Assembly (NCBI GenBank): GCA_900539455.1
Contig: UQCD01000003.1
Span: 41,485-105,484 of the forward strand
DNA length: 64,000 nt
Reading direction: 5' to 3'
Source: an uncultured Eubacteriales bacterium
Lineage (GTDB): Bacteria > Bacillota > Clostridia > Lachnospirales > Lachnospiraceae
In this document: piece by piece, positions 1 to 64,000 of the stretch
Position numbering within the stretch: position 1 is the first letter of the stretch
How the letters are laid out: the number at the start of each line of letters is the position of its first letter
Notes under the pieces: model-generated
Told to the model about the DNA's origin: nothing
Seen by the model: only the letters and a program-made list of their open reading frames with translations
Databases searched by the model: none
Position numbers and translations under genes: made by a program

Positions 1-943
1 GGGTTGTAGCACCAATACAATGAAGCTCGCCTCTTGCAAGCATTGGCTTTAACATATTGCCTGCGTCCATAGCTCCGTCTGTTTTACCTGCGCCAACAAT
101 AGTATGCAGCTCATCAATAAACAGAATAATTTTTCCTTCTGACTTTTTGACCTCTTCCAGTACAGCCTTAAGTCTTTCTTCAAATTCGCCTCTATACTTA
201 GCGCCTGCAACTAATGCGCCCATATCCAGTGCGAAAATAATTTTATCCTTAAGTCCCTCTGGTACATCGCCTTGTACAATACGCTGTGCCAGACCCTCGA
301 CTGCTGCTGTTTTACCAACACCAGGCTCACCTATAAGTACAGGATTGTTTTTAGTCTTTCTTGAAAGAATTCTGATAACATTTCTTATTTCGCTGTCCCT
401 GCCAATAACCGGGTCAAGCTTTTGCTGTCTGGCTCTTTCAACTAAGTCAACACCATACTTTGTAAGAGTATCATAGGTATCCTCTGGATTGTCCGAGGTA
501 ACTCTCTGATTTCCTCTTACATCTGCTAATGCCTTAAGGAAATTATCCTTTGTAATATTGTAGTTTTTGAAAAGCTCCTTTATAGCCTTATTTGGATATT
601 TAATAAGTGCAAGCATTAAATGTTCAACTGATACATAGTCATCGTTAAACTGCTTTAGCTCGTCCTCTGCTGAAATAAGTACACGATTTAAGTCGTTACT
701 TATACGCAAATCTCCTCCTTGCACCTTTGGTTTTTTATCTATAAGATTTTTAACTGAATTCTTAAAAGAATTTAAGTCTAGTCCCATTTTCTCTATCATT
801 TTGCCAATCAGACCATCATCTTGATTTGCTAGTGAAAAGAGCAAATGTTCCTGATCAATCTCTTGATTGCCAAATTCATATGCAAGCTTCTCACAATTAT
901 TTATTGCTTCTAGTGACTTTTGTGTAAATTTGTTGATGTTCAT
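1..943 (-). CDS. clpB: ATP-dependent chaperone ClpB, N-terminal part only. The gene continues past the window start; the start codon is the ATG whose complement lies at 941-943.
   Basis: Reverse-strand translation from 943 gives [45 protein letters not shown]... (Clp N-repeat) and then the first AAA+ Walker [21 protein letters not shown] lies 7 nt upstream. The ORF is not in the supplied track because it runs off the window edge. Confidence 0.85.
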
Positions 944-1079
944 ATGCTCCTCCTTCTCAAACAAATTTTAATATGTTTGTGGTTTTCTTGTAAGCATAAA
1001 ATATCACTTCTTATTAGCACTGTCAAGAGGTGAGTGCTAATTATTTTATAAAAAAAATATAAACTTTTTTTCACACCCC

Positions 1080-1784
1080 TTATTTATGAAAAGTAGCCGA
1101 AATAGCTGTAAACATTCTCTCCTTTACCCCTGGATTTTCCTTATTTATTTCACTTATAAGCTTTTTAATATATTCTCTCTTTGTGTGTCCGTCTACCGGG
1201 CAGGGATTTTTTGCAACAGGCAGCTGATACTTGTTTTTAAAGCCAATTACCTCTGCCTCACTTACATACATCATTGGTCTAAGCACATAAAGCCCTGTCT
1301 TTTCAAGATGTGTAACAGGTGCAAAGGAATTAATTCTGCCTTCATATATAAATGACATCATCATAGTTTCTATAATATCGTCCTTATGATGAGCATATGC
1401 TATTTTATTACAGCCTAGTTCTAAGGCTTTATTATTAAGCGCTCCCTTCCGCATTTTCGCACATAAGGAACAAGGATTTTTCTCTTTTCTAATATCAAAA
1501 ACTATATTTCCAATTTCTGTCTTTTCTATATAAAAAGGAACTTCTAAGCTGTCACACAGCTCTTTTATTTTGTCCATATTCTGTATACCTAGTCCCAAGT
1601 CTACCGATATTGCAGCTAATTCATATTTTTGGGGATAAAACCTTCTCATACCACTAAGGGCATAAAGTAGAGTCAGGCTATCCTTTCCCCCCGAAATGCC
1701 TATGGCAATTTTATCCCCCTCATTTATCATTTCATAATCGTCTATTGCTTTTCTTGTATAACTATATAACTTTTGCAGCCTCAT
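1080..1784 (-). CDS. ttcA: PP-loop ATPase of the TtcA family (tRNA 2-thiocytidine biosynthesis protein-like)
   Basis: Contains the SGGKDS PP-loop motif and paired Cys motifs (CSLC, NPCPVDGH), and its length (~234 aa) is typical of TtcA-like tRNA thiolation enzymes. Confidence 0.7.
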   Translation of the reverse strand: MRLQKLYSYTRKAIDDYEMINEGDKIAIGISGGKDSLTLLYALSGMRRFYPQKYELAAISVDLGLGIQNMDKIKELCDSLEVPFYIEKTEIGNIVFDIRKEKNPCSLCAKMRKGALNNKALELGCNKIAYAHHKDDIIETMMMSFIYEGRINSFAPVTHLEKTGLYVLRPMMYVSEAEVIGFKNKYQLPVAKNPCPVDGHTKREYIKKLISEINKENPGVKERMFTAISATFHK

Positions 1785-1791
1785 AATGCAC

Positions 1792-3141
1792 CTACTGTGT
1801 TTCCTGTATTTTTTGCTTCTTTAATGTATTGTAATATAATATTACTGAAAAGGCTGCTACTAAAAACTCTGTTATTCCAAAGGACAACCATACACCAGTA
1901 GAATTAAGCACCCTGCTGAGTACAAAGGCACAAGGAAGCATTATTATAATATATCTCAATAAAGATATTGCTAATGACTCCTTTCCCTTGCCTAAGCCCT
2001 CTAAGGCACCGGATACTGTTACTGAAACAGCAGAAACAATGAAGCCTATGCTAATAAGTCTTATTGCTTCTTTTCCAATATTAATGGTTTCCATATTATC
2101 TGTAAACAAACCAATCAGCACATCTGGTATAGCAAGACAAAGTATTGTTCCTATTACCATTACACCTGCAATAATTTTAAGTGCAGCATTAAATATTCCC
2201 CTAACTCTTTTCATTTCCCCAGCACCATAATTATATCCTAAAATCGGTCTCATACCCTGTACTACACCATTGGCAGTTAAATATAGGAAAGTCTGCAGCT
2301 TATAGTATGCACCCAGCACCAGCACATAACCGTCTGAAAAGCCGGATAAAATACCATTTAATACTGAAACCTGAAGAGATGGAAGTGCCATATTAAGTGT
2401 GGCTGGTATACCTATGGCATATATTTTCTTTGTCAATGTCTTATTTGCCCTTACATACCTTCTGCTAATCTTTACAGGTATTGGTCTGACAATATATATA
2501 ATAATATAACCTGCCAAGGTTGCAAGCTGTCCTATTCCGGTGGCTATAGCAGCACCCTCTATTCCAAGCTTTGGAAAGAAGCCTATACCAAATATTAACA
2601 AAGGGTCTAAAACAATATTTATAATACAGCCAAGCATCATACAAATCATTGATACCTTCATTCTGCCTACTGCCTGAAATATTTTCTCAAAGCTTATAGA
2701 TATTGATATTGGTATTGAAAACGCAAACACAATATTTGAATATCTGATACCTAAATCTATTACATTTGAATTTTTTGTAAAGGCTTGCAAAAAATACGGA
2801 ATAATGCAAATACAGCCAACAGTAAGTAAAATACCGTGGATAATATTAAATAACATTCCTAGTGAAGCTGAAATATTTGCTATATGCTCCTTTTTTGCGC
2901 CCAGATAAAACGCAATAACAGCATTTATTCCTATTCCAAAGCCAACTGTTACTGCATTTACAATATTTTGTACTGGATAAACAAGCGATAAGGCAGTCAT
3001 TGCATCATCACTTATTTTAGCCACAAAATAGCTATCTACAATGTTATACAAGGCATTTACTAACATTGAGATAGTCATAGGCAATGCCATTGATATTACC
3101 AATGGCATTACCGGTTTTTCCTTCATAAATTCTTGATTCAT
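1792..3141 (-). CDS. MATE family efflux transporter. The maximal ORF extends to 3228, but that N-terminal extension is probably not translated.
   Basis: The product is 12-TM-like and hydrophobic throughout. The start region FMKEKPVMPLVISMALPMTISMLVNALYNIVD matches the conserved MATE N-terminus. The maximal ORF begins only 30 nt after the histidine kinase stop and has no RBS. The internal ATG at 3141 (MNQEFMKEKPV) fits better, but the exact start is uncertain. Confidence 0.8.
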   Translation of the reverse strand: MNQEFMKEKPVMPLVISMALPMTISMLVNALYNIVDSYFVAKISDDAMTALSLVYPVQNIVNAVTVGFGIGINAVIAFYLGAKKEHIANISASLGMLFNIIHGILLTVGCICIIPYFLQAFTKNSNVIDLGIRYSNIVFAFSIPISISISFEKIFQAVGRMKVSMICMMLGCIINIVLDPLLIFGIGFFPKLGIEGAAIATGIGQLATLAGYIIIYIVRPIPVKISRRYVRANKTLTKKIYAIGIPATLNMALPSLQVSVLNGILSGFSDGYVLVLGAYYKLQTFLYLTANGVVQGMRPILGYNYGAGEMKRVRGIFNAALKIIAGVMVIGTILCLAIPDVLIGLFTDNMETINIGKEAIRLISIGFIVSAVSVTVSGALEGLGKGKESLAISLLRYIIIMLPCAFVLSRVLNSTGVWLSFGITEFLVAAFSVILYYNTLKKQKIQETQ

Positions 3142-3258
3142 ATTATCTATTTTCTGCCTGTTCTTCAAATTTCTCTCTAACATTCTGTGGGCATTCCAAT
3201 CTGGAGCCAGAGATATAATGCAAAGCAAGGTAATATTATCACACTAAAAAAATAAAGT

Positions 3259-5829
3259 CTATATTTGCCGCAACAGCGTGTAAAGTAATTTATTTAATTT
3301 TGATACTTCAACAGGCTTAGATATACTGCCTGTCATTCCCGCTTCCTTTGCTTTTTTTAAGTCATCAGAAAAAGCATAGGCTGACATTGCTATAATAGGA
3401 ATATTTTTCATATCCTCTCTTTGCATTTTTCTGATTATCCTTGTAGCCTCATAGCCATTCATAACTGGCATTTGTATATCCATAAAAATAATATCAAAAT
3501 AGTTTTCTTCACTTTCTATTATTTTTTCTATTGCTTTTTCGCCATTTTCCGCTACCTCCACCTGAATACCTACTACTCCTAATAATTCCTTTCCTATTTC
3601 TATATTTGACTCATTGTCTTCAACTAATAAAACTCTCTTACCAGAATAATTATTCTTAGTATAATTAGATATTTCATCATCCTTTTCCTTTATTTCCTCA
3701 GGTTGTTCTTTATTAATTTTTAAGTACACATCAACTTTAAACCTTGAGCCTTTACCTAAAGTGCTTTCAACCTCAATATCTCCACCCATAAGCTTTGCAA
3801 TATTTATAGCAATAGCCATACCAAGCCCTGTGCCTTCAGTAGCTCCACTTTCATCAGCTCTGGCAAAAGGTTCAAAAATTCTTTCTATGAATTTCCTATC
3901 CATACCTATTCCATTATCCTCGAAAACAAACTGATAATATCCCTTGCTTGAAATGCCTGAATCCTTTTCCTCAACAGATATTTGTATGTTTCCGGAGGTA
4001 TTTGAAAATTTCACTGCATTTCCAATAATATTGACAAATATTTGCTGTAATCTTCTTTCATCACCTATTACACTATTATTTATAAGTCTTTTTACAGTAA
4101 AATCTGCAGTCATATTTTTCTCCTGTAACTGATTTTGAAATAGTGATATTATGCTCTCTAATACCTCTATAATTTCAAATTTGTCCTCACATAACTGTTC
4201 CTGACCATTTTCAATTTTTGACATATCTAAAACATCATTAATAAGAGCAAGTAAATGCTTACCAGACATTGAGATTTTTTTTAAGGAATCCTTTACCTTT
4301 TCCTTATTATCTATATTCATTGTAGCTACTGCCGTCATTCCCAGAATTATATTTATAGGAGTTCTTATGTCATGGGACATTCTGGATAAAAAGTCACTTT
4401 TTGCCTTATTTGCAATTTCAGCTCTCTTTGCTGCCATTTTTAAAAGTTCTTGTCTATCCTTCTCCTCCTTAATCATTATCTCAATACTTCTTATAGCTAA
4501 GGTTGCACTAACAGGCTTATTTTCATTATCACGGTCTGCTATAGTAATGGTGTTTAAACACCATTCATATTCACTTTCATTTCCAACGGATTGTCTTTTA
4601 TATTTAATCTCTATGGAATCTTTATGCAATAATTCCTTAACTATATTTTCTATACTTAAAAAAGACAATACCTCCTCAGCATTTTCATTTTTAATTCTTC
4701 CACTAAATAAATGCTTATCCACTGCCTCTTTATAGTCACCTATCTCATTTTCACTATTTAGTTCAGGATACACCATTCTATAAGTACCTGTTAATAAGTC
4801 CAAATAATATATCTCCCTATAGGATACTGCCAGACTATTAGTTGCCTTTTCATAAATATGTGCTGCATATTCCACTTTCTTTTTTTCATTTTCCAGCTTT
4901 TCCCGCTTCTTATCATTTATATAATCTCTAAATGCCATTATTGTTACACTTAAAACCCCAAGAGAAAATACTGAGAAGATAACTATATATAAATTACTTA
5001 TTCCGTGAAATATATTACTATAAGGGGTTGTAAGCACAGCAACCCAGCCATTTTCCAATCTATGGTAATATATATTTTTTCTGCTTCCATCTATATCCCT
5101 AACTACATCCGGTAATGTATTATCCTTTATTTGCTGGTAAAAGCTATCAACAAACCCCTGATAATCCTTATCCTCTTTATAGTTTTCTGCCTTAAAATAT
5201 ATTATTTTTCCATCTCTATCGCATAAATAGTAGGTCACACCAACAGGCAGTTCCCCAAAATCTAATTGGTCTGTTATTTCATCTATGTATACATCTATAG
5301 CCAATATACTATCAGATTTGTCTACCCGTTTTGCTATAGTTACATTTTTTCTTCCTGTTCTCACATCATTATATACATCTGTGAATATTATCTCTCCATC
5401 TGCCTCCATTCCCTCCTTATACCATACTGTATTTTTATAATCATACCCTGGAAAATCCTCCAGTTCTGGATTATTTGATATTATCTGTCCCTCTACAATT
5501 CCATACACCTCAATATCACCTTTATCAACTAAGCTGGATATACCATTAAGATATGGATATAAGCCCTCCTTTATTTCTGTTACGCCTGCTCCCTGCTCCT
5601 GTTTTTCATAAATAAACTGGGTACAAAGACTTAGAATAGTTTTATAGATTTTAATGCTGCCTTCCTCACTGTTAGCATAGTCGCTAATAACATAACCGCC
5701 CATTTCATCAGAATTTTCACGCAACAGATTACTAACATACATCATACAAAGTGACATATATAATGTTATTATTACGACTGTTAATAAGTTAATTCTTATT
5801 TTTTTTAAAATAATCCTCTTTTTACTCAT
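3259..5829 (-). CDS. Hybrid sensor histidine kinase/response regulator. The domain order is a TM helix, a ~280-aa extracytoplasmic domain, a second TM helix, a PAS-like linker, HisKA, HATPase and a C-terminal REC domain.
   Basis: H-box SHDIRTPIN; G-boxes DNGIGM and GTGLGMAI; receiver motif VLLVEDN...DIIFMDIQMP...IIAMSA. The maximal ORF (to 5874) starts with TTG, so the first in-frame ATG (MSKKRIILKK..., 5829) is preferred. Confidence 0.8.
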   Translation of the reverse strand: MSKKRIILKKIRINLLTVVIITLYMSLCMMYVSNLLRENSDEMGGYVISDYANSEEGSIKIYKTILSLCTQFIYEKQEQGAGVTEIKEGLYPYLNGISSLVDKGDIEVYGIVEGQIISNNPELEDFPGYDYKNTVWYKEGMEADGEIIFTDVYNDVRTGRKNVTIAKRVDKSDSILAIDVYIDEITDQLDFGELPVGVTYYLCDRDGKIIYFKAENYKEDKDYQGFVDSFYQQIKDNTLPDVVRDIDGSRKNIYYHRLENGWVAVLTTPYSNIFHGISNLYIVIFSVFSLGVLSVTIMAFRDYINDKKREKLENEKKKVEYAAHIYEKATNSLAVSYREIYYLDLLTGTYRMVYPELNSENEIGDYKEAVDKHLFSGRIKNENAEEVLSFLSIENIVKELLHKDSIEIKYKRQSVGNESEYEWCLNTITIADRDNENKPVSATLAIRSIEIMIKEEKDRQELLKMAAKRAEIANKAKSDFLSRMSHDIRTPINIILGMTAVATMNIDNKEKVKDSLKKISMSGKHLLALINDVLDMSKIENGQEQLCEDKFEIIEVLESIISLFQNQLQEKNMTADFTVKRLINNSVIGDERRLQQIFVNIIGNAVKFSNTSGNIQISVEEKDSGISSKGYYQFVFEDNGIGMDRKFIERIFEPFARADESGATEGTGLGMAIAINIAKLMGGDIEVESTLGKGSRFKVDVYLKINKEQPEEIKEKDDEISNYTKNNYSGKRVLLVEDNESNIEIGKELLGVVGIQVEVAENGEKAIEKIIESEENYFDIIFMDIQMPVMNGYEATRIIRKMQREDMKNIPIIAMSAYAFSDDLKKAKEAGMTGSISKPVEVSKLNKLLYTLLRQI

Positions 5830-6129
5830 ATTTTTCCATACCTTCTGTTTCTTCCTGGTGTTATACAAAATCAAAAATTATAACAAAAAAGGTTACAATA
5901 AATATTTTATTTATTGCAACCGGACTATCTAACAAGTATAGATTCCTAGGCTTTGCGTCCTACTATCACTAATAGTTTGCCATATCTTCTATTTGTACAT
6001 CAACTCCATCATATCTGATAAATGATGCACCCATCTGTCTAGATAGTAACATTTTTATAATTTTCTGTCAATATTACACCAATTTTTAATATATTGACAA
6101 AATTTATCACTCCTGCTCTATACACTATT

Positions 6130-6561
6130 TTATATACCAGCTAATTTTCTGCCTAATTCCTTGCACTTTTCTATTGCATCATCATCTGGTGCATCCTGAC
6201 AAATAATGCCTTCCCCGTCAACTACAGTTGCTCCCTGATTTGTCATTCTATCTGTCCAATCACGCATCCATTCACCACCGCCCCAGCCATATGAGCCAAA
6301 TAAACCTATAGTTTTTCCTGATACCTTACCTTCCAGTTCTTCAACAAAAGGTTCCATTTCTGATTCCTCTAAAACCTCTGCTCCCATTGCTGGACAACCC
6401 ATTGCAAAAACATTTCCCTGTGCTAATTCGTCAGCAGATATATCAGAAACATTTACTACAACTGCTTCCTTTCCTGCCTCTGTAATTCCTTCTCCTACTG
6501 CATTTGCCATACTTTCTGTATTCCCTGACTGTGACCAGAATACAACATAAATCTTTTCCAT
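6130..6561 (-). CDS. Flavodoxin (short-chain)
   Basis: MEKIYVVFWSQSGNTESMA carries the flavodoxin FMN-binding signature (T/S-x-T-G-x-T); 143 aa. Confidence 0.85.
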   Translation of the reverse strand: MEKIYVVFWSQSGNTESMANAVGEGITEAGKEAVVVNVSDISADELAQGNVFAMGCPAMGAEVLEESEMEPFVEELEGKVSGKTIGLFGSYGWGGGEWMRDWTDRMTNQGATVVDGEGIICQDAPDDDAIEKCKELGRKLAGI

Positions 6562-6574
6562 AGATAATTGCCTC

Positions 6575-7180
6575 CTATACTGCTATTTTTTGATTATAGA
6601 TGTTAATAATATCTTTTACATTTATTCCATTTGCAAACAATACCATAAGACTATCTCTTGCTTTTTCAAATTTTCTAAATATTCTCTTTTTCTCCTCTAT
6701 ATTTTCATACACCTTCCAATATCCTGAGTATAAGAAATTCCTTCCTTCATTTTTAATAAAGCCTTCTACATCTTCAACTGGATACCCTAATACAATGCCC
6801 ATTTCGTGTGGAAAATCACTTTTATCAATATTATATTTTTTGTATCTTTCTATAAATTTATTTATAACATAAGATACATTTGTTTTTTTATAGCCTAACT
6901 CAAACAATAATCTTTTTGTTTTTTCTGCCATTAAATATTGTTCTAGTCTTTCCACATCATATAGTAATACAACTATTTTTTCAAAATTTCCCAGCAATAC
7001 CTTATGTTCAATACTTGTATTTTCTAATATTCCTACTAATGCTTCATATTCATCAGTGGGAATTATTAAAAGACTTGATGGGCGAAGACCTACTATAAAA
7101 GGGCTGCATTGTAAAATCAATTTTGTTTCAATCTCTCGAAATCCCATTTTTGCTGCCATTTCTAGAACTTCTTTACTCAT
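6575..7180 (-). CDS. DUF3793-family protein, an uncharacterised family frequently encoded next to flavodoxin in Clostridia
   Basis: A 201-aa soluble protein. The family assignment is recalled from a sequence pattern (LILQCSPF...GYPVEDVEGF) and from the conserved flavodoxin neighbour; it was not verified by a search. Confidence 0.5.
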   Translation of the reverse strand: MSKEVLEMAAKMGFREIETKLILQCSPFIVGLRPSSLLIIPTDEYEALVGILENTSIEHKVLLGNFEKIVVLLYDVERLEQYLMAEKTKRLLFELGYKKTNVSYVINKFIERYKKYNIDKSDFPHEMGIVLGYPVEDVEGFIKNEGRNFLYSGYWKVYENIEEKKRIFRKFEKARDSLMVLFANGINVKDIINIYNQKIAV

Positions 7181-7226
7181 AATACCTCCTTTACAATTAG
7201 AACATAACCTCTTTTATCATATCAAG

Positions 7227-7280
7227 AAAGGTTAGATACTACTAACTTCAGTTAATAATATCTAACCTTTTATATTTTTT
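7227..7280. terminator. Hairpin followed by a T-tract between the DUF368 and DUF3793 genes
   Basis: AAAGGTTAGATA(7227-7238) ... TATCTAACCTTT(7259-7270) are 12-bp perfect arms, followed by TATATTTTTT. An A/T-rich tract on the other side makes it a possible bidirectional terminator for the minus-strand DUF368 gene. Confidence 0.45.
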
Positions 7281-7313
7281 GTCAATGAGTATTTGCTCTA
7301 TTGATAATATTTG

Positions 7314-8201
7314 TTAATTAGTCTTTCCATTAAATACTTTTTTTAATCCCTGAATACCTAAAATAACAATTCCACCTATAATAAAAAACCAAATATTAAA
7401 GGTTTCAAAGGAAAGTGCTGGCTGTGGATTTTCCTTAAGAGAGGTTGGTCCCATAATAATTGCATAAAATGAGCCTAACATCATACCAATAATAACATAC
7501 ATAATAACTGAACGATGCTTTTCAAGTAAGTATTTTAGTCCCTTTACTACTGTAAGGACGCCAGCAATTATACCCAAGCCAAATATAAATAATGCAGGTA
7601 CATAAGTAAACTGTAAATGTAAAAATCCTGAAATTGCACTCATAATAGCCTGATAAATACCAAACACCAGCATTATTGTAGAGCCTGAAATTCCGGGCAA
7701 TACCATTGCTGATATGGCACACATAGCACCAATAAATAAAAATACACCATTTCCAAAGGTAAGGTTTGATACAGACAAATCATTTATTCCTGTAACATGG
7801 GTTGAAAGGTAAGTAACTAATACTACTATTGCAATTCCAAATAATGCAAATATACTATTTTGATATTTGCCCTTAAAGGAATCCTTCTCCTCATAAATAA
7901 TAAGAGGAATTGCAAATACAATAAAGCCCATAAACAAGGAGCTTATTGCATATATATGTTTTTCAAATACAGCCTTTATAACTATGGCAGCCATTGCCAT
8001 ACCTACAATCCAGCCACTTCCAAGTTTTAGAAGAAACACTATTGCTTTTTTTCTTTTTTCCTTATCCTTTGACACAATATTATTAAGTGAATTAATAAAG
8101 TCATCATACAAACCCATAAGGAATGCTATAGTACCACCTGAAACACCTGGCACACTATCTGCCAGTGCCATTAAAAATCCACCAATTACTTTAATTAACA
8201 T
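7314..8201 (-). CDS. DUF368-family polytopic membrane protein (candidate undecaprenyl-phosphate translocase family)
   Basis: Carries the N-terminal SVPGVSGGTIAFLMGLYDDF motif and a second internal repeat (VLPGISGSTIMLVFG), which are the hallmark duplicated motifs of DUF368. Confidence 0.75.
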   Translation of the reverse strand: MLIKVIGGFLMALADSVPGVSGGTIAFLMGLYDDFINSLNNIVSKDKEKRKKAIVFLLKLGSGWIVGMAMAAIVIKAVFEKHIYAISSLFMGFIVFAIPLIIYEEKDSFKGKYQNSIFALFGIAIVVLVTYLSTHVTGINDLSVSNLTFGNGVFLFIGAMCAISAMVLPGISGSTIMLVFGIYQAIMSAISGFLHLQFTYVPALFIFGLGIIAGVLTVVKGLKYLLEKHRSVIMYVIIGMMLGSFYAIIMGPTSLKENPQPALSFETFNIWFFIIGGIVILGIQGLKKVFNGKTN

Positions 8202-9266
8202 TTAACTATTCTCCTTTAAATATTCATCTACATATTTGAAAAATATATCCATTTCTTCGTCAGTTCCTATAGTAATTCTCACATAATCTTTTATGTTTGG
8301 TGTATTCCAATGTCTTACATAGATATCCTTTTCACGCAAGAATTCAAACATTCCTGTAATATCAATATTTTTGTTAGTTGCAAAAATAAAGTTGGTTTTA
8401 GAATCAGGGAATATAAAGCCTCTTTCAAGTAATCTTTTCTTCGTTTTTTCTCTTGTATCTATAACTTTTGCTCTTATAGTATCGAAATAAGCTTTATCCT
8501 TTACAGCTTCTGTGCCTGCCATAATAGCAGTATAATTCATTGTGTATGAATTAGTAGAAAACTTCACATCATTCATAGCTTTAATAAGATTTTTGTTTCC
8601 TATTGCAAAGCCTATTCTCATTCCTGCCATAGAACGGGATTTTGAAAAGGTCTGTACTACAAGTAAATTTTCATATTTTTCTACCAGTGGTAATGCACTA
8701 ACACCTCCAAAGTCTACATATGCCTCATCAATAATAACTACTGAATTTTGGTTTTTCTTTACTATATCCTCTATAGTATCAAGACTTTCCATAAGTGAGG
8801 TAGGTGCATTTGGATTTGGGAATATTACACCACCATTTTCCTCGTAGTAATCCTCTTTAACAATGTGAAAGTTTTCATCAAGCTTAGGTGTCTTATAAGG
8901 TATTTTATATAAGTCTGCCCACACCGGATAAAAGGAATAGGTGATATTTGGAAATAATATTGGCTTATCTGAATTAAAAAATGTCAAAAAAGCATTTGCT
9001 AATACATCATCAGAGCCAACACCAACAAATATCATATCCCTATCAACCTTATAAAAGGCTGATAATTCCTCTACAAGTGGGGCAGCCATTGTATCTGGAT
9101 ATAATCTGAATTTGTTTATGTCAATATTTTCAAGCACCTGCTTAACCTTTGGTGCTGGTGGATATGGACATTCATTTGTATTAAGCTTTACCATATTAGG
9201 CTTGTTTGGCTGTTCACCTGCCACATATGGGACTACTTTTCTAATATTATTTTCCCATGGTTTCAT
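8202..9266 (-). CDS. hisC: Histidinol-phosphate aminotransferase
   Basis: KLNTNECPYPP and the class-II aminotransferase PLP-lysine region (FSKSRSMAGMRIGFA); 354 aa. Confidence 0.85.
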   Translation of the reverse strand: MKPWENNIRKVVPYVAGEQPNKPNMVKLNTNECPYPPAPKVKQVLENIDINKFRLYPDTMAAPLVEELSAFYKVDRDMIFVGVGSDDVLANAFLTFFNSDKPILFPNITYSFYPVWADLYKIPYKTPKLDENFHIVKEDYYEENGGVIFPNPNAPTSLMESLDTIEDIVKKNQNSVVIIDEAYVDFGGVSALPLVEKYENLLVVQTFSKSRSMAGMRIGFAIGNKNLIKAMNDVKFSTNSYTMNYTAIMAGTEAVKDKAYFDTIRAKVIDTREKTKKRLLERGFIFPDSKTNFIFATNKNIDITGMFEFLREKDIYVRHWNTPNIKDYVRITIGTDEEMDIFFKYVDEYLKENS

Positions 9267-9283
9267 TTGGATTTTCCTTTCAG

Positions 9284-10471
9284 CTACACCAATTTACATT
9301 CTTTTGCAAGCTTTTCAAAAGCTGGTATTGAGTTTACTATAGTTTCGTAGGAAACGCAATATGCAATTCTTACATAACCCTTGCATGCAAAGGATGAGCC
9401 TGGAACTAATAAAAGGTTGTATTTCTTTGCCATATCACAAAAATCCTTTTCCTCAACTGGTGTTTTCATAAACAGATAAAAAGCACCCTCTGGCTTTATA
9501 CATTCAAAGCCCAATTTTTTCAAGGCCTCGTATAGTGTCTGTCTATTTCTGTCATAGTAATCAATATCTGTCTTTTCATCAAGCACCTTTGCTACTGCTC
9601 TTTGCATAAGTGAAGGAGCGTTAACAAAGCCTAATATTCTGTTTGCTATTGAAGCAGCCTGAAATACATTTTCATAATCAGGCATTTCGCTAGGAATTAC
9701 AAGGTAGCCTATTCTTTCTCCTGGCAATGATAATGACTTACTATATGAATATCCAACTATAGTATTTTTATAGTACTTTGTAAGATATGGAACCTCTACA
9801 CCATCATATGCCAATTCTCTGTATGGCTCATCAGAAATTAAATAAATTTCTGTATTTAATTCCCGCTGTTTTTCCTCTAGTACAGCTACAATTTCCTTAA
9901 TAACCTTTTCGCTGTATACAACACCTGTAGGATTATTTGGATTGTTAATAATTACTGCCTTTGTTTTTGGTGTTACCTTACTAGCAAGCTCTTCAATATT
10001 TGGCATAAAGTTTTCTGTATTTGGAGAAATCTCAACTATTTTTCCATCATAGTTGCTTATGTATGCTCTATATTCTAAAAAATATGGTGCAAATACTATT
10101 ACTTCGTCCTCTGGATTTAACAAGGTCTTTAAGGCTACATTTAAGCCGCCTGCTGCTCCAACGGTCATAATAATATTTTTATTTGAAAAATTTGTAGCAA
10201 ATCTTTTGTTTAATGACTGGGCTATTTTTTCTCTAACATCCTCATAACCAGCATTACTCATATAGCCATGAACAAAGGTACTGCTTTCATTGTCTAATAC
10301 CTCTTTTATTGATTCATTTAGCTTTTCAGGTGCAGCAACATTTGGGTTGCCCAGGCTAAAGTCGAAAACCTTATCTCTACCATAAATAGAGGCAAGTCTG
10401 TTTCCCTCCTCAAACATAGCTCTAATTGCTGAATTATTGTTTACGAAGCCTTTCATTTTTTCTGCTATCAT
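9284..10471 (-). CDS. PLP-dependent aminotransferase, class I/II (aspartate/aromatic aminotransferase-like)
   Basis: FSLGNPN motif and YSYSKSLSLPGERIGY PLP-lysine motif; 395 aa. Confidence 0.8.
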   Translation of the reverse strand: MIAEKMKGFVNNNSAIRAMFEEGNRLASIYGRDKVFDFSLGNPNVAAPEKLNESIKEVLDNESSTFVHGYMSNAGYEDVREKIAQSLNKRFATNFSNKNIIMTVGAAGGLNVALKTLLNPEDEVIVFAPYFLEYRAYISNYDGKIVEISPNTENFMPNIEELASKVTPKTKAVIINNPNNPTGVVYSEKVIKEIVAVLEEKQRELNTEIYLISDEPYRELAYDGVEVPYLTKYYKNTIVGYSYSKSLSLPGERIGYLVIPSEMPDYENVFQAASIANRILGFVNAPSLMQRAVAKVLDEKTDIDYYDRNRQTLYEALKKLGFECIKPEGAFYLFMKTPVEEKDFCDMAKKYNLLLVPGSSFACKGYVRIAYCVSYETIVNSIPAFEKLAKECKLV

Positions 10472-10506
10472 TGATTTATCCTTCTTTCAAATAATCTTAT
10501 AATTCC

Positions 10507-11019
10507 TTATAAATTGTTTTTGTTAATGAAGTGCATTTCGCCCTTCATATCCTGATCCTGCTTCATTACTCCTGTTATATTTCTCCTTCTGTCACTATCC
10601 ATTTCATCCTTTATTTGTCTTAAGGCACATCTATTGCAATATATTCCCTTGCTAATAGGGCTGTGGCAGATTCTGCATTTCTTTTGTTTTTTTACAGTAT
10701 CAAATCTGCCATCTTTTACAAAAAGATCAATTAGCCTTTTGGACACCTTTGTCCTTTCTGCAATTTCAACCATATTGTAATTTGTACCATATTCATCTAC
10801 AAAATCTCGTACTCTGCCATATTCATTTTTGAATACACTTTTACATCTGGGACATTTATAAACCCCGAGCCCTATATATTCGTAATCTTCACCACACAGA
10901 CATTTTTCTGGTTTTGTAAGCAGGGATTCCACTTCAATAAGCAGCTTTTCTACTTCCTTTTCCTTTGTCTGTTCTTCATGTCTTTTAGCGACACTCTTTT
11001 TGGCGTTGTCTTTCTCCAT
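10507..11019 (-). CDS. Zinc-ribbon protein, possibly TIGR03826 (YvyF-like, flagellar-region protein) family
   Basis: Three CxxC pairs (CPRCKS, CRICHS, CNRCAL) plus a central HTH-like segment (MVEIAERTKVSKRLIDLFVKDGR). The architecture resembles YvyF. No flagellar genes are in the window. Confidence 0.4.
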   Translation of the reverse strand: MEKDNAKKSVAKRHEEQTKEKEVEKLLIEVESLLTKPEKCLCGEDYEYIGLGVYKCPRCKSVFKNEYGRVRDFVDEYGTNYNMVEIAERTKVSKRLIDLFVKDGRFDTVKKQKKCRICHSPISKGIYCNRCALRQIKDEMDSDRRRNITGVMKQDQDMKGEMHFINKNNL

Positions 11020-11035
11020 ATATTATCTCCTCAGA

Positions 11036-11338
11036 TTATTCTGTAAAATCCAAGCACATTCTTACCTGCATAAAAGGTCTGACATTATTGTCTGCCACCT
11101 TAACATGCAATGGATTTGTACTATATGCTTTTAAGGCAGCTTCATCCACAAACTCTGAATCCAGCATTAAATCAGCATTTGATGAAGCAAGTCCATTTGT
11201 TACCACTTTAATTCTATTTAAGCCTTCGATTTTTCCATAAAGACCCTCTAAGCCTTCCTTTACACCAAGCTTTATCTTTTCCTTTTCCTCGGCAGATATT
11301 TCATCTTTGATTTTCCATAATATAATATGCCTAACCAT
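11036..11338 (-). CDS. Dabb-family stress-responsive A/B-barrel protein
   Basis: 100 aa; MVRHIILWKIKDE...LHVKV is typical of the Dabb domain. Confidence 0.75.
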   Translation of the reverse strand: MVRHIILWKIKDEISAEEKEKIKLGVKEGLEGLYGKIEGLNRIKVVTNGLASSNADLMLDSEFVDEAALKAYSTNPLHVKVADNNVRPFMQVRMCLDFTE

Positions 11339-11418
11339 ACGCTTCTCCTTTTTTTACATAATAATTAATTATATTTATATCGGCTGTTCTTTCATATAAT
11401 AACTATGCAGCCTTGTAT

Positions 11419-12189
11419 TTATCTTCTAAGAATATCAACAGTATGTGCAGCCGCACCTATTAACTCATATCTTTCACAGGTAGCCAGATGATATTCAATA
11501 AACAGCCTGTAGGCTTCATCATCCATTGCATTTAAGGTCTGTCTTAGATAATCTGCAGGTCCGTCTGCTGAAATAATAATTTCTCTTTCAAGTCCTGCTT
11601 CTTCGTTTAGCTTGTTTATATCCTCAATTCGTACATAATCGTACAAATCTTCTTTTGAGGATATTGTATGGAAATCCTTTGTTAATTTGTTGTTTTCCAT
11701 ACATTCTTTAATATTATTTTGCTTAAAGCCATATGTAATAACACTGTATTCATTCATTACATATGCAACTAAAATAATTCCACCCTTTTTTGTCACCCTT
11801 TTAGCCTCATTTAATGCCTTCAGTTTATCCTCATGGGAATAAAGGTGATACATTGGACCAAAAAGAAGTGTTAAATCAAAGCTTTCGTCCCCAAACCTTG
11901 ACAGCTTTGTAGCATTGCCCTGATATGCCTTTACACTACTGTTTTTCTTCTTAAGTATACCCAGATTATACTTAACCAATTCTACTGCTGTAACATCATA
12001 ACCTTCCTCGGCTAATGCAACAGAATATCTTCCTGTTCCAGCTCCTATATCTAGTATTTTAGGATTATTAAACTTTTCTAAATACTTATGTATATATTTC
12101 ATTGATGTAACAAACTCAACATATCCGTGTCTTCTGGTAAGTCGCTTATCCTCATTAAATTTGTTGTAATATAGCTCTAACTCTGTCAT
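11419..12189 (-). CDS. Class I SAM-dependent methyltransferase
   Basis: ILDIGAGTGRYSVALAEEGYDVTAVEL is the methyltransferase motif I with an acidic motif II. Confidence 0.8.
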   Translation of the reverse strand: MTELELYYNKFNEDKRLTRRHGYVEFVTSMKYIHKYLEKFNNPKILDIGAGTGRYSVALAEEGYDVTAVELVKYNLGILKKKNSSVKAYQGNATKLSRFGDESFDLTLLFGPMYHLYSHEDKLKALNEAKRVTKKGGIILVAYVMNEYSVITYGFKQNNIKECMENNKLTKDFHTISSKEDLYDYVRIEDINKLNEEAGLEREIIISADGPADYLRQTLNAMDDEAYRLFIEYHLATCERYELIGAAAHTVDILRR

Positions 12190-12191
12190 TA

Positions 12192-12443
12192 TTAGCCTTT
12201 AAGTCCTCTCGACTGTCTGTCCATATCTTCTACTACAATATCGTAAATTTCTCCAAGAGTTGAGCAATACTCTAATACCTTCCAAGGCTCATTGGTATGG
12301 AAGTGAATTTTAATAAGCTCCTCGTCACCTACTGCTAATAAGCAGTCGCCCTTAAAGTTTTCTGTAAAGTAATCGTTAATTGCATCCTCATCAAGATCTG
12401 TGCCTTCTATTAATAACTGTGTATCATATTTAAATTCTAACAT
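12192..12443 (-). CDS. Small 83-aa protein resembling only the C-terminal segment of DAK2-fusion/FakA (YloV) proteins. It is either a mini-domain protein or a gene remnant.
   Basis: DCLLAVGDEELIKIHFHTNEPWKVLEY...IVVEDMDRQ resembles the VVGDE..KVHVHTEDP...NM..Q motif at the extreme C-terminus of FakA/YloV. It is separated by 3 nt from the downstream methyltransferase gene. Confidence 0.4.
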   Translation of the reverse strand: MLEFKYDTQLLIEGTDLDEDAINDYFTENFKGDCLLAVGDEELIKIHFHTNEPWKVLEYCSTLGEIYDIVVEDMDRQSRGLKG

Positions 12444-12692
12444 AACTGTCTCCTTTTTGTTTAATCTGGTTTTATATTATTTCTACATTGCAGCTAATAT
12501 TGCTTATTAGCTATTAATAATGTAATTTCTCATAAAAAGTAGCAACCACACACATATTTTAACACTATTTATATTCTTTTTCTACATTAACTTATATCCC
12601 GAACCCATTTATTTTATATACCCAATATATTAAAGTTTAAGCCAAGCCTATTAAAATAAACAGCTTATATTTACTGATGTAATAATTGCCTA

Positions 12693-12729
12693 TATAAAAA
12701 GACTGTATAGTGTTCACCATACAGTCTTA
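12693..12729 (-). terminator. Rho-independent terminator of eno
   Basis: AGACTGTAT(12700-12708) / ATACAGTCT(12720-12728) form a hairpin followed, on the minus strand, by a TTTTT run (plus-strand AAAAA, 12695-12699). It lies ~30 nt downstream of the eno stop. Confidence 0.7.
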
Positions 12730-12756
12730 TACATATTATCTATTCAACCAAATATC

Positions 12757-14082
<1,326 letters not shown>

Positions 14083-14409
14083 TCAGTAATATGTTCTCCA
14101 GCCGGGAAGGATTTATTCCTTCCCAGCAAATAACAATACTTATTTTTTATGGAGACCAAGCGATTTACTTAACGAAAGTTAGTTTTAACTAACCATCCAT
14201 ATAGTAACATATCATAAAATATATTTCAATAGCTTAATTGATAACTATTATCATTTAAAAAATGATGTTAAATATTCTGCTGTTTGGATTAGTTCAAATA
14301 TATAATTATAATTTTTTACAATTCCCTAATTTATCTTGTAATATTGCAGAAAATTTGATACCTTATAAAATAAGTTGTAAATTTCAATGAAACATCAAGG
14401 AGAAAGAAA

Positions 14410-14991
14410 ATGAATTTTTTAGAAGAAAGAATTTTAAAGGACGGTATTGTTAAGGAGGGCAATGTATTAAAGGTGGACAGCTTTCTTAATCACCAGATGG
14501 ACATTAACTTATTTGAACAAATGGGTGCAGAATTTAAACACAGATTTGAAGGCAGGCCTATTAACAAAATACTTACTATAGAAGCCTCTGGCATTGGTAT
14601 TGCCTGTATAGTTGCAAAATATTTTAATGCACCTGTTGTTTTTGCAAAAAAATCAAAGAGCATTAATATAGAAGGTGAAATGTATATTGCTGAAGTTGAA
14701 TCCTTTACACATAAATGCAAAAATCAAGTAATTGTTTCTAAAAAATTCTTAGGTCCTGATGACCATGTACTTATTATTGATGATTTCCTTGCAAATGGTT
14801 GTGCCTTACAGGGACTTATTTCTATTGCTGCTTCTGCCGGTGCGACAGTTGAGGGTATTGGAATAGCAGTTGAAAAGGGCTTCCAGTCTGGTGGCAGAAT
14901 TATTAGAAATCTTGGCTACCATTTGGAGTCACTTGCTATAGTAGAGAGTATGGACGCTGCTAATGGGACTATTGAGTTTAGAAATAATTAA
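14410..14991 (+). CDS. xpt: Xanthine phosphoribosyltransferase
   Basis: A 193-aa type-I PRTase with the PRPP motif [11 protein letters not shown]. The N-terminus [22 protein letters not shown] is typical of Xpt. A GGAGAAAG RBS precedes the start. Confidence 0.85.
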
Positions 14992-15016
14992 ATTTTATCT
15001 TAAAGGAATTTACATT

Positions 15017-16339
15017 ATGAAGAATAAATCTAAAAATCTAACAAGTAATTTATACCATATTGATGGTAAGATTTCTGTAGGTCAGGCTATTCCCTTTGGT
15101 CTACAGCACATATTGGCTATGTTTGTTGCAAATATAGCTCCTATTTCTATTGTAGCTGCTGCCAGTGGGCTTTCCTCTAAGGAACAGGCAATGCTTATTC
15201 AAAGTGCTATGATTATTGCCGGTATTGGTACTCTTATTCAGCTTTTCCCTATATGGAGAATTGGTTCAGGACTTCCTATTGTTATGGGCATTAGCTTTAC
15301 CTTTGTTTCTGTATTTTGCTACATTGGTCCTACCTATGGATACAACGCTATTGTAGGTGCTGTTTTAATAGGTGGTATTATTGAGGGAATACTGGGACTG
15401 TTTGCAAAATATTGGATTAAGCTTATTACTCCCGTTGTTGCAGCAAGTGTAGTAACAGCTATTGGTTTCTCACTTTTGTCAGTTGGTGCTTCATCCTTCG
15501 GTGGTGGCAGTGGCAGTGACAGCTTTGGTGCAAAAACACATTGGATTTTAGGTACAATTACTCTTCTTTGCTGTATTGTATTTAATATATTTGCTAAATC
15601 CTTCTGGAAACAGCTTTCTGTATTATTTGGACTTATTGTAGGCTATATTGTGGCAATATTTATGGGTGTAGTGGATTTATCTGCACTTAGCAACACCTCT
15701 ATTGTAGCCCTTCCGACTCTTGTTCCTTTTAAGCCTGAATTTAACATAAACGCCATTGTTTCAGTAACTCTTATCTTTCTTGTTTCAGCTACAGAAACTA
15801 TTGGTGACACCTCAGCTTTAACCTCTACCGGACTTGGCAGGGATGCTACTTTAAAGGAAACCTCCGGCTCTATAGCCTGCGACGGATTTATCAGCACACT
15901 TTCCTCTGTTTTTGGCTGTCTGCCTATTACCTCCTTTAGCCAGAATGTAGGCTTAGTTGCAATGACAAAGGTAGTAAACAAATTTGCTATTGCCGCAGGT
16001 GCTATAATAATGATTCTTGCTGGAATTTTCCCTATTTTCGGCTCGATTTTATCCACTCTTCCAGAAGCTGTGCTTGGTGGCTGTACTATTATGATGTTTG
16101 GAAATATTGTAATCAGCGGACTTCAAATGATGAGCAAATGTGGATATACACAAAGAAATATTACTATTGCTGCACTTTCACTTAGTATTGGTATTGGATT
16201 TACACAGGTTCCGGAAATATTTAATATTTTTCCAAAAATCATTCAGACAGTCTTTGCAGAAAACTGTGTTGCTGTAGTCTTTATTGTTTCAATCATTTTA
16301 AATCTTATACTTCCTAAAAATATGGAAGCAGATTCTTAA
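15017..16339 (+). CDS. pbuX: Xanthine/uracil permease (NCS2/NAT family)
   Basis: Contains the NCS2 motifs GLQHILAMF and TxxQNVG (ITSFSQNVGLVAMT). It lies immediately downstream of xpt. The internal ATG at 15017 is preferred because AAAGGAA lies 8 nt upstream; the maximal ORF would overlap the end of xpt. Confidence 0.85.
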   Translation: MKNKSKNLTSNLYHIDGKISVGQAIPFGLQHILAMFVANIAPISIVAAASGLSSKEQAMLIQSAMIIAGIGTLIQLFPIWRIGSGLPIVMGISFTFVSVFCYIGPTYGYNAIVGAVLIGGIIEGILGLFAKYWIKLITPVVAASVVTAIGFSLLSVGASSFGGGSGSDSFGAKTHWILGTITLLCCIVFNIFAKSFWKQLSVLFGLIVGYIVAIFMGVVDLSALSNTSIVALPTLVPFKPEFNINAIVSVTLIFLVSATETIGDTSALTSTGLGRDATLKETSGSIACDGFISTLSSVFGCLPITSFSQNVGLVAMTKVVNKFAIAAGAIIMILAGIFPIFGSILSTLPEAVLGGCTIMMFGNIVISGLQMMSKCGYTQRNITIAALSLSIGIGFTQVPEIFNIFPKIIQTVFAENCVAVVFIVSIILNLILPKNMEADS

Positions 16340-16364
16340 TGACATATAGCAGATTTGAGATGTT

Positions 16365-17060
16365 TTAAGGTAAAAAGCAGGAAAAAAATGACATTGCAAT
16401 TACGGTTCCAAGCCCTGCCACAACTATTGCAAGGCTGCTCATTGCTCCTTCTATTTCGCCCATTTCCATTGCTTTAGCTGTACCTACTGCGTGAGCGGCA
16501 GTTCCAATAGCAAGTCCTCTGGATATTGGACTTTTTATTCTGAACAGCTTACACATTCCCTCGGCTACCATATTTCCAAATACACCTGTAATAATAATTA
16601 CTGCAACAGATATTGAAACAATTCCTCCAAATTCCTCGGAAAGTCCCATACCTATTGCTGTAGTAATTGACTTTGGCAGCAGAGTTACATATTCCTCTTG
16701 ACTAAGATTAAATATAATTGCAATTATAAGCACTGAGGAAAGACTTGTAATTACACCTGAGGCTATTCCTATTATTATAGCTATTATATGCTTTTTTAAT
16801 AGTTCTATTTGTTGATATAAGGGAATTGCTAAAGCTACTGTTGCAGGAGTAAGTAAATAGCTAATATATTTAGCACTTTCATTATAGCTGTCATAATCTA
16901 TGCCTAGCACAGAAATAACTACTATAACAAGTACAATAGAGATAAGCAGTGGATTAAATATCGACATCTTGAATTTTTTCTTTAGCAGCACACCTACTCC
17001 ATATGCAGCCAGACTTATTACAACACCGACTGTAGCAGAATTAAGAATGATTTCGTTCAT
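16365..17060 (-). CDS. lrgB: LrgB-family membrane protein
   Basis: A 231-aa polytopic membrane protein overlapping the upstream lrgA-like gene by 20 nt. Composition and length are typical of LrgB. Confidence 0.75.
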   Translation of the reverse strand: MNEIILNSATVGVVISLAAYGVGVLLKKKFKMSIFNPLLISIVLVIVVISVLGIDYDSYNESAKYISYLLTPATVALAIPLYQQIELLKKHIIAIIIGIASGVITSLSSVLIIAIIFNLSQEEYVTLLPKSITTAIGMGLSEEFGGIVSISVAVIIITGVFGNMVAEGMCKLFRIKSPISRGLAIGTAAHAVGTAKAMEMGEIEGAMSSLAIVVAGLGTVIAMSFFSCFLP

Positions 17061-17412
17061 CTCTCTTCTCCTTTCGCGATACCATAAAATCTGTTACCTT
17101 TCCTGTAATTATCATAACCAGACAGGTAGTTATAAAAACAGTGACACAGACTGGTACTATCATGCCTCTTACCTGCTTCCAGGATACAATAATACCTACT
17201 CCTGCTGGTATAAACATAAGCGGCATTATTTCTATAAGAAAGTCTGCTACATCCTTTACCTGTTCTAATTTAACCACCTTTGTAGCAAGTAAAATTATCA
17301 TTATAACTAATCCATAAATACTTGCTGGAATTGGTAAAGGAATAAAGTATTTTAATATTTCACCTACACAGGTCACTGCAAAAATAATTGCCACTTGCTT
17401 TATGTATTTCAT
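17041..17412 (-). CDS. lrgA: CidA/LrgA-family holin-like membrane protein
   Basis: 123 aa with 4 TM segments; an AAGGAG RBS is present. It pairs with lrgB. Confidence 0.75.
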   Translation of the reverse strand: MKYIKQVAIIFAVTCVGEILKYFIPLPIPASIYGLVIMIILLATKVVKLEQVKDVADFLIEIMPLMFIPAGVGIIVSWKQVRGMIVPVCVTVFITTCLVMIITGKVTDFMVSRKEKRDERNHS

Positions 17413-17432
17413 GAAAACCAGCTCCTTTTCCT

Positions 17433-17477
17433 AAAAATAAAAGAGGCAATGTTTTAGCAATTCCGTTGCTAAAACAT
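17433..17477 (-). terminator. Rho-independent terminator after the sodium-symporter gene
   Basis: ATGTTTTAGCAA(17449-60) / TTGCTAAAACAT(17466-77) are 12-bp perfect arms followed, on the minus strand, by a T-run (plus-strand AAAAATAAAA, 17433-42). Confidence 0.6.
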
Positions 17478-17543
17478 AAGCCTCAACCTTTAACCGTAAT
17501 ATATTATATCACTATATTAAAATTTTTAAATAAATTTTTAGGG

Positions 17544-18941
17544 TTAAATTTTAATAAATCCAAGCACATTTGCTATTGAACTTATAAGCACAATTACCAA
17601 ACAGGCTATTGCAAAATATTTAAGAAATACAAAATACAATTTCTTTCTCTTAAACTTTGAAGAAATCTCCACTTCCTCTGCTATTTTGTTCATACCGACT
17701 ACACTAAGTATTAATACGCAGGTAGAAATAGCTGCTATTGGCATCATTATAGAGTTTGTAATAAAGTCAAGGAAGTCTAATATATCCATTCCCAAAAGCT
17801 TGATGTGGTCTAATACACCAAAGCCACAGGCAGATAATGTCCCTATAACTAAAATTATGCCGGCAACAATAAGTGTTGCCCATTTTCTTTTTATTTTAAA
17901 TTCATCATAAAATGTAGATACACAGGTTTCCAATAATGAAATTGCGCTTGTCATAGCTGCAATAAGCACCAATAAGAAAAACACAATTCCTACAATAGAA
18001 CCAAAGCCCATACTTTCAAAGGTCTTTGGCATTGTTACAAACATAAGTGATGGTCCTGACTTTAAAGTTTCCATATTTCCACCTGAGAATGAAAATACTG
18101 CCGGAATAATCATAAGTCCTGCTAATACTGCAATAGTCGTATCAAACACCTCTACCTGTGTTGTAGTTTTTTCTATATCTACATCTTTTTCTAAATATGA
18201 ACCATATGTATACAAAATACCCATAGCTAAGGATAGAGAGTAGAACATCTGTCCCATAGCTGCAACAATAGTCATTACTGAAAAGTTTTCAAGTCTGGGT
18301 ATAAGAAAATATTCTACACCAGCAAGTGCTCCTTTTCGGGTAACAGAATATATAGCTACTACGATTGCTAATACTAATAATATTGGCATTGTAATCTTTG
18401 ATATTTTCTCTATGCCCTTTTTTACACCTAACAATATTGTAAAAATAACAAAGGCAGAAAAGACAAGAAAGCATATTTCAACATCTGCTGAATTTGAAAT
18501 AAAGCCTGCAAAATATCCATCTGCAGACAGACTTGCAGAATTTCCTTTTATATACTCAACCAGATATTTTATTACCCAGCCACCTAAAACACAGTAATAA
18601 GGAACTATAAGTACAGGTACAATGGCATTTATCCAGCCACCAAACTTAAAGGGAAACTTCTTTCCGAAGGTTTTAAAAGCTCCAACGGGACTCTTCCCTG
18701 TCATCCTTCCTAATGCAGTTTCTGAAACAATAAGCACATATCCAAAAGTAACCATTAATATAAGATATGTGATAAGAAACATTCCCCCGCCATACTGTGC
18801 TGCAAGGTACGGAAACCTCCATATATTACCTAGTCCTACAGCAGAAGCTGCAACAGCCATTACATAACCAATTCTCCCAGAAAATTTTCCTCTCTCATGT
18901 CCCTTAACATTTTTGTGATTGTTATTATGTGTATTATTCAA
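17544..18941 (-). CDS. Sodium-dependent transporter, neurotransmitter:sodium symporter (SNF/NSS) family
   Basis: GLGNIWRFPYL is the NSS signature; the product has ~12 TM segments. Confidence 0.85.
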   Translation of the reverse strand: MNNTHNNNHKNVKGHERGKFSGRIGYVMAVAASAVGLGNIWRFPYLAAQYGGGMFLITYLILMVTFGYVLIVSETALGRMTGKSPVGAFKTFGKKFPFKFGGWINAIVPVLIVPYYCVLGGWVIKYLVEYIKGNSASLSADGYFAGFISNSADVEICFLVFSAFVIFTILLGVKKGIEKISKITMPILLVLAIVVAIYSVTRKGALAGVEYFLIPRLENFSVMTIVAAMGQMFYSLSLAMGILYTYGSYLEKDVDIEKTTTQVEVFDTTIAVLAGLMIIPAVFSFSGGNMETLKSGPSLMFVTMPKTFESMGFGSIVGIVFFLLVLIAAMTSAISLLETCVSTFYDEFKIKRKWATLIVAGIILVIGTLSACGFGVLDHIKLLGMDILDFLDFITNSIMMPIAAISTCVLILSVVGMNKIAEEVEISSKFKRKKLYFVFLKYFAIACLVIVLISSIANVLGFIKI

Positions 18942-18956
18942 GTTGTTTCCTCGCTT

Positions 18957-20033
18957 CTAGTTTTCATCGCCCATTTTTGCTAATTTTGCTGCCTGGTCTG
19001 CAGCAATACATCCATCAATAATTTCCTGAATATCACCATTCATTATCTTATCGAGTTTGTAAAGTGTAAGGCCTATTCTATGGTCAGTTACTCTTCCCTG
19101 TGGGAAATTGTAGGTTCTAATCTTTTCAGAGCGGTCACCTGTACCAATCTGGCTTCTTCTTGCATCAGCCTCAGCATCGTGTGCCTTTTGCATTTCTAAG
19201 TCATATAATTTTGCTCTTAATAATGCAAATGCTTTTTCTCTATTTTGAATTTGTGACTTTTCTGTCTGGCTGTAAATTACTATACCTGTTGGGTAATGTG
19301 TAAGTCTAACTGCTGAGTCAGTTGTATTTACGCACTGTCCACCATTACCAGATGCTCTCATAACATCAATTCTTATATCCTTCTCATCTATTTTTATATC
19401 CACCTCTTCAGCCTCTGGAATAACTGCAACTGTAGCTGTTGAAGTATGAATTCTGCCACCTGATTCAGTTTCAGGAACTCTTTGCACTCTGTGTACACCA
19501 CTTTCGTACTTCATAAGAGAGTATGCTCCCTTACCTTTAACCATAAATTCTACTTCCTTCATGCCACCGATACCTGTATCGTCAACATTAACTAATTCGA
19601 TTTTCCATTTCTGAGTTTCTGCATAGTGACTATACATACGGAATAATTCTGCTGCAAATAATGCTGCTTCATCGCCACCTGCACCTGCTCTGATTTCAAC
19701 AATAATGTTCTTGTCATCATTAGGGTCCTTAGGCAAAAGTAAAATTTTCATTTTATTTTCTAATTCTTCGATTCTTGTCTTGGCATTGTTTAACTCTTCC
19801 TTAGCAAGCTCTCTCATATCCTCATCACTTTCGTTATCAAGGATAGCTAAGGAATCTTCAACATCCTGCTTTGCCTGCTTGTATGCCTTATAAGCCTCTA
19901 CAATAGGTGTAAGGTCGTTTTGCTCCTTCATAAGCTTTTTAAATCTTTCCTGATCATTTACTACTGAAGGATCATTTAATTCTTTCATTATTTCATCATA
20001 TCTAACTAAAATATCTTCTAACTTGTCAAACAT
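18957..20033 (-). CDS. prfA: Peptide chain release factor 1
   Basis: PxT codon-recognition region and GGQ motif ([20 protein letters not shown]). The start is assigned to MFDKLEDIL (20033), preceded by GGAGGAAG; the longer ORF in the track begins with TTG. Confidence 0.9.
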
Positions 20034-20053
20034 TTCTATTTCTTCCTCCATTA

Positions 20054-20905
20054 TCAAGTATCAAGTCGTCCAAGTATAACTCGGTCCAGACCTGCTAAGT
20101 CCTTTATTGTTTCTATATCATCAAAACCATTTGCTTTCATAATGGTTCTAACTTCATCAGCCTGATCGCAGCCTATTTCATAAACAAGGTATCCCTTCTC
20201 CATTAAATGACTGGTTGCTGCAAAGGTAATTGCTCTATAAAACCTTAAACCATCCACACTGCCATCTAATGCCATAAATGGCTCATGGATTTTCACCTCG
20301 TCCATTAATCCTTCAATATCCTTCGTCTTAATATATGGTGGGTTTGAAACTATTATATTAAAGGCTTTTCCTTCTAATTTTTCAAACAAATCACTTTCAT
20401 AAAAGGAAATATCCGCATCTAAGGCTTTTGCATTTTTTCTTGCAACATCTAAAGCTTTTTTTGATAAATCTACTGCTGTTACAACAGAATTCCTGCATAA
20501 TTTTTTTAGTGAAATACCAATACAGCCTGAGCCCGTACACATATCAAGTATTTCTATGCTGCCAGCATCAATATTTTTGCATAAATCCAATGTTTTTTCA
20601 ACAAGAATTTCAGTATCCCACCTAGGTATAAGCACACTTTCATCTACATAAAACTTAAAGCCCATGAACTGCTGCTCGTTTGTTATATGCTGCAAAGGAA
20701 TGTGCTTTGCCCTAATATTGATTTTTTCAATATATTCCTTTATTTTTGCTTCATCATTTATATTTTCTGTGCCTTTCAGTAAAAAACAAGTTTTATCCAT
20801 TTTAAAAACATACTCCAGTAAATAAAAGGCATCTAACTTGTATTCTCCTATATTATTTACCTTTAGCAGGCTTTCTCCCTGACTAAGAAGCTCTCTATAT
20901 GTCAT
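20054..20905 (-). CDS. prmC: Release-factor glutamine N5-methyltransferase PrmC (HemK)
   Basis: NPPY motif (IIVSNPPYI) and SAM-binding motif ([11 protein letters not shown]). It lies immediately upstream of prfA. Confidence 0.85.
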
Positions 20906-20944
20906 TTCAACTACCTAAAAATTTCCTTAATTTAGTTAAAAGCT

Positions 20945-21976
20945 TTATCTTTCCTTAATTTCATCAATTTGAAAAATATCTACATCATCTTCTTCATTTG
21001 AATCTGTATCAGTATTCTTTGCAAAATCAGTCTTGTTTTCCTCAAGAAACTGCTTCCAGTCAAATACTGCCTCCACAGCCTTTATGCCTACCTCTATCAT
21101 CGAGTCGTCTGGCTCTTTAGTAGTGAATTTTTGCATCCACATACCCGGCTTGCTGATAATGTTTAAAAAAGCATTTTCATATTTTCCTGCTGCACGAAGT
21201 ATTTCATAGGATATTCCAGCTATGACAGGTACAAGTAATAATCTTACAATAACCTTTACAAAAACATTAACATCCTTTGGCATTATTGCTGATATAGCAA
21301 TGAAGCAGACAATACTTACAAACATTACAAAGAACAAGAAGCTTGTTCCACATCTTTTATGAATCCTTGAAGACATTCTCACATTTTCAACATTTAATTC
21401 AAAACCATTTTCAATACAGTTTATACATTTATGCTCTGCTCCATGATACATAAAGGTTCTTTGAATGTCCTTCATTTTAGATATTAAAACCATATATATT
21501 AAGAATATTAATATTCTAAGTACACCTTCAACTACTGCCAAAACTGTATTAGACCTAATATTCATAACATTCTTTAATAACTCTGAAATACCATATGGAA
21601 GCACAATAAACAGTAATACCGAAAAAAGCACTGATATACATACTGTAAGCCCCATAAGGAAGCTTTCTGCCTTCTCCTTAAAGATAGAACGAGTAACCTT
21701 ATCTACTGGTAAATCATTTGTTTCCTCCTCATCCTCGTAAAACTCTGCTGAATAGGTAAGAGTTTTAATACCTATTACCAAAGAATCTACAAAGCTAAAT
21801 ACACCTCTGATAAAAGGCATCCTGAATATCTTTAATCTTTTTGATGTATCCTTACAATTCTCCACATCCACCACAATTTCCTTATCAGGCTTTCTGACCG
21901 CAACAGAGTATTTGTCCTTGTTACGCATCATAATACCTTCTAAAACCGCTTGACCTCCAATACCTGATGGTTTCAT
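20945..21976 (-). CDS. DUF1385 (YqhQ-like) membrane protein
   Basis: The N-terminus MKPSGIGGQAVLEGIMMR is characteristic of DUF1385. It has several TM segments and an acidic C-terminal tail. Confidence 0.65.
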   Translation of the reverse strand: MKPSGIGGQAVLEGIMMRNKDKYSVAVRKPDKEIVVDVENCKDTSKRLKIFRMPFIRGVFSFVDSLVIGIKTLTYSAEFYEDEEETNDLPVDKVTRSIFKEKAESFLMGLTVCISVLFSVLLFIVLPYGISELLKNVMNIRSNTVLAVVEGVLRILIFLIYMVLISKMKDIQRTFMYHGAEHKCINCIENGFELNVENVRMSSRIHKRCGTSFLFFVMFVSIVCFIAISAIMPKDVNVFVKVIVRLLLVPVIAGISYEILRAAGKYENAFLNIISKPGMWMQKFTTKEPDDSMIEVGIKAVEAVFDWKQFLEENKTDFAKNTDTDSNEEDDVDIFQIDEIKER

Positions 21977-22063
21977 TTATATAACCTTCCTTTTGTATAT
22001 TATGTCAAATACTAAACAAAGGTTGAGAATAATATTCTCAACCTTTCATTTACAATAATCCTA

Positions 22064-22270
22064 TTAGTCTGCCTTAACACCATACTTACGGTTGAACTTA
22101 TCGATACGGCCACGAGCTGTTGTAGCCTTCTGCTGTCCTGTATAGAATGAATGGCACTTTGAACAAATTTCTACATGGATGTTTTCCTTTGTAGAACCTG
22201 TTACGAATGTGTTACCACAGTTACAATCAACTGTTGCCTGGTAATATGTTGGATGTATTCCTTGTTTCAT
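22064..22270 (-). CDS. rpmE: 50S ribosomal protein L31, zinc-binding form
   Basis: [10 protein letters not shown]...CNCGN...CSKCH; 68 aa. Confidence 0.9.
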
Positions 22271-22373
22271 TTTGTCACCTCTAAAAATATCTTGCTAGAT
22301 TGGACTTTACCAATCAAGTCTTTAAACAACTTTTGTAGTATATCATACAACGCACCTTATTGCAATAGGCTTT

Positions 22374-23162
22374 TTACAAAAGCATTTTGTCTGTCATCTG
22401 CTCTGCTCCTGATGATGAATATAACTGCATCAATTTTTCTGTAGTCATATTTCTTCTATCCTCACCAGTTATATCCATAAGCAATTTTCCCTGACTAAGC
22501 ACTATTGTTCTGTTACCATAATCTAGTGCATTTTTTATATTATGTGTAATCATCAAGGTAGTAATATTATTTTCCTTGACGATTTTGTCAGTTATTTCCA
22601 TTACCTTTTCTGCTGTTTTAGGGTCAAGGGCTGCTGTATGCTCATCTAACAAAAGCAGCTTTGGGGTAACTATAGTAGCCATCATAAGGGTAAGTGCCTG
22701 TCTTTGACCTCCTGATAATAATCCAACTGGAGTTTTCATTCTATCCTCCAGACCCAGGCCTAAATCGGCAAGCTTTTCTTTAAAGAAGGCTATATCCTTT
22801 TTTGAAATTCCAAAGGCTAATGTTCTTTTCTTTCCTCTGCCATATGCCAGACCAAGATTTTCCTCTATTGTCATATTGGGAGCTGTACCCTTTAGTGGAT
22901 CCTGAAATAATCTTCCAATAAACTTCGCTCTCTGATATTCTTTAAGCTTTGTAATATCCCTATCATCAATGTAAATGTGACCTGAATCAACCCCGTAGGT
23001 ACCACATACTACATTCATAAGCGTAGATTTACCAGCACCATTAGAGCCAATAACTGTAACAAAATCACCCTGATTAATATCTAAAGAAAAACTACTTAAT
23101 GCTTTTCTTTCATTTACTGTGTTTTTATTAAAAGTTATACTTACATTTGACAAGCTAAGCAT
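22374..23162 (-). CDS. ABC transporter ATP-binding protein
   Basis: Walker A GSNGAGKST, signature LSGGQRQ and Walker B LLLLDE. Confidence 0.85.
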   Translation of the reverse strand: MLSLSNVSITFNKNTVNERKALSSFSLDINQGDFVTVIGSNGAGKSTLMNVVCGTYGVDSGHIYIDDRDITKLKEYQRAKFIGRLFQDPLKGTAPNMTIEENLGLAYGRGKKRTLAFGISKKDIAFFKEKLADLGLGLEDRMKTPVGLLSGGQRQALTLMMATIVTPKLLLLDEHTAALDPKTAEKVMEITDKIVKENNITTLMITHNIKNALDYGNRTIVLSQGKLLMDITGEDRRNMTTEKLMQLYSSSGAEQMTDKMLL

Positions 23163-24144
23163 TACTATTGCCTCCCTTTTCCTTTATCCTTGCAGCCTTT
23201 CTTCCAACAACCTTCTTTATTGTAGGTATGCTTATTGCTATTGCCACAATAAGTGCTGAAAACAGTTTGAAATCCATTGCCTGCATACCTATTGACATTG
23301 CAATAGTAAGCACATATCTGTAGGCTATAGCGCCTATTACAGATGACAATATGCAGGAGATAATTGTATGCTTTCCGAAAAATACCTCTCCAATAATAAT
23401 GGAAGCACAGCCGGCTACTAACATACCCGTACCACCATTTGCATCACCTGCTGAATTGTACTGTGCGATTACACCTCCACACATTGAAACCAGTGCATTA
23501 GCTAATGCAAAGCCGATTATTTTCATTCTGTCAGAGTTAATTGAAGATGCACGCACCATATATTCATTATCACCAGTTGCTCTAATTGACATACCAAGCT
23601 GTGTATTTAAAAACCAATATACAAAAAGTACGACGATTAACAATATAGCACCTGAAACTATTATTTTAACCGGCGCTCCCTCTGGTAATAATTGTTCAAA
23701 AAAAGAAAAAATTGTTTTCTTTTTCCAAAGGGATATATTTGGATTACCACCCATAATATGCAGGTTTATTGAATATAAGCCTGTCATAGTAATAATTCCT
23801 GCTAATATAGGCTGTACATTTAATTTTGTCTGCAAAACGCCTGTTACAATACCTGCTATAGCTCCTGCCACTATAGAAAGTCCAATTCCCCAAAATGGAT
23901 GACCGTTATATGCAAATATAACTGACACAGCTACACCTAGTGTAAAGCTGCCGTCAACAGTTAAGTCTGGAATGTCTAATATCCTAAGGGAAATAAATAT
24001 TCCTAAAGCTAATAAGGAATATATAAAACCCAGCTCTAAGGTTCCTGTTATCTGTGTCCCTGTTAATTGGGAATTAATAATCAAAAATAAAACTACAACT
24101 AATACTACTTTTGGAATCAAGGAAATTACTTTCTTCTTGTTCAT
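23155..24144 (-). CDS. ABC transporter permease (BPD_transp_2-like, branched-chain/sugar type)
   Basis: Polytopic membrane protein whose start overlaps the end of the ATPase gene by 8 nt. Confidence 0.75.
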   Translation of the reverse strand: MNKKKVISLIPKVVLVVVLFLIINSQLTGTQITGTLELGFIYSLLALGIFISLRILDIPDLTVDGSFTLGVAVSVIFAYNGHPFWGIGLSIVAGAIAGIVTGVLQTKLNVQPILAGIITMTGLYSINLHIMGGNPNISLWKKKTIFSFFEQLLPEGAPVKIIVSGAILLIVVLFVYWFLNTQLGMSIRATGDNEYMVRASSINSDRMKIIGFALANALVSMCGGVIAQYNSAGDANGGTGMLVAGCASIIIGEVFFGKHTIISCILSSVIGAIAYRYVLTIAMSIGMQAMDFKLFSALIVAIAISIPTIKKVVGRKAARIKEKGGNSNA

Positions 24145-24165
24145 AAAACTTTACCTCTCCCTATC

Positions 24166-25173
24166 TTATTCAAAAGTGATTGTCTTTTGTCCGTTTAAGA
24201 TAGAATCAGGAATTGTAATACCTATTTCTTTTGCAGTTGATGTATTAATATATGTACTTAAATCTTCATTAAATACTTTTACAGGTATTTCAGATGCCTT
24301 TTTTTCACCCTTAAGTATTGAATCTGCCATATTTGCTGTCTCAATTCCTAAATCAGTATATTCAATACCTACTGTTCCTAAGCCACCATCCTTTACCATA
24401 GAGTCGGCGCCTACATATACAGGTATTTTTGCTGAATTTGCAACCTGGGCAACTACGCCCATTGCACCTGCTATAGTATTATCATTTGGGCTGAAAATAG
24501 CATCTGCATCTGCACAAAGGCTTTCAGCTGCTAACTGTACCTCTGAGGAATTTGAAACTGCCGCTTCCTTGACTGTAATGTTTTTATCCTTGCAGTATGT
24601 CTTTACTTTTTCAAGACAAGAAACTGAATTTGCTTCACCAGAGTTGTATAAATATCCTAATGTCTTAATATCTGGAGTTACTGTTAATGCTAAATCTAAA
24701 ATCTTATTAACATCAATAGCGTCAGATGTACCTGTTATATTGCCACCTGTGCTTTCTAAGGATTCAACAATATCTGCTGCTACTGGATCCGTAACTGCTG
24801 AAAATACAACTGGAATTTTTTCTGAATAAGGTGCTGCTGCCTGAGCACATGGAGTAGTAATAGCTATAATAACATCACAGCCTTCACCTTCAAAGGACTG
24901 AAGAATTGATGATACATTGCTGACCTCACCATTTGCCTGCTGACAGTCGATTTTACAATTATCACCGTCCTTGTAGCCAAGCTCGCCTAATCTTGTTACA
25001 ATAGCATCTCTGATTGTATTAAGGGATGCGTGCTCCATAATCTGGATAATACCTATTGTATAGGTTTTTTCACCTTTACCATTTTTGTCACTATCTTCGT
25101 TCTTACCACAAGCGCATAACATAAATACACACATACACGCTAAAAGAACTGCTAATATTTTCTTCTTTTTCAT
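24166..25173 (-). CDS. ABC transporter substrate-binding lipoprotein (PF04392 'ABC_sub_bind'-like family)
   Basis: Lipoprotein signal with lipobox LCAC|G, followed by a periplasmic-binding-protein-like alpha/beta pattern. Confidence 0.65.
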   Translation of the reverse strand: MKKKKILAVLLACMCVFMLCACGKNEDSDKNGKGEKTYTIGIIQIMEHASLNTIRDAIVTRLGELGYKDGDNCKIDCQQANGEVSNVSSILQSFEGEGCDVIIAITTPCAQAAAPYSEKIPVVFSAVTDPVAADIVESLESTGGNITGTSDAIDVNKILDLALTVTPDIKTLGYLYNSGEANSVSCLEKVKTYCKDKNITVKEAAVSNSSEVQLAAESLCADADAIFSPNDNTIAGAMGVVAQVANSAKIPVYVGADSMVKDGGLGTVGIEYTDLGIETANMADSILKGEKKASEIPVKVFNEDLSTYINTSTAKEIGITIPDSILNGQKTITFE

Positions 25174-25251
25174 ATGCTTTACCTGCCTTTACTCTTTCTT
25201 TTAATTTTACGAACTATTTTAACCCTAGTCATAAAAAAAGTAAATATTTTT

Positions 25252-26094
25252 TTAGATTTCTACCTTAAAGCTGATGTACTCCTTATCTCCTATATTCATT
25301 AACTCTACAGTAATATCTCCACCATATTTATTTGCAATTCTTTTTGCATTATGTAATCCCAGCCCTCTCTTGGAGCCTTTTGTGGAATATCCCTTTTTAA
25401 AGAACATTGACATTTTATTAAAATTCATATCCTCTACCTGATTTCTTACTTCAAAGTAAAGCTTGTTATCATCTGAATCCAATATAATATCTACAGTATT
25501 TCTTTCTTTGGTACAGGCTTCGTAGGCATTATCAATAAGCGTTCCTATTATTTCAATAAGGTTATGCTCTGACACAGTAGAAATAATTTCAAAATTTCTA
25601 ACCTGTATATTTACATTAATAAAAGATGGCGAAGCTACTATCTTACTGTAAATAAACCCTGCCAAAATCTTATCACTTATTTTCAGCAGTGCTATTAGCT
25701 GTCTGGAGTCCTCTATATACATTTCCTTTATATATTCTGATTGTCTTTTTACCAGCTCATCATAATTATCAATCGTAATGTGCATATTTAAAACTGCGTT
25801 TAAGTGATTATCAAACTCATGTTGTCTTGCTCTTATTTCTTTTGTTAATTCTTCAAGGGGCTGAATATACATTTTGTAAGTCTTTATTTCATTGGACTGT
25901 CTTTTTATAAGCATATTATGTCTTTTAAACTCTAACATTCCCCATATTATCATAATGGTCATCCATATAAATATTACTGCAATCTTTATATCTAGCTGAT
26001 CCTTTATTTTAAGCTCAATAAGCATACCTACAGAAATTATCATTACTATTGTACATATTATTCGGTATAGTATCTTTCTTGTATTTTCATTCAT
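25252..26094 (-). CDS. Sensor histidine kinase with a GHKL ATPase domain (partner of the LytTR regulator)
   Basis: Two N-terminal TM helices, a conserved His region (HEFDNHLNAV) and a C-terminal GHKL ATPase (DNAYEAC...GLGLHNAKRIANKYGG). Confidence 0.75.
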   Translation of the reverse strand: MNENTRKILYRIICTIVMIISVGMLIELKIKDQLDIKIAVIFIWMTIMIIWGMLEFKRHNMLIKRQSNEIKTYKMYIQPLEELTKEIRARQHEFDNHLNAVLNMHITIDNYDELVKRQSEYIKEMYIEDSRQLIALLKISDKILAGFIYSKIVASPSFINVNIQVRNFEIISTVSEHNLIEIIGTLIDNAYEACTKERNTVDIILDSDDNKLYFEVRNQVEDMNFNKMSMFFKKGYSTKGSKRGLGLHNAKRIANKYGGDITVELMNIGDKEYISFKVEI

Positions 26095-26123
26095 AATTTT
26101 TGTTTAACAAAATATCCTTTCCA

Positions 26124-26852
26124 CTATTTTTTTCCAACAAAGTCTTTTATCTTATCCTTATAGGTTACGCCTATTTCCACCATATTTTTATCTTCCAGCT
26201 CTATCATCCTATTTACTACATCTATACTTACTATATGCTTTTTATTGACCACATACATTCTATGGCACTGTATAAAGTCCTCTGGGTCAACCTTTTTCAT
26301 AAATTCCTTTATGGTCAAATATGGTACTTTAACAGTTTCCTTTGTAAGCTTTATTTGTACTCCTCTGGTTATTGCCTGTACATATTGTATTGCATCACAT
26401 TTTATTTTATAGTTAATGCCGTTTTTCTTTACAATAATATATTTTTCCTCTGCAACCTTATCGTGCATTACTATTTTTTGAATAACATCCTCTACTGTCT
26501 TTCTGTCATATGGCTTAACAATATATTGATAACAATGTATTTCCCTAAAAGATGTCATTTCTAAGGATGCTATTGAGGTAACCATTATTACAGGTGTAAA
26601 TTCATATTTTCTATTTTTTCTTAACAGTCTGGCAAACTCTATTCCAGACTGGTCATTTTCATTTTCAATATCTAAATTAATATCAATAAAAAAGCCATTG
26701 TAGGTTTTCTTATTGTTCAATAACTTTTCTGCTTCCTCGTATGTTGCTGCTGAATCTATTTCAACTTCATTTTCCCTGTTATATGAAGCTATCATCTTAC
26801 ATAATGCTTCTCTACTATCCTTTTGATCTTCAAGAACCAATATATTTATCAT
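26124..26852 (-). CDS. LytR/AlgR (LytTR) family response regulator
   Basis: N-terminal REC domain (ILVLEDQ...FIDINLD) and C-terminal LytTR DNA-binding domain. Confidence 0.8.
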   Translation of the reverse strand: MINILVLEDQKDSREALCKMIASYNRENEVEIDSAATYEEAEKLLNNKKTYNGFFIDINLDIENENDQSGIEFARLLRKNRKYEFTPVIMVTSIASLEMTSFREIHCYQYIVKPYDRKTVEDVIQKIVMHDKVAEEKYIIVKKNGINYKIKCDAIQYVQAITRGVQIKLTKETVKVPYLTIKEFMKKVDPEDFIQCHRMYVVNKKHIVSIDVVNRMIELEDKNMVEIGVTYKDKIKDFVGKK

Positions 26853-27002
26853 TACACTTTCTCCATTCTAACTAATGCTCATACTTTTTTATTGCCATAA
26901 CAAATTTTACCACCAGCATATACTAGCCACTTTTTATGACAGATATACTGGTGGTATATAATGGATACCTTAAGCTCTAGTGCTTTATAATATCCTGCTT
27001 AT

Positions 27003-27950
27003 TTATTGTTCCTGCTTTCCTACCTCTGTAATAGATGTTACAAGACCAGCCATTGACTGGATTTCAGATGGAATAATAATCTTTGTAGCCTTACCGTCTG
27101 CTGCCTTACCAAAGGCTTCAAGACTTTTAAGCTTAAGTACAGCTTCATCAGCTCCTGCTTCTTTAATAAATCTAATACCATCTGCATTAGCCTTTTGTAC
27201 AGCTAAGATTGCTTCTGCCTGACCTTCAGCTTCCCTAATCATAGCCTCTTTCTTAGCTTCTGCTCTAAGAATTTGTGCCTGTTTTTCAGCTTCTGCATCA
27301 AGAATAGCTGCTTCCTTCTTACCTTGTGCAACAAGGATTGATGATTTCTTCTGACCATCTGCAATAAGGATAGCTTCACGGCTTTCTCTTTCTGCCTTCA
27401 TCTGTTTCTCCATAGCTGCTGTAATTGATGCTGGAGGCATAATATTCTTTAACTCTACACGATTAACCTTGATGCCCCAAGGGTCTGTAGCTCTATCAAG
27501 CTCAGCTCTCATTTTTGTATTGATAAGCTCTCTTGATGTAAGAGTGTCATCTAATACTAACTCACCAATAATATTTCTAAGTGTTGTAGCTGTAAGGTTT
27601 TCAATAGCCATAATAGGATTTTCAATACCATATGAGTAAAGCTTTGGATCTGTTATCTGGAAGAAGATAACTGTATCAATTCTCATTGTAACATTATCCT
27701 TTGTAATAACCGGCTGAGGAGGAAAGTCACATACCTGCTCCTTTAATCTTACCTTTCTTGCAATCTTATCAATAATTGGCACCTTAAAGTGTAAACCAAC
27801 TGACCATGTATCCTTGTATCCACCTAATCTTTCAACAATATATGCTTCAGCCTGTGGTACAATTTTAATACATGAAACGAGTATCAATATAATAATTATT
27901 GCTACTACTAATGCTGCAACCAAACCTGGTTGTAATTCTGATGCTAACAT
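27003..27950 (-). CDS. SPFH/Band-7 (stomatin/prohibitin-like) domain protein
   Basis: N-terminal TM anchor, an SPFH core, and a coiled-coil region rich in K/E/A repeats (EAILDAEAEKQAQILRAEAKKEA). Confidence 0.85.
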   Translation of the reverse strand: MLASELQPGLVAALVVAIIIILILVSCIKIVPQAEAYIVERLGGYKDTWSVGLHFKVPIIDKIARKVRLKEQVCDFPPQPVITKDNVTMRIDTVIFFQITDPKLYSYGIENPIMAIENLTATTLRNIIGELVLDDTLTSRELINTKMRAELDRATDPWGIKVNRVELKNIMPPASITAAMEKQMKAERESREAILIADGQKKSSILVAQGKKEAAILDAEAEKQAQILRAEAKKEAMIREAEGQAEAILAVQKANADGIRFIKEAGADEAVLKLKSLEAFGKAADGKATKIIIPSEIQSMAGLVTSITEVGKQEQ

Positions 27951-28107
27951 CCTTTTTACCTCTCTTTTTTTTATTTAGAACGAAAGTCAAGCTTTCGCAT
28001 CTATCTTTAATTACCAAATTAAGCTTCATACTCTAATCTTAACTATAATTCTGACTATATTTTCAGTTATACTTTTAAATACAATTCCCGCTGCAAATTA
28101 TGTTTTA

Positions 28108-28545
28108 CTATTGTTCCTTGTATTCTTCAACAATAAGCTTAACACCCTTTATGTCTACAACCTTAACTATTGTGCCTGCCTTGATAAGAACCTTGTCATC
28201 GGCTGTTCTAGCCATCCATTCTACACTGTTAATTGTTGCTTTTCCGGTTCCACTTATGTTATCAACATCTTCTGTAAGTCTTACTACCTTCCCAATAATT
28301 CCTTCATAATTAGTCTTTAGTTTATTTGTATTTATATATTTTACAGCTAACGGTCTGGTAAATACAAGTAAAACAACTGAGGTTATAAGGAATACAACCA
28401 CCTGCCACACAATATCAAGTCCTATTGCATATGCTACTAACGCAAGTAATGCACCACCAGCAAACCATACAGTAGTAAGCCCCACTGTAATAATTTCTAT
28501 GCCTAATAAAACAATAAGTAATACAAGCCAAAATATTGCTTCCAT
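28108..28545 (-). CDS. NfeD-family membrane protein (partner of the SPFH protein)
   Basis: TM helices followed by a C-terminal OB-fold-like beta region. The start is assigned to MEAIFWLVLL (GGAAAGGAAG RBS); the track ORF extends 21 codons upstream without an RBS. Confidence 0.7.
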   Translation of the reverse strand: MEAIFWLVLLIVLLGIEIITVGLTTVWFAGGALLALVAYAIGLDIVWQVVVFLITSVVLLVFTRPLAVKYINTNKLKTNYEGIIGKVVRLTEDVDNISGTGKATINSVEWMARTADDKVLIKAGTIVKVVDIKGVKLIVEEYKEQ

Positions 28546-28645
28546 AGCTTCTACTTCCTTTCCTAAAATTTCTAAATACACCTTACAATAAATACTTCTT
28601 GAAATCAATCTCTTTTGAGTGAAATAGTTTTTTTTGGTTTTAAAT

Positions 28646-29857
28646 TTAAAAATATTCCTTATATTTTACTTCATATTTTCCATTAGGAAAACACTTTTTA
28701 TAAAACTTTAAAAAATAATCATCTGTCATACTTGCCATATAATCAATAACTAACTGATTTGGCTCCGTAGCACAGTATTCCTCTGTATCCTCCTGGTATC
28801 TATTATATTTATTATTTTCCTTTACATAAGCAATGTGATACTTATATATATCAGAATTTTCATCTCCTGTCTTTGCCTCCTTTAGAAGCATTTCATACAT
28901 TTCTTTAAACATTGGAGTAATTTGTTCTTCATATATTTTATTTAATTCCTTATTTTTGTAAATCATTTCATAGTTTTCTGTTTTTGCATTTCTAAGTGCC
29001 ATGAAATGCTCCTCATCCATTTGTAAATATGGCTTTCCATAGCTGTTTTCAATAATATTCACTATAAGGTTGTTTATTATTTCCGAGTTAGTCCTGCCTA
29101 TCTTGGAATTTTTAAATATACTATCTTCTTGTAAAATTCCAAGCTTTATGGCATCCTGTCTGTCCTTGCCTAAATAGGCAATAATATCACTTATTCTCAC
29201 CACACAGCCTTCTAGTGTATTGGCTTTTAGCTTATCTACGTTGTCCTTATCTACATAACAGTCCTCTACCTTTATATCAAAAGCTTTAAAATTGTCCAGC
29301 TTTGATGGCGTATATTCTATACACTCCATTTCACCATTGTGACATAAAACACCATCTAAGGTCTGAAGACTGATATTTCTTTTAATGATTTTGTCTAACA
29401 CCCGGACACTATGTACATTATGATTAAAGCATCTGCCAGTATGTTCCATATATAAACCGTCTAATATTCTTTCACCTGCGTGTCCAAAGGGTGTATGTCC
29501 TATATCATGTCCTATTGATATAGCCTCAATTAATTCCTGATTAAGTCCAAGTATTTTTCCAATATTTCTGGCTATTCTGGAAACCAGTTGTACATGCAGT
29601 GCTCTTCTGCTAATATCATCATTTTCATAGAAGGAGAATACCTGTGTTTTGTCTGCATATCTGTTGTAGTACGGACTATGTAAGATTTTTTCTGTATCAC
29701 ATATATAAGGACTTCTCCACAACTTGGGAATATCGTGGTCAGGGTGTCTTCTAATGACAGCCTCATCATTTGCTGCATAAGGATTTTTATAGCCCTTATC
29801 CATATCCTCCTTTATTTTTTCCACTAACCCCGCACTTAGTTCATTATAATTTGCCAT
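28646..29857 (-). CDS. HD-domain deoxyguanosinetriphosphate triphosphohydrolase-like protein
   Basis: HD motif region HDIGHTPFGHAGE; 403 aa; dGTPase-family architecture. Confidence 0.75.
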   Translation of the reverse strand: MANYNELSAGLVEKIKEDMDKGYKNPYAANDEAVIRRHPDHDIPKLWRSPYICDTEKILHSPYYNRYADKTQVFSFYENDDISRRALHVQLVSRIARNIGKILGLNQELIEAISIGHDIGHTPFGHAGERILDGLYMEHTGRCFNHNVHSVRVLDKIIKRNISLQTLDGVLCHNGEMECIEYTPSKLDNFKAFDIKVEDCYVDKDNVDKLKANTLEGCVVRISDIIAYLGKDRQDAIKLGILQEDSIFKNSKIGRTNSEIINNLIVNIIENSYGKPYLQMDEEHFMALRNAKTENYEMIYKNKELNKIYEEQITPMFKEMYEMLLKEAKTGDENSDIYKYHIAYVKENNKYNRYQEDTEEYCATEPNQLVIDYMASMTDDYFLKFYKKCFPNGKYEVKYKEYF

Positions 29858-29909
29858 TTTTCCTCCTGTTTTTCTACTATAACCATTGTCAAAGCCTTAT
29901 CTTGGCTTT

Positions 29910-31088
29910 CTACATTTCTCTAATATCTATATAACTTCTGTCTAAATGGATAACAGGGATATAATCCTCACTTAGCTCCTTAATCTTTGAAATTATCTTT
30001 TTCTTTAGATAATTATTGTCTTCTTTCATTTCATAAGGTATAACAACATCAAATATTAGATTTGTATGAGTGTTTCCTGTAACCATTCTAAAATCATGTA
30101 TTGAAATATTTTCATTGATTTCCTTAAGTTTTTCTAAAACCAGTTTTTTTACCCTCGTTATTTCCTCATTATTTGTTTCAATAGGGTCCAGATGAATAAC
30201 CGCCTCACAATCCAGCTTTTCTGACAATTCATTTTCTATTCTGTCAATAGCATCATGAAGCTCAAATATATTTCCAGCTCCGTCTACCTCTGCGTGGAGT
30301 GAAATCATTACCCTCCCTGGGCCATAATCGTGAACAACTAAATCATGCACTCCTATTACCTCTGTATGTGCCAATACCATGTCTTCAATTTTTCTTACAA
30401 ATTCCGGCTCGGGAGCTTTACCCAATATAGGCGATATTGTATCCTTAGCCGCATTAAAGCCTGCATATAAAATAAACAAAGCAACCAATACTCCACAATA
30501 TCCGTCAACATTTATTGGTAAAAATTTTGTAACAAATATTGATATTAAAACTACTGTTGTTGCAATACTATCACTAAGGGAATCTGTTGCTGTAGCCAAC
30601 ATTGCAGTAGATGATATTTTCTTCCCTATTGCACGATTATAAAAGCACATATATATTTTTACTAATATGGAAATAATCAATATAATTATAGCTACAGTGC
30701 TATCCTCTACCGGCTCTGGGTGGATGATTTTTTCAAAGGAACTTTTTACAAGCTCTAAGCCCATTAAAATAATGACTATTGAAACTACAAAGCCTGAAAC
30801 ATATTCAAATCTTCCATGTCCAAATGGGTGGTCATAATCTGGTCTTTTTCCTGAAAATATAAAACCTACCAAGGTAATAAAAGACGAGCCTGCGTCTGAT
30901 AAGTTGTTGAACGCATCAGCCACAATGGCTACCGAGCCGCTAACTGCCCCGGCTATGTACTTTATTACAAAAAGCATAATGTTTAAAAATATTCCTACTA
31001 TCCCACAAAGTGAGCCATATGCTTTTCTATTATTATCATCTGTAATATCCCTATTGGTTAAAAATATTTTTGATAATACTGTAATCAA
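29910..31088 (-). CDS. Cation diffusion facilitator (CDF) family transporter
   Basis: Six TM helices plus a C-terminal cytoplasmic domain; metal-binding HD/HxxxD-type residues. Confidence 0.8.
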   Translation of the reverse strand: MITVLSKIFLTNRDITDDNNRKAYGSLCGIVGIFLNIMLFVIKYIAGAVSGSVAIVADAFNNLSDAGSSFITLVGFIFSGKRPDYDHPFGHGRFEYVSGFVVSIVIILMGLELVKSSFEKIIHPEPVEDSTVAIIILIISILVKIYMCFYNRAIGKKISSTAMLATATDSLSDSIATTVVLISIFVTKFLPINVDGYCGVLVALFILYAGFNAAKDTISPILGKAPEPEFVRKIEDMVLAHTEVIGVHDLVVHDYGPGRVMISLHAEVDGAGNIFELHDAIDRIENELSEKLDCEAVIHLDPIETNNEEITRVKKLVLEKLKEINENISIHDFRMVTGNTHTNLIFDVVIPYEMKEDNNYLKKKIISKIKELSEDYIPVIHLDRSYIDIREM

Positions 31089-33037
31089 TCAAATTCCTCC
31101 AATTCCTTTGTGACAGTCTCCCATTGCTCCATATATTCCATAAGAGTTTCTTCCAGACTATCAATGTTTGACTGTATAGTTGATAGTTTAGTATATGCTG
31201 AGGCATATTCAGGATTGACTAATTCTGCCTTTTCTTTTTCTATATCTTCTTCTACCTTAGATATATTTTCCTCTAGCTTTGCAAGCTTTCTTTGAAGCTT
31301 TGATTTTTCTTTTCCAGGATTATCATAATTTTTTGCAGCCTTAGGCTTTTCCTCTGCCTTAGCAGATGCAAAAGAAAATGGTGTTTTTCCATTCATTTCC
31401 TTAGAATTTTTAGGAAGCTCCATTTCCTCTTGCAATGCTTTTTGTGCTACATAATCCTCATAGCCAAACTCGTAAAATTTTGTATATCCATTTTCAAAAA
31501 CAAGCAGCTTATTTGAAATCTCTTTAATAAAATATCTATCGTGAGATACAAATAAAATTGTACCCTCATAGGCCTTAAGCATTTTTTCAAGGGTTTCCTT
31601 ACCTACAATATCCATATGGTTTGTAGGCTCATCCAAAATAAGGAAGTTTGGTCTTTTCTTTAAAAGCTTACATAGTGCCAAACGCACCTTTTCACCACCT
31701 GAGAGCATTGATACTTTTTTAAATACATCATCACCAGAAAACAAAAATGCTCCTAAATCATTTCGTATTTCTGTTTCTGTAAGAGTGGGAAATTGATCCC
31801 AGTAATCGTCAATAACCTGTTTTTCACTGGTATAGGATGCCATTTGCTGATGAAAATATCCTATATCGACTCTAAGGCCTGTATGGTACTCTCCACCGAG
31901 AGCTGGAATTTCTCCTACTATGGTTTTCAAAAAGGTAGATTTTCCTAAACCATTTCCACCTATAATGCCGATTTTATCTCCTCTTGACGCAATAAAATCA
32001 ACTGTAGATAATACCTTATCATAGCCTACCTGAAGCTTAGAAACATTAAGCACTTCTTTTCCTGTTGTTTCTAATGGGGTAATATTGGCATGAAAGGTTT
32101 TATTGTCGTATTTGTCTGGCGCATCAATTATATCCATATGTTCTATAGCCTTTAGCTTTGATTTAGCCATAGAAACCTTTGTAGGCTTTCCCATAAAACG
32201 CTCAGCCACACCTTTAAGTCTGGCTATTTCCTTTTGCTGAAGCTCATAATCCTTTCTTTGCTTTTCGTGGATTTCAGCTTTTCTTTCAATGAATTTTGAA
32301 TAGTTTCCAACATATCTGCTGGTTTTTCCATATTCAATTTCATATACCACATCTACCACATTGTCTAAGAACATTCTATCGTGGGATACTACCACAACAG
32401 CTCTATTATAATTTTTAAGATAATTCTCCAGCCATTCCACTGTTTCAATATCCAAATGGTTTGTTGGCTCGTCAAGCAATAATATGTCTGGTCTACTCAA
32501 CAACATTCTAATAAAGGCAATTCTTGTCTGCTGTCCACCAGAAAACTCACATATTGGCTTTTTCTTGTCTTCCTCAGTAAATCCGAATTTTCTGACCATT
32601 ACTTCAAATTCTTTTTCATAGTAATATCCACCAGCCATTCTAAATTCTTCTTCAAAGGCTGCGTAGCTTTTTATATTAACCTCTGTCGGGTCATCATTCA
32701 TTCTTGATAATCGTCTATCTAATTCCTGCTTCATTTTAACCATTGGCTCAAATACTTTTCTAATTTCACTTTCCATAGAAATAGTATCATCCTCAAAGGT
32801 CATCTGTTTTAAATAGCCTATAGCTGGATTTCCGGACTTGGCAATAAACACATCCTCATCGCTATCTCTTTTTTCTAAATCCACTTCCCCTGCAATAAGC
32901 TTTAAAAGTGTAGTTTTGCCACAGCCATTGCGTCCCACTACTGCTATTTTTTCAGTATCTCTTATTTCAAAATTAACATTTTCCAAAATAGTGTCACCGC
33001 CAAGCACAACGGCACCATTATTTATTTTGTATAACAC
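31085..33037 (-). CDS. ABC-F family ATPase (Uup/YfmR-like; translation factor type)
   Basis: Two complete ABC cassettes (GRNGCGKTT...LSGGQQTR; GGNGLGKST...LSGGEKVR), an ~80-aa interdomain linker and a C-terminal coiled-coil tail; no TM domain. Confidence 0.85.
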   Translation of the reverse strand: MLYKINNGAVVLGGDTILENVNFEIRDTEKIAVVGRNGCGKTTLLKLIAGEVDLEKRDSDEDVFIAKSGNPAIGYLKQMTFEDDTISMESEIRKVFEPMVKMKQELDRRLSRMNDDPTEVNIKSYAAFEEEFRMAGGYYYEKEFEVMVRKFGFTEEDKKKPICEFSGGQQTRIAFIRMLLSRPDILLLDEPTNHLDIETVEWLENYLKNYNRAVVVVSHDRMFLDNVVDVVYEIEYGKTSRYVGNYSKFIERKAEIHEKQRKDYELQQKEIARLKGVAERFMGKPTKVSMAKSKLKAIEHMDIIDAPDKYDNKTFHANITPLETTGKEVLNVSKLQVGYDKVLSTVDFIASRGDKIGIIGGNGLGKSTFLKTIVGEIPALGGEYHTGLRVDIGYFHQQMASYTSEKQVIDDYWDQFPTLTETEIRNDLGAFLFSGDDVFKKVSMLSGGEKVRLALCKLLKKRPNFLILDEPTNHMDIVGKETLEKMLKAYEGTILFVSHDRYFIKEISNKLLVFENGYTKFYEFGYEDYVAQKALQEEMELPKNSKEMNGKTPFSFASAKAEEKPKAAKNYDNPGKEKSKLQRKLAKLEENISKVEEDIEKEKAELVNPEYASAYTKLSTIQSNIDSLEETLMEYMEQWETVTKELEEFD

Positions 33038-33080
33038 TCTTTATTCCTACCTTTGTTTTAATTGTTCATATATAACTTAA

Positions 33081-33560
33081 TTATTTTTTGTCTGTAACAT
33101 CAAAAATACTTGCTGTACTTTTATTTTGCTCTAATGCCTTAGCAGAGCCACCAAAATTATATGAAGCGCTTAATCTTTTTTCCTCATTATTTGAATCACG
33201 AAGCATAATAATACCTGCTGTAAGATTAAATACTGCAAAAATAGTAATAGTTCCTGTGAATAAAAGGAAAGTACAGTTAAGACCTGCTATAGAAAAGCAG
33301 GCATAATACATAGCCTGTTTTTTTGCTCTTATAGCATATACTGCTGCAACAATACCAAGTATTAATACTACAAGCTGAAATATCATATATATATTATAGA
33401 GAGCATTATTTTTTGTAATATTTGTAAGGCTTATAACATTTAAGTTATTTAAAGCATTTAGTAATATAAGCATTAATGCTGTCACACCGTGTAATATATT
33501 AAATATACCGGCTGGCTTTAAAAGTCTAAATTTATCGTTTTTTGTATTTTTTACTATCAT
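33081..33560 (-). CDS. Hypothetical small membrane protein
   Basis: 159 aa with 3-4 predicted TM helices; no recognised motif. Confidence 0.5.
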   Translation of the reverse strand: MIVKNTKNDKFRLLKPAGIFNILHGVTALMLILLNALNNLNVISLTNITKNNALYNIYMIFQLVVLILGIVAAVYAIRAKKQAMYYACFSIAGLNCTFLLFTGTITIFAVFNLTAGIIMLRDSNNEEKRLSASYNFGGSAKALEQNKSTASIFDVTDKK

Positions 33561-33653
33561 TTCAATTCCTTTCTTCTAAAAAACATATATATTTCAAATT
33601 ATATCAAATGGATATTTGTTTTTCAATTAAGATTTTATTAAAGAAAATTCGAC

Positions 33654-33705
33654 GCAAAAAAAGCTGCCTCCTAACTTATGAAATGTTAGGGTGCAGCCTT
33701 TTTTA
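33654..33705 (-). terminator. Rho-independent (bidirectional-type) terminator downstream of rho
   Basis: An A-run precedes the hairpin GCTGCCTCCTAAC(33663-75) / GTTAGGGTGCAGC(33685-97), which is followed by TTTTTT. Confidence 0.8.
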
Positions 33706-33715
33706 TTGGTTTATT

Positions 33716-35335
33716 TTACAGTCTGACCTTCTTTATCATCTGACAGAATTCCTGATTGTTCTTTGTCTTAGCAAATACATCTATAATCTTTTCTACAGTA
33801 TCCTCTGGTTTCTGGCTGTTTGTTGCCTTACGAATAGTGTCAACTGCTTCTCTTTCTTCCTCGCTAAGTAATAAGTCATCTCTTCTTGTACCTGACTTTA
33901 ATATATCAATAGCAGGGAATACTCTCTTTTCAGATAACTTTCTATCTAAAACAAGCTCCATATTACCGGTTCCCTTAAATTCCTCAAAGATAACATCGTC
34001 CATTCTGCTGCCTGTTTCAACAAGTGCTGTTGCAAGGATTGTAAGACTTCCACCCTCTCTCATATTTCTTGCTGCACCAAAGAATTTCTTTGGCATATGA
34101 AGTGCAGCAGGGTCAAGACCACCTGATAATGTTCTACCACTAGCTGGTATAACAATATTGTAAGCTCTTGCAAGTCTTGTAATACTATCCAAAAGAATAG
34201 TAACATCTTTTCCATGCTCCACTAATCTCTTGGCACGCTCAATTACCATTTCCGAAACTCTCTTGTGATGCTCTGGTAATTCATCAAAGGTTGAATAAAT
34301 AACCTCAACATTTTTGCCTTCAATAGCTTCCTTTATGTCTGTAACCTCTTCTGGTCTTTCATCAATAAGGAGTATAATAAGGTGCATATCTGGATTGTTT
34401 ATTGTAATAGACTTTGCTACCTCTTTAAGAAGCGTTGTCTTACCTGCCTTTGGAGGTGATACAATCATACCTCTCTGACCCTTTCCAATAGGAGAAATAA
34501 TATCTACTATTCTCATAGCCATATTATGTTTTTCTGTTTCTAAAACAAGTCTTTCATTTGGGAATATTGGTGTAAGCTCTTCAAAATTCTTTCTTGTCAT
34601 AGCTTTTTCAAGAGGAATTCCGTTTACCTCATTGATATATAATAATGCACCAAATTTTTCTGTAGGGAGCTTAATTTTAACCTTTCCTAAAATAATATCT
34701 CCTGTCTTTAATCCAAACTTCTTTATCTGGATAGGAGATACATATACATCATTATCCCCTGGCATATAGTTTTCGCATCTGATAAAACCAAAGCCATCCG
34801 GCATAATCTCTAATATACCATTAGCTACAATACCACTATCCAAGCTCATATCTATAGGCTCTTCTAATGCCTGCTTTCTAAGTGTTTCTAATCTTTGCTG
34901 TGGTGTCATATACTGCTGCGCTGACAGATCTGCTGTAGCTGCTGTGTTTTTTGCTGCCTCACCTGCTGTTGAATATTTTGCTCTTGCACTATTGTCAACA
35001 GTCTGCTTTTCTATTGTTCTGTGCTGATTTGGGTTTCCACCAGCAGTATTTGTTGTTCTGGTTAAATTACCAGGCTTCTTTGATACATCTGTTCTTTGCT
35101 TTAAGCTGTTTTGGTCTGTTCTTCTTTGTGGTGCAGCACTTCTGTATTCTGTACTCTGCTTTTGCTCTGTAATTTTTTCTGCACCTACTGTTTGTCCCTT
35201 TTCCTTATTGGCTACTGCGTCTAATATTCTGTCGATAAGTGTAGCCTTACGCATAGTTGTAGTTCCCTTAATTCCATTCACTTTCGCAACTTCACGCAAT
35301 TCAGACATTGGTAATGTTTCAAGTTTAGCTCTCAT
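33716..35335 (-). CDS. rho: Transcription termination factor Rho carrying a ~125-aa low-complexity N-terminal insertion domain
   Basis: Walker [16 protein letters not shown], the RNA-binding cold-shock-like region [19 protein letters not shown] and the Q/R-loops are present. Residues ~40-165 form a T/Q/N/A/K/R-rich insertion between the N-terminal helix bundle and the OB fold. Confidence 0.9.
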
Positions 35336-35573
35336 AATGATGATCCTTTCCTCAAATTAAAATTATGTATTATGGGATTTTTGTTGAAATAACTACGGAC
35401 TGTATGATTTCAATACCCCCTAACTCTATCTCGTTAGGGAATGCAAATTTTATTATACACCATATTCTTTCAAATTGGTAGTGTTATTTTTCTAATATTG
35501 TGATAAAATATATCTTAATTGCGTTTATGTCCCATAAATTGACATATAAAACTTTTTTGAAAGGATATTCATT

Positions 35574-36752
35574 ATGACAAACGGTGAAAAAGCTCTAAAG
35601 CTCCACGAAGAATGGTGTGGAAAAATAAACACGGATGCAAAATGCTCTATTAAATCAAGAGAAGATTTAGCTCTTGCTTACACTCCTGGTGTTGCAGAGC
35701 CTTGTAAGGAAATCAGTAAAGACCCAGAGGATGCTTACAAATATACTATCAAAGCAAATACTGTTGCTGTAGTTTCAGACGGTTCAGCGGTTTTAGGCTT
35801 AGGAAATATCGGTGCCTTGGCAGCTATGCCTGTTATGGAAGGAAAATCCGTATTATTCAAGGAGTTTGGTGGTGTTAATGCCTTCCCAATTTGTCTTGAT
35901 ACACAGGATACAGAGGAAATTATCAAAACAGTTGTAAATATTGCCCCTGCCTTTGGTGGTATTAATCTTGAGGACATTTCAGCTCCTAGATGCTTTGAAA
36001 TCGAAAAAAGACTTAATGAATTATTAGACATTCCTGTTTTTCATGATGACCAGCATGGTACTGCTATTGTTGTTTTAGCCGGTATTATAAATGGTCTTCG
36101 TATTACAAAGAAAAGCAAAGAGGACTGCAAAGTTGTTGTAAACGGTGCCGGCTCTGCTGGTATTGCTATTACAAAGCTTTTACTTACATATGGTTTCAAA
36201 AATATTACAATATGTGACAGATATGGTATTGTAAGCCAGTCATCAAAAAATCTTAACTGGATGCAAAAGGAAATGGCTAAGGTTACAAACCTTGAAAATA
36301 AAACAGGTCTTTTAGCTGATGCTCTTAAGGGGGCTGATGTATTTGTTGGTGTTTCAGCTCCAAATATTGTTACAGCAGAAATGGTTAAGACTATGAATAA
36401 GGATTCAATTATTTTTGCAATGGCAAACCCTGTACCTGAAATTATGCCAGATATTGCAAAGGCTGCTGGTGCAAGAATAGTTGGAACAGGTCGTTCAGAC
36501 TTCCCAAATCAGGTTAATAATGTTATTGCCTTTCCTGGTATTTTCAAGGGTGCTCTTCGTGGTCGTGCCTCAATTATTACAGAGGAAATGAAATTAGCCG
36601 CTGCTAATGCTATTGCATATCTTGTTCCAGATGAACAGTTAAATGACGAATTTATCTTACCTGAAGCCTTCGACCCACAGGTTGCAGATGTAGTTGCAAA
36701 GGCTGTTATGGATAATATTAAGCCAGAAAACACCAACAAAAAATCAAACTGA
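35574..36752 (+). CDS. NAD(P)-dependent malic enzyme (oxaloacetate-decarboxylating malate dehydrogenase)
   Basis: LALAYTPGVAEPC, GAGSAGIAI (NAD-binding) and FANPVPEI motifs; 392 aa, the short prokaryotic malic-enzyme type. Confidence 0.85.
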   Translation: MTNGEKALKLHEEWCGKINTDAKCSIKSREDLALAYTPGVAEPCKEISKDPEDAYKYTIKANTVAVVSDGSAVLGLGNIGALAAMPVMEGKSVLFKEFGGVNAFPICLDTQDTEEIIKTVVNIAPAFGGINLEDISAPRCFEIEKRLNELLDIPVFHDDQHGTAIVVLAGIINGLRITKKSKEDCKVVVNGAGSAGIAITKLLLTYGFKNITICDRYGIVSQSSKNLNWMQKEMAKVTNLENKTGLLADALKGADVFVGVSAPNIVTAEMVKTMNKDSIIFAMANPVPEIMPDIAKAAGARIVGTGRSDFPNQVNNVIAFPGIFKGALRGRASIITEEMKLAAANAIAYLVPDEQLNDEFILPEAFDPQVADVVAKAVMDNIKPENTNKKSN

Positions 36753-36798
36753 TTATTGACAAGCCAACAATTAAAACCTATTAAAACGACATATTGTT

Positions 36799-37701
36799 AT
36801 GTATATAAATAATGTTAATGACTATTTTAAAGGGCTGTTCGGAGATAAGGTCTACAAAATTTCATTGAATGCAGGCTTAACCTGCCCAAACAGAGATGGA
36901 AAAATAGGTACCAGAGGCTGCATTTTTTGCAGTGAGGGCGGTTCTGGTGATTTTGCACCACCGCCTAGCCTTTCTATTACAGCGCAAATTGAAAAAGGCA
37001 AAGCTTTAGTGGCTAATAAAATTAAAACCAATAAATATATTGCATATTTTCAAGCCTATACAAATACCTATGGCAGCATTGATTATTTAAGGAAAATATA
37101 CTATGAGGCTATTAATCACCCTGATATAGTCGCTGTTTCCATTGCTACCAGACCTGATTGTATAGACCCGCCTATTGCTGCACTTCTTAAAGAATTAAAT
37201 CAAATCAAGCCAGTTTTTGTTGAACTGGGTTTACAAACCAGCAATGAAACTTCTGCTGTTTTTATCAGGAGAGGCTATACAAATGAAATTTTTGAAATCG
37301 CTGTTTCCCTTTTAAACGGTCTATCAATAATTGCTCATATTATAATAGGACTTCCTTATGAAGCTCCAACAGATATTTTAAACACTATTAAGTATATAAA
37401 TGCTTTTCCTATTCACGGAGTAAAGCTTCAATTACTTCACATACTAAAGAATACAGACCTTTATACCCATTATTTACAAGCTCCCTTCCACATTCTTAGC
37501 CTTGAGGAATATGGAGATTTGTTGATTATGTGCATAAATAATCTCCGTCCAGATATTGTAATTCACAGGCTTACAGGAGATGGTCCAAAAAAGCTATTAG
37601 TTGAGCCAGCCTTTAGTTCCAACAAAAAGCTAGTTCTTAACTATATTAATAATAGATTACGAAATGAAAATGTTATACAAGGCTCTTTATACAACCAATA
37701 A
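36799..37701 (+). CDS. TIGR01212-family radical SAM protein
   Basis: LNAGLTCPNRDGKIGTRGCIFCS is the characteristic TIGR01212 cysteine cluster; 300 aa. Confidence 0.75.
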   Translation: MYINNVNDYFKGLFGDKVYKISLNAGLTCPNRDGKIGTRGCIFCSEGGSGDFAPPPSLSITAQIEKGKALVANKIKTNKYIAYFQAYTNTYGSIDYLRKIYYEAINHPDIVAVSIATRPDCIDPPIAALLKELNQIKPVFVELGLQTSNETSAVFIRRGYTNEIFEIAVSLLNGLSIIAHIIIGLPYEAPTDILNTIKYINAFPIHGVKLQLLHILKNTDLYTHYLQAPFHILSLEEYGDLLIMCINNLRPDIVIHRLTGDGPKKLLVEPAFSSNKKLVLNYINNRLRNENVIQGSLYNQ

Positions 37702-37713
37702 ACGGAGGATACT

Positions 37714-38238
37714 ATGGCTCTCGAGCAAATAACACTGTACAAATTTATGACTCTTTATATGCTAAACAAGGTAAATTTTCCTTTGACTAACAACCAGATT
37801 TCCCGATTTTTTCTAGACAAGGAATATACTACTTACTTTGTTTTCCAGCAGTTTTTATCAGAGCTTCTTGAAGTAAAGCTTATTTCTTCTGAAACTATTA
37901 GAAATACCTCTTACTACAAGATTACTGATGACGGCAGAGAAACCATAGAAATGTTTAAAAACAAAATTCCTATTGCAATTATTGATGATATGGACATTTT
38001 CCTTATTGAAAATAAGTATGAGCTTAGAAATGAAGTAGGTGTTATTTGTGATTATTACAAATCTACGAATCAGGATTTTATTGTTAACTGTAAAATCAAC
38101 GAAGGTACTTCTACTCTTATTGATATGAATTTGTCAGTTCCTTCCGAGGATGTTGCAGAAATGATGTGTAATAACTGGAAAGAGGCTAGTGAGGAAATTT
38201 ATAGAAATATAATGAAACGATTGATGAAGGAGGTTTAA
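37714..38238 (+). CDS. DUF4364-like small cytoplasmic protein
   Basis: 174 aa, immediately downstream of the TIGR01212 gene, which is a common pairing. The family assignment is recalled from pattern only. Confidence 0.45.
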   Translation: MALEQITLYKFMTLYMLNKVNFPLTNNQISRFFLDKEYTTYFVFQQFLSELLEVKLISSETIRNTSYYKITDDGRETIEMFKNKIPIAIIDDMDIFLIENKYELRNEVGVICDYYKSTNQDFIVNCKINEGTSTLIDMNLSVPSEDVAEMMCNNWKEASEEIYRNIMKRLMKEV

Positions 38239-38305
38239 GGTAGCCTTTAGCTATATTTACATTATATAAGAAATATAAAAAGATTTTTCATATAGATTAA
38301 CACAA

Positions 38306-38356
38306 ACAAGCCAAACAATGCTTACACATTATCTGGCTTGTATTATTTCTTTTAAA
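38306..38356 (+). terminator. Putative terminator between convergent genes
   Basis: ACAAGCCA(38306-13) / TGGCTTGT(38334-41) form a hairpin with a large loop, followed by ATTATTTCTTTT. Confidence 0.35.
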
Positions 38357-38411
38357 TCAATTATCGCTTATATACTCATACACTCTGTTTAAAATTAAAA
38401 ATCCAACTGTC

Positions 38412-38999
38412 CTATTCGGCAACAATAGAGTCTATAAGCTCCCAAATTTCATCCCGTCCCTGCTTAGTTTGTGATGAAAATGGAATAACCACTGTCTGTG
38501 GCTTTACATTAAGACCTGTTTTTATCATTTTAATATGCTTTTGCACCTGACTTCGATTAATCTTGTCTAGCTTTGTGGCAATAATAATTGGGTCATACCC
38601 ATTGTATACTATCCACTCGTACATATCTTTATCATTTTTTGATGGCTCATGCCTAATATCAATTAATAAAAAAACTGCTCTTAATTGCTTAGAGGTTGTA
38701 AGATAATTTTCTATCATCTTACCCCACTTTGCCTGAGTTTCTTTGGAAACCTTTGCAAATCCATACCCAGGTAAATCTACACAATACATTGCATCATTTA
38801 TATTATAAAAATTGATGGTCTGTGTCTTACCTGGCTCTGATGAAATTCTGGCAAATGACTTTCTGTTCATAAGTGCATTTATAAGAGAGGACTTTCCAAC
38901 ATTGGACTTTCCTGCAAATGCAACCTCTGGCTTGTCATTTTCTGGTAATTTACTGGTAATACCACATACAGTTTCTAATTGTAAACTTTTTATAACCAT
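38412..38999 (-). CDS. engB: Ribosome biogenesis GTPase YihA/YsxC (EngB)
   Basis: G1 GKSNVGKSS, G3 DLPGYG and G4 TKLDK motifs; 195 aa. Confidence 0.85.
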   Translation of the reverse strand: MVIKSLQLETVCGITSKLPENDKPEVAFAGKSNVGKSSLINALMNRKSFARISSEPGKTQTINFYNINDAMYCVDLPGYGFAKVSKETQAKWGKMIENYLTTSKQLRAVFLLIDIRHEPSKNDKDMYEWIVYNGYDPIIIATKLDKINRSQVQKHIKMIKTGLNVKPQTVVIPFSSQTKQGRDEIWELIDSIVAE

Positions 39000-39006
39000 A
39001 TTTCAC

Positions 39007-40266
39007 CTAACTTGCTTTATATATAATCTTTGGCTTTTCCTTTTTTTCAACAGCCTCTTTTGTGATTATACATTTTTCAACATTATCTTCAGATGGAACC
39101 TCATACATAACATCCATCATACAATCTTCCATAATAGAGCGCAGGCCTCTTGCACCTGTTTTTCTCTTGAAGGATAATTCTGCAATAGCATTAATCGCTT
39201 CCTCTGTAAACTCTAAATCTACATTGTCAAACTCTAAAAGCTTCTGATACTGCTTAATTATAGCATTTTTTGGTTCCTTTAATATACGAATAAGATCCTC
39301 TTTTTCTAGCTTATCAAGTGTAACTGTGACAGGTACACGACCGATAAATTCTGGAATAAGTCCGAACTTTACAAGATCCTGAGGCATTACCTGACCAAAT
39401 AGCTCAGTTGTCTCATCACTTCTGTCTAATGCTATGTCTGCATTAAAACCAATAGACTTTTTGTCTATTCTGGTTTCAATGATTTTTTCTAATCCATCAA
39501 ATGCACCGCCACAAATAAAGAGAATATTTGTAGTATCAATAGGAATCAATTCCTGATGTGGATGCTTTCTTCCACCTTGCGGAGGAACATTGGCAACAGT
39601 ACCCTCTAATATCTTTAAAAGAGCCTGCTGAACACCTTCACCAGAAACATCTCTGGTTATGGAAACATTTTCTGATTTCTTTGTTATTTTGTCTATTTCA
39701 TCAACATAGATAATACCATACTGTGCCTTCTCTACATCATAATCAGCAGCCTGAATAAGCTTTAACAAAATGTTTTCAACATCCTCGCCTACATATCCAG
39801 CCTCTGTTAATGCTGTAGCATCAGCAATAGCAAATGGAACATTGAGCAGCTTTGCTAATGTCTGTGCTAAATATGTTTTACCTGAGCCTGTAGGTCCAAG
39901 CATTAAAATATTACTTTTTTGAAGTTCAACATCTAAATTCTTGCCTGATGTTACTCTCTTATAGTGATTGTATACAGCAACAGATAAAACTTTCTTTGCT
40001 GCGTCCTGACCTATAACATACTGATCTAAAAATTCCTTGATTTCCTTTGGCTTCATTAAATTGATTTCAAGCTCAGTTGTTTCAAGCTTTTCATCCATTT
40101 CCTCGTCCAATATCTCAGAACAAATATCTATACATTCATCACATATAAATACATCCTTTGGTCCGGCAATAAGCTTTCTCACCATATCTTCTGTTTTACC
40201 ACAAAAAGAACAGCACAGCTTTTTAACACCATTATTGTTATCTTTTCCTGCCAAAATTCCATTCAC
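39007..40266 (-). CDS. clpX: ATP-dependent Clp protease ATP-binding subunit ClpX
   Basis: N-terminal C4 zinc finger (CSFCGK...CDECID), Walker A GPTGSGKT, Walker [10 protein letters not shown] and the pore motif GYVG. Confidence 0.9.
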
Positions 40267-40287
40267 CTCGATTCTGCTGCTTTTTTA

Positions 40288-40887
40288 TTACTTTGTTACA
40301 TTTTCCATTCTGTTTGTAACAATATAATCAATTAAACCATATTCCTTTGCCTCTTCTGCTGTCATATAGTTATCTCTTTCTGTATCTCTTTCAATAACCT
40401 CAAGAGGCTTTCCTGTATTTGCAGCAAGGATTTCGTTTAACTTTTTCTTTGTCTTTAAAATATGTTCAGCCGCAATCTGAATTTCTGTAGCCTGACCCTT
40501 TGCGCCGCCAAGTGGCTGATGAATCATTATCTCAGCATTTGGAAGTGCAAGTCTTTTTCCCTTTGTACCACCTGACAAAAGGAAGGCACCCATTGATGCA
40601 GCCATACCCATACACATAGTAGATACATCACATTTTATATAATTCATTGTATCATAAATAGCCATACCTGCTGTAACTGAGCCACCTGGACTATTTATAT
40701 ATAAATGAATATCCTTATTTGGATCTTCAGACTCAAGGAAAAGTAACTGAGCAACAACTAAGCTAGCTGTTGTTTCATTAACCTCTTCACCGAGGAAAAT
40801 AATTCTTTCCTTTAAAAGTCTTGAATAAATATCATAACTTCTTTCACCCCTGCTGGTCTGTTCAATGACATATGGCACTAAACTCAT
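40288..40887 (-). CDS. clpP: ATP-dependent Clp protease proteolytic subunit
   Basis: Catalytic Ser in GMAASMGA and His in MIHQPLGG; 199 aa. Confidence 0.9.
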
Positions 40888-40917
40888 AGATATACCTTCT
40901 TTCTTATATGAATTTCA

Positions 40918-42198
40918 CTATTTTGCCTGCTCTACAATGAAATCTACAGCCTTTTGAACTGCAATATCAAGCTTCATAGAATTCTTTTCCTTGTCGCTGA
41001 TTAACTCTTTAATCTTTTCAACTTCCATCTGGTACATTGAAGCCATCTTTTCTAATTCTTTATCAAGTTCTTCATCTGTAGCCTGAATATTTTCAGCCTT
41101 AACGATTGCTTCAAGAACCAATCTGCTTTCAATAGTCTTAAGAGCCTGTGGTCTCATCTGCTCTTCAAGCTTTTCAGGTGTCATACCTGTAAACTGCATA
41201 TACTGTTCCATTGAAAGACCCTGAGATGTAATTCTTCTAGCAAAATTATCAGCCATTGTCTTAACCTGTAAATCTACCATTGGAGCTGGGATTTCCATTT
41301 TTGCATTAGAAACAACTGCTTCTACAACAGCTTCTTCAAATGCTTCCTTAGCTTCTTCTTCCTTCTTTTCTACAAGCTTCTTCTTTAAATCTTCCTTGTA
41401 TTCAGCTAATGTATCAAAATCTGAAACATCCTGAGCGAAGTCATCATCAAGCTCTGGTAATTCCTTAGCCTTGATTTCCTTAATAGCTACCTTAAACATA
41501 GCTGGCTTGCCCTGTAATTCTTCTGCCTGATACTGTTCTGGGAATGTAACATTAACTTCTACTTCTTCGCCAACATTCTTACCAACAAGCTGATCTTCAA
41601 ATGTATCAATAAATGAATGAGAACCAATAGTAAGAGGATAATCTGTACCCTTACCACCTTCAAATGCAACGCCATCTACGAAGCCTTCAAAGTCAATAGT
41701 AACCATATCGCCGTTTTCTACAGCTCTACCTTCTACTGGTACCATTCTAGACTGTTTATCTCTTTCTTCTTCTAAAGCCTTGTCAACTTCTTCATCTGTT
41801 ACTTCAACAGCTTTTCTTTCTACCTGAACACCCTTGTATTCGCCAAGCTCAACTTCAGGCTTTGTAGCAACCTCTGCTGTGAAGATAAATGGCTTACCAC
41901 TTTCAATCTGAACAACATCGATTGATGGCTGTGAAACAATATCTAATTCACAGTTTTCAATTTCATTTGCATACGCTTCTGGAATAATGATGTTTGCTGC
42001 ATCTTCATAGAAAATGCCTGTTCCATACATCTTTTCAATCATCTTACGAGGTACTTTACCCTTTCTGAAGCCTGGAACACTCATTTTTCCCTTGTTCTTC
42101 TGATATGCCTTTTCAATCGCCTTTTCAAATTCCTCTGCTGGAACTTCGATTGTAAGCTTTGCCATATTCTTTTCTAATGTTTCTACTTGTAAACTCAT
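40918..42198 (-). CDS. tig: Trigger factor
   Basis: An N-terminal ribosome-binding signature region (GFRKGKVP), an FKBP-like PPIase middle domain and an acidic C-terminus; 426 aa. Confidence 0.9.
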   Translation of the reverse strand: MSLQVETLEKNMAKLTIEVPAEEFEKAIEKAYQKNKGKMSVPGFRKGKVPRKMIEKMYGTGIFYEDAANIIIPEAYANEIENCELDIVSQPSIDVVQIESGKPFIFTAEVATKPEVELGEYKGVQVERKAVEVTDEEVDKALEEERDKQSRMVPVEGRAVENGDMVTIDFEGFVDGVAFEGGKGTDYPLTIGSHSFIDTFEDQLVGKNVGEEVEVNVTFPEQYQAEELQGKPAMFKVAIKEIKAKELPELDDDFAQDVSDFDTLAEYKEDLKKKLVEKKEEEAKEAFEEAVVEAVVSNAKMEIPAPMVDLQVKTMADNFARRITSQGLSMEQYMQFTGMTPEKLEEQMRPQALKTIESRLVLEAIVKAENIQATDEELDKELEKMASMYQMEVEKIKELISDKEKNSMKLDIAVQKAVDFIVEQAK

Positions 42199-42289
42199 TT
42201 TAGCTTATTCCTCCTTAATTTTGACCATAGCATCAAAGAATTATATCATATTAAATTTGTATTGTCATCAGATTTTATATATTTTTTAT

Positions 42290-43210
42290 TTACTGTACCT
42301 TTTCTTCAACCGTTTCAAGCACCCTGCTAGTTCCGTCATTAAAATTCACTATTAATTTTGAAACCTTATACTTATTATTGTTTTTTGTAACATAGGAAAT
42401 ATCTGTGTGGGTGGATACAATATACTTTGAAGTAGATCCTTTAAGCTTTACAGTTTTTCCTGACAGAAGCTCAATACTATAATAACCTAACTCCTGATAG
42501 GCTGTTGTAGCATTACCTGAGCTGGTAACTATCTGTCTTTTGGCAGTAGTCTGATTTGTGTTTTTGGTAGTAGTCTGATTTGTGTTTTTGGTAGTTGGCT
42601 GATTTGTGTTTTTGGTAGTTGGCTGTGGCTTATTATCTGACTGATTACCACTATTTGGCTTACTTGTAGTATCTTGGCTGCCATTTCCATTTGGTGTATT
42701 GGTGTTGCTTTGGCTATCATTTCTGTCTGGTGTGTTGGTGTTGTTTTGACTACCATTTCCATTTGGTACATTTTCATTACCATTAGCTGTAGTTTCCTGA
42801 CTATTGTCCTTTGGTGTGCCATTATTTTCACCACTATTTTCCTTTGTAATAATAGTAACAACTATGTCCTTTGTATATTCCTTACCCTCATACTTAATGG
42901 TATATGTAGCCTTGTAGTCACCCGGTGTAAATATATCCACTAATGATGAGTCTACCCATGTTTCCATATCCTTGTTTTCGTCAATATTGCCAACCTCTAT
43001 GCCTGATAAAAAATCAATTTCTTCTCCTACATAGGATTTAATATTGGATAAGACAATCTCCGGCTCTGTGCCGTCAAAATTGATTTTTCCGTCAACTGTG
43101 CCTATTTCATTACCATATTGAGTATCTTCTTTGCCACATCCTGCAAGAACAAGTGCGGCAACAGACAAAACAGCAAAACTTTTCTTTATTAGCCTTTTCA
43201 TAATTAACAA
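42290..43210 (-). CDS. Surface lipoprotein with an Ig-like (DUF5011-like) N-terminal domain and an internal N/T/S/Q-rich tandem-repeat linker
   Basis: Signal peptide with lipobox LAGC|G. Four 8-aa repeats (PTTKNTNQ) are encoded by near-perfect 24-bp DNA repeats (42538-42622). Additional N/T/Q-rich repeats (NTNTPNGNGSQ) occupy 42650-42800. Confidence 0.7.
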   Translation of the reverse strand: MLIMKRLIKKSFAVLSVAALVLAGCGKEDTQYGNEIGTVDGKINFDGTEPEIVLSNIKSYVGEEIDFLSGIEVGNIDENKDMETWVDSSLVDIFTPGDYKATYTIKYEGKEYTKDIVVTIITKENSGENNGTPKDNSQETTANGNENVPNGNGSQNNTNTPDRNDSQSNTNTPNGNGSQDTTSKPNSGNQSDNKPQPTTKNTNQPTTKNTNQTTTKNTNQTTAKRQIVTSSGNATTAYQELGYYSIELLSGKTVKLKGSTSKYIVSTHTDISYVTKNNNKYKVSKLIVNFNDGTSRVLETVEEKVQ

Positions 43211-43755
43211 ATAAATTGAACCTTTCTTTTCATTTCCTCAGCAGCTTCTTTACTGGTAAATATTTCAAGCAATCTAAAGCCTAGCTCTAAGGAGGTACCT
43301 AGTCCTCTGCTGGTAGTAACATTTCCGTCAGTAACCACTCTGTCACTTACATATATTGCACCCTCTAATTTTTCCTCAAAGCCGGGATAACAGGTTGCCT
43401 TTTTTCCCTTTAAAATTCCAAGTTCGCCGTAAATGCTAGGTGCAGCACATACAGCAGCTAAAAGCTTATCTTTATTATTAAAATCAATAATATTATCACA
43501 AAGCAGCTTATTTGCTTTAAGATTTGGAGTTCCCGGTATTCCTCCCGGCAAAAATATCATATCAGCTTCATCAAAATTTACTTCTTCAATAAGTTTGTCA
43601 GTTACAATATGAATATTATGAGAACTGATTATTTCCTTTCTACCCATAACAGAAACCAGCTCTACATCAATTTTTCCTCTTTTTAAAATATCAACAACTG
43701 ATAATGCTTCTACCTCCTCACTACCATCTGCTAAAAAGCAATATACTTTGCTCAT
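43204..43755 (-). CDS. DJ-1/PfpI family protein
   Basis: Conserved nucleophile elbow AAVCAAP and the GGxxG region; 183 aa. Confidence 0.8.
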   Translation of the reverse strand: MSKVYCFLADGSEEVEALSVVDILKRGKIDVELVSVMGRKEIISSHNIHIVTDKLIEEVNFDEADMIFLPGGIPGTPNLKANKLLCDNIIDFNNKDKLLAAVCAAPSIYGELGILKGKKATCYPGFEEKLEGAIYVSDRVVTDGNVTTSRGLGTSLELGFRLLEIFTSKEAAEEMKRKVQFIC

Positions 43756-43780
43756 TTTATTTCCTCCTAATATATAAATT

Positions 43781-44197
43781 TTATAGTTCTTTTGTCATCC
43801 ATATATGTGGATACCCTTCTTCATCATCTATTTCTCCAACTCTTATATATCCTTGTTTTTCATAAAAGCCTGCTGCTCTTACCTGTGCGTGGAGGCTTAC
43901 TAAACCTCCACCTATTTTTCTTATGTATTCTTCCCCTTCTCTTAAAACCTCTGCTCCTAAGCCTTTTCCTCTATACTCCTTAATTACAGCTATTCGCCCT
44001 ACAGCATAGGTTTTTCGTTGTTCATTAAACAACACCCTACAGGTGGCTACAGGTAATCCATTAATATATCCAACAATATGTGTGGAGGTTAAATCCAAGT
44101 CATCAAACTCATACTTAAATCCCTGCTCCACTACAAAAACTTCTTCTCTAATACTTTTCGCAGCCTCTGGTAATGAATGGTATACTTTAAATTCCAT
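43781..44197 (-). CDS. GNAT family N-acetyltransferase
   Basis: Acetyl-CoA-binding motif A: RGKGLGAEVL...; 138 aa. Confidence 0.8.
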   Translation of the reverse strand: MEFKVYHSLPEAAKSIREEVFVVEQGFKYEFDDLDLTSTHIVGYINGLPVATCRVLFNEQRKTYAVGRIAVIKEYRGKGLGAEVLREGEEYIRKIGGGLVSLHAQVRAAGFYEKQGYIRVGEIDDEEGYPHIWMTKEL

Positions 44198-44391
44198 AAA
44201 ACTCTCCAGTTTATATAATACAATTTAATTATAATCATCTACACATATAGCTTATACCTTTTGCCTTATTTCTAAAATCCCATAGTATCTAGGATTAAAT
44301 AAAAATAATTTACAGTATAAGCCCATTTTTGCATATGTTTTAATTGTACCATATTTATATGCTTTTTCAACTTTTTATGTTTAAAAAGTCC

Positions 44392-44425
44392 TTGACGATA
44401 AATAAAATAAATGATAAACTATACA
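44392..44425 (+). promoter_or_regulatory. Putative sigma-A promoter for tRNA-Leu
   Basis: TTGACG(44392-97), a 17-nt spacer, then TAAACT, lying ~14 nt upstream of the first tRNA nucleotide. Confidence 0.3.
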
Positions 44426-44439
44426 CCGTTCAGATGAAC

Positions 44440-44519
44440 GCGGGTGTGGCGGAACTGGCAGACGCGCTAGACTTAGGATCTAGTGGGAGACCGTGCAGGT
44501 TCGATTCCTGTCACCCGCA
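44440..44519 (+). tRNA. tRNA-Leu (anticodon UAG), class II with a long variable arm; CCA not encoded
   Basis: Acceptor stem GCGGGTG/CACCCGC; anticodon stem CTAGA/TCTAG with loop CTTAGGA (anticodon TAG); an 11-nt variable arm; T-loop TTCGATT. Confidence 0.85.
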
Positions 44520-44523
44520 TATA

Positions 44524-44557
44524 AAAAGATGTCATTTATATGACATCTTTTTTTGTT
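44524..44557 (+). terminator. Rho-independent terminator of tRNA-Leu
   Basis: AGATGTCAT...ATGACATCT forms a perfect hairpin followed by TTTTTTTGTTTT. Confidence 0.8.
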
Positions 44558-44662
44558 TTAGCATGCAAATTATTACATAGAATAGGATATTTATTATGAG
44601 CTTAGTAAATGGTATTCATCATGTTTCCTAAAAATGCAGCAGCGACGCTGAATATAAAATTC

Positions 44663-45589
44663 CTAATTCAAGAAATTTTCTATAATAACACCTTCTGCTT
44701 CCTCCTCTGTAAGTCCCAGAGTACGAAGCTTTAAAAGCTGTTCATCATTTATTCTGCCGATGGCTGCCTCATGTATAATAGCTGCATCAATATTTCTTGC
44801 TCTGATTTCTGGAATAGAGCCTACCTCTGCCTCATCCATAATAATAGAATCACATTGAATATGTGCCTGACATTTATTATTTCCAACTGCATTTGGGTGG
44901 AAGGTCTGTACTGAATGCCCTTTGCCTACTGACCTAGAAACAATCTGTGCAGAGCTGTTTTCTCCATTAAGCCTTACCTCAATGTTTGACTCTGCCTTAT
45001 CCTCTCCTTCTGTCATAAGACGCTCTGTCACATACAGCTTTGCATTTTTTTCAAGTTCCACAACCGTTTCTCTTATGGTAGAATTTACACCCTTTATCTG
45101 AGCTGTATCTAATGTAAATACTGAATTTTCACCTACAAAAATATTTGTAACCGGATTTAAAACTCTTCCACCTGTGCCTTCTCCTTCACCATAATGCTTC
45201 TCCTCATAACGGACATTTGCATTTTTACCAACATGGAAGGTGTGGACTCCGTCATGTCTGCTTTCATTACAGCCACTATTATGAATACCACAGCCAGCTA
45301 TTATTTTAACATCTGCACCGTCCTCAATATAAAAATCATTGTATACCAAATCCTTCATACCTGAAACACTAACTACAACAGGTATATAAACAGCCTCTCC
45401 CTTTGTATTTCCGTCTATGTAAATATCTATGCCCGGATTATCTGTCTTTTTCTTAATTTTAACATGCTCGCTATCTCCGTGACAAATTGATGTACCATTT
45501 TCACGAAGATTAAAAGCACCCTTCATACTAAAATTATGGTTATTAATAATATTTAATACTTCTTCTGTAACATTATCAAGCTTTACCAT
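44663..45589 (-). CDS. SufB/SufD-family Fe-S cluster assembly scaffold protein
   Basis: A C-terminal SufBD beta-helix region. The start is taken as MVKLDNV, where the ATG overlaps the sufC stop in TAATG (translational coupling). Confidence 0.7.
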   Translation of the reverse strand: MVKLDNVTEEVLNIINNHNFSMKGAFNLRENGTSICHGDSEHVKIKKKTDNPGIDIYIDGNTKGEAVYIPVVVSVSGMKDLVYNDFYIEDGADVKIIAGCGIHNSGCNESRHDGVHTFHVGKNANVRYEEKHYGEGEGTGGRVLNPVTNIFVGENSVFTLDTAQIKGVNSTIRETVVELEKNAKLYVTERLMTEGEDKAESNIEVRLNGENSSAQIVSRSVGKGHSVQTFHPNAVGNNKCQAHIQCDSIIMDEAEVGSIPEIRARNIDAAIIHEAAIGRINDEQLLKLRTLGLTEEEAEGVIIENFLN

Positions 45590-46332
45590 TATTCCCTTAC
45601 CTCCAATCTTTCTACACATTTGTGACATTTTTGGATTCCCATAAGATAAGGCAGCACCTGCTCCTTGTGGCCAATTTTCTTTATTTGTCCTTCATCAATA
45701 ATCATAATTCTATCTGCCATATTAATAATTTTTTCCTGATGAGAGATTACAATAAGGCTCTGCTTTTTCTCCTTGTGAATTTCTTCAAATTTTTGAATAA
45801 GCATAGAAAAGCTCCACAAATCAATACCTGCCTCTGGCTCATCAAAAATACAAAGTGAATGTTCCTTTGCAAGCACTGACGCTATCTCAATTCTTTTCAT
45901 TTCTCCACCTGAAAGAGTTCCATCTATCTGCCTATTAATATAATCTTTTGCACATAAGCCTACTGCTGTAAGTAAATCACAGGCTTCTTTATCTGTGAGC
46001 TGTTCCCTTGCTGCCAATTTAAGTAATCTTAAAACTGTCATTCCTTTAAATCTTGGAGGCTGCTGGAAGGCATAGCCTATACCTGCATTTGCTCTATGAT
46101 TTATATCAAAGGCTGTTATATCTTGTCCATCCAATATAATCTTTCCATTATCCGGAATCATAATTCCCATTAAGGTCTTTGCGAGAGTTGATTTTCCTCC
46201 TCCGTTTGGACCTGTAATAACCAACATTTCTCCGTCAGCTACCTGAAATGATATATTATTAAGAAGGCATTTTCTACCTCCATCATCATTTACATAAAGT
46301 GTTAAGTTCTCTGCTTTAAGCAATTCCTTCAC
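45589..46332 (-). CDS. sufC: Fe-S cluster assembly ATPase SufC
   Basis: Walker A GPNGGGKST, signature LSGGEMKR, Walker B CIFDE and an H-loop; 247 aa, soluble. It lies directly upstream of the SufBD-family gene. Confidence 0.8.
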   Translation of the reverse strand: MKELLKAENLTLYVNDDGGRKCLLNNISFQVADGEMLVITGPNGGGKSTLAKTLMGIMIPDNGKIILDGQDITAFDINHRANAGIGYAFQQPPRFKGMTVLRLLKLAAREQLTDKEACDLLTAVGLCAKDYINRQIDGTLSGGEMKRIEIASVLAKEHSLCIFDEPEAGIDLWSFSMLIQKFEEIHKEKKQSLIVISHQEKIINMADRIMIIDEGQIKKIGHKEQVLPYLMGIQKCHKCVERLEVRE

Positions 46333-46531
46333 CTCGTTTTTTGTTCATATGTTTACTGTAAGTTTTTTACCATTGCCAATTATACCATAGGTTTTTATTT
46401 TTAAATAGTCAAAAAGTCCTGATACATTAAATCCAGCCTTTATTGATTGGTAAATTTAATATATCAGAACCTTTGATAGAAGTATTTTTTATATGTATTT
46501 AGTGTATGTCGCAGGTTATTTTGTTATTTTA

Positions 46532-47683
46532 CTACCACAGCTTTGCATATATATCAAGTATTGCCTTTTTGTCTACTTCCTTGATTGTATTAGCTGGGCT
46601 TCCACTTGCCAAAGCATCCTCTGCCATTTTGTTCATTGCGTCAAAGAATTTCTGTTTATCAATTCCATACTCTGCTAATGTAGGTATCTGACACTTTCTG
46701 CAAATCTCCTCTAAGGCATATATAAATGACTGTGCCGCCTGATTATCTGTGGTCTCATTGGTAGCACTATCTATTGCTCTGGCTATCGCAGCAAATCTGT
46801 CATAGCAGCCATCAAGAGCATAGGATAAACATTCCTTAATAAGCATTGCATTTGAAATGCCATGAGGCACATGGAACATTGCACCAATAGGTCTGCTCAT
46901 ACCGTGGACTAAGGTAACTGATGAATTATTTATGCACACACCAGCCTCGTAAGCAGCTATAGACATTTCCTCTCTTGCCTTCATATTATTGCCATCATTG
47001 TATGCAATAGGAAGATATTTGAATATTCTTTTAATTGCTGATAACGCATAAGTATCAGTAAGTGTATTTGCTTTTCTTGAGGTAAAAGCCTCTACTGCAT
47101 GGGTAAGCGCATCCATTCCGGTTGCTGCTGTTACTGAAGGTGGCGCAGTCTTAGAAAAAGCCGGGTCTACAATAGCGACATCTGGTAATAAATCATCGCC
47201 CTTTAAAAGATACTTTGTGTCTGTGCTGCTGTCAGTTACGCATAGAAATTTTGTAGCCTCTGAGCCTGTACCTGCTGTTGTTGGAATTAATACTAATGGA
47301 GGAAAATTACCAGCTATTTCCCTGCCTGCATATTCTACAATATTGCCATTTAAGGCAGCCATTGCCTGAATTGCCTTAGCACTGTCCAAGGGACTTCCAC
47401 CACCTATACCAATACAAAAATCGCAATTATTTTCCTTATAAAGTCTTACACCTTCATTAATCATTGTATCTGTAGGCTCTCCTAATATTTCATTATATAG
47501 ATAATATTCTATTGAAGCCTCATTTAAAATATCTGTAAGCTGTTTTACAATACCAGCCTTTGTAACATGCTTTCCACTTACTATAAAGGCTTTCTTACCC
47601 TGCTTACAAATAAGCTCCTTACTTGCATTGAAAGCTCCCTCGCCCATCATTGTTCTTTTTGGTGATGTAAACAAATTTGCCAT
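46532..47683 (-). CDS. Iron-containing (group III) alcohol dehydrogenase
   Basis: GGGSPLD NAD-binding motif and the Fe-binding His cluster (HGMSRP...HVPHG); 383 aa. Confidence 0.85.
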   Translation of the reverse strand: MANLFTSPKRTMMGEGAFNASKELICKQGKKAFIVSGKHVTKAGIVKQLTDILNEASIEYYLYNEILGEPTDTMINEGVRLYKENNCDFCIGIGGGSPLDSAKAIQAMAALNGNIVEYAGREIAGNFPPLVLIPTTAGTGSEATKFLCVTDSSTDTKYLLKGDDLLPDVAIVDPAFSKTAPPSVTAATGMDALTHAVEAFTSRKANTLTDTYALSAIKRIFKYLPIAYNDGNNMKAREEMSIAAYEAGVCINNSSVTLVHGMSRPIGAMFHVPHGISNAMLIKECLSYALDGCYDRFAAIARAIDSATNETTDNQAAQSFIYALEEICRKCQIPTLAEYGIDKQKFFDAMNKMAEDALASGSPANTIKEVDKKAILDIYAKLW

Positions 47684-47768
47684 AACTTTTTCCTCCTATA
47701 TTCCTTCCTGTTTTTCCCTCAAACCTTATCTAATCTTTAGAATTTTTTGTCTGAGTTCCATCTGTTTT

Positions 47769-48224
47769 TTAATTTCTTCCTTTTCCTGTAATACTAACAG
47801 GTGTAATTTTATATACACCAACCTTCTCAGTATTTGAGGCATATTTTTTTCCACTTTCTAAAAAGTCCTTAGAATACTTATTTATAAGGTGCATAAGAAT
47901 TGGGAATTTGTCCTCCTTTATCTCACTTACAGTTCCGAAAACTATTACACTTTCATAATCCATAGAAAAGCTTTGTGAAAGCACCTCTGACTTTCCTACA
48001 ACTGTAAAGGATACCTTGTCACAGTATTTCATATTTTCGTACTTGTGACCTACCTCCTTTGCACAATGAAAATAAATGCAACCATCCTCATAAGCATAAT
48101 TAAGGGGCACACCATAAGGATAACCGTCCTTACCTATGGTAGAAAGTACACCATAGGTACCTTCCTTTAAAACCTTATCAATTCTCATCTGTGAAATAAT
48201 TCTGTCTTTTCTTCTAATCTCCAT
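47769..48224 (-). CDS. Pyridoxamine 5'-phosphate oxidase-like FMN-binding protein
   Basis: GVLSTIGKDGYPYGVPLNY is the split-barrel FMN-binding fold signature. The start is assigned to MEIRRKD (AAAGGAG RBS); the track ORF adds 18 codons without an RBS. Confidence 0.7.
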   Translation of the reverse strand: MEIRRKDRIISQMRIDKVLKEGTYGVLSTIGKDGYPYGVPLNYAYEDGCIYFHCAKEVGHKYENMKYCDKVSFTVVGKSEVLSQSFSMDYESVIVFGTVSEIKEDKFPILMHLINKYSKDFLESGKKYASNTEKVGVYKITPVSITGKGRN

Positions 48225-48316
48225 AGCTACTCCTTTCCTATTTTTATAGCTTTTGCCAATACACTTACTTATAAGCAAGGCTGCTTTATAAGTATAGTCT
48301 AGTCAAATCTATTTAA

Positions 48317-49582
48317 CTAGAATTCCTTATCAGCCTTCAAAACCGCATTCAACATTACCGTTGCCGCACTTGTACAATGCTCTGGTTTTGCATATTCCTC
48401 CTCACAATGAGAAAGTCCTGCCTTTGTCTGAACAAATATCATTGTGGTTGGAAGCATATAGGCCACAAACTGTGCATCGTGGCCAGCTCCAGAATGGATA
48501 TATTCGTAAGATACACCTGTTTCCCTTGCTGCTTCCTCTACATATGAAACCAGCTTTTTATCCCAATAAACAGTATCTCTGTTCCACTGCAGCTTTGTCT
48601 TACAGGTGCAGCCTGCCCATTCCTTTTCCTCTAAGTCTTTAATAATCTTTTCAACCTCTTTTAGCTTTGATTCATCTACATATCTTGCATCAATAGAAAA
48701 ATCTACATAATCAGGCACGCAGGTATGAACATTTGGATGGCATACAATTTCGCCAGTTGTATATACAAGACCTTCTATTCCCAGCTTGTCAATTTCCTCA
48801 TGTAAATAGCAAATAGCCTTTGAGGCTGCAAACAGTGCATCCTTTCTTTTTGCCATAGGAAATGTTCCTGCGTGGGTAGTCTGTCCATAAAAGCTTATTC
48901 TGTAATTAAACATACCTAAAACACAATCAACAACTCCTATATCCTTTCCGTCCTCCTCAAGAATTGGTCCCTGCTCAATATGAGTTTCAAACATACAGCA
49001 GGCATTTTGCCTTGTAACTCTGTTTTCAATTTTACCTTTAAATCCAGATTTTTCAAGAGCCTCGCCGAATGTAGTTTTATTATCTAACACGCTTTTAGAA
49101 TTAAGCATATCCTCCTTTTTAAAGTTTACTCGTATATCCTCTGGAAGATAATCGTAGCACAAAACTCCTGAACTCATCATAGCAGGTGCATATAAAGAGC
49201 CTTCCTCATTAGTCCATATCATTGCCGTAAGAGAGTGCTTATGTTCTATTCCTTCCTTTTCAATAGTTTCAAGCACCTCCATTGCCGATATAACACCTAA
49301 AATTCCGTCATAATTGCCACCGTTTTTTACTGAATCAGCATGAGAGCCCATCATAATACTTTTTGCGTTTTCATCAGTTCCCGGAAGAGTTGCATATACA
49401 TTTGCCATATCATCTATGCTTATAACAGCTCCTATAGCTGTCATTCTCTTTATAAATTCATTTCTCGCCATAATAGCCTCTTTAGAAAGAGAATATCTTG
49501 TAATACCACCATTACCTGTTGCCCCAAATCTTGAAAAGGTTTCTATTTTATCCTTCATTCTTTCTAAACTGCATGAATACAT
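48317..49582 (-). CDS. M20-family Zn-dependent amidohydrolase (allantoate amidohydrolase / N-carbamoyl-L-amino-acid hydrolase type)
   Basis: GSHADSV metal-ligand motif, NEEGS and the later His/Glu ligands; 421 aa. An AAGGAG RBS lies 8 nt upstream. Confidence 0.8.
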   Translation of the reverse strand: MYSCSLERMKDKIETFSRFGATGNGGITRYSLSKEAIMARNEFIKRMTAIGAVISIDDMANVYATLPGTDENAKSIMMGSHADSVKNGGNYDGILGVISAMEVLETIEKEGIEHKHSLTAMIWTNEEGSLYAPAMMSSGVLCYDYLPEDIRVNFKKEDMLNSKSVLDNKTTFGEALEKSGFKGKIENRVTRQNACCMFETHIEQGPILEEDGKDIGVVDCVLGMFNYRISFYGQTTHAGTFPMAKRKDALFAASKAICYLHEEIDKLGIEGLVYTTGEIVCHPNVHTCVPDYVDFSIDARYVDESKLKEVEKIIKDLEEKEWAGCTCKTKLQWNRDTVYWDKKLVSYVEEAARETGVSYEYIHSGAGHDAQFVAYMLPTTMIFVQTKAGLSHCEEEYAKPEHCTSAATVMLNAVLKADKEF

Positions 49583-49594
49583 ACGCTCATCTCC

Positions 49595-51229
49595 TTAGTC
49601 TTTATATACTAATTTTCCGTCAATATATGTTTCTTCTACCTGTATATCCTTTAAATGGTCTACCGGACTTTTTAAAATATCTTCCTTCAAAATAATAAAG
49701 TCGGCTAATTTCCCAACCTCCAGACTTCCTTTTATTTTTTCATCGAAGCTGGCATAAGCACCATTAATAGTAAACATTCTTATTGCATCCATTAAAGGTA
49801 TTCTTTGTGAAATACCACATTCCACACCATTTACAATATCCTTTCTAGCCACAGCACCCCATATACCAAGCATTGGATTTACCTCCATACAAGGTGTATC
49901 TGCACCTGCTGCCGCTATAATTCCATTATCCACATACCATTTATGGGAAAACATTCTTTCCACCCTATCTCCATAGTAGACATTGTAATCCTTTGCGTTA
50001 AAGGCTACTAAGCCCGGATTACTAATAGGGATAATTCCCAGCTTTTTTATTCTCTTTAATAACTCCTCATTAATTAATGCACAATGCTCAATTCTAGGTC
50101 TTGCATCCTCTCTTGGATATTTAGTAAGCACCTTTTCTATTGTATTTACCATTTTTTCTACTGCATTGTCACCTATACAATGGGCTGTTATCTGAAAGCC
50201 TGCAAGATGTGCATCTGTAAAGATTTTAACCATTTCCTCCTCTGTCCAGTTAATTATCTGTGGAAGATTTGGATTATGGCTATAAGGCTCTTTTGTGGAG
50301 CAGGAAGGTGCGCTGCTGCTGCCATCAATTAAAAGCTTGGCAGGTCCCAGCTTATAATGCTCATTACCAATGCCTGTATGTAGTCCGGTTTTAATATGCT
50401 CATAAATAAAATCTCTAATAGAATATTTACCTAACATTCTATATATCATTTCATATACTCTTATTTTTACATCTCCCTTTAAGCAGGCTGTCTGCAATAC
50501 CTTTACAAACTGTCCACCATAGGCACCTGCATCGTGTACGCTGGTTATTCCGTATTTAACAAACATATCATTACAAAGCTTATATGCCTCTAATAGCTTT
50601 TCGTCATTATAGGTAATGACAGAATTCATATACCCAAAGCCTTCCTCCTTAACTAAGCCTGTAAGCTCGCCGTTCTCGTCTAAATCAAGCTCTCCCGGCT
50701 GGAAATTCTTTGCACTTTCCTTTGTCCAGCCAACCATTTCTAATGCCTTGCTATTACATACACCTGTATGTAAATCAGCACGCACACACCAAACCGGATT
50801 ATCTGGCGCTACCTCATCTAAATCTTTATAATTTGGGTGGCGAAGCTCCTTTAGCTTATTCTGGTCATAGCCTTGAAGAATAATCCATTCTTCTTTTTTT
50901 CTGACCTTAACCTCTCTTTTTATAATTTCCTTAATGTCCTCTATAGACTTACATATTTTGTAATCAATAGGAATAACTATATTGTTAAGCAAAATGGCAT
51001 TTAGCATAAAATGGGAATGTGCTTCAACAAAGCCGGGCATTAAGGTTTTTCCAGAAAGATTAGTTACTATGGTTTTTTCGCCAATGTAAGGAGTTATTCC
51101 TTCATCATTTCCTACATAAATAATCTTATTATCCTTAACAGCCATAGCTGTAACTATTTCATTTTCCTTATTTACAGTAATTACACTGCCATTAATAAAT
51201 GCAAAATCAGCAAATAAATCTATCTTCAT
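49595..51229 (-). CDS. Amidohydrolase-family (Amidohydro_3 / YtcJ-like) metal-dependent hydrolase
   Basis: The N-terminal metal-binding HxH (VEAHSHF), later His residues and a terminal Asp (AAAGADTP); 544 aa. Confidence 0.75.
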   Translation of the reverse strand: MKIDLFADFAFINGSVITVNKENEIVTAMAVKDNKIIYVGNDEGITPYIGEKTIVTNLSGKTLMPGFVEAHSHFMLNAILLNNIVIPIDYKICKSIEDIKEIIKREVKVRKKEEWIILQGYDQNKLKELRHPNYKDLDEVAPDNPVWCVRADLHTGVCNSKALEMVGWTKESAKNFQPGELDLDENGELTGLVKEEGFGYMNSVITYNDEKLLEAYKLCNDMFVKYGITSVHDAGAYGGQFVKVLQTACLKGDVKIRVYEMIYRMLGKYSIRDFIYEHIKTGLHTGIGNEHYKLGPAKLLIDGSSSAPSCSTKEPYSHNPNLPQIINWTEEEMVKIFTDAHLAGFQITAHCIGDNAVEKMVNTIEKVLTKYPREDARPRIEHCALINEELLKRIKKLGIIPISNPGLVAFNAKDYNVYYGDRVERMFSHKWYVDNGIIAAAGADTPCMEVNPMLGIWGAVARKDIVNGVECGISQRIPLMDAIRMFTINGAYASFDEKIKGSLEVGKLADFIILKEDILKSPVDHLKDIQVEETYIDGKLVYKD

Positions 51230-51243
51230 ATTTTCTGCCTCCT

Positions 51244-52257
51244 TTAATACTCATATAACAGACAGGAAACTGTATGATTTTCATTAATATCTGTATATGT
51301 AGGTGTTGCATATTTACAGTCATCTCTTGCCATAGGACATCTTGTATGGAAAGGACAGCCACCAGGTGGGTCAATAGGAGAAGGAATATCTCCCTTTAAC
51401 TCAATTCTCTTTTTCTTTACGGTAGGGTCTGCCTCTGGAACTGCTGATAACAATGCCTGTGTATATGGATGCTTAGGATTGCTAAACAATTCCTCTGTAG
51501 GTGCTACCTCAACAATATGTCCTAAATACATTACTGCAATTCTATCTGATACATATCTTACAACGCTCATATTATGTGATATGAAAAGGTAAGATACATT
51601 CATTTCCTTTTTTATGTCAGCTAAAAGATTTAATATCTGTGCCTGAATAGAAACATCAAGTGCTGATACCGGCTCATCACAGACAATAATACTTGGATTT
51701 AAAATAAGTGCCTTAGCTAAACCAATTCTTTGTCTCTGTCCGCCTGAAAATTCATGTGGATACCTGTAATACTGGTCTTTTCTAAGTCCTACCTTTTCCA
51801 TCATATCAAGTACCATTTTTACTCTTTTAGCCTTATCTTTTTCAATTTTATGTATAATAAGTGGCTCTTCAATTAATTCACCAACTGTCATCTTTGGATT
51901 AAGTGAGGTGTATGGGTCCTGAAAAACCATCTGTAAATTCTGTCTTTCCTTATTAAGCTCCTTATTGGAAAGCTTAAAGAAATCCTTTCCCTTATAATAA
52001 ATTTCCCCACTTGTAGGAGAAATAAGTCTAAGTACTGTTCTGCCTGTGGTGCTTTTGCCACAGCCCGACTCTCCTACCAGACTAAAGGTTTCATTTTCCT
52101 TAATGTAAAAAGAAACATCATTAACTGCTTTTACAGTTTTTGCAGCAACTCTCATTTTGGAATCAACTACAAACTGCTTATTTAAATGCTTAACCTCTAA
52201 AATAACCTTATCCTCTGTATATCTTTCCATAGGTGTTTTATTATCGGCTTTACTCAT
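51244..52257 (-). CDS. Oligopeptide/dipeptide ABC transporter ATP-binding protein (OppF/DppF-like)
   Basis: Walker A GESGCGKST, signature FSGGQRQR, and a C-terminal oligopeptide-ABC extension with Cys residues. Confidence 0.85.
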   Translation of the reverse strand: MSKADNKTPMERYTEDKVILEVKHLNKQFVVDSKMRVAAKTVKAVNDVSFYIKENETFSLVGESGCGKSTTGRTVLRLISPTSGEIYYKGKDFFKLSNKELNKERQNLQMVFQDPYTSLNPKMTVGELIEEPLIIHKIEKDKAKRVKMVLDMMEKVGLRKDQYYRYPHEFSGGQRQRIGLAKALILNPSIIVCDEPVSALDVSIQAQILNLLADIKKEMNVSYLFISHNMSVVRYVSDRIAVMYLGHIVEVAPTEELFSNPKHPYTQALLSAVPEADPTVKKKRIELKGDIPSPIDPPGGCPFHTRCPMARDDCKYATPTYTDINENHTVSCLLYEY

Positions 52258-52274
52258 ATCTTTCCACCACCAAT

Positions 52275-53264
52275 CTACATATTTTTAATTGTTTCAAAAT
52301 TGTGGCATCTTACTTTCCTGCTCTTATCAATATTTGTAAGCTCAGGGGGAGTAGTATGACATTTTTCAGTAGCATAATTACATCTTTCGCAAAATCTGCA
52401 GCCTGCACCCTCCATACCAAGTGCCGGTACTGTACCCTTAATCATATAAAGCTTTTCAGCCTTATTGGTACTAAGTGTAGGAATAGATTTTATAAGTCCC
52501 ATTGTGTATGGGTGCTTTGGATTTTCAAAAATATCCTTAACATTTCCCTCCTCGACCACCTGTCCTAAATACATTATTATTACTCTCTGACAAACCTGTG
52601 CTACAACGCCTAAATCGTGGGTAATAAGCATTATTCCCATATCCAGCCTTTTATTTAATTCAGTAATAAGTTCAAGAATTTGTGCCTGTATAGTAACATC
52701 AAGTGCTGTTGTAGGCTCATCTGCTATTAAAAGCTCCGGCTCACAGCTAAGTGCCATTGCTATCATTGCTCTTTGTCGCATACCCCCTGATAATTCGTAT
52801 GGATAACATTTTATTCTCTTTTCCGGTGCAGGTATTCCTGTAAGTCTAAGCAGCTCCTCTGCCTTTTTGTAAGCATCCTTTTTGCTCATCTTCTGATGCA
52901 GCATAAGAGTTTCTGATATTTGGTCACCTAAGGTATAAACTGGATTTAGGGAGCTTAAGGCATCCTGAAATATCATTGCAATTTTATTACCTCTGATACC
53001 CTGCATCTGCTTTTCGTGAAGCTTTAACAGGTTTTCGCCTTTAAATAAAATCTCGCCCTGATAGGTTGCCAGCTTTTTTTCATCATATAAACGCATTATT
53101 GACTGGGAGGTAACGCTCTTTCCACAGCCAGATTCACCAACCACCCCTAGAATTTCACCTTTATTTACACTAAAGCTTACTCCATCAATGGCTGTAACAG
53201 TTCCTCTGACAGTTTTAAATGTAGTCTTTAAATTTTTTACTTCTAATAATTTTTCTGCTTCCAT
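52275..53264 (-). CDS. Oligopeptide/dipeptide ABC transporter ATP-binding protein (OppD/DppD-like)
   Basis: Walker A GESGCGKSV, signature LSGGMRQR, and a C-terminal Cys-rich extension. Confidence 0.85.
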   Translation of the reverse strand: MEAEKLLEVKNLKTTFKTVRGTVTAIDGVSFSVNKGEILGVVGESGCGKSVTSQSIMRLYDEKKLATYQGEILFKGENLLKLHEKQMQGIRGNKIAMIFQDALSSLNPVYTLGDQISETLMLHQKMSKKDAYKKAEELLRLTGIPAPEKRIKCYPYELSGGMRQRAMIAMALSCEPELLIADEPTTALDVTIQAQILELITELNKRLDMGIMLITHDLGVVAQVCQRVIIMYLGQVVEEGNVKDIFENPKHPYTMGLIKSIPTLSTNKAEKLYMIKGTVPALGMEGAGCRFCERCNYATEKCHTTPPELTNIDKSRKVRCHNFETIKNM

Positions 53265-53301
53265 TGCCTAAACCTCCGTTTCTTAATCCGTTATTTACGC
53301 A

Positions 53302-54168
53302 TTAGTTTGATTTTGGATCTAATACATCTCTTAATCCATCACCTAAAATATTTATTCCTAATACTGTAATAATCATTGCAATACCAGGGAATATTGTAAG
53401 CCACTTAGCTGTAAATATTGCTTCCTTGGCATCATATAAAATGTTGCCCAGACTAGGTGCAGGAGCAGGAATACCAGCTCCTAAAAAGCTAAGCGAAGCT
53501 TCAAGAATAATAGCTGTTGCAAAAATGTATGTACCCTGAACAATTACTGGGGACATTATATTGGCTGAAATATGCTTAAATAATATTCTAAAGGAGGAAG
53601 CACCCTGTGCTCTTGCCGCCTCTACATATGTATTTTCTCTTGCTGCTATAGTTGCACTTCTTGCAACTCTTGCAATCTGTGGTGCATATACTACACAAAG
53701 ACTAATAACAACACTTTCAATATTAGGTTTAAAGGCTGACATAAGTGCTATTGCCATAAGGATTGGAGGAATTGACATAAATGCCTCGCAAATTCTCATT
53801 ATAAAGTTATCTAATTTTTTAAAATAGCCTGCTATCATTCCTAATATCATACCGACTACTACTGTTATAAGTGTAGTTACTGAGCCAACTATTAAAGAAA
53901 TTCTTATGCCATATACAATTCTTGCAAAAACATCTCTGCCCATCTTATCTGTTCCAAAAATATATTCGCTGCAGGGTGCTAAATATCTTTTGGTAATATC
54001 CATTTCATATGGACCACCAGGACATATAATATTTGCAAATACTCCGAAAAAAACAACTATTACTGTAAGAATAAGTCCAACTACTGCCATTTTATTTTTA
54101 AAGAAAATCTTTAACTTAAGCTTTCTTCTTTCTTTTATAGCTTCTTTTCCTATTCCATTTGCTTTCAT
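53302..54168 (-). CDS. Peptide ABC transporter permease (OppC/DppC-like)
   Basis: Six TM helices with the binding-protein-dependent permease EAA-like loop (ARAQGASSFRILFKHI). Confidence 0.85.
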   Translation of the reverse strand: MKANGIGKEAIKERRKLKLKIFFKNKMAVVGLILTVIVVFFGVFANIICPGGPYEMDITKRYLAPCSEYIFGTDKMGRDVFARIVYGIRISLIVGSVTTLITVVVGMILGMIAGYFKKLDNFIMRICEAFMSIPPILMAIALMSAFKPNIESVVISLCVVYAPQIARVARSATIAARENTYVEAARAQGASSFRILFKHISANIMSPVIVQGTYIFATAIILEASLSFLGAGIPAPAPSLGNILYDAKEAIFTAKWLTIFPGIAMIITVLGINILGDGLRDVLDPKSN

Positions 54169-54187
54169 GTATATTCACATCCTTTCC

Positions 54188-55141
54188 TTAAGCTTTACCA
54201 CCAACACGAATTCTTGGGTCGATTACACCATATAACAAATCTATTATAAAATTGATTACTATGTATATAAGACTTATTGTAAGCACCAAGCCCTGAATCA
54301 ATGGATAATCTCTTTTTAACACTGCATTAACTACTAACTGTCCCATACCCGGTATATTAAATAGAGTTTCTATTACTGCTGCGCCTGCTACCAGATAGCC
54401 AACACTTTGTCCTAATACTGTAAGTATTGTGTTAAAGGCATTTCTAAAAGCGTGCTTAAATAAAACCGTTTTCCCACTAAGTCCCTTTGCCTTAGCAGTT
54501 TTAATATAATCCTGACTTAAAACATCTATCATTGATGATCTTGTAATTCTTGTAAGAAGTGGAGCCTGTGTTAATGCTAAGGATATAATTGGAAGCACTA
54601 AATATCTGAAATGCTCACCTGCACCATCTGCAAAGGTTTTGTAACCTGATACTGGTAATATTCTTAAATCTACACCGAAATACAAAATCATTAAAAGACC
54701 ATATATAAAGCAAGGAACTGACAAGCCCAGAAGAGCAACTGAGCTTATTCCTAAATCTGCTCCTCTGCCTTTATGCTTAGCAGCAAGAATACCACAGGGA
54801 ATGGATATAAGTATTGCCAACAGCTCTGCATAAAAGGATAATTCAAGAGTTGGTACAATACATTCTCCAATAGCCTCTACTACTGACTGCTGTCTGAAAT
54901 ATGAATCTCCTAAATCTCCGTGAAGTGCATCCTTTATCCAGTTAAAATACTGTGTTATCAATGGATCATTTAATCCTAATTCTTCTCTTAATTGATTAAC
55001 CTGCTCTTCTGTTGCATCTGAGCCTAACATATTGGATGCCGGGTCACCTGCTGTATTATGAGTTAAAAAGAAGATAAATAATGATAAAACAAATAGTGTT
55101 ACCACAATACTAATTAATCTTTTACCAATGTATTTTCTCAT
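54188..55141 (-). CDS. Peptide ABC transporter permease (OppB/DppB-like)
   Basis: EAA loop AKAKGLSGKTVLFKHAFRNA; six TM helices. Confidence 0.85.
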   Translation of the reverse strand: MRKYIGKRLISIVVTLFVLSLFIFFLTHNTAGDPASNMLGSDATEEQVNQLREELGLNDPLITQYFNWIKDALHGDLGDSYFRQQSVVEAIGECIVPTLELSFYAELLAILISIPCGILAAKHKGRGADLGISSVALLGLSVPCFIYGLLMILYFGVDLRILPVSGYKTFADGAGEHFRYLVLPIISLALTQAPLLTRITRSSMIDVLSQDYIKTAKAKGLSGKTVLFKHAFRNAFNTILTVLGQSVGYLVAGAAVIETLFNIPGMGQLVVNAVLKRDYPLIQGLVLTISLIYIVINFIIDLLYGVIDPRIRVGGKA

Positions 55142-55224
55142 ATCTTCACCTCATTTCTAGAATACTTAGGGCTGCCCACCAAAGCTTAGTGCAGCAGCCC
55201 TATAGTAATTATTTCTTTAAGCTA

Positions 55225-56772
55225 TTATTTTGAGCATCCATATACTGTCATACCAATAAAGGTTTTGAAATCCTTAACACCATTTACTGCATATGGCTCA
55301 CTAAAGTAACCAAGTGATAATGATGAAGCTGTCTTTAATAAAAATTCATTAATATCTGACCAGACAGCCTTTGCCTCTTCTACAGAGGTTGCTGCATTTA
55401 ATTTTTCAAAGCCTTCAGTTACCTCTGTAAATCTGCACCAACCATCTGCATTTGTCTGATTAAGCTTTAATGCTGTTGGTACTGTTGCAAGTGGCCACCA
55501 TAATAGACAAGCATCAAACTTTGCTGGGTCCTTCTTCATATCAAGCATTGTTGCCCAATCATAGGTTTCTACCTCTACATTAAAGCCTACTGCTTCTAAT
55601 TCCTTTTCAACAATAAGTGATGCGTCAATCCATCTTGGATATGCTGTTGTTGATAACAATGTAATCGGTGTTCCGTCATAACCTGATTCCTTTAAAAGCT
55701 CCTTAGCCTTTTCGGTATCCTGCTGATTCCAATATTCACTACCTGAATCTGTTCCCCATAAGCCACCCTTATACATATAGCTTGAATACTCCTCTACATA
55801 ATCACCATTTGGTACTGCTGCTGCCATAATCTCGTCTACATTAATTGCATACTGTGCAGCCTGACGGACTAATTCATTTTCAAATGGTCCGTCAACCTTA
55901 TCTAAGGCAATAGCATAGTTACCAACTAAGTTGTTTACAAGTGAAATATCTGAATTACCCTTTAACTGATCTAAATCGTCATAAGAGATTGTCTGTGCAA
56001 TATCATATTCACCACTCTGGATACCTGCTGTTCTAATTGATGAATCAGTAACAATATAGTAATAAATTTCATCAAAGTTGATTACCTTATCGCCTGCATC
56101 ACCTGTAAGTGTATATCCAGGTCCTTTATAATCAGTATATTTAGAAAATCTAACATAGCTATCCTGCTTCCATTCCTCAAACTTCATAGGACCTGTTCCA
56201 ATATATTCTGAAACACCTGTATCTGTTCTTGCATCTACTACCTCTTTAGGCATAATAGCTGCAAACTGACAAGGAGAGGTAAGTACATTTAATAATGTAA
56301 AGGCTGGCTCTGTAAGCTCAATTTTTACAGTATATTCATCAACCTGTTCAAATTTTTCACCTGCTGTAATTACTGATGGTGCAGCAACATTGTTTTCTGC
56401 CCAGCAGTTAAGGGAAGCAGCTACATCCTCTGCCTTCATTTCCTTACCATTATGGAATTTAACACCAGTTCTCAGCTTAAAGGTCCATACTGTATAATCC
56501 TCGTTCACTTCATAGGATTCACAAAGCTGTTCCTTTGGCTCGTAGTTCTCATCTAATTCAAATAATCCCTCATAAATACCTCTGTTGGTATCTCTTACCG
56601 CAGCTGCTGTAGAAAGCCAGGGGTCCAAGGTTGGTGGATTAACTGCCATTGCTACCTTTAATGTTTTTGAATCTGTACCCTTATTACTATCACTGCCACC
56701 ACACGCCATAAGTGAAACTGACATAACACCTGCAAGAGCAGCAGCTATAAATCTTTTAATTTTTTTCATCAT
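55225..56772 (-). CDS. ABC transporter substrate-binding lipoprotein, family 5 (peptide/nickel/opine type)
   Basis: Lipobox LMAC|G; 515 aa, a size and composition typical of SBP_bac_5. Confidence 0.8.
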   Translation of the reverse strand: MMKKIKRFIAAALAGVMSVSLMACGGSDSNKGTDSKTLKVAMAVNPPTLDPWLSTAAAVRDTNRGIYEGLFELDENYEPKEQLCESYEVNEDYTVWTFKLRTGVKFHNGKEMKAEDVAASLNCWAENNVAAPSVITAGEKFEQVDEYTVKIELTEPAFTLLNVLTSPCQFAAIMPKEVVDARTDTGVSEYIGTGPMKFEEWKQDSYVRFSKYTDYKGPGYTLTGDAGDKVINFDEIYYYIVTDSSIRTAGIQSGEYDIAQTISYDDLDQLKGNSDISLVNNLVGNYAIALDKVDGPFENELVRQAAQYAINVDEIMAAAVPNGDYVEEYSSYMYKGGLWGTDSGSEYWNQQDTEKAKELLKESGYDGTPITLLSTTAYPRWIDASLIVEKELEAVGFNVEVETYDWATMLDMKKDPAKFDACLLWWPLATVPTALKLNQTNADGWCRFTEVTEGFEKLNAATSVEEAKAVWSDINEFLLKTASSLSLGYFSEPYAVNGVKDFKTFIGMTVYGCSK

Positions 56773-56788
56773 AGTTTCTACCTCCTGT

Positions 56789-58114
56789 TTATAGCATTTC
56801 TTTATCTACTACAGATAATACCTCATCTAACTTTTCAAGTTCCTCTAACAACTGTTCTTCAGTAATGATTAATGGTGGATTTACAAAAATCATATTTTCA
56901 TGGGAATATGTCATAAATCCTTTCTTTTTAAGCATACCAACAATCTTGCCCATCTTTCCTTCCGGGTCTTTACCATATGGAACTAATGGCTCCTTTGTTT
57001 CTCTATCTTTTACCAGCTCAATACTTGAGAACAATCCAATATATCTGACATCGCCGATGCTTATATGCTTTTCTTTAAATTCTTCAAGCTTTTCTCCAAG
57101 CACCTTGCCTACCTTATTTACATTATCTAAAACCTTTGCATCATCATAATACTTAACGCAGGCAACTCCGGCAGCACAAGCAAGTGGATGTCCGCTGTAG
57201 GTAAGACCACAAGAAAGTACATGATCATCAAAATATTCAGCAATCTTTTTGCTGACAACTACGCCGCCAAGCTGAACATAGCCACAGGTAACACCTTTTG
57301 CAAAGGTTACAATATCAGGCTTTACATCAAAGTTTTCAAATGCGAAAAGCTTTCCTGTTCTGCCCCAGCCTGCCATTACTTCATCGCAAACCATCAAAAT
57401 TCCAAATTCATCACAAAGCTTTCTAACGCCTGGTAAATATCCCTTAGGAGGAATGATTACACCATTTGAGCCTGTAATTGTTTCCATAAAGATTGCAGCA
57501 ATATTATCTGCTCCTTCATATATAATCTGTTCTCTCAGCTTGCCTAAATAATATTCTGTAGCAGCCTCTTCGCTTTCAAATGGAAGCTTTTCTCTATATA
57601 CATATGGGTCAAAGAATTTTACGAAGCCCGGAACTCCTGGCTCTAAGGCGTATCTTCTAGGCTCTCCTGTAAGGTTACCTGCTCCAAAGGAAGAACCATG
57701 ATAGCTTCTATATCTACTCATTATCTTATTTCTTCCTGTAAACATTCTTGCAATCTTTACTGCATTTTCGTTTGCATCTGCACCAGCGTTGGTGAAGAAT
57801 ACTTTTCCCATATTGTCAGGCATTCTGTTTATAATCATTTCAGCTAACTCTGATCTGGGTGCTGATGCGTAGCTGGGTGCTACATAACAATATTTATCCA
57901 CCTGCTCCTTAATTGCATCTGCAATAGCTTTATTACCAAAGCCTACATTCAAATTAACTAACTGTGCCGACATATCTGTATATCTATTTCCGTCATAATC
58001 CCACATATAAATTCCTTCTGCTTTTTCGATAGGAATAGGATTTAAACCTTTCTGTTTACTCCAAGATTGTAAATTGTACTTTAAATGTTTTTCTACTACT
58101 TCTTTACCTGTCAT
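56789..58114 (-). CDS. Class-III (omega) PLP-dependent aminotransferase
   Basis: PLP-lysine region DIVTFAKGVTCGY and Asp in VCDEVMAGWGRTG. The start is placed at MTGKEVVEKH (AAGGAG RBS); the track ORF is extended 43 codons into the upstream hairpin region. Confidence 0.8.
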   Translation of the reverse strand: MTGKEVVEKHLKYNLQSWSKQKGLNPIPIEKAEGIYMWDYDGNRYTDMSAQLVNLNVGFGNKAIADAIKEQVDKYCYVAPSYASAPRSELAEMIINRMPDNMGKVFFTNAGADANENAVKIARMFTGRNKIMSRYRSYHGSSFGAGNLTGEPRRYALEPGVPGFVKFFDPYVYREKLPFESEEAATEYYLGKLREQIIYEGADNIAAIFMETITGSNGVIIPPKGYLPGVRKLCDEFGILMVCDEVMAGWGRTGKLFAFENFDVKPDIVTFAKGVTCGYVQLGGVVVSKKIAEYFDDHVLSCGLTYSGHPLACAAGVACVKYYDDAKVLDNVNKVGKVLGEKLEEFKEKHISIGDVRYIGLFSSIELVKDRETKEPLVPYGKDPEGKMGKIVGMLKKKGFMTYSHENMIFVNPPLIITEEQLLEELEKLDEVLSVVDKEML

Positions 58115-58398
58115 ATCTCTTTTCTCCTTTTCAAAAGACATATTTGCTAACTCAGCAAAAACAAAAAAGCAAGGGCAACCTTTTAAAAGCGCCTTTGCTT
58201 TTTTCAACTGTTTATTTACTTTTTCCTGCCTGCTGTTTAGCATATCTGTATTATATTTTTTGTGAGAAAATTTTCAATAACAAAAATCACAATTATTCTT
58301 GTGCATATGCACAACATAGTAAATCCATACTAAATATACTTCGCATCTGTACAATTAATAATAAATAATGCTTGTACTACCAAGCAGCTTATTATTTA

Positions 58399-59553
58399 TT
58401 ATAATTTCTCTATGTCTAAAACCATTTTTATAAGCAACAGATTATCCAGCTTTGTAATATCCATATTTATTATGCTTTCTATTTTTGATATTTTATAATT
58501 AACAGTATTTCTATGAATAAACAAATCATCTGCTGTTTTCTTAACACTTCCGTCATTATCTATATATATTTTCAGGAAATCATATAAATCTGTTCCATTA
58601 TTTTTGTCATATTGTATAAGTCCACCTAAGGTAGTTCTTTCTATTTCATTAAGCACCTTTTTATCCTTTACTGACAAAAGCACCTTTTCTATTCCAAGAG
58701 TATTATAATAAAGAATATCTACATTCTTTTTTACACACATAGAATATATATCTCTTGCTCTTTCAAAATTTACATCTAGGCTGTTAAGACTTTCTTCATT
58801 GGAGGATACTGCTATATACAGCCTCTTTCTTGTATTGGAATAATATAAAAGGCTGTTCATTAATTCCCGCTGCCCACTATCTGACATTCCAGCAGTAACT
58901 ATTACAAGCTTTCTTTCATACCAGAAAAGTACATATTTTCCCGACTGTGTTTTTTCTATTTCTCTTCGTGCATATATTTCCAAGCTTTGATTATCACTTT
59001 CTACTGAACGAAGGCTGGTATCTATTCCAACAAATATAACACAATAGTTTATATCCCTTTGTAAGCCTCTTCTTTCAAGTATTTCTTGTATTCGTTTTCG
59101 TTCAGCAGGGTAAAATATATAATCCTTAACATTACTGACCAGACTTTTTTCATTGGTTTCGCTATTAAATATTTTTTCACATAGACCTCTGGTTACATCA
59201 ACAAGTCTGGTTTCCCACGGACATACATATAATGGGAAGTTCTTTTCATCACAATATTCAATGATTTTTCTATCTACCTTGCTAATATATGGTCCAATAT
59301 TTATAACCAAGGCACTGGCATTACTTTCAATAAGTGCAGCTATGTAGGAAATCATTGCCTCACTATCCTTGCCAATATTTCCAATTCCTGTAGTAAATAC
59401 CAGCTCATTGCCATTAAGGAATTGAGATACCTCTACATCTTCAATAATATGCACCCAGGAAACCACATTATACAAACCACCCTTTCCAGCAATAAGCTGC
59501 ATTCTGTAATTTTCGTATGCCTTCTGGCAAAGCTTTGCTAATGTAATAGCCAT
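58399..59553 (-). CDS. PucR-family transcriptional regulator (PucR/CdaR type with a C-terminal HTH)
   Basis: N-terminal PucR-like domain (LQLIAGKGGL...WVHIIED) and a C-terminal helix-turn-helix (VKKTADDLFIHRNTVNYKISKIESI). Confidence 0.75.
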   Translation of the reverse strand: MAITLAKLCQKAYENYRMQLIAGKGGLYNVVSWVHIIEDVEVSQFLNGNELVFTTGIGNIGKDSEAMISYIAALIESNASALVINIGPYISKVDRKIIEYCDEKNFPLYVCPWETRLVDVTRGLCEKIFNSETNEKSLVSNVKDYIFYPAERKRIQEILERRGLQRDINYCVIFVGIDTSLRSVESDNQSLEIYARREIEKTQSGKYVLFWYERKLVIVTAGMSDSGQRELMNSLLYYSNTRKRLYIAVSSNEESLNSLDVNFERARDIYSMCVKKNVDILYYNTLGIEKVLLSVKDKKVLNEIERTTLGGLIQYDKNNGTDLYDFLKIYIDNDGSVKKTADDLFIHRNTVNYKISKIESIINMDITKLDNLLLIKMVLDIEKL

Positions 59554-60209
59554 ATGTGTTTCTCCTTTGCACTTCTAATATTTGAAAAATATGTGGTTTT
59601 GATTTTCTCCCATACAGTATTAATTATTTCAAAGCAGACTCGCTCTCGCTCGATTACGATGTAGCGGTACATAAAGCTAGGGAGGATTATTACTAATCTC
59701 CCCTAGCTTAAGTACCGACATCTCCATACGGTCTGCTTTCAAAATTATTAATACTGTATGTCCGAAAATAAATCTACACTTCATCAATATTTATATTTTT
59801 TATCCCGCTGTATTTTCAAATAAACTCACCTCTATAGCAACATCGTATCACATAAAATCAAAATATGATTATGATTAACTACTATTTTTCTTTGCTTGTA
59901 TACTCACATTTACATATTGTCTGTTTTCTAAATTGTTAATACTGTATGCCTAAAACAAATATACTCTTCTCAAATATTATTATAGGGGTGCCAATATTTA
60001 CTTGTAATAGGCTTTGCTTTCTCGTAGACATATTGAAAGCTTTCTTAGTTTTTCTTTTTTGGCAATTCCCTTTCAGCCCTATATTAATATATTTTTGTGC
60101 ATTTGTACATAAATAATTGTCAAAAGTATGATTTTAAATTGTTTTAATATGAGTTATATTGTGCATTAGTTTAATGTGCCACAAGGCACTTAGAAAAGGA
60201 GGAATTGTT

Positions 60210-61973
60210 ATGAATTTTTCAGCAGTAAATACAGTATGGCTTCTTATTGGAACTGTTCTCATTTTCTTTATGCAGGCTGGATTTTGTATGCTAGAAGCAG
60301 GTCTTACCAGAGCTAAAAGTGCTGGTAATATTGTTATGAAGAATATTGTGGACTTTTGCATTGGCTCTGTTGTCTTTTGGGCAATCGGCTTTGGCATTAT
60401 GTATGGGTCCTCAAATGGATTTTTTGGCAAATTTGACTTTTTCACTCAAGGTAATTATTCAGCTATATTGCCAGCAGGTATACCATTCTTTGTATTTTTC
60501 ATTTTTCAGACAGTATTTTGTGGTACATCTGCAACTATTGTATCAGGTGCTATGGCAGAAAGAACCACCTTTAAGGGTTATTGCCTTGCAAGCCTTGCTA
60601 TCTCCCTATTAGTTTATCCTATGACTGGTCATTGGATCTGGGGTAATAGCTGGTTAAGTAATATGGGCTTTCACGATTTTGCCGGCTCTTGTGCAGTACA
60701 TATGGTCGGTGGCTTAGGTGCATTTCTCGGTGCATTTTTCTTAGGACCCCGTATCGGCAAATACGATAAGAACAAAAAATCAAGAGCTATTCCGGGTCAC
60801 AACCTGACCTTAGCAGCTCTGGGAATATTTATTTTATGGTTCTGCTGGTTTGGCTTTAATGGCTCATCAACTACAGCCATTGAAGGTATAACAACTGCTG
60901 CCGATGGCTCTAAGCTTTGGTTTGGTGCTTTAGCTGGCAAGGTTTTGGCTAATACAAATATTGCTGCCTGTGCTTCTACACTTACAGCACTATTTTTCAC
61001 TTGGTTTAGATATAGAAAGCCTGATGTTTCAATGACACTAAATGGCTCTTTAGCCGGTCTTGTAGTTGTCACTGCTAATTCTGATTGTGTTACGATGCCT
61101 ATAGCAGCCTTAGAAGGCGTTATTGCTGGCTTTGCTGTTGTTCTGGCAGTTGAATTTATTGATAATAAGCTAAAGGTAGATGACCCTGTTGGAGCTGTAG
61201 GCGCACATTTTGTTTGCGGTATTATTGGTACTCTATCCATTGGTCTTTTCTCTACTGGTCAAAATGGCGTTGGCAAAGGACTTTTCTATGGTGGTGGCTT
61301 TAAGCAGCTAGGTATTCAGCTATTAGGTATCTTAGCTGTATGTATATATGTAACTATAGTAATGTCTATTGTATTCATTATAATTAAAAAAACTTTCGGA
61401 CTTCGTGTTAGTGCTAAAACAGAAATTGAAGGTCTTGATAATGGTGAGCATGGTCTGGCAAGTGCATATGCAGGCTTTGAATTTAATTCCTCTAGCTTAT
61501 CAGAAAGCGCACTTTATGATGATATTGACTCCTTAGATATTGAAGCCATTGGCAGTGAAGCTGTGGATAAGGCAGTTCCAGCCTTTATTCAAAATTCATC
61601 CTTACCTGAGGATAAAAAAATCACTAAAATACAGGTTCTTATGAAGGAGTCTAAATTCGAGCGATTTAAAAAGGCTATGAATGATATAGGTGTTATGGGT
61701 ATGACAGTTACTCATGTATTAGGCTGTGGTACACAAAAGGGTGCAACTGAATATTATAGAGGTGTTGAAATGGAAATGCAACTGCTTCCAAAAATTCAGG
61801 TGGACATTGTTGTTTCCAAAGTACCTGTTATGGATGTAATCAATGCTACAAGAAAAGCCTTATATACAGGTCATATTGGTGATGGTAAAATATTTGTCTA
61901 TGATGTTGAGGATGTTGTTAAGGTAAGAACTGGAGAAACAGGCTATACAGCACTTCAGGGGGCGGACGAATAA
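60210..61973 (+). CDS. amt: Ammonium transporter (Amt) fused at its C-terminus to a PII (GlnK/GlnB) nitrogen-regulatory domain
   Basis: Amt N-terminus AVNTVWLLIGTVLIFFMQAGFCMLEAGLTRAKSAGNI and ~11 TM helices. After a linker, the last ~110 aa (KITKIQVLMK...GTQKGATEYYRGVEMEM...GDGKIFVYDVEDVVKVRTGETG) form a PII fold with the T-loop Tyr. AAAAGGAGG lies 7 nt upstream of the ATG at 60210. Confidence 0.85.
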   Translation: MNFSAVNTVWLLIGTVLIFFMQAGFCMLEAGLTRAKSAGNIVMKNIVDFCIGSVVFWAIGFGIMYGSSNGFFGKFDFFTQGNYSAILPAGIPFFVFFIFQTVFCGTSATIVSGAMAERTTFKGYCLASLAISLLVYPMTGHWIWGNSWLSNMGFHDFAGSCAVHMVGGLGAFLGAFFLGPRIGKYDKNKKSRAIPGHNLTLAALGIFILWFCWFGFNGSSTTAIEGITTAADGSKLWFGALAGKVLANTNIAACASTLTALFFTWFRYRKPDVSMTLNGSLAGLVVVTANSDCVTMPIAALEGVIAGFAVVLAVEFIDNKLKVDDPVGAVGAHFVCGIIGTLSIGLFSTGQNGVGKGLFYGGGFKQLGIQLLGILAVCIYVTIVMSIVFIIIKKTFGLRVSAKTEIEGLDNGEHGLASAYAGFEFNSSSLSESALYDDIDSLDIEAIGSEAVDKAVPAFIQNSSLPEDKKITKIQVLMKESKFERFKKAMNDIGVMGMTVTHVLGCGTQKGATEYYRGVEMEMQLLPKIQVDIVVSKVPVMDVINATRKALYTGHIGDGKIFVYDVEDVVKVRTGETGYTALQGADE

Positions 61974-62003
61974 ATATATTCCTTGTATATAAAGGAGAAT
62001 TCT

Positions 62004-62036
62004 AAATGAAAACATCATATATAGATGTTTTCATTT
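62004..62036 (+). terminator. Hairpin downstream of the amt-PII gene (probable terminator)
   Basis: AAATGAAAACATC / GATGTTTTCATTT form a perfect 13-bp inverted repeat with a 7-nt AT loop, 30 nt after the stop codon. Confidence 0.5.
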
Positions 62037-62155
62037 AGAGCATTAAATTTTTGTTCTGATTCAATCAAACCTTTAACTAATGATTTCAAAAGTATTACAA
62101 TATTCATGGGAAAGTTCCTCTTAAACATTGGATTTTTTGTCGAAACCATTATAAC

Positions 62156-62908
62156 TTAAAAGAGGTTCTTTCTCATTTTTAATAATATCTTTTTTTCCAT
62201 TCTGCTGACCTGCACCTGACTTATTCCTAGAACCTTTGCCACCTCTACCTGGGTCTTGTCCTTATAATATCGTAAAATTATTAACTCCTTTTCCCGTGGA
62301 TCCAGCTTTTCTATTATTTCCTTAAGCACCATATGATTAATTAAATTGTCCTTTTCTGTATCCTCTGAAATATTAATATTTTCAATACTGTTGCTTATTC
62401 CGTCCTTTGAAATTTTATCTACCAGATATATCTCATTGCCGTCATTTTGATAAATGGTTTTGTGTATTGATTCAACCTCAATATTAGCCTCCATAGTCAT
62501 AATTATTTCTTCACTACTCATCTCCAGCTTTTCAGCAATTTCTTCAATAGTCGGCTCTCTGTTTAATTTTATACTTAGCTCTCCTACTGCCTTGCTTATT
62601 TTATAATTATTTTCCTTAAGACTTCTGCTTACCTTAATAATACCATCATCTCTTAAAAATCTTTTTATTTCACCTGTTATCATAGGTACAGCATAGGTGG
62701 AAAACTGCACATTAAAGGTTATATCAAATTTGTCTATTGCCTTTAATATACCAATACAGCCAATTTGAAACAAGTCCTCCATTTCGTATCCTCGTCCGGA
62801 AAATCTTTTAACAATACTCCATATAAGCCCCACATTTTCATTTACCAGTAAATCCCTAGCTTCCTTATCTCCATTATGTGCCAGTTTTATCATTTCCAGA
62901 TTGTCCAC
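62156..62908 (-). CDS. sigF: Sporulation sigma factor SigF
   Basis: Region 2 (DLFQIGCIGILKAIDKFD) and region 4 HTH (QVEVAKVLGISQVQVSRMEK). A GTG start with an AAGGGG RBS is preferred (250 aa); the track ORF starts at a TTG. Confidence 0.85.
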   Translation of the reverse strand: MDNLEMIKLAHNGDKEARDLLVNENVGLIWSIVKRFSGRGYEMEDLFQIGCIGILKAIDKFDITFNVQFSTYAVPMITGEIKRFLRDDGIIKVSRSLKENNYKISKAVGELSIKLNREPTIEEIAEKLEMSSEEIIMTMEANIEVESIHKTIYQNDGNEIYLVDKISKDGISNSIENINISEDTEKDNLINHMVLKEIIEKLDPREKELIILRYYKDKTQVEVAKVLGISQVQVSRMEKKILLKMRKNLF

Positions 62909-62941
62909 TATATCACCCCTTATCAATTACCTCTTAATGCT

Positions 62942-63394
62942 CTATATTTCCTGCTTGCCTATAGTTTTCATCATTTTAACTATAGTTCCATCATTTACCT
63001 TTGAAATTACCTCTATTTCATCCATAAATACTTCCATAAATACAAAGCCCATACCTGACCTTTCCTCATCTGGCTTTGTTGTAAAAAGCGGCTTTCTTGC
63101 CTCATTGACATTTTCTATTCCACAACCCTTATCTAATACTTCTATGTATAGCTGTCTGTTTAATGCCGCCAGTTTCATAACTACATTTCCCTTATTATGC
63201 TCATAGCCATGAACTATTGCGTTAGTCACTGCTTCAGATACTGCTGTTTTTATATCATTAATTTCCTCAATGGTAGGGTCTAATCTGGTAGCAAAGGTTG
63301 CAGCTATTACTCTGGCCAGTCTTTCATTTTCTGATATACTATAAAAGCTAACCTCCATTTTGTTATCCACCTTTAATTCTTCAATACTAATCAT
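62942..63394 (-). CDS. spoIIAB: Anti-sigma F factor / serine kinase SpoIIAB
   Basis: GHKL kinase motifs (EAVTNAIVHGY; DKGCGI; GMGF). The start at MISIEELK is preceded by AAGGAAG and lies 4 nt after the spoIIAA stop. Confidence 0.85.
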   Translation of the reverse strand: MISIEELKVDNKMEVSFYSISENERLARVIAATFATRLDPTIEEINDIKTAVSEAVTNAIVHGYEHNKGNVVMKLAALNRQLYIEVLDKGCGIENVNEARKPLFTTKPDEERSGMGFVFMEVFMDEIEVISKVNDGTIVKMMKTIGKQEI

Positions 63395-63398
63395 TCTT

Positions 63399-63698
63399 CT
63401 ACTTCCTTTCAATTATTTTATAGAGCCCTGAAATCAAAAAAATTCTTTCTATATTTTTATTAATATTTGTTACATAAACATTTCCACCTATTGCCTCTAA
63501 CAGCTTATATCTTCCCATAATAATACCAATTCCGGAGCTATCCATAAAATTAGTATTTGTAAAATCAAAGCCTATAGTTTTAACCCTCCCCTTCATTACC
63601 TCTGAATCTATTTTTTCCTTTGTAATGTTTGCATTATGGTGGTCCAGCTCACTATCAAGAAAAACTACCATTTCTTCGTTTTCAATCTTATATTTCAT
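63399..63698 (-). CDS. spoIIAA: Anti-sigma F factor antagonist SpoIIAA (STAS domain)
   Basis: 99-aa STAS fold with the phosphorylatable Ser in FMDSSGIG. Confidence 0.85.
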   Translation of the reverse strand: MKYKIENEEMVVFLDSELDHHNANITKEKIDSEVMKGRVKTIGFDFTNTNFMDSSGIGIIMGRYKLLEAIGGNVYVTNINKNIERIFLISGLYKIIERK

Positions 63699-63736
63699 AT
63701 ATACTCCTTTCTATATATTTACTAAATTTGTAAAAT

Positions 63737-63767
63737 AAAAGAGAGCGCCCAACGCTCTCTTTTGTAC
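63737..63767 (-). terminator. Rho-independent terminator of the TPR gene (bidirectional shape)
   Basis: AAAAGAGAGCG CCCAA CGCTCTCTTTT is a perfect 11-bp stem flanked by A/T runs. It lies between the TPR stop and the spoIIAA start. Confidence 0.75.
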
Positions 63768-64000
63768 TTAATTTAAATATCCCTTTGAATATTCTGCAAA
63801 CTCAGAATTTGGTGCAATTTTAATAACCTTATTGAAATATGACTTTGACTCCTCCGTATTTCCATTATTTTTCTTATATATTGACTTTCCAAGCTTATAT
63901 AAATATGATGGTTCTTTGTCATTGTAAGCTACGCAATGCTTATAGGCTTCAATAGCATCATCCCATTCGTTGTTGTTGGAATACTGTGCTCCCAGATTAT
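63768..64000 (-). CDS. Tetratricopeptide-repeat protein, C-terminal part (the gene begins beyond the window end)
   Basis: Minus-strand translation gives ...QYSNNNEWDDAIEAYKHCVAYNDKEPSYLYKLGKSIYKKNNGNTEESKSYFNKVIKIAPNSEFAEYSKGYLN*, whose spacing is typical of TPR repeats. The stop is at 63768-63770. Confidence 0.6.
   Translation of the reverse strand, partial: NLGAQYSNNNEWDDAIEAYKHCVAYNDKEPSYLYKLGKSIYKKNNGNTEESKSYFNKVIKIAPNSEFAEYSKGYLN

Follow-up and report, generated by a model that had tools for sequence, protein, structure and literature searches.

Gene clusters containing PydC, PydD and PydE have been described for the extended reductive pyrimidine (Pyd) pathway, in which PydD acts as an aminotransferase on beta-alanine and PydE reduces malonic semialdehyde (PMC7332683). 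A Clostridium cluster of this type (locus L083) encodes, in this order, an M20 protein, a PucR regulator, an aminotransferase (AT), an Fe-dependent alcohol dehydrogenase (Fe-ADH), an ABC transporter, a dihydropyrimidinase (TIGR02033, 489.8 bits against a cutoff of 393), a PreA-like, ferredoxin-type dihydropyrimidine dehydrogenase with Fer4 domains (NF006183, 565 bits against 335) and another M20 protein. The window analyzed in this work, a 64,000-nucleotide stretch of an uncultured Eubacteriales genome from a gut member of the Lachnospiraceae, carries orthologs of three Pyd genes, i.e., an M20 amidase corresponding to PydC (73% identity to its L083 counterpart), an AT corresponding to PydD (79%) and an Fe-ADH corresponding to PydE (65%), together with a PucR protein of 40% identity. 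A sequence-only reading of this DNA had recognized no named pathway, and these orthologies now supply one. The same reading had considered the gene combination unusual, which is true, but in a narrower sense: only PydA, PydB and the pyrimidine transporter, all absent from the window, are exchanged for an Opp-type importer and a YtcJ/NfdA-family amidohydrolase (here Amh3).

Gene order, transcription units and shared regulatory sequences

All eleven ORFs (46532-59553) are located on the minus strand, as had been read from the sequence, and profile searches confirmed each family proposed at that time (PucR, omega-aminotransferase, family-5 importer, YtcJ-like amidohydrolase, carbamoylase-branch M20 and Fe-ADH). 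In the order of transcription, with two starts corrected, these are:

58399-59553, minus strand: pucR-family regulator, 384 aa (PF07905, 9.4e-30; PF13556, 3.2e-15)
56789-58114, minus strand: class-III aminotransferase of the Toa/PydD family, 441 aa as corrected (PF00202, 1.6e-88; NF004718, 561 bits against a cutoff of 472)
55225-56772, minus strand: family-5 substrate-binding lipoprotein, SBP_bac_5 (PF00496, 3.2e-72; lipobox LMAC)
54188-55141 and 53302-54168, minus strand: two Opp/Dpp-type permeases (PF00528 with PF19300; PF00528 with PF12911)
52275-53264 and 51244-52257, minus strand: two ABC ATPases, both with PF00005 and the oligo_HPY C-terminal domain PF08352
49595-51229, minus strand: Amh3, a YtcJ/NfdA/mBSH-family metallo-amidohydrolase, 544 aa (PF07969, Amidohydro_3, 6.1e-81)
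48317-49582, minus strand: M20 amidase of the hydantoinase/carbamoylase family, clade A (TIGR01879, 338.9 bits against 204; NF006771, 450.9 against 399)
47769-48224, minus strand: PNPOx/Nim-like split-barrel flavoprotein, 151 aa as corrected (PF12900, 1.4e-16; NimABCDEF, 89.8 bits, below the cutoff of 260)
46532-47683, minus strand: Fe-dependent alcohol dehydrogenase, PydE-like aldehyde reductase (PF00465 and PF25137)

The AT was first listed as a 484-aa ORF (56789-58243), which is evidently too long. As a promoter-like site lies inside that ORF, 110 of the 120 best homologs are 440-444 aa long, and the ATG at 58114 is preceded by a good ribosome-binding site, the predicted gene spans 56789-58114. 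The PNPOx ORF (first listed as 47769-48278) probably begins at 48224, since public contigs call a 151-aa protein there. The sequence-only reading had placed pucR at the head of a single eleven-gene set; the order was right, but pucR is predicted to be transcribed on its own, ahead of a ten-gene operon, because a hairpin (58386-58369) lies immediately behind its stop codon and a promoter-bearing spacer of 284 bp precedes the corrected AT start. Within the ten-gene block, from AT to Fe-ADH, intergenic gaps amount to 12-92 bp.

The conservation of this gene set, a check that the reading itself had proposed, was positive: a goat-colon Lachnospiraceae MAG (L001) carries all eleven genes in unchanged order, with 52-89% protein identity (70% for Fe-ADH), and the arrangement is therefore judged not to be a matter of chance. 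A pucR gene adjoins the AT and Fe-ADH genes in L001, L002, L083, L085 and L086. In L002, the AT (82%), Fe-ADH (57%), PucR, M20 and Amh3 (64%) are kept and a UrtA-like ABC system replaces the Opp-type importer, while L086 combines PucR, AT and Fe-ADH with EamA and an amino-acid ABC transporter. By gene content, these clusters appear to consist of a constant core and interchangeable feeder modules.

Membership of the regulator in the PucR family, the match of M20 to models named allantoate amidohydrolase and the Opp/Dpp type of the importer could also point to purine/allantoin catabolism, or to an ordinary operon for peptide uptake that has acquired unrelated enzymes. We consider this highly improbable: an allantoinase, a ureidoglycolate enzyme and a class-V aminotransferase are all absent, PydD and PydE are the orthologs of AT and Fe-ADH, the enzymes stay grouped across genomes although the transporter type varies, and the binding protein falls below the cutoff of every NCBIfam specificity model (best GsiB, 149.6 bits against 594).

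The region around the AT start and the divergent neighbor contains the following elements:

58300-58313, no strand assigned: candidate operator, perfect 14-bp palindrome TGTGCATATGCACA, 22 nt upstream of the -35 box
58250-58277 (read from 58277 to 58250), minus strand: operon promoter TTGAAA-16-TATAAT, 11 of 12 matches, the top-scoring site of the region
58150-58204, minus strand: 5' UTR leader element, a conserved box AGCAAAGGCGC followed by a strong hairpin and U-run (terminator-like attenuator; inverted repeat I13)
60096-60160, plus strand: operator near-copy TGTGCATTTGTACA, 23 nt upstream of the TTTAAA-16-TATATT promoter-like site of amt-glnK (families D6 and I1)
60159-61973, plus strand: fused ammonium transporter and PII protein, amt-glnK, in one ORF (PF00909, 6.5e-113; PF00543, 4.3e-22)

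The exact pattern TGTGCANNTGCACA was found in seven of the 89 fetched loci, each time preceding PucR/AT/Fe-ADH cluster genes. L001, L086 and L083 have the same promoter architecture as the window. Their leaders also contain comparable hairpins followed by a U-run, with z-scores between -4.7 and -6.9 (the fold energy in the window is -16.5 kcal/mol). In all, four genomes share the palindrome, promoter and leader terminator. The leader element gave no matches in Rfam.

In a nitrogen context, a near-copy of the palindrome lies ahead of the divergent amt-glnK, and its distance to the promoter there matches that of the operon. The amt-glnK neighbor is also present in L001, L080 and L081. The amt-glnK gene is probably co-regulated with the operon.

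Aminotransferase, aldehyde reductase and the taurine alternative

AT homologs with 78-88% identity are widespread in Clostridia. Among solved structures, the closest relative of AT is BkToa, a taurine:2-oxoglutarate aminotransferase (PDB 6JIX, 1.6e-160; next PDB match 3.4e-78), and JGI names the AT homologs taurine--2-oxoglutarate transaminase. The window protein also has Trp and Arg at the positions aligned with the BkToa Trp and Arg, which we take to contact the sulfonate. It could be assumed that an N-acyl- or N-carbamoyl-taurine is imported, that Amh3 and/or M20 free taurine, that AT transaminates taurine with 2-oxoglutarate, and that Fe-ADH reduces the resulting sulfoacetaldehyde to isethionate. 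Sulfoacetaldehyde reductases are indeed known within the Fe-ADH superfamily (PMC6616044), and the YtcJ-family members from gut Bacillota are bile salt hydrolases selective for taurine (PMC13081988).

This assumption is a serious competitor but seems rather unlikely, as the orthologs of AT, Fe-ADH and M20 occur in a true pyrimidine cluster, the product of which is beta-alanine. The binding protein of that cluster is no TauA, scoring 41.7 bits where the cutoff is 304. The window Fe-ADH is distant from BkTauF (6JKO, only 6.4e-41), and all NCBIfam models remained below their cutoffs for it (SarD, 206.8 bits against 700). Its candidate metal ligands, assigned by sequence motif, are D191, H195, H260 and H274; at the metal position occupied by an atypical Gln in TauF, the window protein, read by the same means, most likely has His. 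Moreover, the S144/Q290/N337/H393 spacing of mBSH was not found in Amh3 or 79 relatives, relatives of Amh3 adjoin genes of carboxylate rather than sulfonate chemistry (methylmalonate-semialdehyde dehydrogenase, PanB, PanE), and a sulfonate exporter is absent from the cluster.

The sequence-only reading had assigned the processing of an aldehyde or keto product to both the flavoprotein and Fe-ADH. For Fe-ADH this agrees with the PydE orthology, but no link was found for the PNPOx-like gene, which among relatives is kept only in L001 (52% identity).

The two hydrolases and their genomic contexts

The characterized relatives NfdA and the metal-dependent bile salt hydrolases (mBSH) act on N-substituted amides and set free a primary amine (PMC13081988). 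Only two uncharacterized structures, 3IGH and 3ICJ, were found as PDB relatives of Amh3, and 80 relatives retain its metal ligands (H71, H73, K298, H350, H382 and D444). In a survey of 79 genome loci with Amh3 homologs, an omega-aminotransferase was located within 10 kb in 17, joined in about 12 by a CoA-acylating methylmalonate-semialdehyde dehydrogenase (TIGR01722, above cutoff); PanB with PanE was present in eight, S58 beta-aminopeptidase-like genes in ten and an adjoining sodium:solute symporter in about 40, while PydA or PydB was found near none. By its genomic company the family is tied to beta-alanine handling, and the proximity of omega-aminotransferases, methylmalonate-semialdehyde dehydrogenase, PanB/PanE and sodium symporters points to Amh3 as a beta-alanine-releasing amide hydrolase.

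Part of this evidence would also suit the uptake of vitamin B5 or pantetheine by the peptide-type importer. Amh3 would then be a pantothenase yielding pantoate and beta-alanine, and the second hydrolase would act on the remaining amide bond or on a substrate handled in parallel. In one clade of Amh3 relatives, the flanking genes encode PanB, PanE, a PanF-like symporter, OPT and S58 (L011, L069, L026, L033, L042, L048 and L052), L010 has the order PucR/AT/methylmalonate-semialdehyde dehydrogenase/PanB/symporter/Amh3/2-hydroxyacid racemase (LarAH10), and the pantothenase protein is still unidentified in the literature (PMC10393543). Such a role is distinctly unlikely, as PanB and PanE are absent from the window cluster and its Amh3 shares only about 44% identity with the PanB-linked clade and branches elsewhere in the tree. 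The PanB/PanE context could, in addition, mean biosynthetic salvage of beta-alanine and not catabolism, and we know of no carbamoylase-type M20 enzyme cleaving pantetheine.

The window M20 matches an N-carbamoyl-beta-alanine amidohydrolase (PDB 8C46, 4.3e-65). Its 73% identical counterpart in L083 is the clade A copy, preceded by the operator and located outside the PydB-PydAc block, whereas the copy next to PydAc belongs to clade B and is only 47% identical, so the putative assignment as a beta-ureidopropionase is less secure than 73% identity implies.

If Amh3 replaced PydB, the two hydrolases would act in series: dihydrouracil, dihydrothymine or another cyclic or substituted ureide would be imported, Amh3 would open or trim it to N-carbamoyl-beta-alanine, and M20 would decarbamoylate the product. 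Consistent with this, the window, L001, L002 and L007 have an importer, Amh3 and a carbamoylase-type M20 where L083 has an importer, PydAc, PydB and M20; next to Amh3, M20 proteins of clade A and clade B can stand in for each other, the UrtA-like character of the L002 binding protein (343 bits) would suit a ureide as ligand, and PydA/PydB never accompany Amh3 homologs. This order of steps still appears rather improbable, because the YtcJ-family reactions known to us release primary amines from amides and none opens a cyclic imide. Several loci with Amh3 and AT (including L003, L027, L032, L020 and L045) have no decarbamoylase within 10 kb, and the symporters beside most Amh3 relatives resemble monocarboxylate or pantothenate permeases.

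A putative nitrogen-scavenging operon

On balance, we lean towards an operon for nitrogen scavenging that draws on the lower half of the extended clostridial Pyd pathway, a reading somewhat better than even. The general logic proposed earlier for this cluster (uptake, de-amidation, transamination and aldehyde handling) is retained. The PucR-family regulator would probably bind the palindrome TGTGCA-NN-TGCACA and activate the ten-gene operon, the transcription of which would have to pass the terminator-like leader hairpin. A small amide or ureide would be taken up by the lipoprotein family-5 binding protein and the Opp/Dpp-type ABC importer, a transporter type for which we know of no precedent with any substrate proposed here. 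In the cytoplasm, Amh3 and M20 would free an omega-amine, most likely beta-alanine, and the carbamoylase-family M20 could also release a ureido group as NH3 and CO2. The Toa/PydD-family AT would pass the amino group to 2-oxoglutarate, giving glutamate and malonic semialdehyde. We infer these chemical steps from the gene families and their contexts, and likewise which amine is freed, which compound is imported and whether the hydrolases act in parallel or in series. A 3-hydroxypropionate exporter is absent from the cluster; malonic semialdehyde would be reduced by Fe-ADH to 3-hydroxypropionate and discarded in this form. If this is true, the bacterium would keep only the nitrogen of the imported compound.

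Gene content and transcriptional control of the cluster

The sequence-only reading had claimed eleven co-directional genes on the minus strand, and both their coordinates, which match the ORF listing exactly, and each of the family calls were confirmed. The gene set, as assigned with Pfam and NCBIfam, is as follows.

46532-59553, minus strand: PucR regulator with HTH_30, class-III aminotransferase (AT), SBP_bac_5 binding protein, two Opp-type permeases and two oligo_HPY ATPases
46532-59553, minus strand, remainder of the set: Amidohydro_3 protein of the YtcJ/NfdA/mBSH family (Amh3), M20 amidase of the carbamoylase family, PNPOx/Nim-like protein and iron alcohol dehydrogenase (Fe-ADH)

Both the N-terminal domain of PucR (103.8 bits) and its C-terminal HTH_30 (56.1 bits) scored above the cutoff, and the M20 protein passed the hydantoinase/carbamoylase family models TIGR01879 and NF006771. 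The binding protein carries the lipoprotein signal LMAC, and a search of the hydrolases for signal peptides found none. As listed, the AT ORF has 484 aa and encloses the strongest promoter-like site of the region (TTGAAA-16-TATAAT, 58277->58250); 110 of the best 120 AT homologues are 440-444 aa long, and an ATG at 58114 is preceded by AAAGGAGAA. The AT gene was therefore placed at 56789-58114, and the probable start of the PNPOx-like gene was set at 48224, because the calls on public contigs give a protein of 151 aa. The 3' end of pucR has its own hairpin (58386-58369) and is separated by 284 bp from AT; the regulator gene thus stands alone, and the ten genes after it form an operon whose members are spaced 12-92 bp apart. 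No clear intrinsic terminator was found 3' of the Fe-ADH gene. The operon is followed, across a gap of 200 bp with a promoter-like site, by genes for a SufC-like ATPase and a short protein with the SufBD core (44663-46332); on the other flank lie spoIIAA-spoIIAB-sigF and a divergent gene in which amt and PII are fused. The G+C content of about 35% and the closest named homologs point to a gut Lachnospiraceae bacterium. The fused amt-PII ORF (60159-61973) encodes 604 aa from a TTG start; the call on a public contig gives 587 aa. Elsewhere, a phosphoribosyltransferase and xanthine/uracil permease pair (14410-16339, plus strand) represents ordinary pyrimidine salvage, with no link to the operon seen.

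Upstream of AT, three elements are common to four genomes, i.e., the window, L001 (a goat-colon Lachnospiraceae MAG), L086 (a PucR/AT/Fe-ADH/EamA cluster) and L083 (a Clostridium cluster of reductive pyrimidine breakdown, Pyd). The first is a candidate operator, the 14-bp palindrome TGTGCA-NN-TGCACA (TGTGCATATGCACA in the window, one mismatch in L086), which precedes the -35 box by about 22 nt; the second is a near-consensus promoter. The third is a leader between the promoter and the AT start, composed of the box AGCAAAGGNGC and a strong hairpin with a U-run, whose stems differ in sequence but keep their position. The box and hairpin are located as follows.

Window 58150-58204, upstream of the minus-strand AT gene: leader box and hairpin
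L001 2995-3045: leader box and hairpin
L086 8930-8975: leader box and hairpin
L083 8935-8990: leader box and hairpin

The exact palindrome was found in 7 of the 89 fetched loci, each time before genes of these clusters. A copy with one mismatch to the pattern also precedes the divergent amt-glnK gene of the window; 23 nt separate it from a promoter-like site, a distance that matches the one at the operon. On this basis, the adjacent PucR protein would act as an activator, the operon would be co-regulated with ammonium uptake, and attenuation would provide a second level of control. The leader is possibly an undescribed attenuator; Rfam searches of the leader and of the region upstream of pucR gave no credible family. 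RNAalifold yielded no consensus for the four leaders, because their stems differ in sequence, and the hairpins were seen when each leader was folded singly.

A separate long hairpin of about 180 nt (59590-59790; MFE -77 kcal/mol, z = -9.8), without a match to any Rfam family, lies directly upstream of the pucR start. Inverted repeats of 31 nt enclose an inner hairpin of 16 nt, and a partial third copy is located at 59894-59955. The core motif is confined to these three sites in the window, and the short spacer between amt and pucR in L001 lacks it. The element may be either a palindromic insertion of small size or a folded 5' UTR of pucR.

Taurine or beta-alanine as the amine of the shared enzymes

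The AT matched the taurine:2-oxoglutarate aminotransferase of Bifidobacterium kashiwanohense (BkToa, 6JIX) with an E-value of 1.6e-160, the next structure being at 3.4e-78, and because of this match a taurine pathway was first suspected. The positions aligned (6JIX alignment) to a Trp and an Arg of BkToa, residues which we take to contact the sulfonate, are conserved in the window protein. The beta-alanine enzymes of this AT clade may keep these residues too, and the clade may accept both amines. It was the genomic location of close AT homologues (78-88% identity) that led to revision of the taurine reading, which is now a less probable alternative.

The cluster L083, from a widespread Clostridium species, encodes in this order an M20 protein, PucR, AT, Fe-ADH and an NMT1-type ABC transporter, followed by a dihydropyrimidinase, a PreA-like dihydropyrimidine dehydrogenase with ferredoxin domains and a second M20 protein. 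The dihydropyrimidinase (489.8 bits, equivalog cutoff 393) and the dehydrogenase (565 bits, cutoff 335) both passed their models, and identification of the binding protein as TauA was rejected (41.7 bits, cutoff 304). Clusters of PydA-E and the clostridial PydAc clusters, to whose type L083 belongs, have been described (PMC7332683). Identity between the window and L083 reaches 73% for M20, 79% for AT, 65% for Fe-ADH and 40% for the regulator; the pair of PydD (AT) and PydE (Fe-ADH) type is present under one regulator, and the two clusters have in common a PucR gene and the operator palindrome. A third arrangement (L086), composed of PucR, AT, Fe-ADH, EamA and an amino-acid ABC transporter, looks like a module for a free amine.

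The M20 genes of these clusters form two paralogous clades, and the window copy belongs to clade A. In L083, the clade-A gene, whose product is the one with 73% identity, is preceded by the same operator as AT, which places it in the same regulon, whereas the clade-B gene, whose product is 47% identical to the window M20, adjoins PydAc-PydB. This tempers the candidate role of the window M20 as PydC, the M20-type beta-ureidopropionase of the Pyd pathway. The two paralogs of L083 (5009-6271 and 18455-19321) are 45% identical to each other, and genes of both clades also occur next to YtcJ-like genes elsewhere.

Assignment of the Fe-ADH to the TauF lineage was rejected, since the match to 6JKO (6.4e-41) covers only part of the protein, and a most likely His, read by motif, occupies the position of the unusual Gln metal ligand of TauF; the SarD model was likewise far from its threshold (206.8 versus 700 bits). 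Neither a TauABC taurine importer nor an isethionate exporter was found in the cluster, the importer of which is of the Opp/Dpp type. In taurine nitrogen assimilation, known from B. kashiwanohense, Toa works with TauF, IsfD or SarD (PMC6616044). The logic is the same, i.e., the amine is converted to glutamate and the aldehyde to waste by an enzyme of the Fe-ADH superfamily, and the window AT is the nearest relative of the solved BkToa. However, the window Fe-ADH is not of the TauF/SarD lineage, the taurine transporter and isethionate exporter are lacking, and the cluster encodes two amidohydrolases along with a peptide-type importer, in a context that points to beta-alanine.

The extended Pyd pathway of Bacillota is reportedly the subject of a 2019 JBC paper by Yin et al. 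A PucR-type regulator, an M20 amidase of the carbamoylase family, a class-III AT and an Fe-ADH are common to that pathway and the window cluster, and in the window, too, the Fe-ADH would make a discarded hydroxy acid and the substrate would serve as a nitrogen source. The window genes are orthologous, at 65-79%, to those of a cluster with dihydropyrimidinase and a PydAc-like dehydrogenase, yet both of these enzymes are absent from the window cluster: PydA (DHO_dh with Fe-S domains) and PydB were found neither in the 64-kb window nor within 10 kb of the 79 Amh3 loci. The NMT1-type transporter of the Pyd clusters is replaced by the Opp/Dpp-type importer, joined by the YtcJ-family amidohydrolase and the PNPOx-like protein, and the M20 protein is the clade-A paralog, not the copy adjoining PydAc. 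The window operon is most likely a variant of a known nitrogen-scavenging pathway that lacks PydA and PydB and in which the initial steps, uptake and hydrolysis, are new. The gene combination pointed out in the sequence-only reading is real, and most of the cluster can now be explained.

Import and hydrolysis genes and their relatives

A scan of one genome per species with an alignment of amidohydrolase relatives gave 79 loci, and the eleven window proteins were compared against these. Such a gene-neighborhood search had been proposed as a check of the cluster, and it bore the proposal out: L001 contains all eleven genes in the same order, with 52-89% identity. L002, a Ruminococcus MAG, retains AT (82%), Fe-ADH (57%), PucR (38%), M20 (48%) and the amidohydrolase (64%), but in place of the Opp-type importer it has one of the Liv type with a UrtA-like binding protein (343 bits with the UrtA model, below cutoff), as well as a cytidylate-kinase-like gene and a divergent, downstream glutamate dehydrogenase gene. 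A Coprobacillaceae MAG encodes a homologous Opp-type importer (47-72%), three YtcJ-like proteins, an Ntn-hydrolase and an M20 protein (53%), with Fe-ADH/AT/Fe-ADH/PucR about 5 kb from the importer block. Comparison of these three genomes indicates that the enzymes stay together while the transporter is exchanged, which is the behavior expected of a functional unit.

In the Coprobacillaceae chromosome (L082 4073-16822 and L085 7171-13120, one MAG), the Opp-type importer homolog, the three YtcJ-like genes, the AAT/Ntn-hydrolase gene and a clade-B M20 gene are the cargo of an island bordered by transposases of the IS66, IS605 and mutator types, and a cyclase gene precedes the Fe-ADH/AT/Fe-ADH/PucR genes about 5 kb away; the feeder module may be mobile. 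Cytidylate_kin2 genes are located within two distinct PucR/AT/Fe-ADH clusters (L002 8105-8731 and L086 15130-15717), with none in the window. In Lysinibacillus composti (L029 288-11647), an Opp-type importer homolog (42-63%) is followed by genes for an FAD-linked oxidase, a class-I/II aminotransferase and a YtcJ-like protein under a GntR/FCD regulator, and this is a further feeder variant with other downstream chemistry.

The importer has the Opp/Dpp make-up (an SBP_bac_5 lipoprotein, two BPD_transp_1 permeases and two oligo_HPY ATPases). None of the specificity equivalogs reached its cutoff with the binding protein (GsiB 149.6/594, NikA 116.6/600, CntA 105.2/800, DppA 90.2/1005), and for its best PDB match, 8VDX, a literature search returned nothing relevant.

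Amh3 is a YtcJ-like Amidohydro_3 protein, and its identification as a dihydropyrimidinase was rejected (TIGR02033, 20.4 bits, cutoff 393). The metal ligands H71, H73, H350, H382 and D444 correspond to H69, H71, H345, H376 and D440 of NfdA (PMC13081988), and they and K298 show at least 95% conservation among 80 relatives, the window protein included. PDB searches with Amh3 gave uncharacterized relatives only. [quoted passage not shown] Amh3 shares with mBSH and NfdA the Pfam family, metal ligands, occurrence in gut Bacillota and, as predicted, amine-releasing amide hydrolysis, and for mBSH, too, nitrogen acquisition through a linked aminotransferase and reductase was proposed (PMC13081988). The taurine-binding residues reported for mBSH were not detected: a search by the published spacing, near the positions of S144, Q290 and N337 (plus H393; B. 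massiliensis numbering), found no such set in the window protein or 79 relatives, a result that is indicative only (mBSH reference sequences: WP_161832809.1, B. massiliensis mBSH). The yardstick for mBSH is at least 40% identity to the T. faecis enzyme or a place in its similarity cluster; named mBSH species were absent from two homolog searches, one of them seeded with a Clostridiaceae relative, and the search for named cluster members returned Ihubacter and Hominibacterium only. Bile-salt import was rejected, since the transporter types of the relatives point to small hydrophilic substrates. Deimination of taurocyamine or other guanidino compounds by Amh3 was also discarded, no supporting context having been found.

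A neighbor-joining tree of the Amh3 relatives was annotated by genomic context. Within the 79 loci, a sodium:solute symporter gene accompanies the relative in about 40, and the symporters tested resemble monocarboxylate or pantothenate permeases; an omega-aminotransferase is encoded in 17, a carbamoylase-type M20 protein in 10, an S58 beta-aminopeptidase-like protein in 10, and PanB with PanE in eight. Bacillaceae loci also contain genes for a CoA-acylating methylmalonate-semialdehyde dehydrogenase and PucR. On the contig L010 (673-11389), PucR, AT, methylmalonate-semialdehyde dehydrogenase, PanB, a symporter, the amidohydrolase and a LarAH10 2-hydroxyacid racemase are encoded in this order, and the named models score above cutoff. 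The neighbors represent beta-alanine chemistry throughout. The contexts predict a third specificity of the family, toward beta-alanine amides, and the most economical reading is that Amh3-family enzymes hydrolyze such amides and that the window member feeds the PydD/PydE trunk.

How the two hydrolases divide the work is a point on which the evidence is split. They may act in parallel, each releasing beta-alanine from a different conjugate, in line with the known chemistry of the Amh3 family and with the presence of the amidohydrolase and AT, but no decarbamoylase, in L003, L027, L032, L020 and L045. Alternatively, they may act in series, with Amh3 producing N-carbamoyl-beta-alanine as the M20 substrate, since the importer, amidohydrolase and M20 genes occupy the exact place of the importer, PydAc, PydB and M20 genes in Clostridium; this order is also favored by L002, whose binding protein is UrtA-like. 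The PNPOx-like protein was considered as a uracil reductase replacing PydA, which is chemically conceivable, and was rejected, because the gene is missing in L002 and the role is otherwise unsupported.

Other catabolic systems and biological meaning

Two further systems resemble the cluster in part. The naaS and naaABB'CC' genes of Cupriavidus and Ruegeria reportedly serve N-acetyltaurine use through a five-component ABC importer and an amidohydrolase, the freed omega-amino compound then being transaminated, as is said of these strains. Import by five components is a common feature, as would be release of an omega-amine and its transamination; however, the naa system is Proteobacterial, dissimilatory and aerobic, is governed by a LysR regulator and has neither carbamoylase nor Fe-ADH. 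The PucR regulon of Bacillus subtilis likewise has a PucR-family activator and an M20 protein (PucF) of the same broad family, but its allantoinase, uricase and xanthine dehydrogenase have no counterpart here, and both its aminotransferase class and its operator are different. Allantoin or purine catabolism was rejected, as the pathway genes are absent.

Amidohydrolase relatives flanked by genes for PanB, PanE, a PanF-like symporter, OPT and S58 proteins were observed in L069 and L011 (5551-14515), as well as in L010, L026, L033, L042, L048 and L052, and these clusters look like catabolic ones for pantothenate or an N-(2-hydroxyacyl)-beta-alanine. The pantothenase protein is still unidentified (PMC10393543), and these contexts provide a concrete gene candidate for this orphan enzyme. 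It can be proposed, although we regard this as rather improbable, that YtcJ-family enzymes are N-acyl-beta-alanine amidohydrolases, that the PanB/PanE clade is the missing pantothenase (EC 3.5.1.22), and that the window operon imports pantothenate, pantetheine or a related beta-alanine amide. An abundant gut Lachnospiraceae bacterium would then take up the compound by its peptide-type transporter, keep the nitrogen and excrete 3-hydroxypropionate. If this were true, vitamin B5 would be destroyed by gut microbes.

The taurine-gene criterion of the mBSH preprint (Tpa at least 28% identity, SarD at least 25%; PMC13081988) would also take in the PydD/PydE-type genes analyzed here. Tpa/SarD homologs of low identity that surveys count as taurine genes in gut genomes may partly be PydD/PydE. 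More generally, the nitrogen-assimilation trunk of anaerobes (PucR, Toa/PydD AT and Fe-ADH, acting on beta-alanine or taurine) accepts interchangeable feeder modules. A protein identical to the window amidohydrolase turns up in 116 indexed blocks of the public assembly collection, and its function is therefore ecologically relevant in gut communities.

Follow-up and report, generated by a model that had tools for sequence, protein, structure and literature searches.

The pucR–amt spacer and the palindrome P1

Within the window, i.e., the whole stretch of DNA analyzed here (64,000 nt), the gene for a PucR-family regulator (pucR) and that for an ammonium transporter fused to a P-II domain (Amt-PII; amt) both start at a common spacer and diverge from it, as the initial annotation had it. 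The spacer contains an imperfect palindrome, designated P1, together with the following features:

58399–59553, minus strand: pucR, PucR-family regulator gene (Pfam PF07905, PF13556)
59602–59613, unstranded: pucR-side copy of a 12-bp direct repeat, ATGGGAGAAAAT in the pucR sense, overlapping the first 3 nt of P1
59611–59760, unstranded: P1, imperfect palindrome of 150 nt, predicted to form about 60 pairs in three nested helices
59611–59639, unstranded: pucR-proximal outer arm of P1, CATACAGTATTAATTATTTCAAAGCAGAC (sequence reading and inverted-repeat search)
59658–59722, unstranded: middle stem of P1 (GATGT.GCGGTAC / GTACCG.ACATC), enclosing the central hairpin
59677–59784, minus strand: 35-aa ORF, MKCRFIFGHTVLIILKADRMEMSVLKLGEISNNPP, wholly inside the inserted unit and called by gene finders in some assemblies
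59731–59760, unstranded: amt-proximal outer arm of P1, GTCTGCTTTCAAAATTATTAATACTGTATG (sequence reading, inverted repeat and fold)
59761–59788, unstranded: 28-nt 'spacer', outside the palindrome yet part of the inserted unit (alleles L083 vs L086/L003)
59795–59808, unstranded: amt-side copy of the 12-bp direct repeat, diverged, GCGGGATAAAAAAT in the pucR sense (allele comparison)
59823–59976, unstranded: second inserted segment, with a 7-bp direct repeat, TCAAATA, as its flanks (59816–59822 and 59970–59976)
60080–60209, unstranded: divergent promoter/leader block conserved across species (alignments, blastn and promoter scan)
60210–61973, plus strand: amt, ammonium transporter fused to a P-II domain (Pfam PF00909, PF00543)

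Amt-PII is a single protein of 587 aa with a C-terminal, GlnK-like P-II domain, and the fusion is kept in all relatives examined. The nearest named homologues of the window PucR are found in Lachnospiraceae MAGs. An operon of the spoIIAA-spoIIAB-sigF type (STAS protein, anti-sigma kinase and sigma-70 family factor) adjoins amt (62156–63698, minus strand), so the host is probably a spore-forming member of the Clostridia.

All sequences quoted for the palindrome in the initial annotation are present in the window, while the span given for it (59601–59750) was 10–11 nt too low, the true one being 59611–59760. The outer arms (59611–59639 and 59731–59760) pair with one mismatch and one bulge, a complementarity of about 91%; in allele L071 they are perfectly complementary (29/29). 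The halves of the middle stem lie at 59658–59670 and 59712–59722, and the central hairpin (59674–59709) has 16 bp; its loop had been described as 12 nt long, but the stem continues via ATTA/TAAT and leaves a loop of only 4 nt. The predicted folding energy of P1 is −64.3 kcal/mol on the plus strand (z −10.4) and −70.6 kcal/mol on the minus strand (z −9.2), in both cases equalled by none of 200 shuffles. An inverted-repeat scan found P1 to be the only long inverted repeat of its size in the 64-kb window. It has 39% G+C, with AT-rich arms and an interior GC (0.39) above that of the surrounding spacer, and its end is 58 nt upstream of the pucR start codon. A scan of 59400–60300 found no terminator-like site, and no T run follows the hairpin on either strand; together with both neighbours starting here, this bears out the earlier view that P1 is not a conventional terminator.

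The conserved block at 60080–60209 holds the promoter and leader of amt, and we infer that the pucR promoter is within it as well. All variable DNA of the spacer sits between this block and pucR. Two promoter-like matches face pucR, one read by eye (TGTACA-17-TAATAT, 60109 to 60081) and one found by the promoter scan (ATTACA-18-TATAAT, 60008 to 59979). No other promoter block is conserved across species, and this one is situated between amt and all of the variable DNA; P1 therefore probably lies within, and is transcribed as part of, a long 5' leader of pucR, as the promoter-like matches and the conservation pattern suggest.

The block also contains two direct copies of TTGTGCATT(T/A)GT (60095–60106 and 60159–60170, plus strand), 64 nt apart, which are better candidates for regulator-binding sites than the arms of the palindrome; by eye, they depart from the TnrA/GlnR consensus TGTNAN7TNACA. 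Immediately ahead of the amt ribosome-binding site is a small hairpin, GTGCC-ACAA-GGCAC (60176–60189, plus strand), a possible leader element of amt. Relatives keep it: L062 shows a compensatory change to GTGTC/GACAC, and L061 has a G.U intermediate as read on the amt-sense strand. The species with a 57% identical PucR lacks it. Near the N-terminus of the amt coding sequence (…VNTVW…), TAAATACAGTATG (60226–60238, plus strand) resembles the arm motif reversed, with two mismatches, probably by coincidence.

Spacer alleles and the duplicated half-unit

The synteny of amt-PII, divergent pucR, a class-III aminotransferase gene and SBP_5 is kept in the loci of all relatives. Where PucR is 86, 78, 59 and 57% identical, the spacers measure about 310, 172, 270 and 175 nt, respectively, and neither blastn nor a covariance model found a match to P1 in the orthologous spacers of the four related species.

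Within the species, 22 loci including the window were compared, all with a PucR at least 94% identical to that of the window. They carry 14 distinct spacer alleles, from 251 to 713 nt in length. P1 is present in 18 of the loci, in seven sequence variants with mutual identities of at least 97%, while three loci (L003, L077 and L086) have empty alleles and one (L085, with a spacer of 251 nt) retains a 19-nt stump, the last 19 nt of the pucR-proximal arm. L085 has also lost the stretch of backbone that joined the conserved block to this stump, and with it the promoter-like match at 60008–59979, and its pucR is still intact.

The haplotypes of L083 (501 nt) and L086/L003 (330 nt) are otherwise identical, the filled allele being longer by 175 nt. 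This insert consists of the 28-nt spacer followed by P1 minus its last three bases, and is bracketed by a perfect 12-bp direct repeat (ATGGGAGAAAAT), which is imperfect in other alleles. Set against the empty alleles, the filled one shows the insert reaching 28 nt beyond the inverted arm on its amt side. The three nucleotides next to the arms are TCC/TCC in the window and TCC, TAC or TAT across alleles; a 3-bp target duplication was considered for them and rejected, as it is not retained in other alleles.

Other alleles show further rearrangement of the spacer. L070 and L071 are recombinants between the two homologous spacers. A different palindrome of up to 248 nt, unrelated to P1, occupies the amt-proximal spacer in L070 (1973–2220), L079 and L087, is partial in L002 and is reduced to its outermost part in L004. 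Its right arm is ancestral backbone and its left arm an inverted paralogue (31 + 34 nt, 91–94% complementary), which indicates that this spacer makes palindromes locally.

An inverted repeat, TAATATTTGAAAA / TTCTCAAATATTA, is found at 59576–59588 and 59967–59979 of the window. In the empty allele it forms a hairpin of 11–13 bp with a loop of about 45 nt, and in the window allele every inserted stretch falls within that loop. A 16-nt tandem unit (AAAATCAAAACCAYAT in the pucR sense, about 59585–59606, plus strand) directly precedes the pucR ribosome-binding site and occurs in one or two copies among L003, L004 and L088. The pucR-proximal flank exists as two diverged haplotypes. In a divergent strain (L071 and L072; 344–1499), pucR has about 90% DNA identity and is split into ORFs of 75 and 287 aa, possibly making it a pseudogene; the adjoining spacer shares 98.5% identity with its main-lineage counterpart, which makes the locus a recombination mosaic. 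At L078 (11815–13366), amt is cut down to its P-II part and joined directly to an ABC ATPase gene, the deletion having removed the amt N-terminus, the spacer, pucR, the aminotransferase gene and the first transporter genes.

The third copy of the arm end described in the initial annotation is present (AAATTGTTAATACTGTATGCC at 59930–59950, 188 nt from the matching arm of P1), but it is not a mere arm end, since the repeat to which it belongs is 95 nt long and continues 28 nt past the palindrome. This direct repeat (59881–59976 vs 59694–59788) has 70 of 93 positions identical (75%; z 10.3, with none of 2000 shuffles as high) and comprises the amt-proximal half of P1 plus the 28 nt beyond it, so that the 28-nt spacer (59761–59788) also recurs in the second half-unit. 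In the second segment, nothing corresponds significantly to the pucR-proximal half of P1. The repeat at 59881–59976 lacks a complementary partner and is thus not another palindrome. The copy is carried by the second inserted segment (59823–59969 between the flank repeats, with the third-copy arm at 59919–59948), which is restricted to window-type alleles and is missing from the P1-bearing L083, L088, L079 and L002.

Further copies, mobile elements and structural conservation

Neither blastn with 7-nt words nor an inverted-repeat scan nor an unfiltered covariance-model search detected a second copy of P1 in the 64-kb window, and none was found in the additional host sequence that flanks the window (about 20 kb over both sides) or in the loci of relatives. 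Phage and plasmid collections gave no blastn match. A pattern of the arms with 20 specified bases was scanned against genome (185,579 species genomes), metagenome and viral contig collections, yielding 12, 41 and 1 hits, respectively, all of them single chance matches and none element-like by blastn; these scans missed the host's own locus, and so they say nothing firm on the host genome. A protein-word search with a 41-aa frame across the element gave no candidate. Many dispersed copies, which the initial annotation had named as the mark of a MITE/REP element, were thus found in none of the places searched, though host DNA beyond the roughly 84 kb covered may hold others.

The 35-aa ORF served as a proxy for further copies. 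It forms only two clusters among 5.8 billion, and all of its variants match alleles of the pucR/amt locus: I, V or G at position 8, a read-through W, an L to P change and an MKIL extension could each be tied to known alleles. These clusters occur on 35 and 2 contigs, compared with several hundred contigs for pucR; given that the ORF is called in 3 of 17 P1-bearing loci sampled, such counts fit a single locus. Where a change in the stem removes the stop codon, the ORF lengthens to 51 aa. A Type I toxin was considered and rejected, as the ORF is without a ribosome-binding site, its hydrophobic stretch is short, and its stop and residues vary; it is probably spurious.

The general features of bacterial MITEs have been listed (PMC3184786), and the size, arms, fold and polymorphism of P1 resemble them. 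P1 shares with Correia, ERIC/RU-1, RUP and bcr1-type elements a length below 200 nt, a non-coding, intergenic character, long inverted arms (29 nt), a fold that is stable at the DNA/RNA level, presence/absence polymorphism and a flanking direct repeat, here a perfect one of 12 bp. At 150–175 nt it is small and transposase-free, with only the probably spurious 35-aa ORF, and its fold has a z of about −10. If it were a MITE-like mobile element, other members and a parent insertion sequence would lie elsewhere in the host genome, and the half-copy would be the remnant of a second insertion; the two diverged, related segments side by side and an interior GC above that of the local DNA fit such an origin. 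We nevertheless regard it as rather unlikely. The inverted arms are not the terminal repeats bounding the mobile segment, as the amt-side end of the 175-nt segment is 28 nt beyond the arm, and the bases directly flanking the arms differ among alleles (TCC, TAC, TAT) and give no consistent target duplication. The roughly 84 kb of host DNA and the scanned collections yielded no second copy, neither a multi-copy family nor a parent insertion sequence came to light, and the counts of the internal ORF fit one locus. A MITE/REP-like insertion is still the nearest of the three explanations offered in the initial annotation: the insertion polymorphism with direct-repeat flanks agrees with it, while dispersed copies did not turn up in the places searched and the arms are out of register with the ends of the insert.

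Two other kinds of repeat were also compared with P1. REP/BIME sequences are G+C-rich stem-loops of about 20–40 nt present in hundreds of copies, whereas P1 is 150 nt long, has 39% G+C and occupies a single locus. Like the invertons of gut bacteria, P1 has inverted repeats around a short segment in a promoter region of a gut Clostridia member and varies between strains; unlike them, it has the same interior orientation in all 18 loci (independent assemblies), has no invertase gene nearby and is self-complementary in its interior.

Quite unlikely, in our judgement, is that P1 is a recently evolved structure under selection, either an RNA hairpin in the pucR leader or a DNA cruciform, that tunes expression of the regulator. 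Its frequency (18 of 22 loci) and its position, 58 nt ahead of the pucR start and on the pucR side of the conserved promoter block, would suit such a role, and across the seven variants 99.3% of pair cells are standard. The sole compensatory change, from U-A to C-G in the central hairpin, has a U.G intermediate, as read on the pucR-sense strand, on several haplotypes, but the covariation of this one pair is not significant (160 of 500 shuffles were as high), and template switching between the arms can mimic compensatory change (PMC5941160). The majority allele has three G.U pairs on the pucR-sense strand and none specific to the opposite strand, which would point to an RNA in the pucR sense; three against zero is too few for significance, and the strand inference was rejected. 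The 97% identity of P1 in L071 beside a pucR that is 91% identical might suggest unusual conservation; this was also rejected, as the whole L071 spacer is 98.5% identical to that of L070, against about 90% for pucR, and the difference is explained by a recombination tract over the whole spacer.

Against a selected structure stand also the empty and truncated alleles with intact pucR, and the lack of P1 in all of the related species. P1 resembles structured 5' leaders and riboswitches in its probable leader position near a start codon and in its very stable fold, but differs from them in that orthologous leaders are without it, it is dispensable within the species, and no terminator or alternative sequestering the ribosome-binding site is formed. 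An Rfam scan of 58000–62000 gave no match at E values up to 5. Judged by the criterion that the initial annotation itself named, conservation in related genomes, the suggestion of a structured small RNA or cis-regulatory leader is not supported for a conserved regulator: there is no Rfam match, four related species and some strains lack P1, and the covariation is not significant.

The initial annotation had also proposed that three copies of TTAATACTGTATG make up a multi-site operator, to be bound by PucR or by a nitrogen regulator. Three exact 13-mers do occur within 340 nt, where about five matches with two mismatches are expected by chance across the window. All three are in inserted or duplicated units, a single segment having been duplicated once in inverted and once in direct orientation, so that their repetition follows from the duplication. 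With up to two mismatches allowed, the motif was found neither in the orthologous spacers nor in the empty alleles, and the near-matches in relatives are all within the amt coding sequence. Moreover, the boxes that are conserved across species are a different pair. Such an operator is accordingly very improbable, and the comparison with orthologous promoter regions does not support it.

Equally improbable is a scar of a larger integrated element, in which attL and attR were joined after an internal deletion and the 12-bp repeat was the recombination core: the exact 12-bp direct repeat around the insert and boundaries without terminal inverted repeats would fit, but there is no integrase or recombinase among the neighbouring genes at any locus, no allele carries a larger element at the spacer, and no phage or plasmid similarity was found.

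P1 as a probable by-product of an unstable spacer

P1 is not a REP element, inverton, terminator or conserved leader RNA, is very probably no operator, and is not demonstrably a MITE. With confidence a little above even, we read it as making up most of a lineage-specific insertion, non-coding and placed in a hypervariable spacer, rather than as a conserved regulatory device. As judged from the aligned alleles, about 175 nt, made up of the 28-nt spacer and the palindrome, entered the pucR/amt spacer of one species with 12-bp repeats at its flanks, and P1 is accordingly a lineage-specific and dispensable insertion polymorphism with direct-repeat flanks in a spacer that often rearranges. It is best understood as young and of an ordinary kind, an unstable palindromic insertion or duplication, for which an orphan mobile element and a local event are the candidate origins. 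Most likely, the instability of the spacer gave rise to P1 as a by-product, and P1 does not act as a conserved gene switch.

After its entry, local duplication may have reshaped the segment and given rise to the 95-nt half-unit copy 188 nt away. Recombination between the two copies would produce further alleles, and deletions between direct repeats or within the palindrome could account for many others, including the empty ones. The likeness of the arms may have been maintained by recency, or by template-switch correction between them, and selection would not be needed.

Such a history has parallels in the quasipalindromes formed by template switching (PMC5941160), with which P1 shares a long, imperfect inverted repeat, arms that stay alike and one allele that is perfectly corrected. 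As in palindrome-stimulated deletion (PMC5941160 and work cited there), deletions in the P1 spacer end at the 7-bp and 12-bp repeats or inside an arm, and in sister alleles a second palindrome has formed from local backbone. The arms in the quasipalindrome studies are from a few to tens of nucleotides long (PMC5941160), whereas P1 measures 150 nt and has three nested helices. Two ways of deriving P1 from the ancestral spacer were tried and rejected. For an in-situ fold-back, with the palindrome reaching far into the ancestral flank, only GAAAAT.AA matches, and the similarity over 57 nt is not significant (909 of 2000 shuffles as high); derivation of the pucR-proximal arm from the ancestral junction TATTTGAAAATACAATG was likewise not significant (470 of 5000 shuffles as high).

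Two observations weigh against this reading. The GC-richer interior and the lack of a template in the empty alleles mean that some of the DNA must derive from elsewhere. In addition, the arms have been kept about 91% complementary, compared with 75% identity of the neighbouring half-copy, and this complementarity, along with the compensatory pair, could also be compatible with selection for structure. We give a slim chance to a pair of more unusual origins: a young, selected dsRNA element in the pucR leader that arose de novo by insertion and fold-back duplication, or the single visible copy of an unrecognised small mobile element that makes a 12-bp duplication and has a palindrome in its interior instead of at its ends. 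If either were true, the alleles would be a record of the birth, spread and decay of such an element in one gut species.

Under the favoured reading of P1 as a non-coding insertion, an influence on pucR is still conceivable. In the pucR leader, its RNA would fold into a hairpin of roughly 60 bp, a possible target of double-strand-specific RNase whose end is 58 nt ahead of the start codon, and this could change the processing or stability of the mRNA. P1 cannot be essential; its absence from relatives, and the empty and truncated alleles with intact pucR, make it dispensable and any effect modulatory or neutral.

The locus holds a caution for annotation, as a hairpin of 150 nt that is very stable and lies in a divergent promoter region can mimic a regulatory RNA or an operator array, and comparison with strains and relatives shows this one to be dispensable and young. 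It is also a well-resolved case of the growth and shrinkage of a bacterial intergenic spacer, from 251 to 713 nt within one species, with insertion, duplication, the formation of palindromes, and deletion between short direct repeats as the processes involved. The alleles would form a natural series for the effects of leader length and of a long hairpin on the expression of a PucR-type regulator.
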